The notes under the pieces: model-generated
The model's database searches: none
Told to the model about the DNA's origin: nothing
The model's input: the letters and a program-made list of their open reading frames with translations, nothing else
DNA from: a virus
Lineage: Duplodnaviria; Caudoviricetes
Strand: one strand, 5' to 3'
IMG/VR virus record: IMGVR_UViG_3300033153_003825
Coordinates: 1-54,332 of that record
DNA: 54,332 nucleotides
Shown here: positions 1 through 54,332 of the stretch, piece by piece
Position numbering within the stretch: position 1 is the stretch's first letter
Layout of the letters: each line of letters begins with the position of its first letter
Translations under genes and position numbers: made by a program

Positions 1-144
1 CACCAAGGAACGGTTGGTTGGCCTCTTATCCTTTTCAGTGTCAAAGAGCTTCTGGATCGTACCATAGGGCGGGGGTCAACCAACTATTCTGGTCCATATC
101 GAGTAGCGGAAAGAGTCGGAACTTACGCGGAAAGAAGGGAACGA

Positions 145-429
145 ATGGATCACCCCTCCAAGTCTAATCCCACAATCAATGTGGACGGTTTTGTCTTCTG
201 GAATGTCCCTCCGCCCCGTATGAACGAAGTCTACGCCCACCTGAGTTCCCTCCTTCCATCAAAGTGCGTCGCGATCATGCACGTCCGTCACAATTTTAAC
301 TGCCCGTCGATCGAGAAGGGTGGGATGCCGGATTGCACCTGTAAGAAGGTTGATCTGGAAATTGAGGTTGATGGCGGTGTTGAAGTCGATGCTTCGCTGG
401 CCTCCTACATCATCAAGGAAGGCAACTGA
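145..429 (+). CDS. hypothetical phage protein (Cys/His-containing)
   Basis: 94-aa ORF, AAGGGA RBS, TGATG overlap with next gene. Confidence 0.55.
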   Translation: MDHPSKSNPTINVDGFVFWNVPPPRMNEVYAHLSSLLPSKCVAIMHVRHNFNCPSIEKGGMPDCTCKKVDLEIEVDGGVEVDASLASYIIKEGN

Positions 430-704
430 TGGACAACGTGGTCTACATGGAGTACGCCGCAGTTCGGGAGCCTACCACCGAGGATGTCGGAAACGACTTT
501 GTTATTGGTCGTCACACCATCTTCACTAAGGACTTGGAGAAAGCGAGAGAGGCGGCTAAGGGGTTTCTCAACGCCAAGGGAGCGAGTCCCGCCACCGTCG
601 TCATCTTCAAGATCAATCCAATCTTGAGGGTGTACGGCAAACAAACCTTAGAACTCAGTGAACAAGAGATCCAGCCCGAGGAAGGGTGGGGGGATGATGT
701 GTGA
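429..704 (+). CDS. hypothetical phage protein
   Basis: 91-aa ORF coupled to the previous gene, AAGG RBS. Confidence 0.65.
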   Translation: MDNVVYMEYAAVREPTTEDVGNDFVIGRHTIFTKDLEKAREAAKGFLNAKGASPATVVIFKINPILRVYGKQTLELSEQEIQPEEGWGDDV

Positions 705-716
705 GGGAGACTCAGG

Positions 717-1291
717 GTGGGCGTAGACTATTTTGATGGCACGGACCTGGATGGCCGCGCACGTCGCGTTCCAAAGAGGAACCCCGTGGTCATGGGCGAT
801 GCGGAGGTGATAGAGACTCGCATCTTCAACCGCGAGGTCTGGATTACCATTGGTAGGGCCGTAAACTACGTCGCAACGGACGCCACGGCGATAGAAGTTG
901 GATGGTTGAGGCACCACCGATAGCGGAAAGAATGGGCATTTCAAGAGAGAGAGTCCGTGGCCTCAAGGAAAGCCTCCTACGGAAGCTCAGAAGGCACCTC
1001 AAGCCCGAACAATTTGGTTGGGAGAACGCACATCCGATCAGGGCGAAGGAGATCGGACCCAGGGCTCGTCCCCTCACTGAACTCAAGCTCATATGTGAGC
1101 ATTGTGGTCACGTCCTTACGCACGTCTCAAGACATCACGGCCAACATTTCCATGAAAAGATCCTTCCCTACATGAGGTGCCCCGACTGCAAGGGGACAGC
1201 GGACGAGCCTCCTCGCGCCCACCCTGTTCATCATTATCATGATTGGATACAGGTTCCCACGAAACCTCTTTGTCTACCAGCGGAGAACTAA
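717..1291 (+). pseudogene. sigma70 region-4-like HTH protein with C-terminal Zn ribbon, split over two frames (717-923 and 902-1291)
   Basis: IAERMGISRERVRGL is a sigma r4 HTH signature; upstream frame EVIETRIFNREVWITIGRAVNYV resembles the preceding helix; CEHC...CPDC C-terminal. Confidence 0.55.
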
Positions 1292-1632
1292 TGACGGAAT
1301 CATCGAAGGTACCTGTGGAATTTATAGTTTGTTCCGAGTGCGGCATTCTTTTTGGTGCCCCCGTCCACTGGATGGAGCAAAGACGTTTTGACGGCGTTTC
1401 TTTCAGCTGTCCAAACGGCGATTTCCAGAGTTTTGGCGACGACGAAAGAACGAGCCTCAAAGAAGAGGTAGCCCTTCTTTCTTCCTCTTTCGCGGAAGGA
1501 GAAGAACGTACCAAAAAAGCTGAAGACGGCGTCTACCGCCTGGAACAATCTATCAATGGCTACAAAGGCATTATTGCCAAGCTCACGAACGAAGCCCGTG
1601 ACTTACGCGAACAACTGAAATTGGAGAACTAA
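1291..1632 (+). CDS. hypothetical protein with Zn-binding motif and coiled coil
   Basis: GGAG RBS and TAATG overlap; CSECG...FSCPNG then heptad-rich C-terminus. Confidence 0.7.
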   Translation: MTESSKVPVEFIVCSECGILFGAPVHWMEQRRFDGVSFSCPNGDFQSFGDDERTSLKEEVALLSSSFAEGEERTKKAEDGVYRLEQSINGYKGIIAKLTNEARDLREQLKLEN

Positions 1633-2114
1633 TGGCCATCTTTCAAAACAGGGTCTTTCTCATCGGCTACCTCGGCAAAGATCCAGACACGCACACATTC
1701 GACAACGGCGACATGGTCACGAATGCGAGTTTAGCAACAACCCGTTCCTGGAAGAGGAAGGGTTCGGACGAATGGCAGGAGGACACAACCTGGCATCGTC
1801 TCGTTTTTCACGGCACTGAAGCGGTTAAGGCCCACGACCAACTTCGCAAGGGCTCCAGACTCTCGGTTGAGGCTTACATTCGCTCTCGCACGATGGGTGA
1901 AGGCAGTGAGAAGAGGTATTTCACGGACATCGTCGTTGATCGCTGGATTAACCTCGATCCTAAGATCCAGGGCGACGGTATTCCCGCTCGTGGCTCCTAT
2001 TCCAAGCCCTCGGCACCATCAGAGCCCCAAGGGCCTCCTACACCGCCCTCAGAGCCCAAGTCGGAGCCCATGAAGGCGTTGGATGACGATGACGAAGACT
2101 CCCTCCCCTTTTAA
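1632..2114 (+). CDS. ssb: single-stranded DNA-binding protein
   Basis: NRVFLIGYLGKDP...SLATT...TTWHRLV OB-fold motifs; acidic tail DDDDEDSLPF. Confidence 0.97.
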   Translation: MAIFQNRVFLIGYLGKDPDTHTFDNGDMVTNASLATTRSWKRKGSDEWQEDTTWHRLVFHGTEAVKAHDQLRKGSRLSVEAYIRSRTMGEGSEKRYFTDIVVDRWINLDPKIQGDGIPARGSYSKPSAPSEPQGPPTPPSEPKSEPMKALDDDDEDSLPF

Positions 2115-2124
2115 GAGGAAGGCA

Positions 2125-2385
2125 ATGAAAAAACGAGTACTCACCCCGGCCCAGAAAAGTGTGGTTCGGATGCTTGGGATGGGCCGCATTCTACTATGTG
2201 ACGACGCCTCCAGGTGTGAGCCGCTTTTTTGGATCACCACGGATGGCAGGAGGCGAGTGCGAGGTCCGTGTTGGCCGGTGGTTGAGTCATTGGAGCGAAA
2301 ACGTCTTTTAAGGGTCAAGAAGCGCAGTATCTACGGTCGCCAGGAATTGGTGATCCGCCTCAAGGTCAAGAAAAGCCCTTCATGA
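2125..2385 (+). CDS. hypothetical basic protein (possible wHTH)
   Basis: GAGGAAGG RBS before ATG 2125; LTPAQKSVVRML...VVESLERKRLL. Confidence 0.55.
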   Translation: MKKRVLTPAQKSVVRMLGMGRILLCDDASRCEPLFWITTDGRRRVRGPCWPVVESLERKRLLRVKKRSIYGRQELVIRLKVKKSPS

Positions 2386-2494
2386 AAATCCTTTCCCTGG
2401 ATTTGAGGGTGAATGATGTCGTCAAAAGAAAACTTTTTGGAATTTGGGTGGAGTTGAAGATGGGTCTTTTTGTCACCTTGTTAGGAGCCTCACA

Positions 2495-2720
2495 AAGGTA
2501 CAGCGCCAAGGTACAGCGTCAGGCCAGGTGGCTATTGGGTTTCCTCACTTGGAAGGTACACCGCTGAGGTACACATATTAAAGGGATTAAAAAAGAATTA
2601 TGAATAGGTACTGTAAGGGTAGCCTTAAAGAGTTGTTACTAAGAATGAGTTATGCTTTAAGAAGTTGTCAATAGCAATCTCTTTGTTTTGGGCTATTTCA
2701 CGGGTTTTATTTACGCCGCC
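2495..2720. promoter_or_regulatory. iteron-like direct repeats (consensus RAGGTACASCG) plus AT-rich tract; candidate replication origin
   Basis: AAGGTACAGCG 2495-2505 and 2508-2518, AAGGTACACCG 2553-2563, GAGGTACACAT 2566-2576, TAGGTACTGTA 2605-2615, followed by a markedly AT-rich non-coding stretch. Confidence 0.6.
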
Positions 2721-2749
2721 GCTGGCGATTATTTGAAAAAAGGGGGAGA

Positions 2750-2899
2750 ATGAGGACTTGGAGAGTCGCCTTGGTTCTGACGGCCTGGGCTGTAGGATGC
2801 GGGCTCTTAGTCTGGAAGCTGGGCGTCTGGGCCACCGTTGGTGTTTGCCTCGTCGCCTACGGGTACGTTGAATCTGGTTTCGACATGAGGGGGCCGTAG
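2750..2899 (+). CDS. small membrane protein (49 aa, not in ORF track)
   Basis: AAGGGGGAG RBS; MRTWRVALVLTAWAVGCGLLVWKLGVWATVGVCLVAYGYVESGFDMRGP. Confidence 0.6.
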   Translation: MRTWRVALVLTAWAVGCGLLVWKLGVWATVGVCLVAYGYVESGFDMRGP

Positions 2900-2932
2900 T
2901 AATATTCTAATTCTCAAGAAAAAGGGGGAGTA

Positions 2933-3232
2933 ATGACGTATCACGATTCGGACGAAATGGCGAAGCAGGAGGCCACCAAGACATCCGACGCCGAGGACCT
3001 TCGGACGATGGCGGGGAAGGTGGTAGCCCTAGCCGTGTTAGTGAGGGAGCAGACCAGAGTGGTCCGTGAGGCCGTCCTGGGAGGTTGGATCGAGCCGAAT
3101 CCCGAGTGTGGGGAGGACGTGGAAAAGCCTCTTGGCCTAATCTCACAGATGAGGTCTGAGTTTTCTTCGATCCTCGCAGCCCTATCGGAAGCCGAGGATA
3201 ATCTGGGCAAGCTCCGGGAAGAGTTGAGCTAA
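2933..3232 (+). CDS. hypothetical helical protein
   Basis: strong RBS AAGGGGGAG; 99 aa. Confidence 0.7.
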   Translation: MTYHDSDEMAKQEATKTSDAEDLRTMAGKVVALAVLVREQTRVVREAVLGGWIEPNPECGEDVEKPLGLISQMRSEFSSILAALSEAEDNLGKLREELS

Positions 3233-3247
3233 AAAAGGAGGGGGGAG

Positions 3248-3562
3248 ATGGAGAGTCAGGTTGAGCTTTTCGGTTTCGGGAAGCCCACAATAGCTGAACA
3301 ATTCAGACGCTTCCATGGCGAGCACCCGGAGGTGTACGAGGAACTGGTGTCGCTGGCGAGGCAGGCGAAGAAGGCGAGGCGTCAGGTTGGGATTGGGCTA
3401 ATCTTCGAGGTGCTCCGCTGGAATCGGATAATCGCGGGCCTGCCCGACACCAACGAGGAATTCAAGCTCAACAACAACTATCGTTCTCGTTACGCACGGC
3501 TCATCATGCGTCGGGAGTCGGACCTAAGTGATTTCTTCGAGACGCGGCGGCTGCGGTCGTAA
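3248..3562 (+). CDS. conserved phage hypothetical protein
   Basis: FHGEHPEVYEEL...IFEVLRW...FKLNNNYRSRYARLIM motif recognised as common in phages; strong RBS. Confidence 0.8.
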   Translation: MESQVELFGFGKPTIAEQFRRFHGEHPEVYEELVSLARQAKKARRQVGIGLIFEVLRWNRIIAGLPDTNEEFKLNNNYRSRYARLIMRRESDLSDFFETRRLRS

Positions 3563-3861
3563 TGGCCATGACCACCCAAGAACTCTGGGCCTGGGAGGAT
3601 TGCGAACCACAGGACGAGTCCTGGTGCCCGCATTGTAAAGAGTGGGTGGAGGCTGAGAGCGAGATAGACGAGGACGGCGTTTATACCGAATGGTGTTATC
3701 AGTGCGGGCAGGCCGACTTGCGAGACGACGAACTGCTCGACTTTTTTGAGGAGGAGAACGATGCCCGAAGTTCCCAGCCTGGAGATGTTCCAGAACCTAC
3801 TAAGGGCGGTGAACGCGCTAGAGGCAAGGGTGGACGCAATGGAGGGGGCCGGGGGGATTAA
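3562..3861 (+). CDS. acidic Zn-ribbon hypothetical protein
   Basis: CPHC...CYQC; TAATG coupling. Confidence 0.6.
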   Translation: MAMTTQELWAWEDCEPQDESWCPHCKEWVEAESEIDEDGVYTEWCYQCGQADLRDDELLDFFEEENDARSSQPGDVPEPTKGGERARGKGGRNGGGRGD

Positions 3862-4093
3862 GGGTGGTCCATGCGGGGCCTATGTCCCTGCCGAAGACCT
3901 GGCTGAGTCGCTGAAGCTGTTAAAGCGGGCCTGGAACTGCTTACAAACCTCTGCGGGTGGCTACCCCACGACTATCGCGCTCATTTTCGATTTCTTAGAG
4001 AAGATGGGAGGGAAAAATGGACCGAGTACGACTGAAAAGATGGGGAACAGACCATATCGAGGATCCGAAGAAGAAGAAGTTCACCCTCTGTAA
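3761..4093 (+). CDS. hypothetical protein
   Basis: GAGGAG RBS before ATG 3761 (MPEVPSLEMF). Confidence 0.55.
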   Translation: MPEVPSLEMFQNLLRAVNALEARVDAMEGAGGIKGGPCGAYVPAEDLAESLKLLKRAWNCLQTSAGGYPTTIALIFDFLEKMGGKNGPSTTEKMGNRPYRGSEEEEVHPL

Positions 4094-4241
4094 CCTCATG
4101 CTTCCGTGGAAGCTGCTGGAGCCCAAGGGTGACCGGATCTGCGTGGTCTGCCGGAAGGTTTTCGAGAAGCGTTATGGGTACCATCCGATGGTTACTTTTG
4201 AAGAAGGGGAGGTAGGTCATGTCCAAGATGAAGCTCTTTGA
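4017..4241 (+). CDS. hypothetical protein (H/C metal-binding)
   Basis: GGAGG RBS; HI...TLC...ICVVC. Confidence 0.55.
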   Translation: MDRVRLKRWGTDHIEDPKKKKFTLCNLMLPWKLLEPKGDRICVVCRKVFEKRYGYHPMVTFEEGEVGHVQDEAL

Positions 4242-4440
4242 GTTTGCAGTGCTGTTCCACCCGAAGGCGACGAAAGAACAGAAGGACGCGGGAGAGGAGC
4301 CGATGTCTAAGGTTATTCTGTCGCCCGACACCATGTTGGCGAAGGACGAGAAAGAGGCCGTCATGCGAGTGGCGCGGGAACTCCCCGAGGATCTCATGCC
4401 CAAGTTGGATCAAGTCGAAATCCTGATCCGCTCTTTTTGA
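4219..4440 (+). CDS. conserved phage hypothetical protein
   Basis: GGAGG RBS; KLFEFAVLFHP...LAKDEKEAVM..AR..PE...LDQVEILIRSF. Confidence 0.75.
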   Translation: MSKMKLFEFAVLFHPKATKEQKDAGEEPMSKVILSPDTMLAKDEKEAVMRVARELPEDLMPKLDQVEILIRSF

Positions 4441-4696
4441 GACGCCGTCCTCGCCGGGAGCGGCCCGTGAAGAGGGCTGCGAGGGAGGCCGAGGAAACGC
4501 TTGATGGGCTGAGGCCCCAGCCCGACTGGGAGGGGCCGGAACTTTGGTTGGGTGGGTCGGAGAACGCCAACGGTTCTGCGACATTGAATGTTGCGACCTC
4601 ATCCCGCACGACCCAGATTGAGGGTGGGTTGACACAGACCGTGACTAGCGCGGCTCATCCATCATCTGCGTACATGGCTTCTGAGGTGCCTATGTA

Positions 4697-5098
4697 GTGA
4701 CCCAAGGGAAGCGCCTTCCGGTTCCACACAACGGGGGCAGGTTGTCGAAACGATACGGTATCGCGCCCGATTCGTGGTCGGGAGCCCTCCGTAGGGACCT
4801 CAACGTGATTGCGACCTGGTTGCTTTCTTTGGGTTTTACGGACGCAGCGAAACTTGGCTCTCGTGCGCGACAGGTGGATGGGGCGGGGCCGGGATTTCGG
4901 CACGGGAGCAAACTCATGATGATGGTGGCGGGAGTTTCCTGTACCTGTGGACGTCTCCCTCACCTCGACAAGTGTGCGATATGGAGGAAGCTCGAAATTC
5001 GTGAGCACATGTATTCTACTTACGGGATCACGGCGAGTACCAAGGTACCGCCAGAGAATTATATGGAGGACGTTTTAAGGTTCCCCCGCGCAGGGTAA
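4697..5098 (+). CDS. hypothetical protein (possible CxC...H.xxC Zn site)
   Basis: 133-aa ORF; start uncertain. Confidence 0.4.
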   Translation: MTQGKRLPVPHNGGRLSKRYGIAPDSWSGALRRDLNVIATWLLSLGFTDAAKLGSRARQVDGAGPGFRHGSKLMMMVAGVSCTCGRLPHLDKCAIWRKLEIREHMYSTYGITASTKVPPENYMEDVLRFPRAG

Positions 5099-5209
5099 AC
5101 CTTGAACCGAGCAGCGGTGCATGAACTTCTTGGCTTACGGCTTTCAGCCATGTTTTGCGAGTCGGGATTCGCTGGTAGATAGGACGTCCTGTTGCGGGGG
5201 GCTGTTTCA

Positions 5210-5461
5210 ATGAAAACAAGAAAAGGTATCCAGTTTATTTGGCACGGGCGGCATGTTACTTGGTGGTGGGTCGGCCTTGTGCGACTAACCTGGGAAACTA
5301 ATCTCAGGTACATTTTCAGATGGATCCTGGGCGTCGGGCCAGTGGAGCTTCGGCGCTGGGAACCACGACCTTTTGAGGAGCTAAAGCGTGATGACGACGC
5401 ATGGCGAAGAGAACATGGCAGGATCCGAGAACCAAGAAGAGGCCCAGGAGAGTCTTGGTAA
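5210..5461 (+). CDS. hypothetical Trp-rich protein
   Basis: GGGGGG RBS before ATG 5210. Confidence 0.5.
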   Translation: MKTRKGIQFIWHGRHVTWWWVGLVRLTWETNLRYIFRWILGVGPVELRRWEPRPFEELKRDDDAWRREHGRIREPRRGPGESW

Positions 5462-5672
5462 ACAAGTAGCCCGAACGAGCAGGTTGATCTACCTAGACTT
5501 CAAGGGAGAGGGCTTCACCGGCAAGGAGGCGTTTGAGTTGACGAAGCTCTGGTGTGCGCCGAACTACTCGGTGATCGTACAGAGGATGTACGCGGAGGAA
5601 GCGGCGATGGCGAAACGTGCAGCTCAAGAGAAATCTAGCGGCAGGCCACGCCTACATCTCCCCCAACACTAG
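5415..5672 (+). CDS. hypothetical protein
   Basis: MAGSENQEE... GFTGKEAFELT; start approximate. Confidence 0.55.
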   Translation: MAGSENQEEAQESLGKQVARTSRLIYLDFKGEGFTGKEAFELTKLWCAPNYSVIVQRMYAEEAAMAKRAAQEKSSGRPRLHLPQH

Positions 5673-5681
5673 GGGGCCGGA

Positions 5682-6479
5682 GTGCCCGAGAAGAAGCCGG
5701 AGGACGAGCGGACGGAAGTCGGGGTGGAGGATCCTCCCGCACCCATTGTTTACAGGGTGCGTGTAGACGGCAGTGACGTCTTTAGTGCTGCGGGGGCTAT
5801 TCCCTTTGAGGCTCCCGCCGACGAAATCTTCAGGTACGTGGAGGAGAGGGCGCGAGATGTCGGCACTCGCATCAAGCGTAATCGCGGCAAACCCAATAGC
5901 GCCAAAATAGAGAACATGCTTTCAGTTGAAGAGAAGGCTGTCGTCATTCTCGGGAGGGCTATCAGGATTCCTTGGCGGGAGATCATAAAGCGTATTAGTG
6001 ATGACAGGGTGGCGCGGGGGGAGACTCCGCCCAGTCGCTTGCCTAGTGATTTCCATAAGTTGGTTATGTCTCACCACAAAAAGATCGTGGCAGCCATCCA
6101 TTCCGATATGCTGGAAGGAGTGGAGGCGTATTCTCCGTTGGTCGGTAGCCCTGGTCGCATAATCTGGCGGGCCAAGCTGCTCGAATTTTATCGCCAGCGA
6201 ATCTTTGCACTTGGCCGCAACACCAATATGAAGTTGGAGAGGAAGGAACGCCGGATCGCCTCTCTCGATAAGGCGATGGAAAAGCACATGCGTTATTTCG
6301 AGGGGCTCCAGAAGGAAGGTGACGTCGAACTGTTGATGGGATCGCTCTCCGAGAAGGTTCAGGCTCGTGCCCGAGAGGGGGCGGAGGAGGCCATTGCGAA
6401 GAAGTTTGCGAACGGTGAGATCACGGACGAAGAGAGAATCGACGAACTGAGAAAGCTGCGCCATGGCGAGCTTGAATAG
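5682..6479 (+). CDS. helical DNA-binding protein, candidate terminase small subunit
   Basis: 265-aa basic helical ORF two genes upstream of terL; positional inference only. Confidence 0.5.
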   Translation: MPEKKPEDERTEVGVEDPPAPIVYRVRVDGSDVFSAAGAIPFEAPADEIFRYVEERARDVGTRIKRNRGKPNSAKIENMLSVEEKAVVILGRAIRIPWREIIKRISDDRVARGETPPSRLPSDFHKLVMSHHKKIVAAIHSDMLEGVEAYSPLVGSPGRIIWRAKLLEFYRQRIFALGRNTNMKLERKERRIASLDKAMEKHMRYFEGLQKEGDVELLMGSLSEKVQARAREGAEEAIAKKFANGEITDEERIDELRKLRHGELE

Positions 6480-6837
6480 AAAGTCTGCGAGAAAGAAGTT
6501 GCAGGACTTGATGGTCGTGCCCGACCTTGAGGTGGTCCACGAGAATGTGGCGAAAGCCTGGTATCTGGGTGAACGCTTTCCGGTGCCAAAATTCAATCCA
6601 AAATGTCCTGCCTGCGACTCCCGTGCCGCGCTCATTCGCATGTACCGCTTCTTTATGCGGGGAGGCCCGGCTACAACGCCCTACCGTTGCGACGTTTATA
6701 TGAAATGTCTGGACTGTGGCGTGATTTGGACCTATGGGGTGGTGATCTCGAAAGAGATGTTCAAGGCCAACGAACACCTTGGCCTCGTCCACCGTAAAAC
6801 CGTGCTGGCCGAACTGGAGAAAATGGATGGCGTCTAA
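6463..6837 (+). CDS. Zn-ribbon protein
   Basis: CPAC...CLDC; overlaps both neighbours. Confidence 0.7.
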   Translation: MASLNRKSARKKLQDLMVVPDLEVVHENVAKAWYLGERFPVPKFNPKCPACDSRAALIRMYRFFMRGGPATTPYRCDVYMKCLDCGVIWTYGVVISKEMFKANEHLGLVHRKTVLAELEKMDGV

Positions 6838-8545
6838 GGCGTCGTTTCATGAGTGGCTCTTTGCGGAGTGTGACTGGAAGATCTCCTCCGGCTTCATGAG
6901 GGGGAAGCGTTTTACTTTCGATGCCTTCCCTTGTCAGCTAGAGATTTGCCGCGATGAGGCCACGCAGCAAGTCGTGATGAAGTCTGCTCAAATGGCCATC
7001 TCGGAGATTTTCACGCTCGCCCGGCCCTTCTGGGCATTGTCCAGCCTTGGGGTGAACTGGGGTATTCTCTTTCCGACACAACAGGCGATGCGGAACTTTT
7101 TCAGGACTCGCATCAAGGGGGCCTTGGCGGTCAACCCCTACCTGCGAAAAGTGACCACCGCAGAAAACGAGGGGAACGTGACCGCCTTCGGGCGTGAAAT
7201 CTTTCTCCGGTACACAACCACCGAAACCGCCATCGCGACCTTCGACGCGGACGGGGCGACGGTGGACGAACACGACATGCACAACCAGGAGTCCTTGTTT
7301 GGCGCGAAGACTTCAAGGACCCAGGGGGCGATGGGGGACACGCGATGGTTTGAGGTGTCCACGCCGTCCTTTCCTTCCTTCGGAATCCACAAAGCCTACT
7401 TAGGATCAGATCAGCGAGTTTGGCTGATTAAGTGCCCGCACTGCGGACACGAAAACAACCTACCCGAGAAGGTAGGTGAATATGACATTGCGGACGTCGG
7501 TGACTTCTTCCTGGAATTCTTGGGCGAAGACAGGTTCCCATCGTGGAAGGATTACTACCTTCCGTGTTCGGGGTGTCATGGTTCGATTGACCCCGTGACT
7601 CCAATGGACTCGGCCAAGCCGAGCTTCGGCGGTGGGCGTTGGGTGGCGAAGTACCCGAACAGGGACGTTCACGGATACCACCTTCAAATCTTCCAACGTC
7701 TTTATCACGGTGGAACTCCAGCCGTCCTGAAACGGATACGGCACAATCTCATAAACGCCACCGACCCTACTCACATAAGGCGGTGGTGGAATTACACTCT
7801 CGGGATGCCGTTCCTTTCCAGGGAAGGTCGTTTGACCGAGGACGACCTAAAGAGGGTCACGACAAATGGGTACAACGACGTGTGGTGTCAGGACTTCGTT
7901 TACCGGACGATGTTCAACATCACGAACATGAAGTCTGACTGGATGGGTGTGGACGTTCGGATGGGCCAGTATCACATCATTGAGATGAAGCGTTTGAGCG
8001 ACCACGAGAAGCTGTTGGTTGGTGCGGGCTGGGTAAAGAACACGACCGAACTTGTGGAGTATTGGAGGCGGCGCGGCAAGCCCATCTTTGTAATCGACGC
8101 CCTGCCTGATACGAACGAGACTCGCACGGTCGTTATGGCAATCGGGCGTCGGGCTCGCAGGGCCAGCTTCTCCCGTAGCACGAGCGTTCTATGGCAACCG
8201 AGTGGGGACAAGGACCATATTATCGTGAACCGTCCGGTTTCCATGGAGGGCGTTAAGTCCATGGTGGAGAGTATGGGGCTTATCGTTCCAGAGCCCGCCT
8301 GGAAGGTCGGTGCGGGTCTTCATCGGGAACTTGGAACCATGCGAGAAGAGGAGACGTTAAAAGACCACTTCCGCGCTCCTGTGATGGTCCGTTCCTACGC
8401 CGAGCAGATTGCGAACGAGGTGTACGACTTTCCGAAGGATGCCATGGGTGGAATAGATCCTCACTTTTTCATGGCCGCAGCATTAGCTTACATCGCGTCG
8501 CAGGTACAGGCAGCGCCCGCGTTCGCGCTACGGATCCCGCGATAA
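6827..8545 (+). CDS. terL: terminase large subunit, GpA family
   Basis: VVMKSAQ (Walker A-like), ATVDEHD (Walker B), STPS, SDQRVWLIKCPHCG, GRWVAKYP, GYHL, NYTLGMPF, MGVDV; probable start ATG 6827 after GGAG. Confidence 0.92.
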   Translation: MASKASFHEWLFAECDWKISSGFMRGKRFTFDAFPCQLEICRDEATQQVVMKSAQMAISEIFTLARPFWALSSLGVNWGILFPTQQAMRNFFRTRIKGALAVNPYLRKVTTAENEGNVTAFGREIFLRYTTTETAIATFDADGATVDEHDMHNQESLFGAKTSRTQGAMGDTRWFEVSTPSFPSFGIHKAYLGSDQRVWLIKCPHCGHENNLPEKVGEYDIADVGDFFLEFLGEDRFPSWKDYYLPCSGCHGSIDPVTPMDSAKPSFGGGRWVAKYPNRDVHGYHLQIFQRLYHGGTPAVLKRIRHNLINATDPTHIRRWWNYTLGMPFLSREGRLTEDDLKRVTTNGYNDVWCQDFVYRTMFNITNMKSDWMGVDVRMGQYHIIEMKRLSDHEKLLVGAGWVKNTTELVEYWRRRGKPIFVIDALPDTNETRTVVMAIGRRARRASFSRSTSVLWQPSGDKDHIIVNRPVSMEGVKSMVESMGLIVPEPAWKVGAGLHRELGTMREEETLKDHFRAPVMVRSYAEQIANEVYDFPKDAMGGIDPHFFMAAALAYIASQVQAAPAFALRIPR

Positions 8546-8563
8546 CTTTTGGTTGGGGGCACC

Positions 8564-8803
8564 ATGAAGCACGAAGTCACCACGGTACGGCTGGATGCAA
8601 CCAAGAACAAGCACCATCCCAATAACGAGCAGGGTGTGGGGAGTATCGCCAGCCTCCTCTCCTACGGGTGGGACCTCGCCGGGTCTTTTGAAGTGGGGGA
8701 TGACGTGGTGGTTTTTCTACGCCGCAAGAGGCGACATTGGAAGTTTTGGAGAAGGCCAGCACTCCCGCCTGGAATGAAATCCTACCCCGTGTACCGCCAT
8801 TAG
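8564..8803 (+). CDS. hypothetical protein
   Basis: GGGGG RBS before ATG 8564. Confidence 0.55.
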   Translation: MKHEVTTVRLDATKNKHHPNNEQGVGSIASLLSYGWDLAGSFEVGDDVVVFLRRKRRHWKFWRRPALPPGMKSYPVYRH

Positions 8804-8908
8804 CTTGCCCCCTTCGTGGGGACACCAGGCTTGCAGGCAACCCAGCGAATCATTAAAGTGTGAAGTGCAGTGGTGGCAACAACCGGCCAAGGGGCATTGT
8901 GAGTTGCT

Positions 8909-10558
8909 ATGGAAAATTTTCTTTCCAAAGTCCTCGAAATCTCTCGCAGCGTCTTTGGTGTCGTTAAGGATCCAGGCCCCAATTCTGAGGGGTCCTATTT
9001 TAAGGTGATCGACGAAGCGTACCAAAGCTACGCCGAACATCGAGGAGAGATCCAAAAACTCCGCGATTTCTATAACGGCGACCAAATTCAGGGTACCGGG
9101 CTGAATGACGGGGATTACTATATCCCGGACTGGCCTGACGAGAACTCTGACGACAAGGACACGAGAGCAAGACGAATGCAGGACCTCGCGTGGAACCGTG
9201 TCCGTGAAGGGGTCCTGACCCACGCCGACGCCCTCTACGCATCAGGGGTCGGCGTTTCTGTGCATCGAAGAATAGAGTGGGACGAGGGGGCGACCACGTC
9301 TAGCGATGACCGGGAGTGGTTGGAGGGTTACTTCACCAATCGCTTTTGGAGACTGAACGAAATCTCCCAGTTCATGTGGGACACTTGGAAGACAGTCGGC
9401 GCGGAGCGTAGTGCGGTTGTGATGAACCTATGGTTAGACGCCAAAGCCAGGCGTCTCCAGCCATTCTCGGGTGAGGACACTCAACGCCAAGTGCATCAAG
9501 ACAGGGGTAGTGTGTGGCTTGAGCGTTTGGACAATCTTCAGGTTATTCCCATCCCACATCCCGTGACGCCCCGTGAGCTTGGTGGGGTCATCCGATGGTA
9601 CAAGAGGGCCACGAACGACGGCCTACCCGTTTTCACAGAACATGAATGTTATCCAGGTGAGCGCGGAACCGTCACCGAGTTGATTACAGACGATCTCTGG
9701 CTTCGGTGGCATGGTAGCAAGCTGGACCATCATGCGTGGGGAACGAAAAACAGGTACGGGGATGTGCGAACACTCTTTACTTGGTTTCGGAACCCCTCCG
9801 ACATAGCCGACTCCGATGACGCCGCCGCAGCCCAACTCCTCCTCCTCGAAAACACATATACGAACGCTGAAATCTCCAGGAGCCATGCGTTCCCGGAGAC
9901 GGTTTACGTCGCGTTCGAGCCACCGATGCGAGAGGACTCAAGCGGGAGGCAGGTCTTGGAGAAGGGTCCGAATGTGGCCTACGTCGCGCAGGACCCGAAC
10001 GCGAAGATTCTGAAGGTAGCTGCACCTGCCGGTCTTAGTGAGGTGGGCCTGAACGACTCTCGAATCCATACGATGCTAGATGAGGCATTGGGGCTCTCGC
10101 AGGTTGACCGTAATCAGGCGGGCGGGCTTGGTCAGTTACGTTCGGCTCCGGCGTTGGGTCGCCTCCAGGGAAGAAGTGAGAGGCGGCGGCGACGGAAAAT
10201 CTTGGCAGCGGACAAGGCGGAGAGGGACCTTTTCAAGTCGGTTAGGGACATGACGGTTTATCACTGTTACCCGGAGGAGGGGCGCGAAGCGTTTTTCGAT
10301 TCCAGGGTTATTGTGACATGGCCACCTGAAGGGTTTGGGGTGGACACATATACGGAGGCACAGAAGGACCAGATCGAGACTCAGGCTGGGCTGGAGACGC
10401 GCACGGAGCAGCTTCGTAAGCGGCACCCCGAGGCGTCTGAGGTTGAACTGAGCGAGATGGCCGACCAAATTGAGAAGGAGTTGGAAGCAAAGAAAGAGGA
10501 GGTTGAGCGGAAGCCCGATCCCAACGCGACGTTGAGGTCTAACGCCCAACCAGAGTAG
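8909..10558 (+). CDS. portal protein
   Basis: 549 aa directly after terL; LRDFYNGDQ N-terminal motif and VIVTWP near the C-terminus, typical of SPP1-like portals. Confidence 0.8.
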   Translation: MENFLSKVLEISRSVFGVVKDPGPNSEGSYFKVIDEAYQSYAEHRGEIQKLRDFYNGDQIQGTGLNDGDYYIPDWPDENSDDKDTRARRMQDLAWNRVREGVLTHADALYASGVGVSVHRRIEWDEGATTSSDDREWLEGYFTNRFWRLNEISQFMWDTWKTVGAERSAVVMNLWLDAKARRLQPFSGEDTQRQVHQDRGSVWLERLDNLQVIPIPHPVTPRELGGVIRWYKRATNDGLPVFTEHECYPGERGTVTELITDDLWLRWHGSKLDHHAWGTKNRYGDVRTLFTWFRNPSDIADSDDAAAAQLLLLENTYTNAEISRSHAFPETVYVAFEPPMREDSSGRQVLEKGPNVAYVAQDPNAKILKVAAPAGLSEVGLNDSRIHTMLDEALGLSQVDRNQAGGLGQLRSAPALGRLQGRSERRRRRKILAADKAERDLFKSVRDMTVYHCYPEEGREAFFDSRVIVTWPPEGFGVDTYTEAQKDQIETQAGLETRTEQLRKRHPEASEVELSEMADQIEKELEAKKEEVERKPDPNATLRSNAQPE

Positions 10559-10578
10559 CATCCAAACCGGAGAGCCTG

Positions 10579-11244
10579 ATGGCTGACAAAGAAGAGGATG
10601 TGAAGGAGAGTCAAAAACCTGATGGTGAGACTCAAAACGCCGATGCCAGTGACGGTGCGGACGACCCTGATGGGAAGACCGACAATAAACTGGAAGAGTC
10701 TGCGTCACCAGAGTTAGCTAAGTACATTAAAGAGCTTCGTACCGAACAGGTTCGGCGGAACAAGACGAACCAGGAGCTTAAAGGCGAACTCGACAAGCTC
10801 AAGTCCGATAGGAAAGAAGAAGCCAAGCGGCTGAAGGCGTTGGAGGACAAGGACAAGTCCGAAGAGGACCTGAAGGCCGAGCGGTTGAAGGAGTTGGAAG
10901 AGACTGCGGGCAAGCTCCCGGAACTTGAGAAGTATCACAAGCACGTTAAGGCTCTTTACGGAAGGCGGATAAAGGCAGTGAAGGAGGCGGGCGAGGAAGT
11001 TCAGGCGTCCATCGACTCACTGTTGGAGGACATGCCCAAGGATGATTTCTTGGGCAGGCTGAAGGTCATTGACGCCGTTCTCGCCGTTGCGGGGAAGAAG
11101 AAGGAGATGCCGGAGGAGGATGTTGGGAATCCGGCTGAAACGGGGGATGGAGAGTCCGGGAAGACGTTAGCAGGTGACTTGGCCTGGAGCCCTATGGGGC
11201 AACACGAGGCCGGTCTTGCTGGACTGACAAAAACGTCCGAGTAG
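10579..11244 (+). CDS. capsid scaffolding protein
   Basis: acidic N-terminus, YIKELRTE plus coiled coil, located between portal and capsid genes. Confidence 0.75.
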   Translation: MADKEEDVKESQKPDGETQNADASDGADDPDGKTDNKLEESASPELAKYIKELRTEQVRRNKTNQELKGELDKLKSDRKEEAKRLKALEDKDKSEEDLKAERLKELEETAGKLPELEKYHKHVKALYGRRIKAVKEAGEEVQASIDSLLEDMPKDDFLGRLKVIDAVLAVAGKKKEMPEEDVGNPAETGDGESGKTLAGDLAWSPMGQHEAGLAGLTKTSE

Positions 11245-11255
11245 GAGTGTGACCT

Positions 11256-12101
11256 ATGGCTGATTTGACTATTGTTGCAGCCGCAGTCCGGGCCGTCGAA
11301 GGCGATCCGGCTGAGACTACGACGATGGACGCTGCCTCTGGGTTTACGCCCACCAACGGAGCCTGCGTTGCCGTTTCTGGCAACGATGAGGTTGACGCTT
11401 GCGATGCCGCCCTTTCAAGTGGGCTTTCTGTGCCACTTGGATTAGTGGAGTCGTTCAAGACGATCAGAACGACCGCTGGTAGCAGCGGATACCGCGTGAC
11501 CGTGAGGAAGCGTGGTATCATGGAGGGATGGACCGGCCTTACGGCTGGTGACGTCATTTACAATTCTCTAACGGCAGGGGCGCTCGCTGACGCGGACCCG
11601 ACCGATGGTCTTATGGCTATCGGCACCCTGCTCATCAGCGGCACGGCGGAGAAGTTCAAGACCACCACCACTGCTGAGTTCATCATCGACGGTGTACCCC
11701 ACACCAAGGCCGCTGCGGACAATCTTGTGTTCTCTGCTGCCGATACCATTAACGTGGGTGCTGCCACAGGTACTTTCTGGGGCGCATGGCTGGTTCAGAC
11801 CAATGCGGCTGGTACGGTAACTACGAAGCCTGCCGCTGGGCTTGATGACCAGGTGTACACCACGGAGGCCCTCGCGGTCGCCGCCCTTCCCGCCGCTGAC
11901 GCGGACAAGGCCGCTCTTGGCTACATCACCGTCAATTCTGATACCGACGTTGATTGGGTTGCCAACACGGACGACCTGACCGATGCGTCAGACTGTACCA
12001 CCGCCGACTTCTACGACGGTGTCGCAGGAACTAAAAACGGTAAGGCAATCGGTGTGGCTTTGAATGCCACGCAAATCGAACTTGCCATGCCGAGCCTCTA
12101 A
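11256..12101 (+). CDS. capsid decoration/cement protein with inserted domain
   Basis: GLTAGDVIY.S..AGAL...IGVALNAT cement-like motifs separated by a ~150-aa insert; precedes the MCP. Confidence 0.65.
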   Translation: MADLTIVAAAVRAVEGDPAETTTMDAASGFTPTNGACVAVSGNDEVDACDAALSSGLSVPLGLVESFKTIRTTAGSSGYRVTVRKRGIMEGWTGLTAGDVIYNSLTAGALADADPTDGLMAIGTLLISGTAEKFKTTTTAEFIIDGVPHTKAAADNLVFSAADTINVGAATGTFWGAWLVQTNAAGTVTTKPAAGLDDQVYTTEALAVAALPAADADKAALGYITVNSDTDVDWVANTDDLTDASDCTTADFYDGVAGTKNGKAIGVALNATQIELAMPSL

Positions 12102-12121
12102 GGGAGAAAGGATAGATTACC

Positions 12122-13228
12122 ATGGCTGATACGTCTTATGGAATCCACCTGTCTCCCGACCTTCTCGGTGGTACCGTCCAAGGGATGGACATTGAGAAGT
12201 TGTCTCGTGAGAGGATTCGCGAGATGTTGGATGCGAGACAGGCGGCACGGAACGCTGCTGTTGATCTGATTCTTGGTGGACTCGCTATCAAAACGACCAA
12301 TCGTGCAGCCCTCATCGGCCAGCACACCGAGATTGGCGAGTGGGAAGATGCCACCGAGACGGGTCGTCCCAGGCGGCGGAAGGTTGCTGGCCTCACCGGG
12401 GTCGGCTTCCCGATCTACAAGTACGAAATGCGGAGCGGCTGGAGTTACGACTACTTGGCGAAGGCCACGAACATCGAACTGCTCTCCACTTTCGAGGAGA
12501 TCATGGGTGGACACCTAATGCGCCTCTATAAGGGTGCGCTGCGGGCTCTGTTTGGAAACACCGCCTATGAATGGAGTGACACTCTGTTCCAGGAGGACGG
12601 AACGCTCAAGGTCATGCCGCTGGTTGGGGCCGACTCTGACTTCACGCCCCCGCCTTGGCAGGGTACTACCTTCACTGGCACTCACGACCACCACATCGCC
12701 AATGGTGCCACCTTTGATGAAGCCGACCTAACCCTCGCTGCCGAAGAGGTTCGGGAGCATGGGTACGGCCAGCCGCGCTCTATCGGCGGGTTTGGTGGGC
12801 ACATTGAAGTGTGGATTCCCACCAACATGAAGGCGACGGTAATCGCGTTCACGAACCACATCGACCCCAATGACCAGATGGTGTCCGACATCAACAAGAT
12901 TTGGGCGAAGATCGACGGTGACAGGTACCTTGGATGGAACAGTGCTTCCAAGGTCTGGATCCGGGAGGTTCCGTGGTTGCCCGATGACTATTACTTGGCT
13001 TTCGCCAACACTATCACGGCCCCTGGCCAGAGGAACGCTTTTGCGCCGTTGCGTATGCGGGTTCCCGAGGTCGCGGCCCTTCGTGGCATCAAACGGTTTG
13101 ATGACAAAGAGTTCCCACTTCAGGATTCCTACTGGGTGGACTTCTTCGGCTTCGGTGTTTACGACCGTATTTCTGCTGCGGCTGGATTTCTCGACGCCAG
13201 CACCTATGCGGTGCCTGACATCACCTAA
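12122..13228 (+). CDS. major capsid protein
   Basis: 368 aa, position after scaffold and decoration genes, FGFGVYDRISA C-terminal HK97-like strand, followed by a strong hairpin. Confidence 0.8.
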   Translation: MADTSYGIHLSPDLLGGTVQGMDIEKLSRERIREMLDARQAARNAAVDLILGGLAIKTTNRAALIGQHTEIGEWEDATETGRPRRRKVAGLTGVGFPIYKYEMRSGWSYDYLAKATNIELLSTFEEIMGGHLMRLYKGALRALFGNTAYEWSDTLFQEDGTLKVMPLVGADSDFTPPPWQGTTFTGTHDHHIANGATFDEADLTLAAEEVREHGYGQPRSIGGFGGHIEVWIPTNMKATVIAFTNHIDPNDQMVSDINKIWAKIDGDRYLGWNSASKVWIREVPWLPDDYYLAFANTITAPGQRNAFAPLRMRVPEVAALRGIKRFDDKEFPLQDSYWVDFFGFGVYDRISAAAGFLDASTYAVPDIT

Positions 13229-13234
13229 CCGGAC

Positions 13235-13279
13235 GGGGTGGGGGGCGATCCCCCACCCCACCCCCACCCTTATGGGTGG
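13235..13279 (+). terminator. GC-rich hairpin(s) after MCP
   Basis: GGGGTGGGGG-GCGAT-CCCCCACCCC perfect 10-bp stem, then CCACCC-TTAT-GGGTGG; no U-tract. Confidence 0.5.
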
Positions 13280-13297
13280 AACTGAGGAGTAAGACCG

Positions 13298-13573
13298 ATG
13301 GCGGTACTGACTTTCTACGAGCGGTACAGGTCGGACACGAGGTTCAAGGAGCGCGTAGACGGTATCCTGATGGAGGCTATCTTCGCTGCGGCTGGGGTTG
13401 ACGCTGAGGCCCTGTGCAAACGCTGGGAGTCCGGGGATCACCAACTGAAGCTCAAGGAGGTGGCCTCGAAGCCCGAGCCGACGCCAGAGCCCAAGCCGAC
13501 GCCGAAGCCAAGAAAAACACCGACCAGGCGTCCAGCCAAAAGAGCTGGCGCTGCAAAAGGCGATAAAGGGTAA
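13298..13573 (+). CDS. hypothetical protein with Pro/Lys-rich tail
   Basis: GAGGAG RBS; KPEPTPEPKPTPKP tail. Confidence 0.7.
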   Translation: MAVLTFYERYRSDTRFKERVDGILMEAIFAAAGVDAEALCKRWESGDHQLKLKEVASKPEPTPEPKPTPKPRKTPTRRPAKRAGAAKGDKG

Positions 13574-13986
13574 TGGCTTTCGACGCTTATGCGACCGTAG
13601 GTGATATTCGTGCTTATGTCCCCACAGCGATTGACGACCTGTGGGAGCATGACGAACCCACCGCCAAGGACTCTCTTGTCAGGGCGGCGAAGAAGATCAA
13701 TGAGCGGTTCGCTGGAATGGAGCGGTTCACGATCATCCCCATCGCAGTCGAGGATAGTGGGGACTACGCCGAAGTTCTCGTGGAACTCAACGTCTACGAG
13801 GCCCTGTGGATCCGCGTCAGTGGTATTTACGCTGGCGAGGCATTCGAGGATACTTGGGCTTGGATTCGGATTCGTTTGAACCAGCTCTGGAGCGGAATAG
13901 AGGCAGGTACTTTCTCGTTTGGATCCGAGCCAGAGGCGGCGGCGGGTGGCGGTATTGCGATACACACCCGTAGGGTTTCCCCATAG
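13573..13986 (+). CDS. head-tail adaptor/connector
   Basis: YATVGDIRAY N-terminal motif of gp15/gp36-type adaptors; position. Confidence 0.65.
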   Translation: MAFDAYATVGDIRAYVPTAIDDLWEHDEPTAKDSLVRAAKKINERFAGMERFTIIPIAVEDSGDYAEVLVELNVYEALWIRVSGIYAGEAFEDTWAWIRIRLNQLWSGIEAGTFSFGSEPEAAAGGGIAIHTRRVSP

Positions 13987-13995
13987 GAGGCCCCC

Positions 13996-14469
13996 ATGCC
14001 GCAAGGTGACGTAAGGCTTCACGAATTTCTGGAGGCGATCCATGATCGGATCGTGGACCAGGTTTCATATCTTGATGGCTACGTGGGCGTAGTGGATGCT
14101 GACGAAGACACGGCCCCGGAGGTATTGAGAAAAGCGTTAGGCACCGGACGTTACGGTGTCAGAGTCATGCCAGCCTCGCCCGCCATGGTTCCCGAACCTG
14201 GCCTGGGTCAGATTACACTTTGGGATTTCAACGCTCTGATCGTTGTGCTTTTTCGTAAGATGGGCGCGATGGGGAGTAGGCCCAAAGATGACCAAGGTAG
14301 TGACATCACCGTAACAACCAAAGAGGTCATTACCAGCCTTATGGGCCAGCGGTTGTCGCTCCTCAATCAAGGTGGAGTAAGCTGTGGACCCGTCAAATAC
14401 GTGACGGACGGCACGGCGCTCCAAGCCATGATCTTCACCGCGAGCGGTAGCTCCAGAGAAGTGAGGTAA
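13996..14469 (+). CDS. tail terminator/completion protein (putative)
   Basis: 157 aa immediately before the tail tube gene; GGAGG RBS. Confidence 0.55.
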   Translation: MPQGDVRLHEFLEAIHDRIVDQVSYLDGYVGVVDADEDTAPEVLRKALGTGRYGVRVMPASPAMVPEPGLGQITLWDFNALIVVLFRKMGAMGSRPKDDQGSDITVTTKEVITSLMGQRLSLLNQGGVSCGPVKYVTDGTALQAMIFTASGSSREVR

Positions 14470-14471
14470 CT

Positions 14472-15671
14472 ATGCCCGGAGGATTTGAGTCGGGCCTGAG
14501 ATTGGTTGAGCATTATTTGGGCAGGGCGTCTGCTACGAAGCAGACAAGGGGTGTTTTTCCAACCCTGTCCTCTGGTCCCGAAATCAACATTGGCAGAGCA
14601 ATCCGCAATGCTGAGAACCGGATTACCGGGACTGCCGCTCAGGCCGCGAATACAGTCAGTGTTCACGGGACGTTCCCAACGGCGTCCATCACAATGGATG
14701 CAAGGCCGGAGGATATGATCCTCCCCCTGATGTCCTTCTTTCACAACCGCAAGTACACTGTGATTTCACAGGGTACGGGTGGCCCTAGTTCGTATTCGAC
14801 CCCATGGACAGAGACGGGCACGTTCCAGTTTGGTATGCTGGACGCGAAGCCCGATCACACTGGGGCCGTCATTGGGGTGTACGACGATGGTGCAGCCTCC
14901 TACAACGAACAGGTAGAGATGTCCGACGTTTACTCTATTGGTTTAGAGTACCTGTACGGCCATGGAGACTTGGGCGATGCGGACAACGCCGCGTTCATCG
15001 AGAACTTCGTCTCTAACATGATTCGGTTTGAGGTGACACGCGGAATCGACAACTACCTCCTCTTCACGTTTGCCGGTTTCGGTCGCACGGGCGATGAGGT
15101 AGCAGATGTCGTGGAGGCTACGTGGGGTCCGGGGACCAACGGTAACTATTCGGACCAGTCCGTGTTGACTCCCGAGGACATGACTCTCACAACCTTAAAA
15201 CTCAACTCTGCGGACGTGTCTTCGACGTTCGAGCCCTGGCTGGATTCGCTGACCATTGAGATGACCAATGGCATCGAGGGTCGTGACGCTTTGGGGTTCG
15301 ATGAGTTTAATGCTCTTGCCACCGCTGGTCGCCCATCGGTTACGGGTACGATTGGCATGAGCCACATCAGCAGCGAGTTCCTAGATGCGCTGGCGGCTGG
15401 ACAGAAGTTTGAGTTGACGGTCGAGTTCACAAATGGCACCAATCAGGATTTGACCATCACTCTACCCTACTGCAAGTTCCATGAGAGCTTCAACCCTACT
15501 TCTGGGGATGTGGGTGCCGACGTGACCCTGGAAGCGCCGTTTAGAGCGGTGATAGACCCCAGCGTGGTGAAACCGTTGGCGGAGGTGCAGTTGGACACGC
15601 TTTTCGATGTTCGTACCAACAGCTTCTTCCTGGCGACCACATTGGCGGACGCGGCGACGTACATCGCTTAG
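14472..15671 (+). CDS. major tail tube protein
   Basis: LTIEMTNGIE...GRPSVTGTI...LTITLP...TLEAPFRA tail-tube motifs; upstream of the chaperones. Confidence 0.8.
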   Translation: MPGGFESGLRLVEHYLGRASATKQTRGVFPTLSSGPEINIGRAIRNAENRITGTAAQAANTVSVHGTFPTASITMDARPEDMILPLMSFFHNRKYTVISQGTGGPSSYSTPWTETGTFQFGMLDAKPDHTGAVIGVYDDGAASYNEQVEMSDVYSIGLEYLYGHGDLGDADNAAFIENFVSNMIRFEVTRGIDNYLLFTFAGFGRTGDEVADVVEATWGPGTNGNYSDQSVLTPEDMTLTTLKLNSADVSSTFEPWLDSLTIEMTNGIEGRDALGFDEFNALATAGRPSVTGTIGMSHISSEFLDALAAGQKFELTVEFTNGTNQDLTITLPYCKFHESFNPTSGDVGADVTLEAPFRAVIDPSVVKPLAEVQLDTLFDVRTNSFFLATTLADAATYIA

Positions 15672-15679
15672 GAGGCGAT

Positions 15680-15904
15680 ATGACCAAGATTCGACCTGAA
15701 GCATTGGTCGAAATCTGGGCGAAGCGTCCTGATGTGTTTGAGCTAGAGCCCATTCACGTCAGGGCGCAGTTCGCCGCCCAGGTAGAGGCCAAGATCAAGG
15801 AACTGGAGAGGGCTGCACAGAAAGCAGCCGAGAAGGTCGCCAAGGCAAAGATCGCGGCGAAAAAGAAGACTCCGGCCAAGAAGGCTGGCACGAAGGGGGA
15901 TTAG
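15680..15904 (+). CDS. small Lys/Ala-rich protein
   Basis: GGAGG RBS; histone-like AKKKTPAKK tail. Confidence 0.65.
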   Translation: MTKIRPEALVEIWAKRPDVFELEPIHVRAQFAAQVEAKIKELERAAQKAAEKVAKAKIAAKKKTPAKKAGTKGD

Positions 15905-16297
15905 GTGATTACGCTAGACCTGACGGAAAAAGGACTGCGGCCCATGACGGTCACGGGTACGGACACTGACGGCGATCCTTTTGAGATTCGTTTCGTATTC
16001 AAGAAGCGTCTGACTCGCCAACAGTCTATGCTCATGACAAGGACGGTAGGGAAGGGGAAGAGGGCCAAAGAGGTGCCGGACCTTGTAAGGCTTTATGGCA
16101 GCACGATACAAAGCATTCACCTGATCCTTGGCCTACGTCTTACGTTTAATGGAGAGGTTCTCCCGACTGACGTTCCGATCGAGGATGCCGCGATGGTCCT
16201 GGCAATCATGGATAACATTCCGACCGACATCACGGAAGAAGTGGACAGCCATGTGTTGGGTACCGCAGAACTAGAGGTGGACGCAAAAAACTCCTAA
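15905..16297 (+). CDS. tail assembly chaperone (G-like)
   Basis: position before the tape measure gene; ends GCA AAA AAC TCC TAA at a slippery site. Confidence 0.8.
   Translation: MITLDLTEKGLRPMTVTGTDTDGDPFEIRFVFKKRLTRQQSMLMTRTVGKGKRAKEVPDLVRLYGSTIQSIHLILGLRLTFNGEVLPTDVPIEDAAMVLAIMDNIPTDITEEVDSHVLGTAELEVDAKNS
16285..16291 (+). other. -1 programmed ribosomal frameshift site A AAA AAC
   Basis: X XXY YYZ heptamer; the -1 frame is open from 16291 through ORF 16390-16836. Confidence 0.85.
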
Positions 16298-16836
16298 AGT
16301 GGGCAGCTACGGCGTACTTCCTGGCGTCGAGTGAGGAAGGGAAGTGCGAAGGTTGTCCACTGGATGGAGTAGCGACAAGTCGGATCTGCTTGGATGATCC
16401 AGATTCATTCCCCTTAACCCTTGCGGACGGGAAGCACGAAGTACAGATTGAGAGCAAGGCAGAGATGCTTCCACTATTAACGGAGTTCACCGAGGCGGTG
16501 TTCTCCGAACTAAACCGCCCTGGGGTGTCAGTTCACCCCAGGGCATTCTTGAAGGTAAGAAGAGGTGAGAAGAAGAGGACGGTTCCGTTTTGTCCAGCAT
16601 CGTTTCCGACGCCCCCGTGGGCCAGGGCGGTGATCGAACAAATCTCAATGGACATATCAGGGATGCAGCCTCGCTTCTTCTACAACGACAAAGCGTGGTT
16701 GGAGCAGCCAGCTATTTATTGCTCATGCTACATTGCCGTCTCTGAGGCAAAAAAAGTGGTAGACGACTGGCTTGAGGAGCGAAGGAAGAAGCGGGAGCCC
16801 CACGATGGAAGCGGATCCATTCGCAGTCGCGGTTAG
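16291..16836 (+). CDS. tail chaperone frameshift extension (GT-like)
   Basis: -1 frame reads LLKWAATAYFLASSEEGKCEGCP...ICLDDPDSF...WLEQPAIY. Confidence 0.75.
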   Translation, partial: LLKWAATAYFLASSEEGKCEGCPLDGVATSRICLDDPDSFPLTLADGKHEVQIESKAEMLPLLTEFTEAVFSELNRPGVSVHPRAFLKVRRGEKKRTVPFCPASFPTPPWARAVIEQISMDISGMQPRFFYNDKAWLEQPAIYCSCYIAVSEAKKVVDDWLEERRKKREPHDGSGSIRSRG

Positions 16837-17368
16837 GTCGATCGCCATAGCCCATCGGGGAACGAAGACCCTCCTTCAGCTTTCAGCAGACAAAGTAGCC
16901 CAAGGGATCAGGAAAAACATCAACGCGGGGCGCAACGCTTCAGGGAAAATGCCAGAAGGCGCTCCCACCTGGGTTGCTGGCACACCGATGACGCCTCTCT
17001 CTAAAGCAACCCTGATGATCCGTGAAAAAAACGGCATCTCCAGTACCCGACCCTTCTATGAGACTGGTTACACTTATGACCATATCGGAGGCTGGCTTGC
17101 TGACGCCATATCGGTTCGTGTGGGCGGGACGACAAAGAAGGCCAGGCAGTGCATTTCGCTCAATTATGGCACCGAGGTTATGGGTTCGGAGATGAAAGGA
17201 ATCAGGGAGGCTCTCAAGTCAGAGGCACCTGATTCTGAGATCCCTCCGAGGAATCCTGTCGGCTACACGAAGCAAACGTCTGACGCCATCTTCGGTTTTT
17301 GGGCGAAGGCTATGAAGGTGGGGGACGCTTCTCACTCCACTCACCGTATGGACATCACGCTTTTTTAG
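16805..17368 (+). CDS. virion morphogenesis/neck protein (Mu gpG/HK97 gp10-like, putative)
   Basis: PLSKAT...RPFYETG and IPPRNPVG motifs; GGAG RBS before ATG 16805. Confidence 0.55.
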   Translation: MEADPFAVAVRSIAIAHRGTKTLLQLSADKVAQGIRKNINAGRNASGKMPEGAPTWVAGTPMTPLSKATLMIREKNGISSTRPFYETGYTYDHIGGWLADAISVRVGGTTKKARQCISLNYGTEVMGSEMKGIREALKSEAPDSEIPPRNPVGYTKQTSDAIFGFWAKAMKVGDASHSTHRMDITLF

Positions 17369-17377
17369 GAGCTACCG

Positions 17378-20191
17378 ATGCCACAGACCGACATTATCAT
17401 CAAGCTGGGTGGCTCCACCGCGAAGATGATTACGGCGAAGGCCACTGCCCTGGATCGGTTGGCCATGTCGGTGGGTAAGGTGAAAGCTGCCTTTACCGGA
17501 GGTCCTTTCCAGAAGGCCACTCAAGGAATGAAGGGGTTTAACAACGAAGTCCGTAAGGCCACCACTGGGGCGAGGCAATACGGAAAACAGGTCGAGAATG
17601 CAGGTCAACGTACAGACAGGTTCGGTACCAAGGTCAGCGGAGCGGGCAACGTCCTGGACCGATTCCGAATGCTGTTCATGCGTATGGTCAGGATCATGAC
17701 GGCGTTCTTGATAATCAGCACGATTACTCGGGCGGTGAGGGAGTTTACTACCACCCTCGCCAAGGCTCCGATGCAAATGGAGCTATGGAACAAGCAGCTT
17801 GTGGTTCTGAGCGGAAACGCGACCCTTGCTGCCGAACGGCTCGAACTTTTGAAGATAGTAGCCATTGAAACGCCGCTGGAGCTTCCCGACCTTTTTCAAG
17901 GACTGACTACGCTCCAGGCGTTTAATGTGGAGATTAGTGAACGCACGATCCCCCTTATGACGGACTTGGCTGCCGTCTCTGGCAGAACCTTCCAAGAGGT
18001 TTCGGAGGTCATTGGTAAGGTGATCGCGGGCTCTCCGACAGCGATCACTCGCTCGCTCCCCACGCTCGCCATCAACCCCATGGAGTTCAAGGCACTTGCC
18101 GCTGAACTGGGGTCCAGGTCCGAGGCTCTGTTCCAGATGATCCAAGAGAAGTTCGAGGGTTTTGCCAAAGAGTCGGCCACCACCGTTATCGGTGTAATCT
18201 CGAACATCAAGGACGCTTACTTTGTGATTATGGCCGACCTCGGTGAGGCCCTGATGGTCCCCTTGCGAGAGACGTCACAGGCCATCATGGACTGGCTGAT
18301 GCTGCTACGGGAAAGCCCGGAGAGGCTGCGTGAATTACAGGACAAGGTCATGCTTATCGGTGACGAGCTTGTTCAAATGACCAAAAGCGTATGGAGCGCC
18401 TTTGTCGCTGTAAACAAGTTCACGCAGGCCATCGGTGGGTTAAACGTCGCCGTAGGCACACTCCTCGGTTTTCTTGTTGGCCGTGCCCTGGCAGCGAAGT
18501 TTATCGCGCTGGCTGCGGCGGCGAAGACGGCGGAAGTCGGCCTTCTGGCGATGGTGCTCAGGTCGATGAATCCTTGGATTATTGCGGCGGGGCTCGTGAT
18601 GGCGTTGGCGGGACTCCTCTATGTGCGGTGGCAAAACCAGAGAGATGCGCTTCGTCTTGTGACTATGCGTCAGAGCGAGTTTGCCGATGAGCTTGCTCGC
18701 ACGAACAGGCTCATGGACAGGAGTATCGGCCTCGTGGACGCCCAGACTCGCGCCAACCAGGCCCTAACCATAACTAGCATGGCCATGGGACTGATAGAAG
18801 GTGCAGGGGATCCCGAACAACTTAAAGCCCGCATGACCGGGGCGCGGGCGGTCGTCCCGCACCTACCAAGTTCCGTTGCGGCTGAAGCGAGAGAGCTTGT
18901 TATGAGGCTCGACGTGGTAGGCTCGCGACTGGCAGAGCTTGAGAAGATCAAGGGGACGAGGAGCGGAAGGGCGGCTTTTGACTTCTTCTATGGCGAAGAG
19001 TTCGACAACCTCGTTAGGCGACGGGGGCAGCTTGTAGGTGAGTTGGCTGGCAAGTTCCAGGAAGCCTCGGGCATTATGGCTAAAGAGGCGGAAGAGATCC
19101 GCAAGGCGATGGAGGCACCGACCACCTCCACGGGAGATAAGGTTGTGGGCGGTGACGAAACGGACCCACTCGCGGAGTATCTCAAATTCTGGAGAGACAA
19201 CTTCAAGCCGATGATTGCTGAGTTCGACGTCCTCAAGGCCAAGTTCGATATGGGGTTGATTTCGAGAAGTGCTGCTCGAGAGCAGGCGTCGGCCATGAAG
19301 GAAATGGTGGAACGGTGGAGAGAGGGATTTCTGTTGATGGACTCGCCCGTCATGCAGCAAATCGGCCTGATGCTCAGTCCTGTGGTTTCCAATATGCAGA
19401 GCTTCATGGACGGGATTGACTCGGAGCTTACCGGGGAGTTCGCAGAACGCTTTACGGAACTGAAGCTCAAGATTGAATTGGGTATGGAACCGGGTGCGGC
19501 TACGACTGCGTTGACCGCCTTGAGGGACGAGTTGATCGAGATGATGCGAACCCTGGAGGATTCTCTTACGCCTGAAATGAAAAAGGCGTTCGAGGGGATC
19601 CTGCGAGGTATCAATGGTGCGATCGAGTCGCTGAAGCCCGAGGACATGAGTCAGGCCCTTGAGCAGGTGATGAGGATGGTGATAAAGCAAGGGGCCGATG
19701 CGATCTCTGATGCTCTGGCTTCGATGATCTCTCCCGAACTGGGGATAAGTCTTGGCCAGGCCATGGGTCAGTTGTTCTCAGCGATGCTGAACGTCATGGG
19801 TGATGCTATGATCCAAATGGGCATCGCAGCGAAGGTCATTCAGGAATTGTTCAAGGACGTGACGAACCCCGCTACGGCGGTAGCACTCATCGCTGGCGGC
19901 ATCCTGCTAAAGACGTTTGCGAAAGCTATCGGCGGAAGAATGAAGTCAGCAGCGCAGGGTGGTGGTGGTGGGAGCGGTGGGGGTGGTGGCGCGATCAATT
20001 ATCCGCAGTTCAGTCCCGGAGCCTACGGAGACAAACGCTCCTGGTATGTGACGATCAACGCCATGGACGCGGCGAGCTTCGAGCAAACGATCGCAAGGAA
20101 CCCGGTCGCGTTCGGTAGGCAGATTGCCGTGATCGCGAGAGAGGACAGAGCAACGGGCGGGCAGGCATATGGAGCCTTCCAGCCAGCGTAG
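17378..20191 (+). CDS. tail tape measure protein
   Basis: 937 aa, helical Ala/Met-rich; AIETPLELPDL tape-measure domain; central hydrophobic stretch. Confidence 0.92.
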   Translation: MPQTDIIIKLGGSTAKMITAKATALDRLAMSVGKVKAAFTGGPFQKATQGMKGFNNEVRKATTGARQYGKQVENAGQRTDRFGTKVSGAGNVLDRFRMLFMRMVRIMTAFLIISTITRAVREFTTTLAKAPMQMELWNKQLVVLSGNATLAAERLELLKIVAIETPLELPDLFQGLTTLQAFNVEISERTIPLMTDLAAVSGRTFQEVSEVIGKVIAGSPTAITRSLPTLAINPMEFKALAAELGSRSEALFQMIQEKFEGFAKESATTVIGVISNIKDAYFVIMADLGEALMVPLRETSQAIMDWLMLLRESPERLRELQDKVMLIGDELVQMTKSVWSAFVAVNKFTQAIGGLNVAVGTLLGFLVGRALAAKFIALAAAAKTAEVGLLAMVLRSMNPWIIAAGLVMALAGLLYVRWQNQRDALRLVTMRQSEFADELARTNRLMDRSIGLVDAQTRANQALTITSMAMGLIEGAGDPEQLKARMTGARAVVPHLPSSVAAEARELVMRLDVVGSRLAELEKIKGTRSGRAAFDFFYGEEFDNLVRRRGQLVGELAGKFQEASGIMAKEAEEIRKAMEAPTTSTGDKVVGGDETDPLAEYLKFWRDNFKPMIAEFDVLKAKFDMGLISRSAAREQASAMKEMVERWREGFLLMDSPVMQQIGLMLSPVVSNMQSFMDGIDSELTGEFAERFTELKLKIELGMEPGAATTALTALRDELIEMMRTLEDSLTPEMKKAFEGILRGINGAIESLKPEDMSQALEQVMRMVIKQGADAISDALASMISPELGISLGQAMGQLFSAMLNVMGDAMIQMGIAAKVIQELFKDVTNPATAVALIAGGILLKTFAKAIGGRMKSAAQGGGGGSGGGGGAINYPQFSPGAYGDKRSWYVTINAMDAASFEQTIARNPVAFGRQIAVIAREDRATGGQAYGAFQPA

Positions 20192-20200
20192 GAGAGACAG

Positions 20201-20620
20201 ATGGCCGTAGACTATAATCCAGGAAGCAATCCGTTTTCCGCTCAAGACGACTTTCCGTCGACCCCCGACGCCGTGGACCTGCCCGATGGTGTAGACGCGG
20301 TAGAGGCCGATTATTCTTACGAGGGGTCTGTTGATTTTGGAACGATCATCAACACCTCCTGGGGTGGCAAAGAGAAGAGGACGGCGAAGATCCCGAAGCG
20401 GCTGAGTTTCAATATCGTCTTTGACAACCTGACCCCCACAGACGCGAACACGCTTTGGAACCACTTCCTAGCGCAGGAGGGTCAACTTTACACCTTCAGT
20501 TATTTTGAGTACCTGAGCGAGGAGGAGTTCACTTGTAGGTACGACATACCCATGATGGATCGAGAGACGTTCCTGTTCGAGGCAGAGAAGATCGGCCTTC
20601 AGTTAATCGAGGTTTTGTAG
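20201..20620 (+). CDS. distal tail protein (lambda gpM/DUF2460-like)
   Basis: GGKEKR...LWNHFLAQEGQLYTFSY...GLQLIEVL; directly after the TMP. Confidence 0.75.
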   Translation: MAVDYNPGSNPFSAQDDFPSTPDAVDLPDGVDAVEADYSYEGSVDFGTIINTSWGGKEKRTAKIPKRLSFNIVFDNLTPTDANTLWNHFLAQEGQLYTFSYFEYLSEEEFTCRYDIPMMDRETFLFEAEKIGLQLIEVL

Positions 20621-23600
20621 ATGAGATCGGTCAGCAGCGCCATCCAGGCCATTCTGGACGCCGACCAGAGTCGACCCGTAACGGTCGTTAAGCTCACCCT
20701 GGTCGATGCGAGCGCCACCGTGATCTACGCGGCCACCGCTGCGGTGACAATCTCAAGCCAGGCATACCAGGGCGACCTGCTGGAACTCCCGCGTATTGTC
20801 GTTAGTGCTCAGGAGGGAATAGACCACATCGTTCTGAGGTTCGCCAACGCCGACTGGGCATACTCTTCCTACCACAACACGAACGACTTTGACGGGGCCA
20901 CGGCGGAGGTAAGCCAGTATTTCGCCACAAACGCCGCCTACACCACGTTCGAGGGGCCAGTAGCCCTCTTCAGCGGGACGATCTTCAGGCCAGAAGTCAA
21001 CGCTGAGGTGCTGACGCTGAACGTCATGGCCGACGCACGGATGGCGAAGGGTGGCAGCGTCGGTCGCGTCGTGACGAACCACTGTGGTTGGGACTTCGGT
21101 GACGTGGACTCGAACTGCGGGTACGTCGAATCAGCCACGGTCACGACAGGTGGTGCCTACACCCAGTCAACATGGATTCCCATTACAGGTTCGGCTGAGA
21201 CAGGGCAGGCTGGTGTTGCTCTTGAGCCATCTGATTATCCGTCCAACTTCGTCAAAATCGTGCGCGGCGGGAGCCCGGTCTACACGGACCTTCGGGTGAT
21301 TGAGGCGGACCTAGCCAACGGGCAGATCAAGTTAAACTCAACGCTTATCTGGAGCGGTACCCTGGTTGCTGGTGACAAAATCATTTATCAGGGGTGCCCC
21401 AGGGACACGATCCGCGAGTGTGGGCGTCGCTGGAAGTTTGCAGACTCCTCCCGACAGCAGGACAAGTTCGGTGGTATGGACTATTTCCGGGAGCAGTTTG
21501 GTAGGGCCGAGCCAAAGCAGGGAACCGTTGCCCAAATGGAGGGCGTGGTTGGGCACATCGTCCCGATCCCCTACGGCACACGCTGGACCACGCCGATGAT
21601 CGTGGGAGTCCACTCTAGGGCCGGGGGTGGCACAAAGGACTGGGCCTCATGGGGCACGGATCGCGACGGGCCGTTCGCCGTCTGTGTGATTGGTGAAGGC
21701 CCCCTTGATACTGGCCTCGAAGACGTCGAGGCCAACGTACTTCTCGATGGTGCGGAGATCCGGGCAAGCAAGTATTACGTGAATCAGGGCTGGGAAGATA
21801 AGTTCGAGATTCTAACTGGGACCACGTCTCAGGTACCGGCGGACTTCTTTCCGAAGTGGGACAGAAACAAGGCAATCCCAGGGTTTAGCGCACTTCGTAA
21901 CGTCGGGTATTTCATTATGGAGCTACCCGAAGGTTATGAACTGACTCCCCAGGTAACAAACACCGTGTGGGAAACCCTCCCGCAAGACTTTGGCGCTTGG
22001 ACCTTTATCCCAGGCGGGGCTGTCTCCCTTATACGCAGAACTCGCTACTGGAGCACACAGGTACCCGATGTCCAGTGTATGTATAAGGGGAAGAAGGTTC
22101 GGAAGTACGTCTACTCGGGGAGTAACCCTGTCAGTGGCGCGTATGAGTTTTCAAGGAATCCGGTGTGGCAAATCCTCGACGTTTTAATAGCACCCTACCG
22201 AGAGGACACCAGCGACCGTTGGTCTGCTGGCCTATCCGCAAACGCGGTGGATTTTGGTTCTTTTATCGATTGGGGCGACTACGCTGAGGACACGATTGGT
22301 GTTTACGATTTTGACAACAACTCCATCAATGTTGAGCGGTACCGTTCAGACCTCTATGTGAAGTCCGGCAAGCGCGGTGAAGTGTTGAAGATGCTTCTCC
22401 ACGCCTGTCGTGGAACGCTGGTGGCGAAGGACGGCAAGGTCGGCATTGTGCTAGACGCCCCCACTGGAGGGAAGGGCACGATCACCGGGGCCACCTCCAC
22501 GGTGATTACGGAGAGCACTAGGACCGGCCTAGTAGACTCGACTTGGCCTGACGGTGGGGTAAGCGGGCTTCTCACTGGGATGAGGGTCAAGATCCTGACG
22601 GGGACGGGCTCTGGGCAAGTAAGGACCATCGCCTCGAACACGAAGAACACCTTCACAGTCTCTTCGGCCTTCAGCCCAACCCCAAGCGTCGGCGGGACCT
22701 TCGCGATCTACGCCCTGGAGCTTACCACAGACAACGTGGGAGTGATCCAGGTACGGCACAAGAAGGCCCTCCATGAACTCACCAACCAGATAATCGCGAC
22801 CTGGCAGTCTACAAAGGATCAAGGCAGGAACGCTTCGGTTCCGATCCCGGACACCTATGAGGATGACCAGACACCAGGAAAGTACCACTTTGACAAGTTC
22901 GGCCTGAACGAGAAAACGGTGGCGATGAACGCCACCACCGAGTGGCAGCAAGCCGTTCGGAACGGGTGGTACGAGCTTCGTAGGGAGTTGGACCACAACT
23001 TCGAGTTCATCATCAGTGACCTCAATATCGAGGGCTTGGTGCTGGAGGTCGGGGATCACGTCCTCATCAATCATGACATCAGCGGGATCTCCAATGAGAC
23101 GGCCCGCGTTGCACGTATAGAGGACGGCGGACAGGCGACGTACACGCTGGCTTGTGAGCTTACGAGGGATCATGTTTACCTCGACTACCCGACTGACGAC
23201 TTCGATTCCGTAGACATTTCGTCCACGCTCACGCCGCCTCACGGGGTTCCGCCTCATGTTAGTGGCGTCTTAATCGACCACTACGTTGAGTTGGATGGCG
23301 AGCAGCCCTTGGTTGTGGTGGACTGGGATCAGCCCGAGTGGCAGTACGCGAATTGGTCGGTTGTGGTGGACTTCCGATACCAGAATCCGAATACTTTGAT
23401 CTGGACCGCTTGGACCGAGTTGGGTATTTCGCGCACCAGGAAGATCACCTTCCGGGCATCCAGGATAGGCATGGTCGAAGTGAGGCCGGTCCTCTTGAGC
23501 GGTGCGGGGATTCGCGCCGACGACCACCTTGAAAACGGCACTTCCTCTGGCAGTAATAGCCCTACCACCTTAAACGACACGACCAAGGCGTGGGTTGTGG

Positions 23601-26600
23601 ATGAATGGGACGGCTGCGTTGCGGAGATCATATCCGGGACTGGGGCCGATGCAGACGATCCGATTCGGGAGATCGCGAGCAACACCGCCACACAACTAAC
23701 AGTCACTTCAAGCTGGGACATCACCCCAGACGGCACGTCGGTTTACGACATCTACGTGGCGGCTCCGGTGGTGCAGGAACAGATTACGGCTGGAATTGGA
23801 TACGGCTTCCCTTACCTGGACGAAGATGACGGCGACCTCTACCTGCATCCGGGATGGGAGCTTGGCCTGGGGTGCAAATACTTAGACTCCGACACTGCCC
23901 CCAGTAAGAACGACGTGGTCACGACCGGGTCCATCCTCTTGTCTGACGGTGCCCCCGAGGGGGGCACGAACATTCATACCTTTACGGGGGACGGGGAAGT
24001 ACGGTACGTCGGTATTGTCTACTACTTAGACGAAGCCTGTACGCAGGGCGAGAGCAACCTGACCATTCTCCGGCACACCTATCACGAGAAGGACAACCTT
24101 CCAAGGGTCGTCTGGTTCCCCTACATCCCAGACACGGTGGGAAAGGAAGGGGTCAGGTTCGTAGCCACTGACGACGGCGCTCAGGTGAACTTCGGGTATG
24201 CCGTTATTGATGAGGGCGCGGGGGATCCGTCGTGGCCGTCTGGGTACACGACCTCTGGCCTCACGTCAGACCCGTATGTGGAGGACGTTGAAGTAACAAA
24301 ACCGGCAGAGGGCGGTACCCGCAAGGTCATCGTCTTCAACTGCGTGGACGCCGAAGAGAATATGTATCGTCCCACGGACGACCCTGGCCGCGTCTACGTC
24401 GATGGAAACTCTTGGCCGAGTGGGTATTGCACTTACGACATTGAGCCCGACTACACCCCCGTAATCACGCCGCAGGCCATCGAAACGGACACCTTGTCTT
24501 GGCGCTTCCGGGTTAAGAAAACCAACATCGGCTCTGAGTCGTGGGATGCGATCTCGTGGAATGACGCCACCTCCGGTGAATACTCTGGGAACACCTTCGT
24601 TCCCCAGTACATGACCAGCTATACGATCGCTCCGACCGAATGCCTGAATGTGGAGTGTGTGTTCCTGCGGACTTCTGCGACGGACGATACGACACAGAAC
24701 GCATCCATGAAATCGGTAGCGATGCGCTTCACGATCTACCCATTCTTCGACACCGTGATTCCGACCGTTCAGGTGTACCTCGGTCAAGTGGGGTCGGTAG
24801 GAAACATTTACCTGGTCATCAATGACCCCAAGGGCTTTGTGGTCGAGACAGCATTTAAGGCGGTGGAGAACTGGGATGGCGAGGACTTCGACGACCCCAC
24901 AGACTTGACTTGGAACCGGGACACTTCGCAGCCCTACAACCTCACCGAGACGGTCAACCTGGGCGAGGACCACAACAGCCTTATCGCCTGGGCGGTGGGC
25001 TACGACCTGGACGATGGCAACGGTACGGTCTATGTCCAGGGGTCGAATGTTTACGACCTAGACAAAATTCCTGTTGTCTTTGGTGCCCTTCATGTGAACG
25101 CGGGTGGGTCCGTTTACCTGTCAATCAACGGGCGCGAGGACCTGAAGTCCGTTCAATACAAAACTTCCACCACCTCTATGCCTACCGACGTGACGGGCGG
25201 GACGGTGATTAACGGACGCTCCACAAGCACAGAAATCGAATCCAGCTTGGCCGACGACGCGACCCTTTACGTCCGCGTTCGGGGCTACAACGCAACAGGC
25301 GGTTCCGCTGGAGGTGGGGACGCTTCGACAGAGGACTGGTTCGGGCAGGTCACGAATCTACTGAGTTCTCAGGTTCCTACCGTTCAGCCCTACGCTTCAC
25401 AGAGCGGATCCACGGGGACGTTGGATCTTGTGGTTTATGACCCCGACAGCGTTCTTGTCGCCACCTCCTATGAGGCCCAGTCCGGGGGTGGTGATTTTGC
25501 GCTGGACGCTGACCCGGTGAACTGGACCGGGTACGACAATTCGTCACCCTACGATCTTGATTATGACGTCACTTTGGTTGAGGCTCACACGAGCTTCATC
25601 GCCTGGGGAGTGGCGTACAACCGTGGTGCCGGGGTGAAGTGGATCACCGGATCCCACACGTTCGACTTGAACATTATGCCTAGTGGTATGGGCACCTCCG
25701 TAGTCTACTCGAATGGTAACGCCTCTTGTGACCTGTTCGGTGATGAGGATACGGCAAGCTGGAAAGTCGCGGCCTCTACTTCGGCGTTCCCCAGTGCCAC
25801 AACTGTCAGAGCCGCTGGCGCGGACGATGGTCAGAACCTCACAGCTTCCGATGTGGGTACGCTTCTAACCGCTTCCAGCGGGGACACGATTTACTATTCC
25901 GCGTTTCCGTACTCTGCGGTGACTGGAGGGGGCACCGAAGGGTCGATTGTGCAGTTCATCGGGAACTACTTTGACGAGGACACGTCAACCGATCCACTGA
26001 CGCCGAAGGTGTTCGTAGTCCCCAGTCAGTCGGGTTCTACGGCCACGCTCAGTCTGACGATCCGGGATGAGTACCTGAAGGTCACGGACATAGAGAAGCG
26101 GACGAAACAGGGGGACGCGGCCTGGAGTTCCTGGACAGACTTGACAGGTGGTAGCGGGACCATCGGAGTAAACGAGGACCTGACCCGTTCCCAAACCGTA
26201 ACGATCGAAGAGAAGCACAACTCAGAGATAGGCATTCGGATCGAATGGACGGATGAGGAGAGCGCCAACAGGTATATCTACTTCAGTCATACCTTTGACT
26301 TGGACACGATCCCATCCGTAGTTTGCGGACTCTCCCTCACCCTCTCTCAGGCCCAGCTTGCGTGGATTGGTGACGAAGACCTGGCGTCCATCAAGTATCT
26401 GGTGTCCACATCCTCCATGCCCGCAGATGTGTCGGGCGGGACCTCGGCCAATGGGCGGAACGGCAGCGAGGAGCTTTTAGGTACGCTCACTCTGAATCAA
26501 ATCATGTACGTCCGGGTCCGGGGCTATACCAGCACTGGAGCCACGGGCACGGAGTCAGCGGAGGATTGGTTGGGTACGATCCGACGTGACTCCACGTTGA

Positions 26601-28870
26601 TGCCCACGGTTCAGGTGGTCGCTACCCAGACCGGAGCTACGGGCACGTTGACTCTCAATATCGAAGATCCCGACTCGAAGATGAACGCTACGTCTTTCGA
26701 GACGGGTCTTTCGCCCGACGCCGACCCGGTAAACTGGTCTGGATACGACAATTCGTCACCCTACGACACTTCCACGAACCCGGCGATCGAGGAGAAGCAC
26801 GGGACGGTCGTTCATTGGGGCGTCCGGTACGACATTGGGGATGGCAATACGTGGATCACCGGATCCCATTCGTTCGACATCGACGTGATCCCGATGCTCG
26901 TGAATTGCTCGCTTGCAGAAGCCGTGAACGAGGGCGATTGCTTCTTCGCATGGCAAGGTGACGAAGACACGGCGAGTATGAAGTACATCACAAGCACGTC
27001 GTCCATGCCGACCGAGGCGAACTTGGATGGCGGTGGAACGTCCGTGAACGGGCGAACCGGACTGACCATCATCGACTCGAACCTGACCGCAGGGGAAACA
27101 ATCTACATCAGGGCCAGGGCGTACAGTGCGACAGGGGCCACCGGGACCGCCTCGGCTGAGGATTGGACGGGCAAGTATATCCGAAGCGAGACGGAGATTC
27201 CAACTGTACTCGCGATCCCAACCCAGAGTGGGAACAATGCGACCGTCACGCTGACAGTCGAACATGCCGGGGGTGGTGTCACCGCGACGGCATTCGACCG
27301 ATCGAGCGCCAATCCGGCGATTGGTTACGACAACGTCAACGACGACCCGACGTCCTGGGATGTGTACGACAGCGGTGCGCCGTACACGTACTCGAAGACG
27401 TACACGGGTCTAATTATTCCAGGCCATTCCGTGAGGGTTTATTGGGCCGTTCGCTATGCGGTCAGCGGGACCGACAAGTGGATCATGGGCCTTTGTGAGT
27501 TCGATGCTGATAAGGAAGCCGAGATCCATTCGTGCACGTTCAGTTATGACTCCGATAATACAATCAACCTCCATGTCCGGGGTGACGAAGACTGCGAGAA
27601 CATCTACGTCACGGTCACGTCTAGCGGGATCGCGCCAGGCGATCCAACCAGCGGTTCAAATGATGGGAGCATCAACGCGAACCAAGGTACGATTCAGACC
27701 AGTATCACGGGCAATCAGGGTGACATGATTATTGCAAAGATCATAGGCTACAATAATGAAAGTTCGCCCGAGGCCGGTCCCGTTACTCAGTTCGTGGAGA
27801 TCCGTGGGGGCACTGAAAAGTTGCCGATTGAGGTGAAGCTGACCCCTTCGCAACCCACGGCAACGACGGGTCGCATGTATATCACCATCAGCGATCCAGG
27901 CTTGATCGTTCAGACGGTCAAGTACGCCAAGAAGACGGGCGCGGGGGACTTTGGTTCTTTCACGGACGTCGGGTGGGATTATAGCCCAGACACTATTGGT
28001 GTGGACGCTACGCTTCGTTTCTACGAAGACGTAGACCTTTTGCAGAAACATCAGGCCGGGCTTAAATACGAAATTGTCTACAAAGATCACAGTGGCACCA
28101 ACATAACAACGGAGGGTGGCTGGACCTTTGACGCAGACCTGACCGCTGAGATCCAAAGCATAGAAATAAACATTGAGGATGACGGTTCGGTCTGGGCGAC
28201 GGTGGTGGCTGACGAAGATGCGGCCAACATCTATCTGACCTGCTCGATTGACGCAGAGCCGAGTGCTCCAACTACGGGCGTTTACGACGCGACGGTCAGT
28301 GGACGCGAGGGCTATGTAAACACGACCAAAGACGCTACCGACTTTGAGCACGTCGCTTGGGTCAAGGTCGGCGCTGCGGACTCGGGTGGTGTGATGGGGC
28401 CGATTATTGAGGCGAAGATTCGGCGTCCTGGAGGAGAGGTCAGCAAGGTACTCAGGATAGCCTGTACGGGAGTGGTGCGGCGGGGGAATTCCACGGGGAC
28501 GTGGGCGAGTACCGCCGGATACACCCATCCCATGTCGGCTGATACCGTTACCACGGGATATGTTGGCATAGAGTTACCCCCCGGAGTTTTGATTACCAAG
28601 GCGTCGTGTCGGTTGTATGAGCTTAATTCGAGTAGTGTTTCCGCTTGGTCTTTTCATTATGCCACGGACACGGGGGCTGAGACATATTTGGCGGGCGGGA
28701 GTGGTTCTACGGGCTGGAACACAGATTACGATAACATTTCTCACGTCAGGAACCCCGACTACCATTATTATTTCTACATCAACTGCGATGCCGATTCTGT
28801 CAATACGAACAGCAGGTTTGCGTATGTGGAGTTGGAGTACACCAGTTACGATGTTGACGAAACCCTTTAG
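20621..28870 (+). CDS. giant tail tip/central fibre protein (gpL-like + gpJ-like hub + tandem repeats)
   Basis: Cys cluster CGWDFG..CG...GC....C...FGG; SRNPVWQILDVL; LEVGDHVLI; six ~200-aa repeats. Confidence 0.85.
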   Translation: MRSVSSAIQAILDADQSRPVTVVKLTLVDASATVIYAATAAVTISSQAYQGDLLELPRIVVSAQEGIDHIVLRFANADWAYSSYHNTNDFDGATAEVSQYFATNAAYTTFEGPVALFSGTIFRPEVNAEVLTLNVMADARMAKGGSVGRVVTNHCGWDFGDVDSNCGYVESATVTTGGAYTQSTWIPITGSAETGQAGVALEPSDYPSNFVKIVRGGSPVYTDLRVIEADLANGQIKLNSTLIWSGTLVAGDKIIYQGCPRDTIRECGRRWKFADSSRQQDKFGGMDYFREQFGRAEPKQGTVAQMEGVVGHIVPIPYGTRWTTPMIVGVHSRAGGGTKDWASWGTDRDGPFAVCVIGEGPLDTGLEDVEANVLLDGAEIRASKYYVNQGWEDKFEILTGTTSQVPADFFPKWDRNKAIPGFSALRNVGYFIMELPEGYELTPQVTNTVWETLPQDFGAWTFIPGGAVSLIRRTRYWSTQVPDVQCMYKGKKVRKYVYSGSNPVSGAYEFSRNPVWQILDVLIAPYREDTSDRWSAGLSANAVDFGSFIDWGDYAEDTIGVYDFDNNSINVERYRSDLYVKSGKRGEVLKMLLHACRGTLVAKDGKVGIVLDAPTGGKGTITGATSTVITESTRTGLVDSTWPDGGVSGLLTGMRVKILTGTGSGQVRTIASNTKNTFTVSSAFSPTPSVGGTFAIYALELTTDNVGVIQVRHKKALHELTNQIIATWQSTKDQGRNASVPIPDTYEDDQTPGKYHFDKFGLNEKTVAMNATTEWQQAVRNGWYELRRELDHNFEFIISDLNIEGLVLEVGDHVLINHDISGISNETARVARIEDGGQATYTLACELTRDHVYLDYPTDDFDSVDISSTLTPPHGVPPHVSGVLIDHYVELDGEQPLVVVDWDQPEWQYANWSVVVDFRYQNPNTLIWTAWTELGISRTRKITFRASRIGMVEVRPVLLSGAGIRADDHLENGTSSGSNSPTTLNDTTKAWVVDEWDGCVAEIISGTGADADDPIREIASNTATQLTVTSSWDITPDGTSVYDIYVAAPVVQEQITAGIGYGFPYLDEDDGDLYLHPGWELGLGCKYLDSDTAPSKNDVVTTGSILLSDGAPEGGTNIHTFTGDGEVRYVGIVYYLDEACTQGESNLTILRHTYHEKDNLPRVVWFPYIPDTVGKEGVRFVATDDGAQVNFGYAVIDEGAGDPSWPSGYTTSGLTSDPYVEDVEVTKPAEGGTRKVIVFNCVDAEENMYRPTDDPGRVYVDGNSWPSGYCTYDIEPDYTPVITPQAIETDTLSWRFRVKKTNIGSESWDAISWNDATSGEYSGNTFVPQYMTSYTIAPTECLNVECVFLRTSATDDTTQNASMKSVAMRFTIYPFFDTVIPTVQVYLGQVGSVGNIYLVINDPKGFVVETAFKAVENWDGEDFDDPTDLTWNRDTSQPYNLTETVNLGEDHNSLIAWAVGYDLDDGNGTVYVQGSNVYDLDKIPVVFGALHVNAGGSVYLSINGREDLKSVQYKTSTTSMPTDVTGGTVINGRSTSTEIESSLADDATLYVRVRGYNATGGSAGGGDASTEDWFGQVTNLLSSQVPTVQPYASQSGSTGTLDLVVYDPDSVLVATSYEAQSGGGDFALDADPVNWTGYDNSSPYDLDYDVTLVEAHTSFIAWGVAYNRGAGVKWITGSHTFDLNIMPSGMGTSVVYSNGNASCDLFGDEDTASWKVAASTSAFPSATTVRAAGADDGQNLTASDVGTLLTASSGDTIYYSAFPYSAVTGGGTEGSIVQFIGNYFDEDTSTDPLTPKVFVVPSQSGSTATLSLTIRDEYLKVTDIEKRTKQGDAAWSSWTDLTGGSGTIGVNEDLTRSQTVTIEEKHNSEIGIRIEWTDEESANRYIYFSHTFDLDTIPSVVCGLSLTLSQAQLAWIGDEDLASIKYLVSTSSMPADVSGGTSANGRNGSEELLGTLTLNQIMYVRVRGYTSTGATGTESAEDWLGTIRRDSTLMPTVQVVATQTGATGTLTLNIEDPDSKMNATSFETGLSPDADPVNWSGYDNSSPYDTSTNPAIEEKHGTVVHWGVRYDIGDGNTWITGSHSFDIDVIPMLVNCSLAEAVNEGDCFFAWQGDEDTASMKYITSTSSMPTEANLDGGGTSVNGRTGLTIIDSNLTAGETIYIRARAYSATGATGTASAEDWTGKYIRSETEIPTVLAIPTQSGNNATVTLTVEHAGGGVTATAFDRSSANPAIGYDNVNDDPTSWDVYDSGAPYTYSKTYTGLIIPGHSVRVYWAVRYAVSGTDKWIMGLCEFDADKEAEIHSCTFSYDSDNTINLHVRGDEDCENIYVTVTSSGIAPGDPTSGSNDGSINANQGTIQTSITGNQGDMIIAKIIGYNNESSPEAGPVTQFVEIRGGTEKLPIEVKLTPSQPTATTGRMYITISDPGLIVQTVKYAKKTGAGDFGSFTDVGWDYSPDTIGVDATLRFYEDVDLLQKHQAGLKYEIVYKDHSGTNITTEGGWTFDADLTAEIQSIEINIEDDGSVWATVVADEDAANIYLTCSIDAEPSAPTTGVYDATVSGREGYVNTTKDATDFEHVAWVKVGAADSGGVMGPIIEAKIRRPGGEVSKVLRIACTGVVRRGNSTGTWASTAGYTHPMSADTVTTGYVGIELPPGVLITKASCRLYELNSSSVSAWSFHYATDTGAETYLAGGSGSTGWNTDYDNISHVRNPDYHYYFYINCDADSVNTNSRFAYVELEYTSYDVDETL
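24761..28430 (+). repeat. six ~600-bp/200-aa tandem repeats inside the tail-tip protein
   Basis: units start at 24761, 25376, 26003, 26603, 27200, 27824 (P.V....Q.G...L...DP ... FD.D ... G.ED...). Confidence 0.8.
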
Positions 28871-28878
28871 GAGGTCCC

Positions 28879-29226
28879 ATGTCAACCGTGCCCGAAACTC
28901 AAGATTTTTTGGATGAACTAAGCACCCCCACCGTCTGCACGAAGGCTTCATTGAGGACGGCGATGAAGCCCTTTCAAGAGAAGGCTAACGAAATGTGCCA
29001 ACAACTCGCCCGGACTCGAATGCTGTTGGGATTGAGTGAAATGGAGGAGTCGGCGGACACTCTTTCTATGAAGTTCGAGCACCTCGACGACCAACTTCGG
29101 ACAGGTGACAGGCTTCTGACAGAGATCCACAAGAAGATTCGAGAGTCGGAGCATCACTTTAAGCGTATGGTTCAGGCTGAGGGAGAATTTCGTGCCCTCG
29201 CGGGTGCCGAAGGCTACACCGTTTAG
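28879..29226 (+). CDS. hypothetical coiled-coil protein
   Basis: GGAGG RBS. Confidence 0.65.
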   Translation: MSTVPETQDFLDELSTPTVCTKASLRTAMKPFQEKANEMCQQLARTRMLLGLSEMEESADTLSMKFEHLDDQLRTGDRLLTEIHKKIRESEHHFKRMVQAEGEFRALAGAEGYTV

Positions 29227-29235
29227 GAGGATCAC

Positions 29236-29343
29236 ATGACGGCCACGAAAATCGTACTGGCGGTAGTAATCTTAATCATTCTCGGTGGGGTCATTTGGAT
29301 GATGATGTTCAAGGGTGGGGGTGTCACGAGAGGCGACCAATAG
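29236..29343 (+). CDS. small single-TM protein (35 aa, not in ORF track)
   Basis: AGGAGG RBS; MTATKIVLAVVILIILGGVIWMMMFKGGGVTRGDQ. Confidence 0.6.
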   Translation: MTATKIVLAVVILIILGGVIWMMMFKGGGVTRGDQ

Positions 29344-29357
29344 GGGAGTGAGTCATA

Positions 29358-29687
29358 ATGAAGAACGGCAACGGGCATGGCCTCACGATTAACGGGACCA
29401 CGTTGACGAAGGTGTTGGCGGGACTGAACGCCTTTCTTCTGGCGGTGGCAATCGTGGTGATCGGGTTGGCCAGTACGACCGTCGTAGGTCACGGGGAGGA
29501 CATCGGTGAATTGAAAACCAATGTCGCCGTGATCCAAGGGAATCGTTTCACCTCTTCCGACGCCCTTGAATGGTCGCGGCGGGTGGAGGATGACGTGAGG
29601 GAGAGCGTTACAGAAATGCGGGCCGAAATGAACTCCAGGTTCGATCGCTTAGAGGCGAGACTGAATCGAGGCGGGGGGGCATTCTGA
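29358..29687 (+). CDS. membrane protein with coiled coil (holin/antiholin-like)
   Basis: one TM helix followed by a coiled coil ending RFDRLEARL. Confidence 0.6.
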   Translation: MKNGNGHGLTINGTTLTKVLAGLNAFLLAVAIVVIGLASTTVVGHGEDIGELKTNVAVIQGNRFTSSDALEWSRRVEDDVRESVTEMRAEMNSRFDRLEARLNRGGGAF

Positions 29688-29956
29688 TGTTGGCAACAAC
29701 CAAGAATATTGGCGGACGGGGGTACAGTATTGTTGTCTGGTGCTCCGGCCTGCTGATGATCGTAGAGCTTCTGATGGTCTGGGCTCTATTTGATGGGAGT
29801 CTCACTGGAAAAGAATTCACAGACATCACGACGCTGTTTTTTCTCATGATCGGAGGCATGGGTGGCGTTTATCAAGGTCAGAACCTCATCAACGCGGTAC
29901 CTGGAGTCAGGAAGTGGGAGGGCAACCCGCATCCCGCGACCCTGGAGGACAAGTAA
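29687..29956 (+). CDS. holin candidate (2 TM)
   Basis: two hydrophobic helices, GGR N-terminus, Y.G.N C-terminal motif. Confidence 0.6.
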   Translation: MLATTKNIGGRGYSIVVWCSGLLMIVELLMVWALFDGSLTGKEFTDITTLFFLMIGGMGGVYQGQNLINAVPGVRKWEGNPHPATLEDK

Positions 29957-30046
29957 CCCCACACACGACTTGCTTCTGTTGGCCGCGAGACGGGTGTAGA
30001 TTGAGACGACCCCTACTGGGTCCAACCAAATGCTAGGAGAAATATC

Positions 30047-30442
30047 ATGACTGTAAGAGTAGACACCAGTGTCGTGGACGGGCTTGCTGACACGTTTGCA
30101 GGTTACTTCGACAGCGGCGTACTGGAGATCCGCGACGGCACCCAGCCTGCGGACGCCGATACCGCCGCGTCTGGGTCGGTGCTTGCGAGCATCGACCTTC
30201 CGGCGACTGCGTTCGGCGCTTCGGCTGCGGGTGCTGTGGCAAAGGCCGGGACGTGGCAGGACTCAAGTGCCGATGCGTCGGGTACGACCACATGGTTCCG
30301 CATGAGGGATACGGGCGACACGTATCGTCTGGACGGTTCCTGTGGACAAGGCACCGGCGACCTGAGCTTCGACGACTCTTCAATCGTCGCTGGCGGCGTT
30401 GTCACCATCACCGCCTTCACCGTCACCATGCCTGAGTCCTAA
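30047..30442 (+). CDS. small virion structural protein (fibre subunit candidate)
   Basis: LEIRDGTQPADAD...ADASGT.TWFR...DG......DL..D...I.AG..VTIT motif recognised as widespread in phages. Confidence 0.75.
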   Translation: MTVRVDTSVVDGLADTFAGYFDSGVLEIRDGTQPADADTAASGSVLASIDLPATAFGASAAGAVAKAGTWQDSSADASGTTTWFRMRDTGDTYRLDGSCGQGTGDLSFDDSSIVAGGVVTITAFTVTMPES

Positions 30443-30459
30443 GCCGAGGGAGGAACCTC

Positions 30460-30840
30460 ATGGCCGACGCAATTATGGGCCTGACCAAAGCCAACGGGCG
30501 GGTCAGCGTCCTACTCATGTACGACGTACCACCGGGGTCCATCAAAACAGATCCCACCACTACCGAGAACGTGGTGCTTTCGCCTTCGGCAGACTTGCCA
30601 GCGGAAAGCTCCATCGGCCCGAATCCCGTGACCCAGGCCGAGAAGGACGAGTTCGACGCCGGGACGATGGTTTATCGCGTCCATACCTTCGGCATCAATT
30701 CCGACTGGCCGGATGAAACGGCTGGTATCGTGGCGGAGGCCCGCAAGGGCTGGGCCGCGATGCAGGCGATCCTTCTGGCCGAGTATGACGCCAAGGCCGC
30801 TTCCTGGGACCATGCCGGTGTGCGGATCACTCCGGCCTAA
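30460..30840 (+). CDS. hypothetical virion-associated protein
   Basis: GGAGG RBS; within the fibre operon. Confidence 0.7.
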   Translation: MADAIMGLTKANGRVSVLLMYDVPPGSIKTDPTTTENVVLSPSADLPAESSIGPNPVTQAEKDEFDAGTMVYRVHTFGINSDWPDETAGIVAEARKGWAAMQAILLAEYDAKAASWDHAGVRITPA

Positions 30841-30856
30841 TTGAGAGGAGATTATT

Positions 30857-31225
30857 ATGAGTGGTTGGGAAGCCTCCCCAGGAAGTAAGATCAGCGATGC
30901 CGCATCTGTCACCGGGACAGCATGGGGCGATGATAGCTCGATGGTCAGCCTGAACCCTGGCGAAGGATGTCAGCTTCACGTTGACTCGGATACGAACGGT
31001 ACCACGGATGATCTAGTTGTCGGTGTGTTCCCGTCGCACGATGCTGGCGTGACGTATCCGACCATGCCGAGTCAGACGTTCACGGTACCCTATGCGGACG
31101 ACCCGGACTCGAAGCCATTTTTTGTCACCGGCTGGGCTCATTTCAAGTTGATGTTCAAGGGCTCCGGTGCGACGGATACGTTCACGGTCAACGTCTGGGC
31201 TCGCAAGGACGGGATCAGCGCCTAA
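30857..31225 (+). CDS. small beta-sandwich virion protein (putative)
   Basis: GAGGAG RBS; beta-rich composition. Confidence 0.7.
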   Translation: MSGWEASPGSKISDAASVTGTAWGDDSSMVSLNPGEGCQLHVDSDTNGTTDDLVVGVFPSHDAGVTYPTMPSQTFTVPYADDPDSKPFFVTGWAHFKLMFKGSGATDTFTVNVWARKDGISA

Positions 31226-31253
31226 CGGCCCCTCTGGGTGAAAGGAGGGAGCC

Positions 31254-32648
31254 GTGGCAAGTGTGCGTCTAATAACGTCGGAGATCATTACATTCGCTTG
31301 GACAGGAAGCGAGTGGGCGGACGATGTTGCGCTCATTGTCACTCGTGACGATGAGGTACTTGTTGTGTTGGTAATTGGGTCTCAAACTCCTCCTACAGAA
31401 GTTCGGTGGGATGGTGCGGTCATCTCCTACCAAGATGACCGGAACGATCAGAATGTTGGTGGCATAACGTGGTTCGACAAGATTCAGCCGGAACCTGGGG
31501 CCTACAACCTGACTGTTGTTAATTCTTCAGGCGGTAGTCGCCGTCTGATTGTTCTAGGTGTCGGTGGTGTGGAACTTGCGGCCCCGCGAAGGTTGTTAAC
31601 GAAAGCTCCTGGATGGAGCGCATCCCCTGATATATCCTGTGAGTCCAGACCTGGCGATCTAGTCGTTGCTGTTGTGTCTACTGAGAATGTTCACACGCAC
31701 GACGCTGGACAAAACCCCCTGACAACTTCTGAGACGGCTAGTGGGGAATATGCAGGATCTGCTTATTGGGTGGCAACAAGTCAATCTACGTCTTTTGGCT
31801 GGAGTCAGGCAGCTAGTAACACTGCCAGAATGGCAATGGCTTATGCTGCTGTCCCCATCTTCCACCCCTACGGCACAACCCGCCGCCTGTCGCGCCCAGT
31901 GGTGGACCTTATCAAGCCTGCGCACTTGAATGTGCGCCCTGCGCTGGCACCTCCTGAATGGCGGCGGTTCCTGTCTGAACTTCATGCCGTAGCCGTAAGT
32001 TATGATGGAGTGGTCGTTACCCATCCTAATATCGGGACGATTGTTGTGCCACCCGACATTGAACAGGCTCCGTATGGGGAGGCGTGGGGGGCGTCGGATG
32101 GGACATCAAAAGTTGTGAGGCTTGCTACTTCTAGGCATCATCAGTATGGCTTTAGTGTCATAGCTCTCGTTCGCCACACAACCCTTTCTCAGGACTGTGG
32201 CATCTGGGGGAAAACGTCTCCAGACATAATGCAGTTTTGGTGGGATGTGGGAGAACAAGACCTTGGCCTGCAAGTGGACGGCGTTGCTTCCTATGGGGCG
32301 ACAGGGTTGCCTGGAGACACAGACTACCACCTCCTCGTCTTTCGTTATGGGCCTTCGGTAATACCTGGAACGAACACAGGCGAAGTCTGGTGCGACGGCA
32401 AGTTGCTTTTCGAGATCGACGACTCGTGTGGTTCTTCGACGGCAACAACTCGCTTCAATGCGACCGCAACGGATGATGCAAAAGATGGTAGGAATTTCTT
32501 CGTCTACGGTGCTGAAGTAAAATACTGCCTTACGGTGGAGGAGGTTTCGGCTCTCAGTGCCGATCCCTTCGGCCCTTTCCGCCGAGTCCGCACCATCCCC
32601 GTAGCTCGCGCGCCCCTGCCTGGTGAACGAAGGTGGGTGCGGCGATGA
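31254..32648 (+). CDS. fibre-associated protein with C-terminal LamG/concanavalin-like domain
   Basis: YHLLVFRY...VWCDGK...LTVEEVSAL..DPFG. Confidence 0.75.
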   Translation: MASVRLITSEIITFAWTGSEWADDVALIVTRDDEVLVVLVIGSQTPPTEVRWDGAVISYQDDRNDQNVGGITWFDKIQPEPGAYNLTVVNSSGGSRRLIVLGVGGVELAAPRRLLTKAPGWSASPDISCESRPGDLVVAVVSTENVHTHDAGQNPLTTSETASGEYAGSAYWVATSQSTSFGWSQAASNTARMAMAYAAVPIFHPYGTTRRLSRPVVDLIKPAHLNVRPALAPPEWRRFLSELHAVAVSYDGVVVTHPNIGTIVVPPDIEQAPYGEAWGASDGTSKVVRLATSRHHQYGFSVIALVRHTTLSQDCGIWGKTSPDIMQFWWDVGEQDLGLQVDGVASYGATGLPGDTDYHLLVFRYGPSVIPGTNTGEVWCDGKLLFEIDDSCGSSTATTRFNATATDDAKDGRNFFVYGAEVKYCLTVEEVSALSADPFGPFRRVRTIPVARAPLPGERRWVRR

Positions 32649-35236
32649 GCATAGATCGCATCAAACCGGCACCTTGGGACGTTCAGGCGGCTCTTGTGAG
32701 CCCTGCTTTTCGTGAACTCCGATACCACATTCGTAATGAGTGGATGATGTGGGAGGCTGGCGGAAAGAAGTGCTTCGATACTGGCTATGCCAAAGAAGAT
32801 GGGGTGTTCGGGGCTAATGTTCCATTGTGGGACACCGGACCTTACGGGTGTTGCTTGGATTTCCGGGATATTTCGGGGACAGCCTACACGGTGGATATTC
32901 CCAGCTACACGCCGGATCAACAAGGTTCGTGTGAGGTTTTGTATCTTCACCGAAATTCCTCCCGCCAGAGACTTTTAGGCTCTGGAGACGCTTTTGAGCT
33001 TCATCTTAGATGGGTAGATCCAAACAGTATTCATAACGAGTTCTTCCAGGGGGCTTCTGATGTAACGTCTGCATTCGGTGTTGCCATTGGTAATTGGTAT
33101 CACATCGTTTCTACCTGGGACTATGGGACCGGGGCGGCAAAAATCTACATCAATGGGGTCCTCAAAAACACCACCGCTTTTGCAGATGACATACCCGGAA
33201 CTGCTACCTTACAATTAGGGTTCCGCACCGGGAGTGCGTCCACCCTGGAGTTCCGGGGCAAGATGTCTTATGTCCGGTTTTATGATAAGCCGCTAACAGA
33301 TAGTGAGGCCCTACTTCTTTATGAAAACCCCTTCGGCCCGATCACCCGCGCCAGGGTGTTCCCGGTCAAGTATCAGGCACCACAGACGCGCATCCTCAGA
33401 CCGGGGCCAGTGGATCTGATTAAGCCAGCCCCTTGGGACGTGCAGGCGGGGCTAGTGGGAAAGGAATGGGGTTGGTTCTGGGAAGATATCGGTGCCTTTC
33501 TCCCATTCTGGGAGGGAGTAGGAAAGCCTGTTGATGTGGCCCGTGGTATCATTACCACATTCAATACGGGTGACGGGGCGGCACCTATTTGGGATCAGGA
33601 TGGAATGGGGCGGCGACTTACGGCAGACGCTATTGGCTCGGAAGTTGACCTAGATCAAACCCTCACGGACATCGTAGGCGATGATGATTTTTTCATCGCT
33701 GCTTTGTGGTCGCCATCCACTCAACTTACTTCAATGGTTGTGTCGTCTGGTCTTGACCTCACACATAACCTTGGCATGGATCGTGGAGCTACTGGCAACA
33801 TCTTCGCTCGGGCTTTTGGCAACCAGGTCCAGAACGCAGGAAGTTTTTATGTAGCTGGCGATATACTTTTAGCTGTGATGTCAACCGCCGGTCAGGGAGG
33901 GGCTCTCACTTTGGAGTGCCGGAACCTGACAACTGGGGCACGGTCCCGAAACACCGGCACGGCTGGCACAACGGTCCCGTCTGGAGTTGCGCGGGTATTC
34001 CGTAGGGCTGCCAACACCTACGAGATGCAAGGCTCGGTATATTGGGTGGCTCTGGGTAGAGGTCTTCCAACGAATGACGCCCTTACCGTCTTTGTCGATC
34101 AACTTGCCAGTGACCCCTTCGGCCCCTTCCGTCAGGCTCGCTCCATCCCGGTCCCCAAGGTTGAGCCAACCACCCGTATCCTGCGGCCAGCGGTGAATGA
34201 TGGGATTAAACCGGCTGAGTGGGATGTGCAGGCGGGGCTGGTTGATCTGGAGTATCGGAAACTTCATGATGGCCTGATTCTGGGGGTGCCTTTCTGGGGC
34301 AGCCATGTTAAGGACGGTGGGACCCTTGAAGACATAAGCCAGTTTCAACGTATTTTGACGATAGATAATTCATTGTCCGGGTTAGCTATTACAGACACCC
34401 CTTCGGGGCGAGCCGTTCAATTCAGTGGTGACGATACAAATGACCGGATAGGTTTGGGCTCCATCCCGTCTACCGATCCGCTGTCTTTGTCTGGGACCTC
34501 TGCGGCCACAATAGCCTTTTGGGTTCGGCCGAATGCGTTTGGTTCCTGGCCTGGTGGGTCTATTAGAGTAATCGACAAATCCAATGGGGCTGGGACGGCT
34601 AATGGCTGGGCGGCTGCGATGTATAACTCTGGGTCGGCTCGCTACGTCCTTTTGGTGGAAAACTCCGGGTCGGAATTTTGGGAAGGGTGGTTAATTGACT
34701 CTTTCCTGGATGATTGGCACTTCTATTTGTTCCGCTGGGCTGGAACGGATATTGAGTGTTTCGTAGATGGCAAAGACCAGGGGTCGCCTGACGCAACCTT
34801 TGGGGCGAGCCCTCCGGGGTTGCCAGCTTCTACGACCACCACCAACGCCGCTATCGGTAACTGGAATCATGAAATTGACAAAAACTTCTCTGGGGACATG
34901 GGGACGGTTTATGTTTGGGATCGTGCCCTTAGTGACAGTGAAATCCAAGCCCTCGCCACCGACCCCTTCGGCCTCATCCGTCGCGCCCGATCCATTCCGG
35001 TGCCTGCGCCTACTGTCACGGTTTCGGACCTGGAGCAGACGCTTGAGGGCTTCCGTTGGCGGAATGACGACGGTTCCGAGAGTGCGGCGACGTGGGCTCA
35101 AGTGCAGGATGCGTACCATACGATTGGCGTTGACGGGGAAACCCGACTTCGCATCGTACTCCAGGCACCCGAAGGCGGACAGCTCCAATTAGATTGTGCG
35201 AAAGACGGCACCGAAGATTGGTTCAAGGTGGACTGA
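32645..35236 (+). CDS. triple LamG-like domain protein
   Basis: WYHIVSTWD...IYINGV...FRGKMSYVRFYDKPLTDSE; FSGDMGTVYVWDRALSDSEI; ATGA overlap gives start 32645. Confidence 0.85.
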   Translation: MSIDRIKPAPWDVQAALVSPAFRELRYHIRNEWMMWEAGGKKCFDTGYAKEDGVFGANVPLWDTGPYGCCLDFRDISGTAYTVDIPSYTPDQQGSCEVLYLHRNSSRQRLLGSGDAFELHLRWVDPNSIHNEFFQGASDVTSAFGVAIGNWYHIVSTWDYGTGAAKIYINGVLKNTTAFADDIPGTATLQLGFRTGSASTLEFRGKMSYVRFYDKPLTDSEALLLYENPFGPITRARVFPVKYQAPQTRILRPGPVDLIKPAPWDVQAGLVGKEWGWFWEDIGAFLPFWEGVGKPVDVARGIITTFNTGDGAAPIWDQDGMGRRLTADAIGSEVDLDQTLTDIVGDDDFFIAALWSPSTQLTSMVVSSGLDLTHNLGMDRGATGNIFARAFGNQVQNAGSFYVAGDILLAVMSTAGQGGALTLECRNLTTGARSRNTGTAGTTVPSGVARVFRRAANTYEMQGSVYWVALGRGLPTNDALTVFVDQLASDPFGPFRQARSIPVPKVEPTTRILRPAVNDGIKPAEWDVQAGLVDLEYRKLHDGLILGVPFWGSHVKDGGTLEDISQFQRILTIDNSLSGLAITDTPSGRAVQFSGDDTNDRIGLGSIPSTDPLSLSGTSAATIAFWVRPNAFGSWPGGSIRVIDKSNGAGTANGWAAAMYNSGSARYVLLVENSGSEFWEGWLIDSFLDDWHFYLFRWAGTDIECFVDGKDQGSPDATFGASPPGLPASTTTTNAAIGNWNHEIDKNFSGDMGTVYVWDRALSDSEIQALATDPFGLIRRARSIPVPAPTVTVSDLEQTLEGFRWRNDDGSESAATWAQVQDAYHTIGVDGETRLRIVLQAPEGGQLQLDCAKDGTEDWFKVD

Positions 35237-35239
35237 TCC

Positions 35240-38200
35240 ATGACCCAGTATGCCCGCCCAGATAACGATGACAGCAACCCAGGGGGATGGAGCCCTGCGG
35301 TTGGCGGGACGTTGTATGGCGAACTAGACGAGGTCACACCCAGCGACACGGACTACATCGACGACAATAGCGTGGGCTACTGCGAGGTCGGCCTTTCCAG
35401 CGTCACCGACCCGGCAGTAGGTACCGGCCATGTTGTCAGCTACCACTACCGCCGCACCCCGACCAACCGTGCCATCACCATGCGGGTTTCGCTCTACGAC
35501 GGCACCACGCTCATCGCGGGTCCGTGGTCGCACGTCAATCCTGCTGGCACCTTCACACTGGTTGAACAAACCCTAAGTGAAGCCCAGGCCAATAACGTAT
35601 CGACGGCTGGCTATGCGGGTGCGCTTAAACTTCGTTTTGAGATAACGGCCCTTCAGAACTCACAGGCCCACGCCCAGTTCAGTTGGGCCGAGTTGGCTGT
35701 GCCGGATGCAGGTTCTACGCACAACGCCACCGCAGCCCTGACCTTACCTGCGCTGACCGCCTCCGGTGCAGCGACGTATTCGTCTGGGACAAATGACGCC
35801 ACAGCAAGTCTGACGCTCCCGGCCCTGACCGCTTCGGGGACCGCTACTCACACGGGACCGCCACACAACGCTACGGCCACACTCGTATTAGCCGCGCTCC
35901 TGATGGCGGGGACGGCGACGTTCACGAAGCCTGAGTATCAGGCGACGGGGGCGCAGGACCTACCCGCGCTGACGCTTAGTGCCACGGCGACTCACGTACC
36001 ACCTGACCACGACGCGACGGCCAGCTTAACGCTACCTGCGTTGACGGCTTCGGGGACGGCCACGTTCGTTGACACGCCGACGTTTGACGCAACAGCTTCG
36101 CTTACCCTACCCGCGCTCACGTTGTCGGCCACGGCTACGCATGTCGCGCCGATCGAGCTTTTTGATTCGACGTACATCACGGCGAGCGGTGAAGATACGA
36201 CCGAACAGCTTGCGGCTCCCGATGGTGCCGTCGCCTTCTCTGCTGGTCGGATTCAGGATGACGAGAACCCAGCCGATTCGATTGCCGCGAATGCTACGGG
36301 CTGGACGGAACTGGAATGGGCGATTAAGGCGCGGGAGCCTGCGGCTGGTGAAACGTGGAAGTTCCGATTAAGCCTGGATGGAACGCCTATTACGCTGGAC
36401 GTCACGCCAAAGTTGACGGTCACGGCTGGCTCTACGCACGACGCCACAGCCGCCTTGACGCTCCCAGCCCTGACGGCCTCCGGTACGGCGACCCACGCGA
36501 TTGCGGAGCGCCAAGCCACTGCGTCGTTCACCCTACCAGCCCTGGCCGCTGTGGGGACTGCGACATTCGTGAAGCCGGAGTTCCAGGCAACGGCAGCAGT
36601 CTCTCTGCCCGCGTTGACCGCGTCCGGTACCGCTGAGTTCCCGCACTCTCAGGGTTCAGCCACCCTTGACCTCTCCGCCTTAGCGGCCAGCGGTACGGCC
36701 ACCCACGCGATCGCAGAGCGTCAAGCGACCGCATCTCCGACACTACCTGCGCTCACGGCATCGGGCACGGCAACTTTCGTCAAGCCCGAGTTTCAGGCAA
36801 GCGCATCACTAACCTTACCCGCGCTAGAGGCGACGGGTACGGCAACCTTCGTAAAACCCGAAGTTCAAGCCACGGCGTCCCTGACGCTACCGGCCCTGAC
36901 CGCAACGGGCACCGCGACACACGCGATTTCTCCGTCCAGCGCGACGGCTACACTAGACCTACCTGCCCTGACCGCCTCGGGGACCGCGACCCATGCGATT
37001 GCAGAGAGAAGCGCGACAGCGGCGCTGAACCTTCCGGCCCTAACGGCATCTGGCGCTGCAACACACGCGATCGCCCCGTCTGACGCGACCGCAGCTCTAG
37101 ACCTACCGGCGTTGACTGCGGCGGGGACAGCGACCTTCACGAAGCCCGAAGTCCAAGCCACTGCATCGCTGACGCTGTCTGCGCTCCAGGCATCCGGTAC
37201 CGCTGAGTTCCCACATAGCCAGGGGACGTTCGCTCAGTCGCTACCTGCCCTGACAGCCGCAGGCACGGCGACTCATGTACCCCCAGGCCACGATGCAACG
37301 GCAGCGATAGATTTACCCGCCCTGACGGCATCGGGTACAGCAACCTTTGTGAAGCCGGAGTTCCAGGCGACGGCGAGCTTCGCGCTTCCGGCACTGACAG
37401 CGAGCGGCACGGCTGAGTTCCCGCACTCTCAAGGCACGGCGTCTCTTGCGCTGTCGCCGCTCCAAGCGTCCGGGACTGCGACATTTGTGAAGCCGGAGTT
37501 CCAGGCGGCGGCGTCCCTAACCCTGCCTGCCTTAACTGCGACGGGTACCGCGCAACACCCAGACCAGGCGAGCGCCGCGCTGGCACTACCCGCATTGACC
37601 CTCACGGCGACGGCGACCCATTCGCCGCCGACGTTCAGTGCCACGGCGGGCCTGAGCCTCCCTGCCCTCACCGTTGCAGGGGTGGCCGCGAACTCAACGA
37701 ACGATGCGACGGCCAGCTTGGTACTACCGAGTCTGACCGCTTCGGGCACAGCCTCTCATGTAGTCGCTGACAACGTGGGGCAAGCAAATCTAAACCTCCC
37801 CGCACTGACAGCATCGGGTACGGCGACGTTCCCGCACAGCAAGGGCACGGCCTCGCTTGCGTTGTCCGCTCTGACCGCTTCTGGCACCGCGACGTTCGTG
37901 AAGCCGGAGTATTCTGCGACAGCGGCGGTCGGCCTTCCAGCCCTGACGATGGCCGGGACCGCGCAGCACCCGGACCAGGCCAGCGCAGCCCTTACACTCC
38001 CGGCGCTTACGGCCTCCGGCACAGCTACCCATGTAGCGCCCCAGCATGACGCTTCAGCGTCCGTGGACCTCGCCGCCCTACAGGCATCGGGTACGGCCAC
38101 ATTCGTTAAGCCCGAGTACCAAGCCACCGCGTCGCTCGACCTCCCGGCACTGACCGCCAGCGGTGCAGCAACCTACGTTGAGCCGCCAAGCAACGCCTCA

Positions 38201-38539
38201 GCAGCCTTGGGCCTCCCCGCCCTGACCGCCAGCGGTACGGCGACGTTCACGAAGCCAGAGTTCCAGGCAACGGCGGCGATTACGCTTCCAGCCCTAACTG
38301 CCAGTGGTGAGGGTACACCGCTTTCGGGTGGGACAGCCGTGCTTGCCCTTCCATCCCTGGAGGTGTCCGGTACCGCAGGGTTTGTTCTCAATCCGACACT
38401 GGACGTAGACGCGACTCTAAGGCACAATCTCACGGTGGCGTCCAGTATCGAACATGATTTAGATGTGGACATGGGCGCATCTTTGAAGCATGATTTGAAC
38501 GTGGACGCCGAAATGAGGGACCAAGACGATGACAGCTAA
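35240..38539 (+). CDS. Ala/Thr-rich repeat fibre/scaffold protein
   Basis: 34 copies (manual count) of a 21-25-aa unit ATASLTLPALTASGTATxxxPxxx. Confidence 0.85.
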   Translation: MTQYARPDNDDSNPGGWSPAVGGTLYGELDEVTPSDTDYIDDNSVGYCEVGLSSVTDPAVGTGHVVSYHYRRTPTNRAITMRVSLYDGTTLIAGPWSHVNPAGTFTLVEQTLSEAQANNVSTAGYAGALKLRFEITALQNSQAHAQFSWAELAVPDAGSTHNATAALTLPALTASGAATYSSGTNDATASLTLPALTASGTATHTGPPHNATATLVLAALLMAGTATFTKPEYQATGAQDLPALTLSATATHVPPDHDATASLTLPALTASGTATFVDTPTFDATASLTLPALTLSATATHVAPIELFDSTYITASGEDTTEQLAAPDGAVAFSAGRIQDDENPADSIAANATGWTELEWAIKAREPAAGETWKFRLSLDGTPITLDVTPKLTVTAGSTHDATAALTLPALTASGTATHAIAERQATASFTLPALAAVGTATFVKPEFQATAAVSLPALTASGTAEFPHSQGSATLDLSALAASGTATHAIAERQATASPTLPALTASGTATFVKPEFQASASLTLPALEATGTATFVKPEVQATASLTLPALTATGTATHAISPSSATATLDLPALTASGTATHAIAERSATAALNLPALTASGAATHAIAPSDATAALDLPALTAAGTATFTKPEVQATASLTLSALQASGTAEFPHSQGTFAQSLPALTAAGTATHVPPGHDATAAIDLPALTASGTATFVKPEFQATASFALPALTASGTAEFPHSQGTASLALSPLQASGTATFVKPEFQAAASLTLPALTATGTAQHPDQASAALALPALTLTATATHSPPTFSATAGLSLPALTVAGVAANSTNDATASLVLPSLTASGTASHVVADNVGQANLNLPALTASGTATFPHSKGTASLALSALTASGTATFVKPEYSATAAVGLPALTMAGTAQHPDQASAALTLPALTASGTATHVAPQHDASASVDLAALQASGTATFVKPEYQATASLDLPALTASGAATYVEPPSNASAALGLPALTASGTATFTKPEFQATAAITLPALTASGEGTPLSGGTAVLALPSLEVSGTAGFVLNPTLDVDATLRHNLTVASSIEHDLDVDMGASLKHDLNVDAEMRDQDDDS

Positions 38540-38846
38540 CCCACTGACGTTGAAATACAAGTCGGACGGCACCTTAGTCTTGACGGCCAAGTATCTGGAT
38601 GTCAACGATGAATGGCAGGTTCTTACCGGGGCCACGGTCAACGTGACAGTTGTCCGACTCGGAGAGGAGATTGTGGCTGAGTCCACAGCTTTAGAGATTG
38701 GCGACGGAGTCTATGAGTACGACCTGTCCTACGACATCGACGCCGACCCCGAGGACGTGTTGGTTGCTCAGGTCGAGGTGATCTCCGCTGGCGGTGCTCG
38801 CACCTATGCTGAGATTAAGCTAAGGGTCGCGACGGACGAAGATTAA
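38529..38846 (+). CDS. Ig-like (BppU-like) adaptor protein
   Basis: LTGATVNVTV...DGVYEY...QVEV pattern; last gene of the fibre operon. Confidence 0.6.
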   Translation: MTANPLTLKYKSDGTLVLTAKYLDVNDEWQVLTGATVNVTVVRLGEEIVAESTALEIGDGVYEYDLSYDIDADPEDVLVAQVEVISAGGARTYAEIKLRVATDED

Positions 38847-38847
38847 A

Positions 38848-39321
38848 ATGCCTGTATTCGGTGAGCGGTCCAGAAAGAAACGCGGCACTTGTCATCCGCT
38901 GCTCCAGCACACAGCGGACCTGGCGATTCGGTATTGGGACATCACCCTGATTCATGGCTTCAGGGGTAAGGAGCTTCAGAACGAGCTTGTGGCCCAAGGC
39001 TTCAGCAAGACGCCCTGGCCCACGAGCTTTCACAACCACCTTTCCACAAGTAAAGACGTAGCTGATGGGTTCGCTATGGCTGTGGGCGAACCTTTGTCCT
39101 TGGCCTTTGATTTCGCCCCGTGGTTCCCGACGCTCCCCCATGTCAGATGGAAAAACGGTGATGAGTTTTACCACATGGCTGGCCTGATAATTGGAGTGTC
39201 CAAGAGGTACTTGGAAGACTTTGGATTTCGGCTCAGGTCTGGTACGGACTGGGACAGCGACCAAGACCTCCACGACCAGACGTTTATGGACCTCGGGCAC
39301 CTGGAGCTAAGGCGGTTGTAA
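38848..39321 (+). CDS. endolysin, M15-family L-Ala-D-Glu peptidase
   Basis: CHPLLQ...GFRGKELQ...SFHN...SLAFDFAP...DLGHLEL Zn-peptidase motifs (T5 lysin-like). Confidence 0.88.
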   Translation: MPVFGERSRKKRGTCHPLLQHTADLAIRYWDITLIHGFRGKELQNELVAQGFSKTPWPTSFHNHLSTSKDVADGFAMAVGEPLSLAFDFAPWFPTLPHVRWKNGDEFYHMAGLIIGVSKRYLEDFGFRLRSGTDWDSDQDLHDQTFMDLGHLELRRL

Positions 39322-40022
39322 TGGATCGGTGGGAAAGGTTCCTGGAGTTGATGCAGCGGCCAGCCTTGCCCGGTGGTAAGCCCATCTTCATAGCCGCTAT
39401 CGCGGCCCTCATGCTCTTGAGCGCGTTCGTCGGCCACCTCTTCGGAAGGGACAGCATTCCCGGTGGAGTTCCCGTAACCGTCATCAGGGAAGTGGCAAGC
39501 GAAGAGATGGAAGGGGAGCTTGAGGACCTCCGACTGGAAAACGAAGGGCTTTTGGCTCGACTAAGAGGTAGGGTCGAAGTCGCTCCAGCCGAAGAGTTGA
39601 TCTTAGACGAACCAATCGAAGGGTGTCCCGAGACGGCCATCACGGAGGTTAGGATCCGACCCTACGGAATGGCAAGCTACACGCGCCTGACCCGACTCGC
39701 ATCTGACAGCATCTCCGTGTTGCCGTTGTACCAATTCTCGTTACTCAAGGACGTGGACATAAGCCGTTGCACCCAGTTTTACTTCAGCGGCGAAACCTTT
39801 GTTTGCGACACCCCCCGCCTCGGCGTCCTAGACCTCTTTCTTTACACAGACCTTGTCTACGACCAAACCCACCCCTTAGCTAACCAGCGGATCCTGGATG
39901 CAGGCGTCGGCCTGAACTGGAGACGCTGGCCTTCCTCTAATTGGTCGCTCGAACTGTCACGAGACATCAATGGATGGTTCGCCTTCGGCATAAAAAGAAA
40001 ATTCAGATTACTCGGTAGGTAG
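39321..40022 (+). CDS. spanin-like membrane protein
   Basis: N-terminal TM, coiled coil and C-terminal amphipathic beta strands; TAATG-coupled to the endolysin. Confidence 0.5.
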   Translation: MDRWERFLELMQRPALPGGKPIFIAAIAALMLLSAFVGHLFGRDSIPGGVPVTVIREVASEEMEGELEDLRLENEGLLARLRGRVEVAPAEELILDEPIEGCPETAITEVRIRPYGMASYTRLTRLASDSISVLPLYQFSLLKDVDISRCTQFYFSGETFVCDTPRLGVLDLFLYTDLVYDQTHPLANQRILDAGVGLNWRRWPSSNWSLELSRDINGWFAFGIKRKFRLLGR

Positions 40023-40033
40023 GCCCCGACTAC

Positions 40034-40062
40034 TTGACTTTGTGGTGTTATCCTCTTAACAT
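40034..40062 (+). promoter_or_regulatory. sigma70-type promoter for the early recombination/replication operon
   Basis: TTGACT (40034-39), 17-nt spacer, TAACAT (40057-62). Confidence 0.65.
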
Positions 40063-40098
40063 GAGTGCGTTCGCCTGTTCGCCGCACATGGGGGGAAA

Positions 40099-40386
40099 AT
40101 GCTCACCAAGGAAAAGAGGGCGACGAAGACCGTCGCTACCATAAAGAAGTCGGTAAGGTCTGGATTTACGCTGGCCGAAACAATAAGGATGTTGCTTGAC
40201 GAAACCTTCGAGGCCCTCGCCCAGCAAAATGAAATCAACGCAGAAGAGTTCACCATGTGCCTCTTGGACTACCCAGGAAGGAGGATTCCAAAGGTCCGCA
40301 GGATCTTGGCGCGAAAGTTGGGACTCAAACTCTCTGTCATGAATGATTTGATCGACACCTACCGTCGCCACAACACCAGAAAGTAG
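40099..40386 (+). CDS. Cro/Ner-like HTH regulator (putative)
   Basis: TFEALAQQNEINAEEFTMCL...VRRILARKLGL; first gene after the promoter. Confidence 0.5.
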   Translation: MLTKEKRATKTVATIKKSVRSGFTLAETIRMLLDETFEALAQQNEINAEEFTMCLLDYPGRRIPKVRRILARKLGLKLSVMNDLIDTYRRHNTRK

Positions 40387-40393
40387 GGAGAAA

Positions 40394-40675
40394 ATGTGGA
40401 AGCTGCTGCTTCGCTTTGCCGGGTGGATTGTCTCTCGGGAGGGTGGCGTTGTTGTTCCGTCGTCCGACCTGGACCGTTGCGTAAGTGAGATCTACGATTT
40501 GCGGGACTACATGCTTCGTAGTGGCCACATCAATACGGTCGCCGGGAGGAACCCAAAGGCCGTCATCACCATCGACAGGGGGCTCGCCTCCATCCTACTT
40601 GCCCTGAGCGGATCGGAACTACTGACCAAACGTGCCGCTGAAGGGCCACAGGAGGCCCTTAGAAAGGTTTCGTGA
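40394..40675 (+). CDS. hypothetical protein
   Basis: GGGAG RBS. Confidence 0.6.
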   Translation: MWKLLLRFAGWIVSREGGVVVPSSDLDRCVSEIYDLRDYMLRSGHINTVAGRNPKAVITIDRGLASILLALSGSELLTKRAAEGPQEALRKVS

Positions 40676-41805
40676 TGAATGATGCCCAAGTTGTCGCAGA
40701 TCACCCTGCGGGACCTCTAGCGGGCCGTGTCGTAAGGGACGAGAACGGGGACGCGGTGAACCCGATGGTGAATCGCGAGGCATGGAAGCTGGTGCGGCAA
40801 CCATGCCTCGGATCCTCAGACATGCCAGCCATCTTCGGACAGGACGAATACCGGGAGCCGTGGAACATTTGGGACCGGATCGTACTGGGTGACTGGGAGG
40901 ATGCGGAGGGTGGGGACATCCGGCGTGGGGTCAAGCAGGAGAAGGTCGCACGACAGACTTTCGTGGACCGCACGGGGTTGGACGTCTTGGCCCTACCCAT
41001 GGTTCACCACCCGGATAACCCACGCATCGTGACCGATACGGACGGGCTCGTTATTAACCCCGGTGAGAAGAGGTGGCCCGAGGTGGTGAGAGAGTCTGAA
41101 GTGTTGAGTCCCGTCACTAAGTTCAAGGGGCACGGATGGATGGAGTTGAAGGTGCCACGGATTCCAAGATTCTATCGGTTCAAGGAAGAAGGATTGCCCC
41201 GCGCTCACATCATCCAAGCGCAAACTCACGGCCTTGTCACGGGGCTTGATTGGGGTTTCTTCGCCTTCTACACACCCGAGTACGACGAACTTATTGCGTT
41301 CCCGGTCCTGACCGACTGGGTTTTTTGTGATTGGTTGCTGAAGTCGGCAACGGAGTGGCTGGAGTCCTACGTGGACCTGGAGATACGTCCCGAACGTCCC
41401 GCTCCACCTCCTCCGAAGTGGCCTGACCCAATTCCTGGAGAGGCCACGTTGAGGGAGGACGATGAGTGGATGCTTTGGTCTGCCGTGATGATCCAGAAGC
41501 ACTACGATCTCCTGGAGGCCGAAGAGGACAAGAAGGAGACTGAGGAGAAGGTGGTTTCCTTGCTTGGGGAAGGGGACCAACACGTAGCAGGGAACGGCGT
41601 GAAGGTTACGCGGAAGAGTTCCGCATCCCAGCGTCGGACTGACTTTAAGAAATTCAGGGCTGCGTTCAAGATTGCCCAGAAGAGGATGGACCTCCGGGCG
41701 TTGAAGTACTTGGACCCAGACTCGGACGAATTCAAGTACAGCACCGCCACGAGTGAGAAGGTTAAGGTGGTCGTGCTCGCCCCTAACCCGATGGAGGACT
41801 TCTAA
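40672..41805 (+). CDS. YqaJ/lambda-exonuclease-like recombination nuclease
   Basis: W...R...LGSSDMPAIFG...RGVKQE...DTDG...ELK...QAQ motifs. Confidence 0.9.
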   Translation: MMNDAQVVADHPAGPLAGRVVRDENGDAVNPMVNREAWKLVRQPCLGSSDMPAIFGQDEYREPWNIWDRIVLGDWEDAEGGDIRRGVKQEKVARQTFVDRTGLDVLALPMVHHPDNPRIVTDTDGLVINPGEKRWPEVVRESEVLSPVTKFKGHGWMELKVPRIPRFYRFKEEGLPRAHIIQAQTHGLVTGLDWGFFAFYTPEYDELIAFPVLTDWVFCDWLLKSATEWLESYVDLEIRPERPAPPPPKWPDPIPGEATLREDDEWMLWSAVMIQKHYDLLEAEEDKKETEEKVVSLLGEGDQHVAGNGVKVTRKSSASQRRTDFKKFRAAFKIAQKRMDLRALKYLDPDSDEFKYSTATSEKVKVVVLAPNPMEDF

Positions 41806-43028
41806 TGGGGCTTATCAGTCGGAAGCTGCTGAAGCGGCGTCCACAAGAGTTAGGTAAGATCAAGATTGGTGGTAAGGGGGCAGAGAGAGCGGGCCAAGGG
41901 GGCACAAAATACCAACTGCCAGTCAAGTACGATCACTTCCTTGTCACCACCCGCGCCCGAGGTGAAGACGGCAACTTCGTCACGGACGCCAAAATCCATG
42001 CTCATTCGAGTGTGGGAGACAAGCCCACAGAACTCGCCGGGGTCCTGATGTACGAGACTCCTGAGCAAAACTTCCATGCAGAGATGGCTCTTTGGAAAGG
42101 GAAGACTCAGAAGATTTCGACCTGTGACGGGGAGGAAAGGACGAACCTGTCGGACGGGAAGGTGACGCCTTGCGTTAAGGCCCAGGGTGGTGAGTGTCAG
42201 TGCAAGCCCTACGGACGCCTTCATCTTCAACTGTGGGCCTCCGGCCATGTCATGGGCTACCACACGTTTCGCACCACCTCCTGGGAGTCTGTGAACAACA
42301 TCCAGACCGTACTTCAGGAGGTTTACGAGCGATTCGGGACACTCTTCCAGGCTCCGGTGAAGTTGGTGATGTACCCTTCGGAGGACCAATACAAACAGGG
42401 TAGCGAGACAAGAGTTTCCACGTCCTGGAAGGTGGGCCTCGTGCTAGCCATGTCCATCGAAGAAGCTGCCAAGAGAATGGTGTCGTCGAAGCGTCAGTTG
42501 GACCTGGCGCGTGGTGAACTCAAGCTGATCGCCAGTGAGGTTCAGAAGGACCAGGCCGACCGTGACATGGAGGAGGCTGAGGATATTGCCGATGAGTTCT
42601 TCCCAGAGGACGGCATCGAGGCATCGGTCCAGAGTCAGGAAACGCTGGACGACCTGAAAGAGGAGCTTGGGGTTGCCCTGGACGCGGACTTCGAGGTAGT
42701 GGGGCCAGAGAGTCCTGAACCTGAACCTGAACTTGAACCCGAGTCTGAGTCTGAGTCTGAGTCTGAGTCCTTGCCAGCTTGGGAGCAAGAAGCCGAAACG
42801 CTCTTTAGCAAGATCACGGGCTCCCTCGAAGACATGGACGAAGAAGAGGCTACGGCCATGTTGGTCAGGTACCTTAAAAAGTACGCACCGAAGGTTTCCG
42901 AACAGACTGCGGAGTATGTCGGCACCAGGAATGCGGCTGGGTACACCAGGCGGAAAGCGGAGAACGATCTGAAGAAGGTGATTTGGGAATTTCAAGAGGC
43001 TCAACCGAGGGAAGGGGACGCCTTCTAA
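41805..43028 (+). CDS. Gp3/recombination-directionality-factor-like protein (probable partner of YqaJ)
   Basis: ELGKIKIG.KG...PVKYDHFLVT...CDG...C......CKPYGRL...FRTTSWES..NI; acidic tail. Confidence 0.65.
   Translation: MGLISRKLLKRRPQELGKIKIGGKGAERAGQGGTKYQLPVKYDHFLVTTRARGEDGNFVTDAKIHAHSSVGDKPTELAGVLMYETPEQNFHAEMALWKGKTQKISTCDGEERTNLSDGKVTPCVKAQGGECQCKPYGRLHLQLWASGHVMGYHTFRTTSWESVNNIQTVLQEVYERFGTLFQAPVKLVMYPSEDQYKQGSETRVSTSWKVGLVLAMSIEEAAKRMVSSKRQLDLARGELKLIASEVQKDQADRDMEEAEDIADEFFPEDGIEASVQSQETLDDLKEELGVALDADFEVVGPESPEPEPELEPESESESESESLPAWEQEAETLFSKITGSLEDMDEEEATAMLVRYLKKYAPKVSEQTAEYVGTRNAAGYTRRKAENDLKKVIWEFQEAQPREGDAF
42714..42770 (+). repeat. hexamer microsatellites (CCTGAA)n then (GAGTCT)n encoding a PE/ES linker
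   Basis: directly visible tandem 6-mers. Confidence 0.9.
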
Positions 43029-43108
43029 TGGGGGCTCGAAACGCTGTACCTCGAAGTACGGCAAACCCAATTACCACCTGCATGAACGCTATACCTTCGG
43101 GGGGATGA

Positions 43109-43483
43109 GTGGCGGACTTCGGCTTTGTAAAAATGAGCCGAAAGTTCATGACCAGCGAAATGTGGGAGGAGGACCGGACGTTCTCTAGGGCAGAGGCTTG
43201 GATAGACCTTCTCTTTATGGCATCCCACCGCAAGTCCAAGAAGCAAGTCGCTGGCTTTGAAGTTTCCCTTCGGCGTGGCGAACTGGTGGCTTCCGACTCA
43301 CACCTCGCGAGGCGTTGGGGGTGGAGTCGAAACAAGCTCCGCCTGTTCCTTAAAAACCTAGAGCTTGAGGGAAGAATTGACCGCCTGGACCACGCACAAG
43401 CCAACCAGACAGGCAAAATTATATTCATCCTCAATTACGGTCGCTACCAGAGGGAGGGGTTCACGGGTGAGCGAAGAATTTAA
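43109..43483 (+). CDS. replication initiator N-terminal wHTH protein (short)
   Basis: GFVKMSRK...AWIDLLFMA.H...LRRGELVAS...LARRWGWSR.K...FL..LE..G.I...I.NY..YQ. Confidence 0.85.
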   Translation: MADFGFVKMSRKFMTSEMWEEDRTFSRAEAWIDLLFMASHRKSKKQVAGFEVSLRRGELVASDSHLARRWGWSRNKLRLFLKNLELEGRIDRLDHAQANQTGKIIFILNYGRYQREGFTGERRI

Positions 43484-44804
43484 TCAGGCCGAGCGAGCCG
43501 AGTTTGCGGTTTTAGGTGCGATGCTGCTGGGCGACGAACCCGTAACCGAGGCTATCGAACTCCTCAAGCCGTCCGACTTCGCTTGGCGGCAGAACAGGGT
43601 CATGTTTGAGGCGATGCTGGGCCTTTTCGAGAGGTCTACCCCCGTCGATGGTGTGACCCTCCTGGCTGAACTCCAAGCTAGGGGCAAGATGGAAGAGGCA
43701 GGCGGGGCTGGCTACGTGGGCGATCTGATCGGTGGAGTGCCCACCGGAGACAATGTCAGCCATCACTGCGTACTCGTGAAAGAGGCCGCAGCCAGGCGTT
43801 TGCTGGGTAACGTATGCCACACGACAATCCGTGACCTGGAAGAAGATGGCGGCGGGTCGGTTGACGAGATCCTGGAGCGGACAGAAAAGAAAATCTTTGA
43901 GATCGCCCACAACGTCACACCGGGCAAGCCCGAACTATTGACTTCACTTCTTCCGGCCCTGGTTGATCGGATAGAGGCGCGTAGGGCGTCGGGCAAGGAA
44001 ATCTTTGGGATAGGGTCGGGGTTCAAGCTCCTAGACCACATGATGGGCGGCTTCCACAGGGGCGAACTCACCATACTTGCGGCCCGCCCCTCCATGGGAA
44101 AGACCGCACTCGCCACCAACATCTTAGACTTTATAGGCACCACGTTGGAAGTGCCCGTCCTGTTCTTCTCGTTGGAGATGAGTCGAGAGGATATCGGACA
44201 TCGAATCTTGTCCCTGAGAACCGGGATTCCCATGAATGATCTTCGCTCACCGAAGTACATACGAAGCGATGATGCCATTCAAATCTCACGACAAGTGAGA
44301 ATCATGAGCGAGAGTCAGATTGTGATTGATGCCGAGCCTGGGTCTTCGGTCCTGGCGATGCGGGCCAAGGCTAGACGCGCCATGGTTCAATACGATTTCA
44401 AACTCCTGGTGGTTGACTATCTCCAGTTGATGCACGGTCAGCGACGGGCTGACAACAGGAACGAAGAGATCGGTTACATATCCAGGGGGTTGAAGTCACT
44501 GTCCCGAGAGCTTGATGTTCCAGTGTTAGCTCTTAGTCAGTTGAACCGTGGGCCAGAGCAGCGTCCAGACAAACGACCCATGTTGTCCGACCTTCGTGAA
44601 AGTGGATCCATCGAACAGGACGCCGACGTTGTGATGTTCCTTTATCGGCCAGAATACTATTATGGACCAGAGGACAGGGACGGGAAGGACCTCAAGGGCA
44701 AGACCGAGCTTCATGTGGCGAAGAATCGAAACGGCCCCACCGGGGTCATCCACATGACTTTCCGAAACGAAACCATGAAGTTCTACGAGATGCACAAGGA
44801 CTAA
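43467..44804 (+). CDS. dnaB: replicative DNA helicase
   Basis: AARPSMGKT, FSLEM, VDYLQLM, LSQLNR, DLRESGSIEQDAD, AKNRNGPTG; GTG start 43467 after GGAGGGG. Confidence 0.97.
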   Translation: MSEEFNQAERAEFAVLGAMLLGDEPVTEAIELLKPSDFAWRQNRVMFEAMLGLFERSTPVDGVTLLAELQARGKMEEAGGAGYVGDLIGGVPTGDNVSHHCVLVKEAAARRLLGNVCHTTIRDLEEDGGGSVDEILERTEKKIFEIAHNVTPGKPELLTSLLPALVDRIEARRASGKEIFGIGSGFKLLDHMMGGFHRGELTILAARPSMGKTALATNILDFIGTTLEVPVLFFSLEMSREDIGHRILSLRTGIPMNDLRSPKYIRSDDAIQISRQVRIMSESQIVIDAEPGSSVLAMRAKARRAMVQYDFKLLVVDYLQLMHGQRRADNRNEEIGYISRGLKSLSRELDVPVLALSQLNRGPEQRPDKRPMLSDLRESGSIEQDADVVMFLYRPEYYYGPEDRDGKDLKGKTELHVAKNRNGPTGVIHMTFRNETMKFYEMHKD

Positions 44805-44805
44805 C

Positions 44806-45093
44806 GTGAAACGCAAGGCATTCTTAGGGAGCCTCGCCGCGATTCCAATGGCGATCAAGGGGGTGATCGCGGGTTCTCCACAGCCCGTCGTTTTTTACGC
44901 CACCCCAGGTCCCGAGCAGAAACAAGAAACCTGGATGGTCCAGGTTGATGCCGGAGGTACGGTAACTACCAAAAAGTCCGGCGATTCTGGGTACCCACCT
45001 CCCGACCAGGGCTGCGTGATTGTTGGAATAATTACCATAGAAGCCACAGGAGTCGAACGTGGAATTCAAGGCTGCGGGCCTCGACTTAGGTAA
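44806..45093 (+). CDS. hypothetical protein with Tat-like leader
   Basis: MKRKAFLGSLAA resembles a degenerate RRxFL signal. Confidence 0.5.
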   Translation: MKRKAFLGSLAAIPMAIKGVIAGSPQPVVFYATPGPEQKQETWMVQVDAGGTVTTKKSGDSGYPPPDQGCVIVGIITIEATGVERGIQGCGPRLR

Positions 45094-45598
45094 GACTTGG
45101 GGGTGGGCGGTGATGAATCGGGACACGGACTACCCCTTGATTCGCTGGGGCGAGGAGAGTGCCGGGAACGACGCCACCTCAAACGCAAGTTCTGGGATGA
45201 TCTATCACACCTACCGGACGTGGTTGCGTGAGTTCTTGGACAAAATACAGCCCGACCTCTTGGTGTATGAGTCTGTCCGCTTCACTCGGGGTGTGTCGTA
45301 CATCGAGGGGCAGAAGGGCATCCTTTTGGCCGAGCTAGAGGGCCGAGGAATTCCATACTATGGTCTGCCGATCGGTACGTTAAAGAAGTACGCCACCGGG
45401 CACGGCAAGGCGAAGAAGTACCACGTCATGTCCGTTGTAGCCTGGAGGTGGAACCGCAAGAGTGGTTTCGCGCAAGCCAGGCCGTGGGATCAACGGAAGA
45501 AGCTCACTGACAATATGGCCGACGCTCTTTGGTGCGCTCACCACGGATGGACGACCTGGCTTGGCTCTGAAGCGATGGCCCCAACGCCAGGGGGGTGA
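45059..45598 (+). CDS. RuvC-like Holliday junction resolvase
   Basis: GLDLG..WGWA, LVYE, LKKYATGHGKAKK, DNMADAL. Confidence 0.88.
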   Translation: MEFKAAGLDLGKTWGWAVMNRDTDYPLIRWGEESAGNDATSNASSGMIYHTYRTWLREFLDKIQPDLLVYESVRFTRGVSYIEGQKGILLAELEGRGIPYYGLPIGTLKKYATGHGKAKKYHVMSVVAWRWNRKSGFAQARPWDQRKKLTDNMADALWCAHHGWTTWLGSEAMAPTPGG

Positions 45599-45650
45599 CG
45601 CTAGGGCCAAGTCGGCCTCGGGGAAGGGGACAGCCGACCGCTAGTAAAAA

Positions 45651-46811
45651 CTAGGCCGACCTGATGTCCAAGTCAACGACTTCGTCCCGGTATAGAAGGC
45701 CCACCGCACGTTCCACCGCGTCCACTCTTTCGTCCTCCGCCCTCCGCCCCCTGCGACCGAAGTTGCTGTCGATTACGTGTCCTGGCGTCACGCCGAGTAT
45801 CATCGAAATCAGGAATGGATGAGCCCCGGCCTCCGCCATGTGAACGGCCCCAGCCTTACGCAACATGGACGGATCATACTCCACGTCATTGAAGATCCAT
45901 GCGAGCATCTTCCGTGACATAACCCCACCGGGTATTCCCCCTTCGTAGAAGCCGAGACGCACGGCCTCCACTACCCCTGTCGGCAATGGAACGGTGCGCT
46001 CAGTCCCCCTCGACATCCTGTGCTTGTACTTCTTCCCGGAGATTTTTACGTGGCCGACGCCGACACCCCACTTGGCAATCGGATGAGTCTCCTGCCAGGA
46101 TCGGACGAACCAGCTATCGTCCACGGCGGCGTAGATTTCATGACTATTCGCCTCGGAATGGCCCACGATCTCCATAGCTTGTTCCAGGGTAGCCCCGGTA
46201 TTCAGGAGCCAAGTGATGCACGTATGGCGTAGGTCGTGAGGTGTGGCCGTTTCTGACACCCCTGGAAGGTAGCGATCCATGATGTAACGGATCCCGTTGG
46301 CCGACAAAGCCTTTCCCCTGTCGGACTGGAGGAGTGGGCGGCTATCGTGGAGTGCGCCTACCTCAGCTTGCCCAAGGTGCCCACCCTCTCCAGCGACGAG
46401 GCGATTGATTCGGTCCTGGAGGGGCGTTGGGACATATACCTTGCGTTTCCTCCCACCCTTTCCGTGGATGAGTATAAACATCCGCCCATCACGTGAGTCT
46501 AAATCGACCAGGCGGATCCTCCGAAGCTCGACTTGGCGCAACCCACAGACCAGTCCCATCTCTACGGCAACTTGGTCCCGGAGGTTCCCGCCGTTCTCTA
46601 CGGAAGACAGCAGAGCTTTCGCTTGGCTGTACGTCAGCCCTCGACTGTCGATAGTACTTAGTAGCCTGGGAGGTTGTACTTGGACCGCATCCCACCTGAG
46701 CCTGTGGATCTCGCCAGCCCCCAAGCCAGCGTAACTCAGGTAGGACACGGCCCTGCGGGTAGGATTCGAGTCCCCTTCTATGGATTTTTTGATCTCATTT
46801 GGTCCCAACAT
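45651..46811 (-). CDS. tyrosine recombinase with nested double catalytic domain
   Basis: R92 (GLRQVE), K118 (GKGG), H192-x-x-R195, H218, Y227, ..THP; flanks form a second, degenerate domain. Confidence 0.9.
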   Translation of the reverse strand: MLGPNEIKKSIEGDSNPTRRAVSYLSYAGLGAGEIHRLRWDAVQVQPPRLLSTIDSRGLTYSQAKALLSSVENGGNLRDQVAVEMGLVCGLRQVELRRIRLVDLDSRDGRMFILIHGKGGRKRKVYVPTPLQDRINRLVAGEGGHLGQAEVGALHDSRPLLQSDRGKALSANGIRYIMDRYLPGVSETATPHDLRHTCITWLLNTGATLEQAMEIVGHSEANSHEIYAAVDDSWFVRSWQETHPIAKWGVGVGHVKISGKKYKHRMSRGTERTVPLPTGVVEAVRLGFYEGGIPGGVMSRKMLAWIFNDVEYDPSMLRKAGAVHMAEAGAHPFLISMILGVTPGHVIDSNFGRRGRRAEDERVDAVERAVGLLYRDEVVDLDIRSA

Positions 46812-46844
46812 TTTTCGCTCCCCTTGCGAAGGCTTGTTAGGAGA

Positions 46845-47066
46845 CTAACAGTCGGAGGAGTCTGTGTCAAGGCTTGCTTGGCTCAAGTTCCTCGCTACTT
46901 CCGTGGGAGAAAGATTGAGTGCCAATGCCAAGTCACTCGCTGGCCCTCGGCAAGTCTTGACATGGGCCTGGGCCTCATCCCCGGATAGCTGATACCAGGT
47001 CGCCAGCCACGCCATCCAGTTGGCTATTTGCTCATCGCTGAACATGTCGAAATCACGCTCTTTCAT
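46845..47066 (-). CDS. small HTH-like protein
   Basis: ASDLALALNLSPTEVARNL; immediately upstream of the recombinase. Confidence 0.5.
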   Translation of the reverse strand: MKERDFDMFSDEQIANWMAWLATWYQLSGDEAQAHVKTCRGPASDLALALNLSPTEVARNLSQASLDTDSSDC

Positions 47067-47418
47067 CTTCCCCTCCGGCCACCTCCTGCAAGGCGATCCC
47101 GGTGTTCGGGATCACCTGGACACACCGATCATCCCAAAGCTCCACCATGCCGAAGTCTTTCGTTGCCGTGACGGTAAGGGCGCATCCAACGTGCTCCTCA
47201 CACCAGTTCCAAATGACGGAGCGGATGTAATCAACATTCACGTCAGGCGGTTGCGGCCCCACCCTGGCGGTAAAGATCTTCACCTCTTTCCCGGAGGCGA
47301 CCCACGCCTTAACGCGCTCTAGCATGGCCGGTATCGGAGGGCCAATGTGATCTATGCCCCGCCAGCCATGGTACTCGGCCAAGGTTCCATCGAGGTCAAC
47401 TCCGATCCACGGCTTCAT
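47053..47418 (-). CDS. HAD-superfamily phosphatase-like phage protein
   Basis: WIGVDLDGTL (DxD motif I), IFTAR, K, LWDD. Confidence 0.85.
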   Translation of the reverse strand: MKPWIGVDLDGTLAEYHGWRGIDHIGPPIPAMLERVKAWVASGKEVKIFTARVGPQPPDVNVDYIRSVIWNWCEEHVGCALTVTATKDFGMVELWDDRCVQVIPNTGIALQEVAGGEDERA

Positions 47419-47593
47419 CGTCCTCCCCTTTCTCTTCTGGGCGGACGAAGCTCGCCGTCCCTTTCATCTTGAGGGCCTTGAGGCGTTGTTCGTAGTTGGG
47501 GACCAGGCGACGCTTGAGCTTTTTTTGCTGCTCCTCACTCTTTTGTCTTCGTTCCTGGAGCACCTTCATCTTTCTGCGTCTGCCTTTTGTCAT
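47396..47593 (-). CDS. small basic hypothetical protein
   Basis: ATGA-coupled to the sulfotransferase stop. Confidence 0.5.
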   Translation of the reverse strand: MTKGRRRKMKVLQERRQKSEEQQKKLKRRLVPNYEQRLKALKMKGTASFVRPEEKGEDDEAVDRS

Positions 47594-48231
47594 GGTAAGG
47601 CCCCTACGTTGTACCGGAAGCGATGAAGCTCCTCGGCGTGATGTTTCTCAATCCAAGCAATCGCGCCTGGCGTGAAGTGGGACGCTTGGTCTTCTTTGGG
47701 CTTACCGGGCGTTGCGTTGCGATGCTCTAACGTCTCCGGCTCGCCCGTGGCCCCATCAATACACTCACCAATCAGGGGCAAATCGAAGGCGCGGAAGAGG
47801 CGATTGTACTCCTCTCGCAACCCTCGCTCGAAGCGCATCTGCCAGGTAGGTCCGGGCAACTGTTCCCAGGCGAACCTCCACATACGGCCCCGGTGTGGGT
47901 GATACTTGATGCCCCGGTACATGAACTCTTCCAGAAACTCTACCGTAACCGGACCCCTTCCAGCGTCAGGCTCGCCCCACTGCCACCAATGCGTCAGGAT
48001 CGCTGAGAAGGGGTTACGCACCATGTAGACGTACGTGAAGGTGCGTTCATCACCCTCCCACCACTTCCGGTACGGTTGGCCTTTGTGTGGCCCCAGGTCC
48101 CAGGGTCCGTCGTGATGTCCACCGAGGTTGTCGAATCCCCTCTTCTTTTTGTTCAACAGCCGCGCCAACGTAGTCGTGCCCACGCTTTGGTGATTTAGGA
48201 CGACTATCTTCTTCTCGAAGTGAACCTTCAT
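47590..48231 (-). CDS. sulfotransferase family 2-like protein
   Basis: VLNHQSVGTTTL (5'-PSB-like), MVRNPF (3'-PB), RFE..L, LEHRNAT, HFT...ELHRFRY. Confidence 0.75.
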   Translation of the reverse strand: MKVHFEKKIVVLNHQSVGTTTLARLLNKKKRGFDNLGGHHDGPWDLGPHKGQPYRKWWEGDERTFTYVYMVRNPFSAILTHWWQWGEPDAGRGPVTVEFLEEFMYRGIKYHPHRGRMWRFAWEQLPGPTWQMRFERGLREEYNRLFRAFDLPLIGECIDGATGEPETLEHRNATPGKPKEDQASHFTPGAIAWIEKHHAEELHRFRYNVGALP

Positions 48232-49061
48232 GGCTTTTCTTTTAGGGCCTCGGTGGCGATGGTCCGCATTATGCAGCCGTGCATTCCTTCTCTTGGGCCA
48301 CCATCAATCTCGACCCAACCCTCAGAGATGGCCTCCAGCGCGGTGCGGAGTTTGGTGGCCTTGTCTTCAGCATTAAAGGCACTCGTTAATTCTTTATTGG
48401 CTAATTCACGCAACTTTTCTGTAAACCCCCGCTCCCTTTTGTTCGCTTTCCTCAGCCTCTCGATCTCGGAGATGGCGTCAGTCATGTCCTTTCCAACTCG
48501 CACCACAAACGTCTGCCAGCGGATATGGTCTTTGGGAGACGGCTCCCATCCATCCTGTTCGGCATAAACATTGAGCGCAATTGTTCGCCTCAACCTCTCC
48601 ACCACGTCACGCTCGCTGACGGATGGCCCCGGAGTGTCGGGTCTGCACTCTAATGACTTGGCCGCTATTGCCCGAACAACGCTATCCATGACCAAAATCG
48701 CCGCTGCCGTAGAGCGTTTGGGGTCTGCTCGTCTCGTTCTAGCTGCATTGTCTACCTCAGTCCAGATAACACGTTCGGCAATCACATAATGGTCCAAGCC
48801 CGCTTCAATCTCGGCCCATTGAATCTTGGACCCATCAAACACATCACTATCTGTTTCACTCCGGGGCTCCGCTACGTCGGAAGAGCGTTGAACTCCTCCA
48901 TCTTCATCATCTCGCTTTCCGTGGATGGGGCAATTTTGATTTGGACCACACCCTAAGTCCCATCGGCACGTACACCGCTCGCTATCCTTCATAGCTCCAA
49001 CTCCGTAATGGCGGGTAAACAGTTGGGAACCATCGAGGGGAGGGGGCTGGCCCCCAACCAT
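48228..49061 (-). CDS. mosaic hypothetical protein (start possibly 48992)
   Basis: CTC...CPIHG, AISEIERLR and LRTALEAI...IATEAL modules typical of phage early genes. Confidence 0.6.
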   Translation of the reverse strand: MVGGQPPPLDGSQLFTRHYGVGAMKDSERCTCRWDLGCGPNQNCPIHGKRDDEDGGVQRSSDVAEPRSETDSDVFDGSKIQWAEIEAGLDHYVIAERVIWTEVDNAARTRRADPKRSTAAAILVMDSVVRAIAAKSLECRPDTPGPSVSERDVVERLRRTIALNVYAEQDGWEPSPKDHIRWQTFVVRVGKDMTDAISEIERLRKANKRERGFTEKLRELANKELTSAFNAEDKATKLRTALEAISEGWVEIDGGPREGMHGCIMRTIATEALKEKP

Positions 49062-49074
49062 TTCCCGGTGTGTA

Positions 49075-49212
49075 TTAGTTTACGCGGTCGTAAACGTCAC
49101 GGGTTCTCGTAAGGCTGTCCAAGGTATGAGCCAGTCTTTCCATGGTGTCCGGCTTGGCGTCTTTCATCGCTTCCAAGACCATACGGATCGTGCCATCAAT
49201 CAGTTCTTTCAT
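49075..49212 (-). CDS. small hypothetical protein (45 aa, not in ORF track)
   Basis: AAGGAG RBS; MKELIDGTIRMVLEAMKDAKPDTMERLAHTLDSL... Confidence 0.5.
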   Translation of the reverse strand: MKELIDGTIRMVLEAMKDAKPDTMERLAHTLDSLTRTRDVYDRVN

Positions 49213-49265
49213 TTCGGTTTACTCCTTAACGGTTATTCCCCTCGGTTGTGCTACTTAAGGGTCAC

Positions 49266-49457
49266 TCATAGCTCCAACTCCGTGATGGCGATTGCCAGGT
49301 CCCCTATCTCAAAACGGAAATGTTTCGTTTCCACCAACTCCCGCAGGGCGGCTTGGACAGATCGTTTGGCACTCTTCCTTTCTTCGTCATTGAACTCATC
49401 CCACTCGGCCCAGAAAGCAATCCTCGCCATCCTCTCCAGCATCTCTTCAGGTTTCAT
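49266..49457 (-). CDS. hypothetical protein
   Basis: GGGAG RBS, ATGA overlap. Confidence 0.6.
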   Translation of the reverse strand: MKPEEMLERMARIAFWAEWDEFNDEERKSAKRSVQAALRELVETKHFRFEIGDLAIAITELEL

Positions 49458-49813
49458 TGATCTTCTCCCAGGATCTCAGCTATGGCGGTTGCGATGAGTT
49501 CGTCAATCTGCACCCATGTTCTCTCGTATCTTTTGTCTGGGTTAGCTGGTGTAGAAAAGAAGCGGATTCTGTCTGGGACTTGTGGAAGGGCAGCTTCATT
49601 TTTGAGCAACCACTCAACCATCCACCCCTCCAGCGGACCTACGCCTTGGTTGTGGTGGGTGAGGATGGTGACTATTTCGCGTTTGGGGTCATAGTCTGGG
49701 AACATCATTTGACAGGCGGCATCCTCCCACTTACCCGCGAATACGCTTCCCCTGCTTGCATCACGATCTTCGGTAATCCGATACCCCCTCACCACTCTCT
49801 GCTCACTCATCAT
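49454..49813 (-). CDS. hypothetical protein
   Basis: AGGAG RBS before ATG ATG. Confidence 0.6.
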   Translation of the reverse strand: MMSEQRVVRGYRITEDRDASRGSVFAGKWEDAACQMMFPDYDPKREIVTILTHHNQGVGPLEGWMVEWLLKNEAALPQVPDRIRFFSTPANPDKRYERTWVQIDELIATAIAEILGEDQ

Positions 49814-50576
49814 CTGGCTCCTGTAGGATGGCGTCACGGTGATGCTGAATGAACCTGTGGCAACGACCTACTTTCGCCGCAGCGGCCAAATCATCGTCTT
49901 CCAGCGTGGCCACAATGGCTTCAATTAGGATCGCCTCACTGTCTCGCTCCCGGTGGGTGAACTGGTCGGGCTTTATCAGTTCAAGCTCATAGGCCATGGC
50001 CGTAGCGTGGCGCTCCTCGGCCCAACCGTCTGCCTCTGGATCGGTGCGGTAAAGAAGCTCTTGGAGTATCAGTCGAGCAATCTCCTCCATCCTGTCTCCG
50101 GGCTCCCGGTGGGTGGAGGTGTGTTTTTCCTCGAGCTGTTGGTCGTGTTCCGCCTCCATACGCTTGTAATAAGCGTCTACTCCCTCTCCGGGCTCCCGGT
50201 GGGGTGCGGCGTCAATAGCCTTGGCAACGGCCTTTAAGAGTCCGACTTCCGTCCAGTGTAGGTTGTTGTCCCCGGTTGCTATCCTTCGTAGACCATCGGC
50301 ATAGTGACCTTCCGTGGGCTCCCGCTGGGGTGCGGCGTGTAGGTAGAGGGGGCTGCTGTCCTTATAACTGGGAATCTCCCCACCCCAGAACCTTTTAAGG
50401 TGTTCTATCTGAGCAGCGGTAACCCATACCACCGGCTCCCCATCGCCCAGAAATGCGAGGAGTTCGGATGCTACCCAATACGCCTCACCTCGCATGATGC
50501 TGTTAGAGACGCAATCCTCGATGTTTTTCTTAAAGGCTTCTACTCTCGCCACCTTCTCCCTCATGTCACTTGCCAT
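49803..50576 (-). CDS. modular hypothetical protein with HREP-bounded segments
   Basis: start MASDMREK after GGAG; four (H/Q)RE(P/R) repeats. Confidence 0.65.
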   Translation of the reverse strand: MASDMREKVARVEAFKKNIEDCVSNSIMRGEAYWVASELLAFLGDGEPVVWVTAAQIEHLKRFWGGEIPSYKDSSPLYLHAAPQREPTEGHYADGLRRIATGDNNLHWTEVGLLKAVAKAIDAAPHREPGEGVDAYYKRMEAEHDQQLEEKHTSTHREPGDRMEEIARLILQELLYRTDPEADGWAEERHATAMAYELELIKPDQFTHRERDSEAILIEAIVATLEDDDLAAAAKVGRCHRFIQHHRDAILQEPDDE

Positions 50577-50784
50577 CAGTGTTTCTCTCCGCCCGTAGTC
50601 GTAGCAAATCCCACTTGGCCCTTTCCCTGGCACGAGCGCGATTGAATTGCCTGATGCCTCTGAGCCACTTCAAGGCCCTGCGATGATCCGCCCTGTCGAG
50701 TCTGTCGAGTGAGTCGTAATCCACGGCGTCTAGGCCACGTTCGATCGCCAAAAGAATACGCTTACTGGTGGATGGACGCCTCAT
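50566..50784 (-). CDS. hypothetical protein
   Basis: MRRPSTSKRILLAIERGL..., overlapping neighbours. Confidence 0.45.
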   Translation of the reverse strand: MRRPSTSKRILLAIERGLDAVDYDSLDRLDRADHRRALKWLRGIRQFNRARARERAKWDLLRLRAERNTDGK

Positions 50785-50792
50785 CCCGTTCA

Positions 50793-51053
50793 CTAAATCC
50801 ACTCCATCGGAGAATGACCCAAGAGCATCGGAATAATACGAATGGCGAAGTGAATCCAGAGCCAGGTGATGAACGTCATAAAGAGCCAGCCGTACCAATG
50901 CACCCGCTCAGACACGGCACAGTTGTTTTCAGTAAAGCTCCAGGCTGGGGTGGAGCCGACTCCGTACATTTCAGCGCCGTAGAAGATGCCGACCAAGACC
51001 ATCATGTAGAAGAGAAACCAATCAAGGTGCAACGGATAATGGTACTCACTCAT
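50793..51053 (-). CDS. small 2-TM membrane protein
   Basis: MSEYHYPLHLDWFLFY..., ATGA overlap with the sulfotransferase stop, GGAG RBS. Confidence 0.6.
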   Translation of the reverse strand: MSEYHYPLHLDWFLFYMMVLVGIFYGAEMYGVGSTPAWSFTENNCAVSERVHWYGWLFMTFITWLWIHFAIRIIPMLLGHSPMEWI

Positions 51054-51667
51054 TTCGATTCTCCGTGAAGGCGGTAGCCCAACTGCATCGCTTCGGCGCG
51101 GTAGGCTTCCTTGAGATAGTCGAGTCCTTCGGGCGTGAAGTGCTCTACCCATGGCCCAAGCGGCTTGTTTGTGGTGACGTGCTTGGGGTCTTTCCGTAGC
51201 TCCCACTCCTCAAGGCGTCCAAGGTCGTAGGCGATCAGGTAGCGATTCACGTCCTTAGTAAGCGACTCGAAGCGGAGGATACTGGCTCCTGGTATTTCCC
51301 AGACGAAACGCCACAAACGGCGTGAGCCAAGGAACAGGCGGGGGTACTGGCGCGGCCATTCCGCGAGGAACCTGGCGCAAACCTTATCCTGGTCCCACTC
51401 GGAGTTCACTTCCTTGAATGTGGACCACCAGGACAAGAGGGCGTCACCATGGTTCCGTACTACGAAGGCGTAGTCGCAATCCAGCGGGTTCGTATCCCAC
51501 CATACTCGCTCGATCGGCATGTCTAGTTGCTGGTGAAGGTTTCGAGGCCCTTCGTGACGGGCTCCGATTATCTTGAAGCCTCGCCGCATGAAGATCCTTT
51601 CGAGCCACCGGGACGCTGCTTTTGCGTGGAGGCCGAAGACCAACTCCCTCTCTTTATTAAAGAGCAT
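51050..51667 (-). CDS. sulfotransferase family 2-like protein (second paralog)
   Basis: VFGLHAKAASRWL, FVVRNH.D.LLSW, ILRFESL, HFTPE...YRAEAMQLGY. Confidence 0.75.
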   Translation of the reverse strand: MLFNKERELVFGLHAKAASRWLERIFMRRGFKIIGARHEGPRNLHQQLDMPIERVWWDTNPLDCDYAFVVRNHGDALLSWWSTFKEVNSEWDQDKVCARFLAEWPRQYPRLFLGSRRLWRFVWEIPGASILRFESLTKDVNRYLIAYDLGRLEEWELRKDPKHVTTNKPLGPWVEHFTPEGLDYLKEAYRAEAMQLGYRLHGESK

Positions 51668-51938
51668 CGGGCTCGCCCTCCCACCGCTTCCCGGCGGGCG
51701 TCGGCCTTGGTGGAGACAGAAACACCCTCATGCCTCGGCGTGGAACGTGGCCCATAATCCATTCGATGTGTGGGTAATCGCCATCCCCTACGACAATCCC
51801 GGCGGCTGGCATTTCCTCGGTCCACCGAACCACCTTGATCGCTTCCGCGAGAGTATTTTGACTTTCTTTGATAGCCGATGGATCGAGGTGTCGAAGGTTC
51901 TTCATCAGAACCGATAACCGAAGTGCTAGTCCTTTCAT
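51657..51938 (-). CDS. hypothetical protein
   Basis: GAGGAAG RBS, ATGA overlap. Confidence 0.55.
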   Translation of the reverse strand: MKGLALRLSVLMKNLRHLDPSAIKESQNTLAEAIKVVRWTEEMPAAGIVVGDGDYPHIEWIMGHVPRRGMRVFLSPPRPTPAGKRWEGEPDAL

Positions 51939-52264
51939 TCTTCCTCCGTGGTGGGCGGTCTGGACGTGGCCGTGCCCTTAACCTTTGGCGTAACGAGCTT
52001 GAGGACGTTGAGGCCGTCCATACTCATCTCGTGCCTGAAGCCAAGGCCGTTGCAGTTCTCGCATCGGACAAATAGCCTGGCGGTTTCGTCACCCTCCGCC
52101 ATTACAATGACGCCGCCGTCCGCAAGGTGTTCCACGGTGAGTGCGGGAGCGTCTTGTGCGTTCGGGTCAAAGTCGAACGGCTCGTGACCCTCGGCCAAGG
52201 TCCGCCCAGCGCCTTCGCACCGGACGCACCGAACAGCGTTCAGTTTCACATCAAACTTCGGCAT
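51935..52264 (-). CDS. Zn-finger protein (DnaJ-type CxxCxGxG x2)
   Basis: CVRCEGAG...CENCNGLG. Confidence 0.7.
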   Translation of the reverse strand: MPKFDVKLNAVRCVRCEGAGRTLAEGHEPFDFDPNAQDAPALTVEHLADGGVIVMAEGDETARLFVRCENCNGLGFRHEMSMDGLNVLKLVTPKVKGTATSRPPTTEEE

Positions 52265-52274
52265 GGGTCCCCCC

Positions 52275-52556
52275 TTAAAGTGGTAGGTCCAACTGTCTCC
52301 ATCGTTCTCGCCATCCCCGGCGACGAGTATCCTTTACTAGGTCTGCTACGGGAACCCAGCGAATGATGAATACATGGTCCGTAACGGGGCCATAGCTGTC
52401 CATGTGGTGGTTTTTGATCCAGTCGTTCAGGGCTTTAGCGTCGCCGCTTTTGCAGAGTGCTACGGCTTTTTCACCGTTAAGGCGACCCATCGTGACGGCC
52501 CTGAACGGCGTTCTCTGCTCCCCGAGAAAAATCTTGTCCCCCTGCTGGACCGGCAT
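52275..52556 (-). CDS. hypothetical protein
   Basis: GGAGAGGAG RBS before MPVQQGDK; start approximate. Confidence 0.55.
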   Translation of the reverse strand: MPVQQGDKIFLGEQRTPFRAVTMGRLNGEKAVALCKSGDAKALNDWIKNHHMDSYGPVTDHVFIIRWVPVADLVKDTRRRGWRERWRQLDLPL

Positions 52557-52567
52557 TCTCCTCTCCC

Positions 52568-53305
52568 TTAGTTCTGGACCACCCCAAATGTAAGTGGTAC
52601 TGGATGAAGCGTTTGCTCCGTCCACTTAGGAAGAATCCTGCCGTCCCTCACCCCAGCTAGTAACAGGTTTGGTGAAATGTCTGCGAGCACTCCTCCAAGA
52701 ATCTCTGGCAACACCCACGTCACCTCAAATTCAGGCAGGGCGGTATCCCCAAGGTCCGGGCAGGCTGTGGGACGGTTGTAGGACTTCGCTACCGCATCTT
52801 CATATCCACCCTCGTAAGCGCAAAGAATAAAATCCTCACCCACTACTGCACGGATGGTGGGGAATTCATGTTGAGGCCAAATTGCATCGGAAGTCCGGGT
52901 ATTCATGTACCCCATGATGAAAAGAATAGGGTTGGCATACAAATCAATGCTCCAGTTCCCTCGCCTGAGTACTTGAATTTTAAGGGTGTCCGGTGCGTAC
53001 TGACCAGCCGTGTCCACGATTGAGTGGACGATCACCGCAGAGACTCGGGAGGAGTCACTAGCCATGACACTCATAGAGGCAGGGGTGAAAAAGTCTTCTG
53101 CGTCCACCGCCCACACTGGACAGGAGACTTGGAGCCCCACGTAACCCTCGACACGCCATCCTTGTCCTGTCTCCTTTAGGGGACACTCGTGGGAAATTCC
53201 GGCGATCTGTCCGTAGGCATAGCCGTTGATGGTAATGGTCGCCTCCTGGCCGCACAGGAATCCAGGTACTAACGTCATTACTAGCGCAAGGGAAAAACGC
53301 TTCAT
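52568..53305 (-). CDS. secreted beta-rich protein with signal peptide
   Basis: MKRFSLALVMTLVPGFLCG-QE signal peptide; GGAGG RBS; paired Cys. Confidence 0.7.
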   Translation of the reverse strand: MKRFSLALVMTLVPGFLCGQEATITINGYAYGQIAGISHECPLKETGQGWRVEGYVGLQVSCPVWAVDAEDFFTPASMSVMASDSSRVSAVIVHSIVDTAGQYAPDTLKIQVLRRGNWSIDLYANPILFIMGYMNTRTSDAIWPQHEFPTIRAVVGEDFILCAYEGGYEDAVAKSYNRPTACPDLGDTALPEFEVTWVLPEILGGVLADISPNLLLAGVRDGRILPKWTEQTLHPVPLTFGVVQN

Positions 53306-53314
53306 GCTTTCCTC

Positions 53315-53617
53315 CTAAAAAGTGAGGGTTCCCAGGAACACGGCCCAGGCATACCCGTGACAAAGAATCGGTCCCGTCATGTCCCCGATGCCGTCTCGGA
53401 GGTACTTCTTTCGGGGGTGGCCCATCGCCCTGTGAGTCTCCCAATTACTGCCTTCACGCATGGCGAAATAAACAACCAGAATCTCTGAAGTCAGTACCGC
53501 CTCCAAAGGACCGACGATTCCAGCTAGATAGGTGAAGGCGGCACAGATCAGGAAGTGGGCGATCCAAGAAAGTTCGTCTCTGGAAGCCACGTACTCGGCA
53601 AATTCGGTCAGGTTCAT
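53315..53617 (-). CDS. membrane protein
   Basis: hydrophobic helices; HF...Y..RE...DGIGD..GP motif. Confidence 0.65.
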   Translation of the reverse strand: MNLTEFAEYVASRDELSWIAHFLICAAFTYLAGIVGPLEAVLTSEILVVYFAMREGSNWETHRAMGHPRKKYLRDGIGDMTGPILCHGYAWAVFLGTLTF

Positions 53618-53624
53618 GAATCTG

Positions 53625-53654
53625 AATATGCGCCTATTTCACTATGAAACGCAA
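53625..53654 (-). promoter_or_regulatory. possible leftward promoter with TTTCA-N3-TGAAA palindrome in the spacer
   Basis: TTGCGT-18-CATATT on the minus strand, 7 nt above ATG 53617. Confidence 0.3.
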
Positions 53655-53661
53655 GCGCCTC

Positions 53662-53910
53662 CTAATCTGGTAAGGTTTTGATGTAACAGAGCGTTTTGAA
53701 TCCCACCATGTCCACCTCTTGGATGTAAAGCAACGCCTCCAGCGAGTCGATGAGGGATCTCTGGCCCCTAATGATCGAGTCCTGAATTACGGCCATGTTT
53801 TCCAGGTGGTGAGAGTATCGGACGTTCCTCGCACACAAGATCCCAGCCCATAGATAGACAGCCAGTATCACACCCCAACAAACGACATCCCACGTCGTGC
53901 GGGGCCTCAC
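53662..53910 (-). CDS. single-TM hypothetical protein
   Basis: N-terminal TM plus coiled segment. Confidence 0.55.
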   Translation of the reverse strand: MRPRTTWDVVCWGVILAVYLWAGILCARNVRYSHHLENMAVIQDSIIRGQRSLIDSLEALLYIQEVDMVGFKTLCYIKTLPD

Positions 53911-54122
53911 GGGTCCGCTCGCTTTCTCATGTACCCTTCGGCCAGTGTAATCACGCCACCGCCCTCAAGGACTTTGGATGCCCACTTCCAGGGCAATCCG
54001 GTGGCCCGGACAAACCCACCCGCCTCCTCTTTCGTGACCGAAGTCCACGTAACGTCCGGGTCCTGAATTTTAATGTGGTCCCTGATCCTGAGTGCCTGGT
54101 TTTTTGGAATCGTTTCGTACAT
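53907..54122 (-). CDS. hypothetical protein
   Basis: AGGAGG RBS. Confidence 0.6.
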   Translation of the reverse strand: MYETIPKNQALRIRDHIKIQDPDVTWTSVTKEEAGGFVRATGLPWKWASKVLEGGGVITLAEGYMRKRADP

Positions 54123-54332
54123 CGGTTTGGTCCTCCTGTACTAAGCGGTTTAGACGTAGTAGCGCCATGCCCACCATAAATGGGGTGCCGAGTCCTACGA
54201 AAAAACCGATCAGAATTGAAACACCATCGAGTTCGGGCATCAGTCCCAACCTATGTCCTTGAGTTCACTGAGTCGGACCCATTTTGTACGGGCCGCATGT
54301 CCCCATACGATCATCTCTACTAGCACCCTGTC

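Follow-up and report, generated by a model that had tools for sequence, protein, structure and literature searches.

In chaperone-usher pili, fibre subunits are linked by donor-strand complementation, a process in which residues of a neighbour complete the incomplete Ig-like fold of a subunit. Proteins that are naturally split and reassemble also exist, such as split inteins and the products of phage enzyme genes split by mobile elements, and SpyTag/SpyCatcher is an engineered split CnaB2 pair. In cohesin-dockerin pairs and in the T4 gp10-like branching domains of multi-tailspike phages, attachment proceeds via two complete domains. In addition, CLIPPER domains are described in a preprint as containing a Lys-Asn/Asp isopeptide bond (bioRxiv 10.1101/2025.04.25.650565).

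The window, by which we mean the whole stretch of 54,332 bases of viral DNA that was analysed, carries two adjacent ORFs in which a joint of another kind is predicted. According to the main reading, to which we assign a probability of about 0.66, one segment at the end of a lectin-like protein and another within a fibre-like protein are the two halves of one Ig-like β-sandwich, which was divided by gene fission between adjacent structural genes, and these halves co-fold to fix the lectin protein to the fibre. The features concerned are as follows.

32633..35236, + strand: ORF A (P0001), 867 aa, three LamG-like modules and then the N-half (putative plug)
35033..35233, + strand: N-half (putative plug), 67 residues, aa 801-867 of ORF A; local profile i-E 2e-28
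35225..35231, + strand: Shine-Dalgarno-like AAGGTGG, within the last ORF A codons, 8 nt before the ORF B ATG
35234..35236, + strand: TGA stop of ORF A, followed by TCC and then by the ORF B ATG at 35240
35240..38539, + strand: ORF B (P0002), 1099 aa, repeat-rich and fibre-like
35240..35719, + strand: N-terminal region of ORF B, aa 1-160, without a Pfam or PHROG match
35720..36148, + strand: ORF B repeats 1-6, period ~24 aa, core ..A(T/S)LTLPALTASGTAT..., located by regex and by eye
36149..36436, + strand: C-half (putative socket), 96 residues, aa 304-399 of ORF B; local profile i-E 8e-35
36437..38389, + strand: ORF B repeats 7 to about 36, with 26 regex cores after aa 400
38390..38536, + strand: acidic C-terminal tail of ORF B (LDVD...DQDDDS), without a plug

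If the main reading is right, the locus resembles donor-strand complementation in that an incomplete Ig-like fold is predicted to be completed by a neighbouring subunit, and a four-gene chain in one related locus (L168) recalls head-to-tail chaining. However, donor-strand complementation donates one strand, whereas the ~67 residues of the phage plug would supply four strands, ~40% of the domain. Moreover, the phage case has no chaperone or usher, its pieces reside in phage structural genes, and intact and insert-bearing versions of the phage domain occur as well.

As in naturally split proteins, a single fold encoded by two genes would be rebuilt from two chains. Unlike in split inteins, Pfam found no Hint domain in the phage ORFs, and the likely outcome is a permanent non-covalent joint rather than splicing. 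A split intein was considered and rejected: Pfam searches of both ORFs with E values of up to 1 returned no Hint family, and the N-half, which extends to the last residue of ORF A, leaves no space for one there.

The idea of a connector made from a split sandwich is shared with SpyTag/SpyCatcher, and the best Foldseek match of the intact unit belongs to the CnaA-like isopeptide domains (CLIPPER/DUF11, 9ifr), a match within the range of common arrangements. A bond of the CLIPPER type, which requires a lysine in an early strand, Asn/Asp in a late one and a catalytic acid, is not expected because neither half has an invariant lysine: none, not even a nearly invariant one, occurs in the alignments of the N-half (A2, 21 sequences) and the C-half (A3, 21 sequences), and a covalent isopeptide joint was dropped on this ground. 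DUF11 gave no Pfam match. Cohesin-dockerin pairs and the T4 gp10-like domains would share with the locus the modular hanging of exchangeable carbohydrate-active modules on a scaffold, but they pair complete domains, whereas the phage halves would make one domain.

Two segments matching one Ig-like unit

ORF A matches Laminin_G_3 (PF13385) in two stretches, at 106.5 bits (E 1.8e-30; Pfam gathering cut-off 27.6 bits). Each module starts with IKPA.WDVQA (aa 10, 263 and 525), and DPFGP/L closes the second and the third (aa 494 and 777). The C-terminus reads LEQTLEGFRWRNDDGSESAATW...RLRIVL...QLQLDC...WFKVD and is followed by TGA; this N-half corresponds to strands 1-4 of an Ig-like unit of ~170 aa, directly after which the chain stops. 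The N-half pattern, FRWRNDDGSExxATW ... RLR ... W..V, is present, with 6 of the 6 invariant columns of A2 kept, and the closest relative of ORF A (P0004, 79% identical) has the same terminal residue.

ORF B consists largely of about 36 repeats of ~24 residues, six of them before residue 304 and about 30 beyond residue 400. Among the first six, cores were located by regex at aa 167, 191, 215, 263 and 288, and a degenerate one near aa 239 was recognised by eye; after aa 400 the regex cores are spaced by 21-24 aa, with two double gaps. The sole break in this run is the C-half, IELFDSTY...GRIQDDENPADS...TELEWAIKA...WKFRL...TPKLTV, which corresponds to strands 5-9 of the unit and carries the pattern S..I....TT.QL ... 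F..G.I.DD.NP ... YTE.EW ... Y.FRV ... TVTP..T, with the invariant columns of A3 all kept. No Pfam family was matched by ORF B below E 0.09, and the nearest Atlas clusters of its N-terminal region are unnamed viral proteins.

Local profiles of the N-half and the C-half, built from relatives, were run against the six frames of the window, where each has one match only, the next best in any frame having an i-E of 0.5 or worse; over the whole 54,332-base record the N-half profile likewise finds one site, and so does the C-half profile. Judged by these profiles, neither segment is a chance match. An earlier note on this DNA had described a half-domain at the end of the LamG protein and a repeat run broken once, between repeats 6 and 7, and these descriptions agree with the matches at aa 801-867 of ORF A (i-E 2e-28) and aa 304-399 of ORF B (i-E 8e-35), the latter preceded by six repeat cores.

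The same note had stated that the two segments occur elsewhere as one contiguous β-sandwich and had proposed searching each half separately for adjacency in single proteins. Homologues with both halves contiguous do exist, and the statement holds against an alignment of 11 such contiguous units: in hhalign, the N-half profile falls on columns 8-80 (prob 99.7, E 1e-25) and the C-half profile on the abutting columns 83-183 (prob 99.5, E 2.6e-23). By profile alignment, the two halves are abutting parts of one ~170-residue unit, which is all-beta in prediction. In the window, the two parts do not lie in one polypeptide; they occupy two ORFs with a TGA between them, which makes this the split variant.

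The AF2 model of a contiguous unit is one all-beta domain (pLDDT 86.1, pTM 0.83), and single Ig-like PDB domains align over its residues 1-172, the best Z in VIA, 8.6, being within the range classed as a common arrangement. Foldseek against the PDB returned two matches at E up to 0.001, of which 9ifr is the top one (E 3.6e-4, TM 0.39/0.53); in VIA it has a Z of 8.0 with 118 aligned residues and an rmsd of 3.6, tied with many unrelated Ig-like domains. Cohesins are found among the fold matches as weak ones only. The predicted fold assignment stops at an Ig-like sandwich, and no specific fold family is claimed. For a nested-form protein, AF2 gave a model with a pLDDT of 81.1 and a pTM of 0.77, and the same single-domain PDB chains align ~100-124 of its residues over a model range of 1..407; these alignment ranges imply that residues 1-70 pack against residues 313-407, around the insert.

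Split genes among relatives and the stop codon between the halves

Related sequences contain the unit in four forms, namely contiguous, in one chain with a nested insert, in two adjacent genes, and in three or four adjacent genes. The nested form is represented by 23 of 45 relatives of the C-half, in which the N-half lies 150-450 aa upstream in the same chain, and the insert in these cis forms shares homology with the N-terminal part of the second gene in the split form (a blastp cluster of 36). The N-half profile has 3720 representative matches; in 81 of the best 150, the chain ends at most 6 residues past the N-half, and in most loci tabulated the gene boundary lies 0-3 residues from the N-half end. 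Alignment row L073 was left out, as it contained a stop codon.

Gene order in the split form is well kept. Among the 33 N-half-terminated ORFs that have at least 2.5 kb of downstream sequence, 32 have a C-half at most 3.5 kb downstream and one has no socket there, and a C-half was found upstream of 3. In the reciprocal test, 31 distinct C-halves were examined, and the N-half was found to end the upstream ORF in 15, to do so with a 16-aa tail in one, and to be nested in cis in 10; no C-half was contiguous with it, and 5 were without an N-half. Three of these 5 have less than 800 nt of upstream sequence, and the other two (L149 and L174) lack an N-half despite ample upstream sequence. One locus (L072) has two plug genes ahead of one detected socket.

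Junctions between plug and socket genes among the relatives include TAATG or TGATG overlaps and spacers with a Shine-Dalgarno sequence, and the products of the second gene begin with an ordinary MA... or MT.... In the window, too, the two proteins would be separate translation products, as ORF B is provided with a Shine-Dalgarno sequence and an ATG.

It is possible to read the junction otherwise, although we consider this unlikely: were the TGA at 35234-35236 read through, one chain of ~1968 residues would result, its halves would fold in cis, and docking in trans would be unneeded. The nested insert would then be ~300 residues long, made up of the N-terminal region of ORF B and six repeats, as in the single-chain relatives, and such N-insert-C chains are common (23/45 and 10/31). 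The shared frame of ORF A and ORF B, with only TGA and TCC between them, permits this, and TGA is generally held to be the leakiest stop codon; however, the AAGGTGG motif is placed 8 nt ahead of the ORF B ATG, and P0004 terminates at the same residue as ORF A.

The in-frame arrangement is neither conserved nor enriched. Only 10 of 36 plug-socket pairs are in frame, and where the socket ORF starts at most 60 nt past the stop (24 pairs), 4 are, below the one third that chance would give. Because the remaining 26 of the 36 pairs are in different frames, readthrough is not a general explanation. Stops of the plug genes are TAA in 28, TGA in 15 and TAG in 4 (n = 47), and the predominance of TAA speaks against readthrough. 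Recoding of TGA was also ruled out, as this codon terminates 15 of the 52 ORFs in the window and the long ORFs are intact under table 11. A low level of a fused ORF A-ORF B product in this phage is a minor alternative.

The re-association in trans that the earlier note had predicted fits these comparative data, in which 32 of 33 plug genes precede a C-half gene and most pairs are in different frames.

Predicted co-folding of the halves

Under the main reading, the end of ORF A (strands 1-4) would be an incomplete domain, the plug, and the segment after repeat 6 of ORF B (strands 5-9) would be its socket. The two would co-fold in trans into one sandwich, by which one three-module lectin protein could be anchored at a defined point on each fibre chain; we infer from this arrangement a function in lectin-to-fibre attachment.

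Complex prediction for the N-half and C-half of the window gave a score of 0.52, the best of three controls scoring 0.00, and at least 95% of contacts agreed between runs, with a partner pLDDT of at least 67. In calibration, 58 of 80 solved complexes and 2 of 110 mismatched pairs reached the mark. Passes at 0.60 or under, however, came from only 7 of the 80 solved complexes and from both of the passing mismatches, and by this calibration a pass at the 0.52 level is more often wrong than right unless the pairing is already likely. Halves of a split domain may, in addition, pass through likeness to solved single-chain sandwiches. Association of the window halves in trans is thus predicted, with weak support from the model.

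This score leaves some room for the view that the segments do not pair at all, the one being an autonomous module and the other an autonomous insert that co-occur only because of a fused ancestor; the unequal plug and socket counts in L072 and the orphan sockets in L149 and L174 point the same way. We nevertheless regard it as improbable. Each segment matches just part of one predicted sandwich, and either half drops to a pLDDT of 34-38 once its partner is exchanged. Moreover, 32 of 33 cases, from a very diverse set of loci, preserve the pairing and the gene order, and most loci tabulated have the gene boundary 0-3 residues from where the N-half stops.

That a recent nonsense mutation split a single-chain fibre gene, leaving a non-functional remnant with decaying halves, is very improbable: a single in-frame stop is the expected trace of such a mutation, but the stop has the same position in P0004 and in 81 of the best 150 representatives, both halves retain all family-invariant residues, and ORF B has start signals of its own.

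Occurrence and possible meaning of the putative plug

At the sensitivities used, searches of Pfam, PHROGs, BFVD and the GenBank phage records did not find the family. Neither half is covered by a Pfam or PHROG entry, five plug-terminated proteins gave nothing informative against PHROG, and Foldseek against BFVD returned 0 matches at E up to 0.001. In 50,697 GenBank phage records, tblastn found no match to the window halves at E up to 0.01 and none to consensus-like halves (P0118 and the C-half of L018) at E up to 1e-3. A full-text search of the literature returned no description of a fibre domain split between genes, which is not proof of its being unpublished, and the string RNDDGSE occurred in no paper of the literature searched. 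It has so far escaped study, no cultivated phage having been found with it.

We incline slightly to the view that uncultivated tailed phages make wide use of an undescribed plug-and-socket connector. It would be an Ig-like sandwich in which a C-terminal plug of ~70 residues, comprising the first four strands, is carried by exchangeable lectin or β-helix proteins and the socket by the fibre protein of the next gene, the chains being joined by co-folding. A nested receptor-binding insert could have the joint at either of its edges, and the unit could be divided over three genes or daisy-chained over four, as in L168. Such a device would constitute a natural protein-fragment complementation system for modular host-recognition fibres.

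If the halves co-fold, this would be a general and so far unnoticed assembly rule for multi-protein phage fibres, under which the partner of a fibre could be read from the sequence, as a C-terminal plug with its socket in the next gene. It would account for the very common metagenomic phage proteins of ~280 residues that end in an FRWRNDDG segment, and it would show how receptor-binding modules may be exchanged without disturbing the fibre. For protein engineering, the two segments may also be of use as a compact, naturally occurring split domain.

The plug device is probably a portable connector for exchangeable carbohydrate-binding modules, because the same plug is attached to many unrelated cargo domains in other phages (LamG and β-helix-like among them); Laminin_G_3 is found by Pfam on 14 of 78 plug-terminated proteins, as on ORF A. 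P0014 and P0015, the closest relatives of ORF B, have the plug at the C-terminus of the fibre protein itself, from which it appears that partner choice in this lineage is not fixed.

The best-supported reading of the gene pair, to which we give a probability of about two in three, is fragment complementation, in which four strands at the C-terminus of the LamG protein (ORF A) would complete a five-strand socket that breaks the repeat run of the neighbouring fibre-like protein (ORF B), the completed sandwich fixing the lectin protein on the fibre after repeat 6.

The gene pair and its two segments

The window record is a whole linear sequence (54,332 bases; completeness estimate 87%), and, judged by the genes around it, the pair lies at the end of a structural module, the usual site of fibre or receptor-binding genes.

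Features of the window bearing on the pair
6779–8545: large terminase
12122–13228: major head protein
14472–15671: minor tail protein
17378–20191: tape-measure-like ORF
32633–35236, plus strand: ORF A, 867 aa, three LamG-like modules
35240–38539, plus strand: ORF B, 1099 aa
38848–39321: endolysin, directly past ORF B and one small ORF

ORF A matches Laminin_G_3 in Pfam (E 1.8e-30), and its modules open with IKPA.WDVQA (aa 10, 263 and 525). Its C-terminus, LEQTLEGFRWRNDDGSESAATW...RLRIVL...QLQLDC...WFKVD, followed by TGA at 35234–35236, is the N-half, or plug. ORF B has an N-terminal region of ~160 aa and then some 36 repeats, each about 24 aa long; their run is broken once, past the sixth repeat, by the C-half, or socket (aa 304–399, 36149–36436; IELFDSTY...GRIQDDENPADS...TELEWAIKA...WKFRL...TPKLTV). 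Both segments are present as the earlier note had described them, and the window holds exactly one plug and one socket. The N-terminal region of ORF B (35240–35719, plus strand; MTQYARPDNDDSNPGGW...) has no Pfam or PHROG family, its nearest Atlas clusters being unnamed viral proteins (score 0.91–0.92). Upstream of ORF A and overlapping it by 16 nt, a 464-aa ORF (31254–32648, plus strand) bears the module marks of ORF A (IKPA at aa 220, DPFGP at aa 437), lacks the plug and has no PHROG match. PHROGs also gave no match up to E 1e-5 for a 2749-aa ORF (20621–28870, plus strand) lying after the tape-measure-like gene and before the fibre genes.

Pfam and PHROGs have no family for either half. Of 86 candidates searched with the final 78 residues of ORF A, 10 proteins matched, namely the window's own product, a LamG protein of 79% identity terminating at the same residue (P0004), five others also terminating with the segment, and three in which it is internal and an ORF B-like segment follows 200–250 residues later. 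ORF B residues 300–402 found 45 proteins among 660 candidates; when these were scanned with local profiles built for each segment, 23 had an N-half 150–450 residues upstream in the same chain, 21 had none upstream, as in ORF B, and one began inside an N-half. Tandem units with the N-half directly adjoining the C-half occur in two proteins (P0020, P0048) and many loci. Against an alignment of 11 such contiguous units, the N-half profile mapped to columns 8–80 (prob 99.7, E 1e-25) and the C-half profile to columns 83–183 (prob 99.5, E 2.6e-23), and therefore the window segments are abutting parts of one unit of ~170 residues. This agrees with the statement in the earlier note that the two stand consecutively in other phage proteins.

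The C-half also lies within a repeat array in the nearest relatives, P0013 and P0014. The closest C-half relatives after P0013 are P0014 and P0015, whose extreme C-termini are N-halves 62% and 49% identical to that of the window, and therefore the plug has moved between cargo proteins within the lineage. P0014 (633 aa), a close ORF B relative, starts inside an N-half-like unit, carries a socket at 253–351 among repeats and ends in a plug at 567–632, so that a single chain contains three split-unit pieces.

Recurrence and boundaries of the split

Among 1.84 billion proteins, the N-half profile matched 3720 representatives with an E-value threshold of 0.001 and 1865 with one of 1e-10. In the best 150 of the 3720, 81 end no more than six residues past the N-half, 78 of them without other part of the unit (median length 285 aa); 26 hold N-half, insert and C-half, seven hold both halves contiguously, seven continue without a recognised C-half, and 29 show weaker repeats only, none with a single stretch reaching 60 bits. 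Plugs commonly carry LamG cargo, Laminin_G_3 matching 14 of the 78 plug-terminated proteins.

Loci were fetched with the N-half as anchor (64 viral, 80 metagenome) or the C-half (40 viral), and their stop-to-stop frames were searched with local profiles.

Classes of 142 distinct N-half peptides from the first 144 loci
Contiguous with C-half: 38
Nested insert in cis: 14
ORF end, C-half in a later ORF: 29
ORF end, no C-half seen: 13 (11 with <1 kb of sequence left)
Running off the contig: 14
Followed by something unrecognised by the C-half profile: 34

Over all 181 loci and the window, 47 distinct N-halves stop within 12 residues, and 33 of these have 2.5 kb or more of downstream sequence. In 32 of the 33, a C-half starts on the same strand no more than 3.5 kb downstream, and in only three is there one upstream. 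From N-half end to C-half start, the median distance is 1014 nt (range 801–3020 nt; window, 916 nt). Reciprocally, of 31 distinct full-length C-halves, 15 have an N-half at the end of an upstream ORF, one more has such an N-half followed by a 16-residue tail, 10 occur nested in cis, and five have none (three of these with <800 nt upstream); none is contiguous, and thus the high-scoring subfamily of the window is always interrupted, by insert or by gene boundary.

One alternative is readthrough of the in-frame TGA into a nested single chain; ORF B does start three bases past the ORF A stop in the same frame. On the other side, TGA is an ordinary stop in the window, terminating 15 of 52 ORFs, and an AAGGTGG motif stands 8 nt 5' of the ORF B ATG. 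In 24 pairs the socket ORF begins at most 60 nt from the stop, and four of these share one frame (the window, L066, L075, L076), below chance expectation; frame offsets over 36 pairs are 0 in 10, +1 in 8 and +2 in 18, and the 47 terminated ORFs stop at TAA (28), TGA (15) or TAG (4). In the listed loci, the gene 1 stop falls mostly 0–3 residues past the N-half and gene 2 follows immediately, at TAATG or TGATG overlaps or Shine-Dalgarno-like spacers. In general, the halves lie on separate genes rather than one read-through gene, and readthrough is unlikely.

In one blastp cluster of 36 of 65 regions, the nested insert of single-chain forms groups as a homologue with the N-terminal parts of gene 2 products (split forms) and of C-half-only proteins. 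One architecture therefore exists both fused and split, cut exactly at the N-half/insert border; the window insert (ORF B residues 1–303) is unrelated to this common insert. In three-gene forms (L001–L005, L010), the insert is its own gene of ~320 aa, and gene 3 carries the C-half from about residue 30. The plug, insert and socket genes at L001:9374–12709 (the order also seen in L003, L005 and L010) are all in one frame with single stops between. The boundary lies inside the N-half in L056 (9983–11211) and P0056, where gene 2 starts MAYRLEY... (L056: MAYRLEYNK...), and inside the C-half near profile position 52 in L008, L020 and L034; at L035:3630–4790, a gene boundary or insert precedes the last strand of the unit.

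In L168, four consecutive ORFs (3267–14023) carry N-halves at 3618–3830, 6728–6925 and 9013–9195 and C-halves at 5258–5575, 8062–8367 and 10592–10837, in the order N-end / C...N-end / C...N-end / C, possibly a daisy chain of fibre proteins. At L072:147–6573, two successive plug-terminated genes of ~280 aa (147–983, 982–1851) precede a 1547-aa ORF with a single detected socket; the pair may represent alternative cargo for a single site, or else the scan may have overlooked a further, divergent socket.

Predicted fold and association

AlphaFold2 gave the contiguous unit (11-row alignment) as one all-beta domain (mean pLDDT 86.1, pTM 0.83), with four predicted strands in the N-half (5–15, 33–36, 41–50, 55–66) and five in the C-half. 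With a limit of E 0.001, Foldseek returned two PDB matches, led by the CLIPPER domain 9ifr (E 3.6e-4), and no BFVD match. A structure search not leaning on Foldseek gave 5vi0_A as best (Z 8.6, rmsd 2.8, 104 aligned), every row being a single Ig-like domain across model residues 1 to about 172. These matches are only generic, and therefore the predicted unit is named no more narrowly than an Ig-like sandwich.

A 412-residue single-chain N-insert-C protein was also modelled (18-row alignment; pLDDT 81.1, pTM 0.77). The single-domain PDB chains seen with the contiguous unit, including 5vi0_A (Z 7.5, 102 aligned), 9jdh_A, 7e2c_J, 5yot_A and 7wrk_A, align with about 100–124 of its residues over the range 1..407, and others match residues 76–183 or 189–309. 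As deduced from these alignment ranges, residues 1–70 and 313–407 would have to form one sandwich together, the two-domain jelly-roll-like insert being looped out. The common insert (L045:9980–11215, model m28583724a6f7, residues 76–309) is predicted as two jelly-roll/TNF-like domains, with weak fold matches to, among others, the receptor-binding head of lactococcal phage Tuc2009 (5e7f_G; Z 7.4, rmsd 3.6, 104 aligned) and the tail fibre of Haloferax tailed virus 1 (9h5b; Z 6.6), and may be the receptor-binding part.

The window halves, each with a 21-row alignment, were folded together and scored 0.52 as a complex (runs 0.50, 0.53, 0.52; best of three controls 0.00), a verdict of weak support. 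In the calibration of this test, 58 of 80 solved complexes and 2 of 110 mismatched pairs attained the mark; scores of 0.60 or lower accounted for only seven of those 80 and for both passing mismatches. The calibration applies only roughly here, because purpose-built alignments were supplied, and split-domain halves can pass the test by resembling solved single-chain sandwiches. Contact agreement across runs was at least 95% and partner pLDDT at least 67. N-half pLDDT fell from 72–74 with the C-half to 34–35 with an unrelated partner, and C-half pLDDT from 68–70 to 38 once the N-half was replaced, consistent with two pieces predicted to fold only together. That the halves no longer pair is improbable, and a decaying broken gene is very improbable.

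Known systems and cellular carriers

In mechanism, the proposed fragment complementation most resembles pilus donor-strand complementation and naturally split proteins, from which it differs in the share of the fold donated and in setting. An isopeptide domain of the CLIPPER type (bioRxiv 10.1101/2025.04.25.650565) was rejected because neither half has a conserved lysine. A full-text literature search, surveyed at overview level, returned no description of such a split fibre domain, and the unit family had 0 matches in 50,697 GenBank phage records.

Among 107 hits in species-representative prokaryote genomes, the contiguous form predominates (47) and the split form is rare (5), with carriers mainly among uncultivated Patescibacteria and Bacteroidota. 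N-half-like units also lie in very long ORFs of six cultivated Pontibacter genomes (L223, L224, L231, L235, L240, L247), the only isolates among the 80 genome loci, which could provide a cultivable source of the intact unit.
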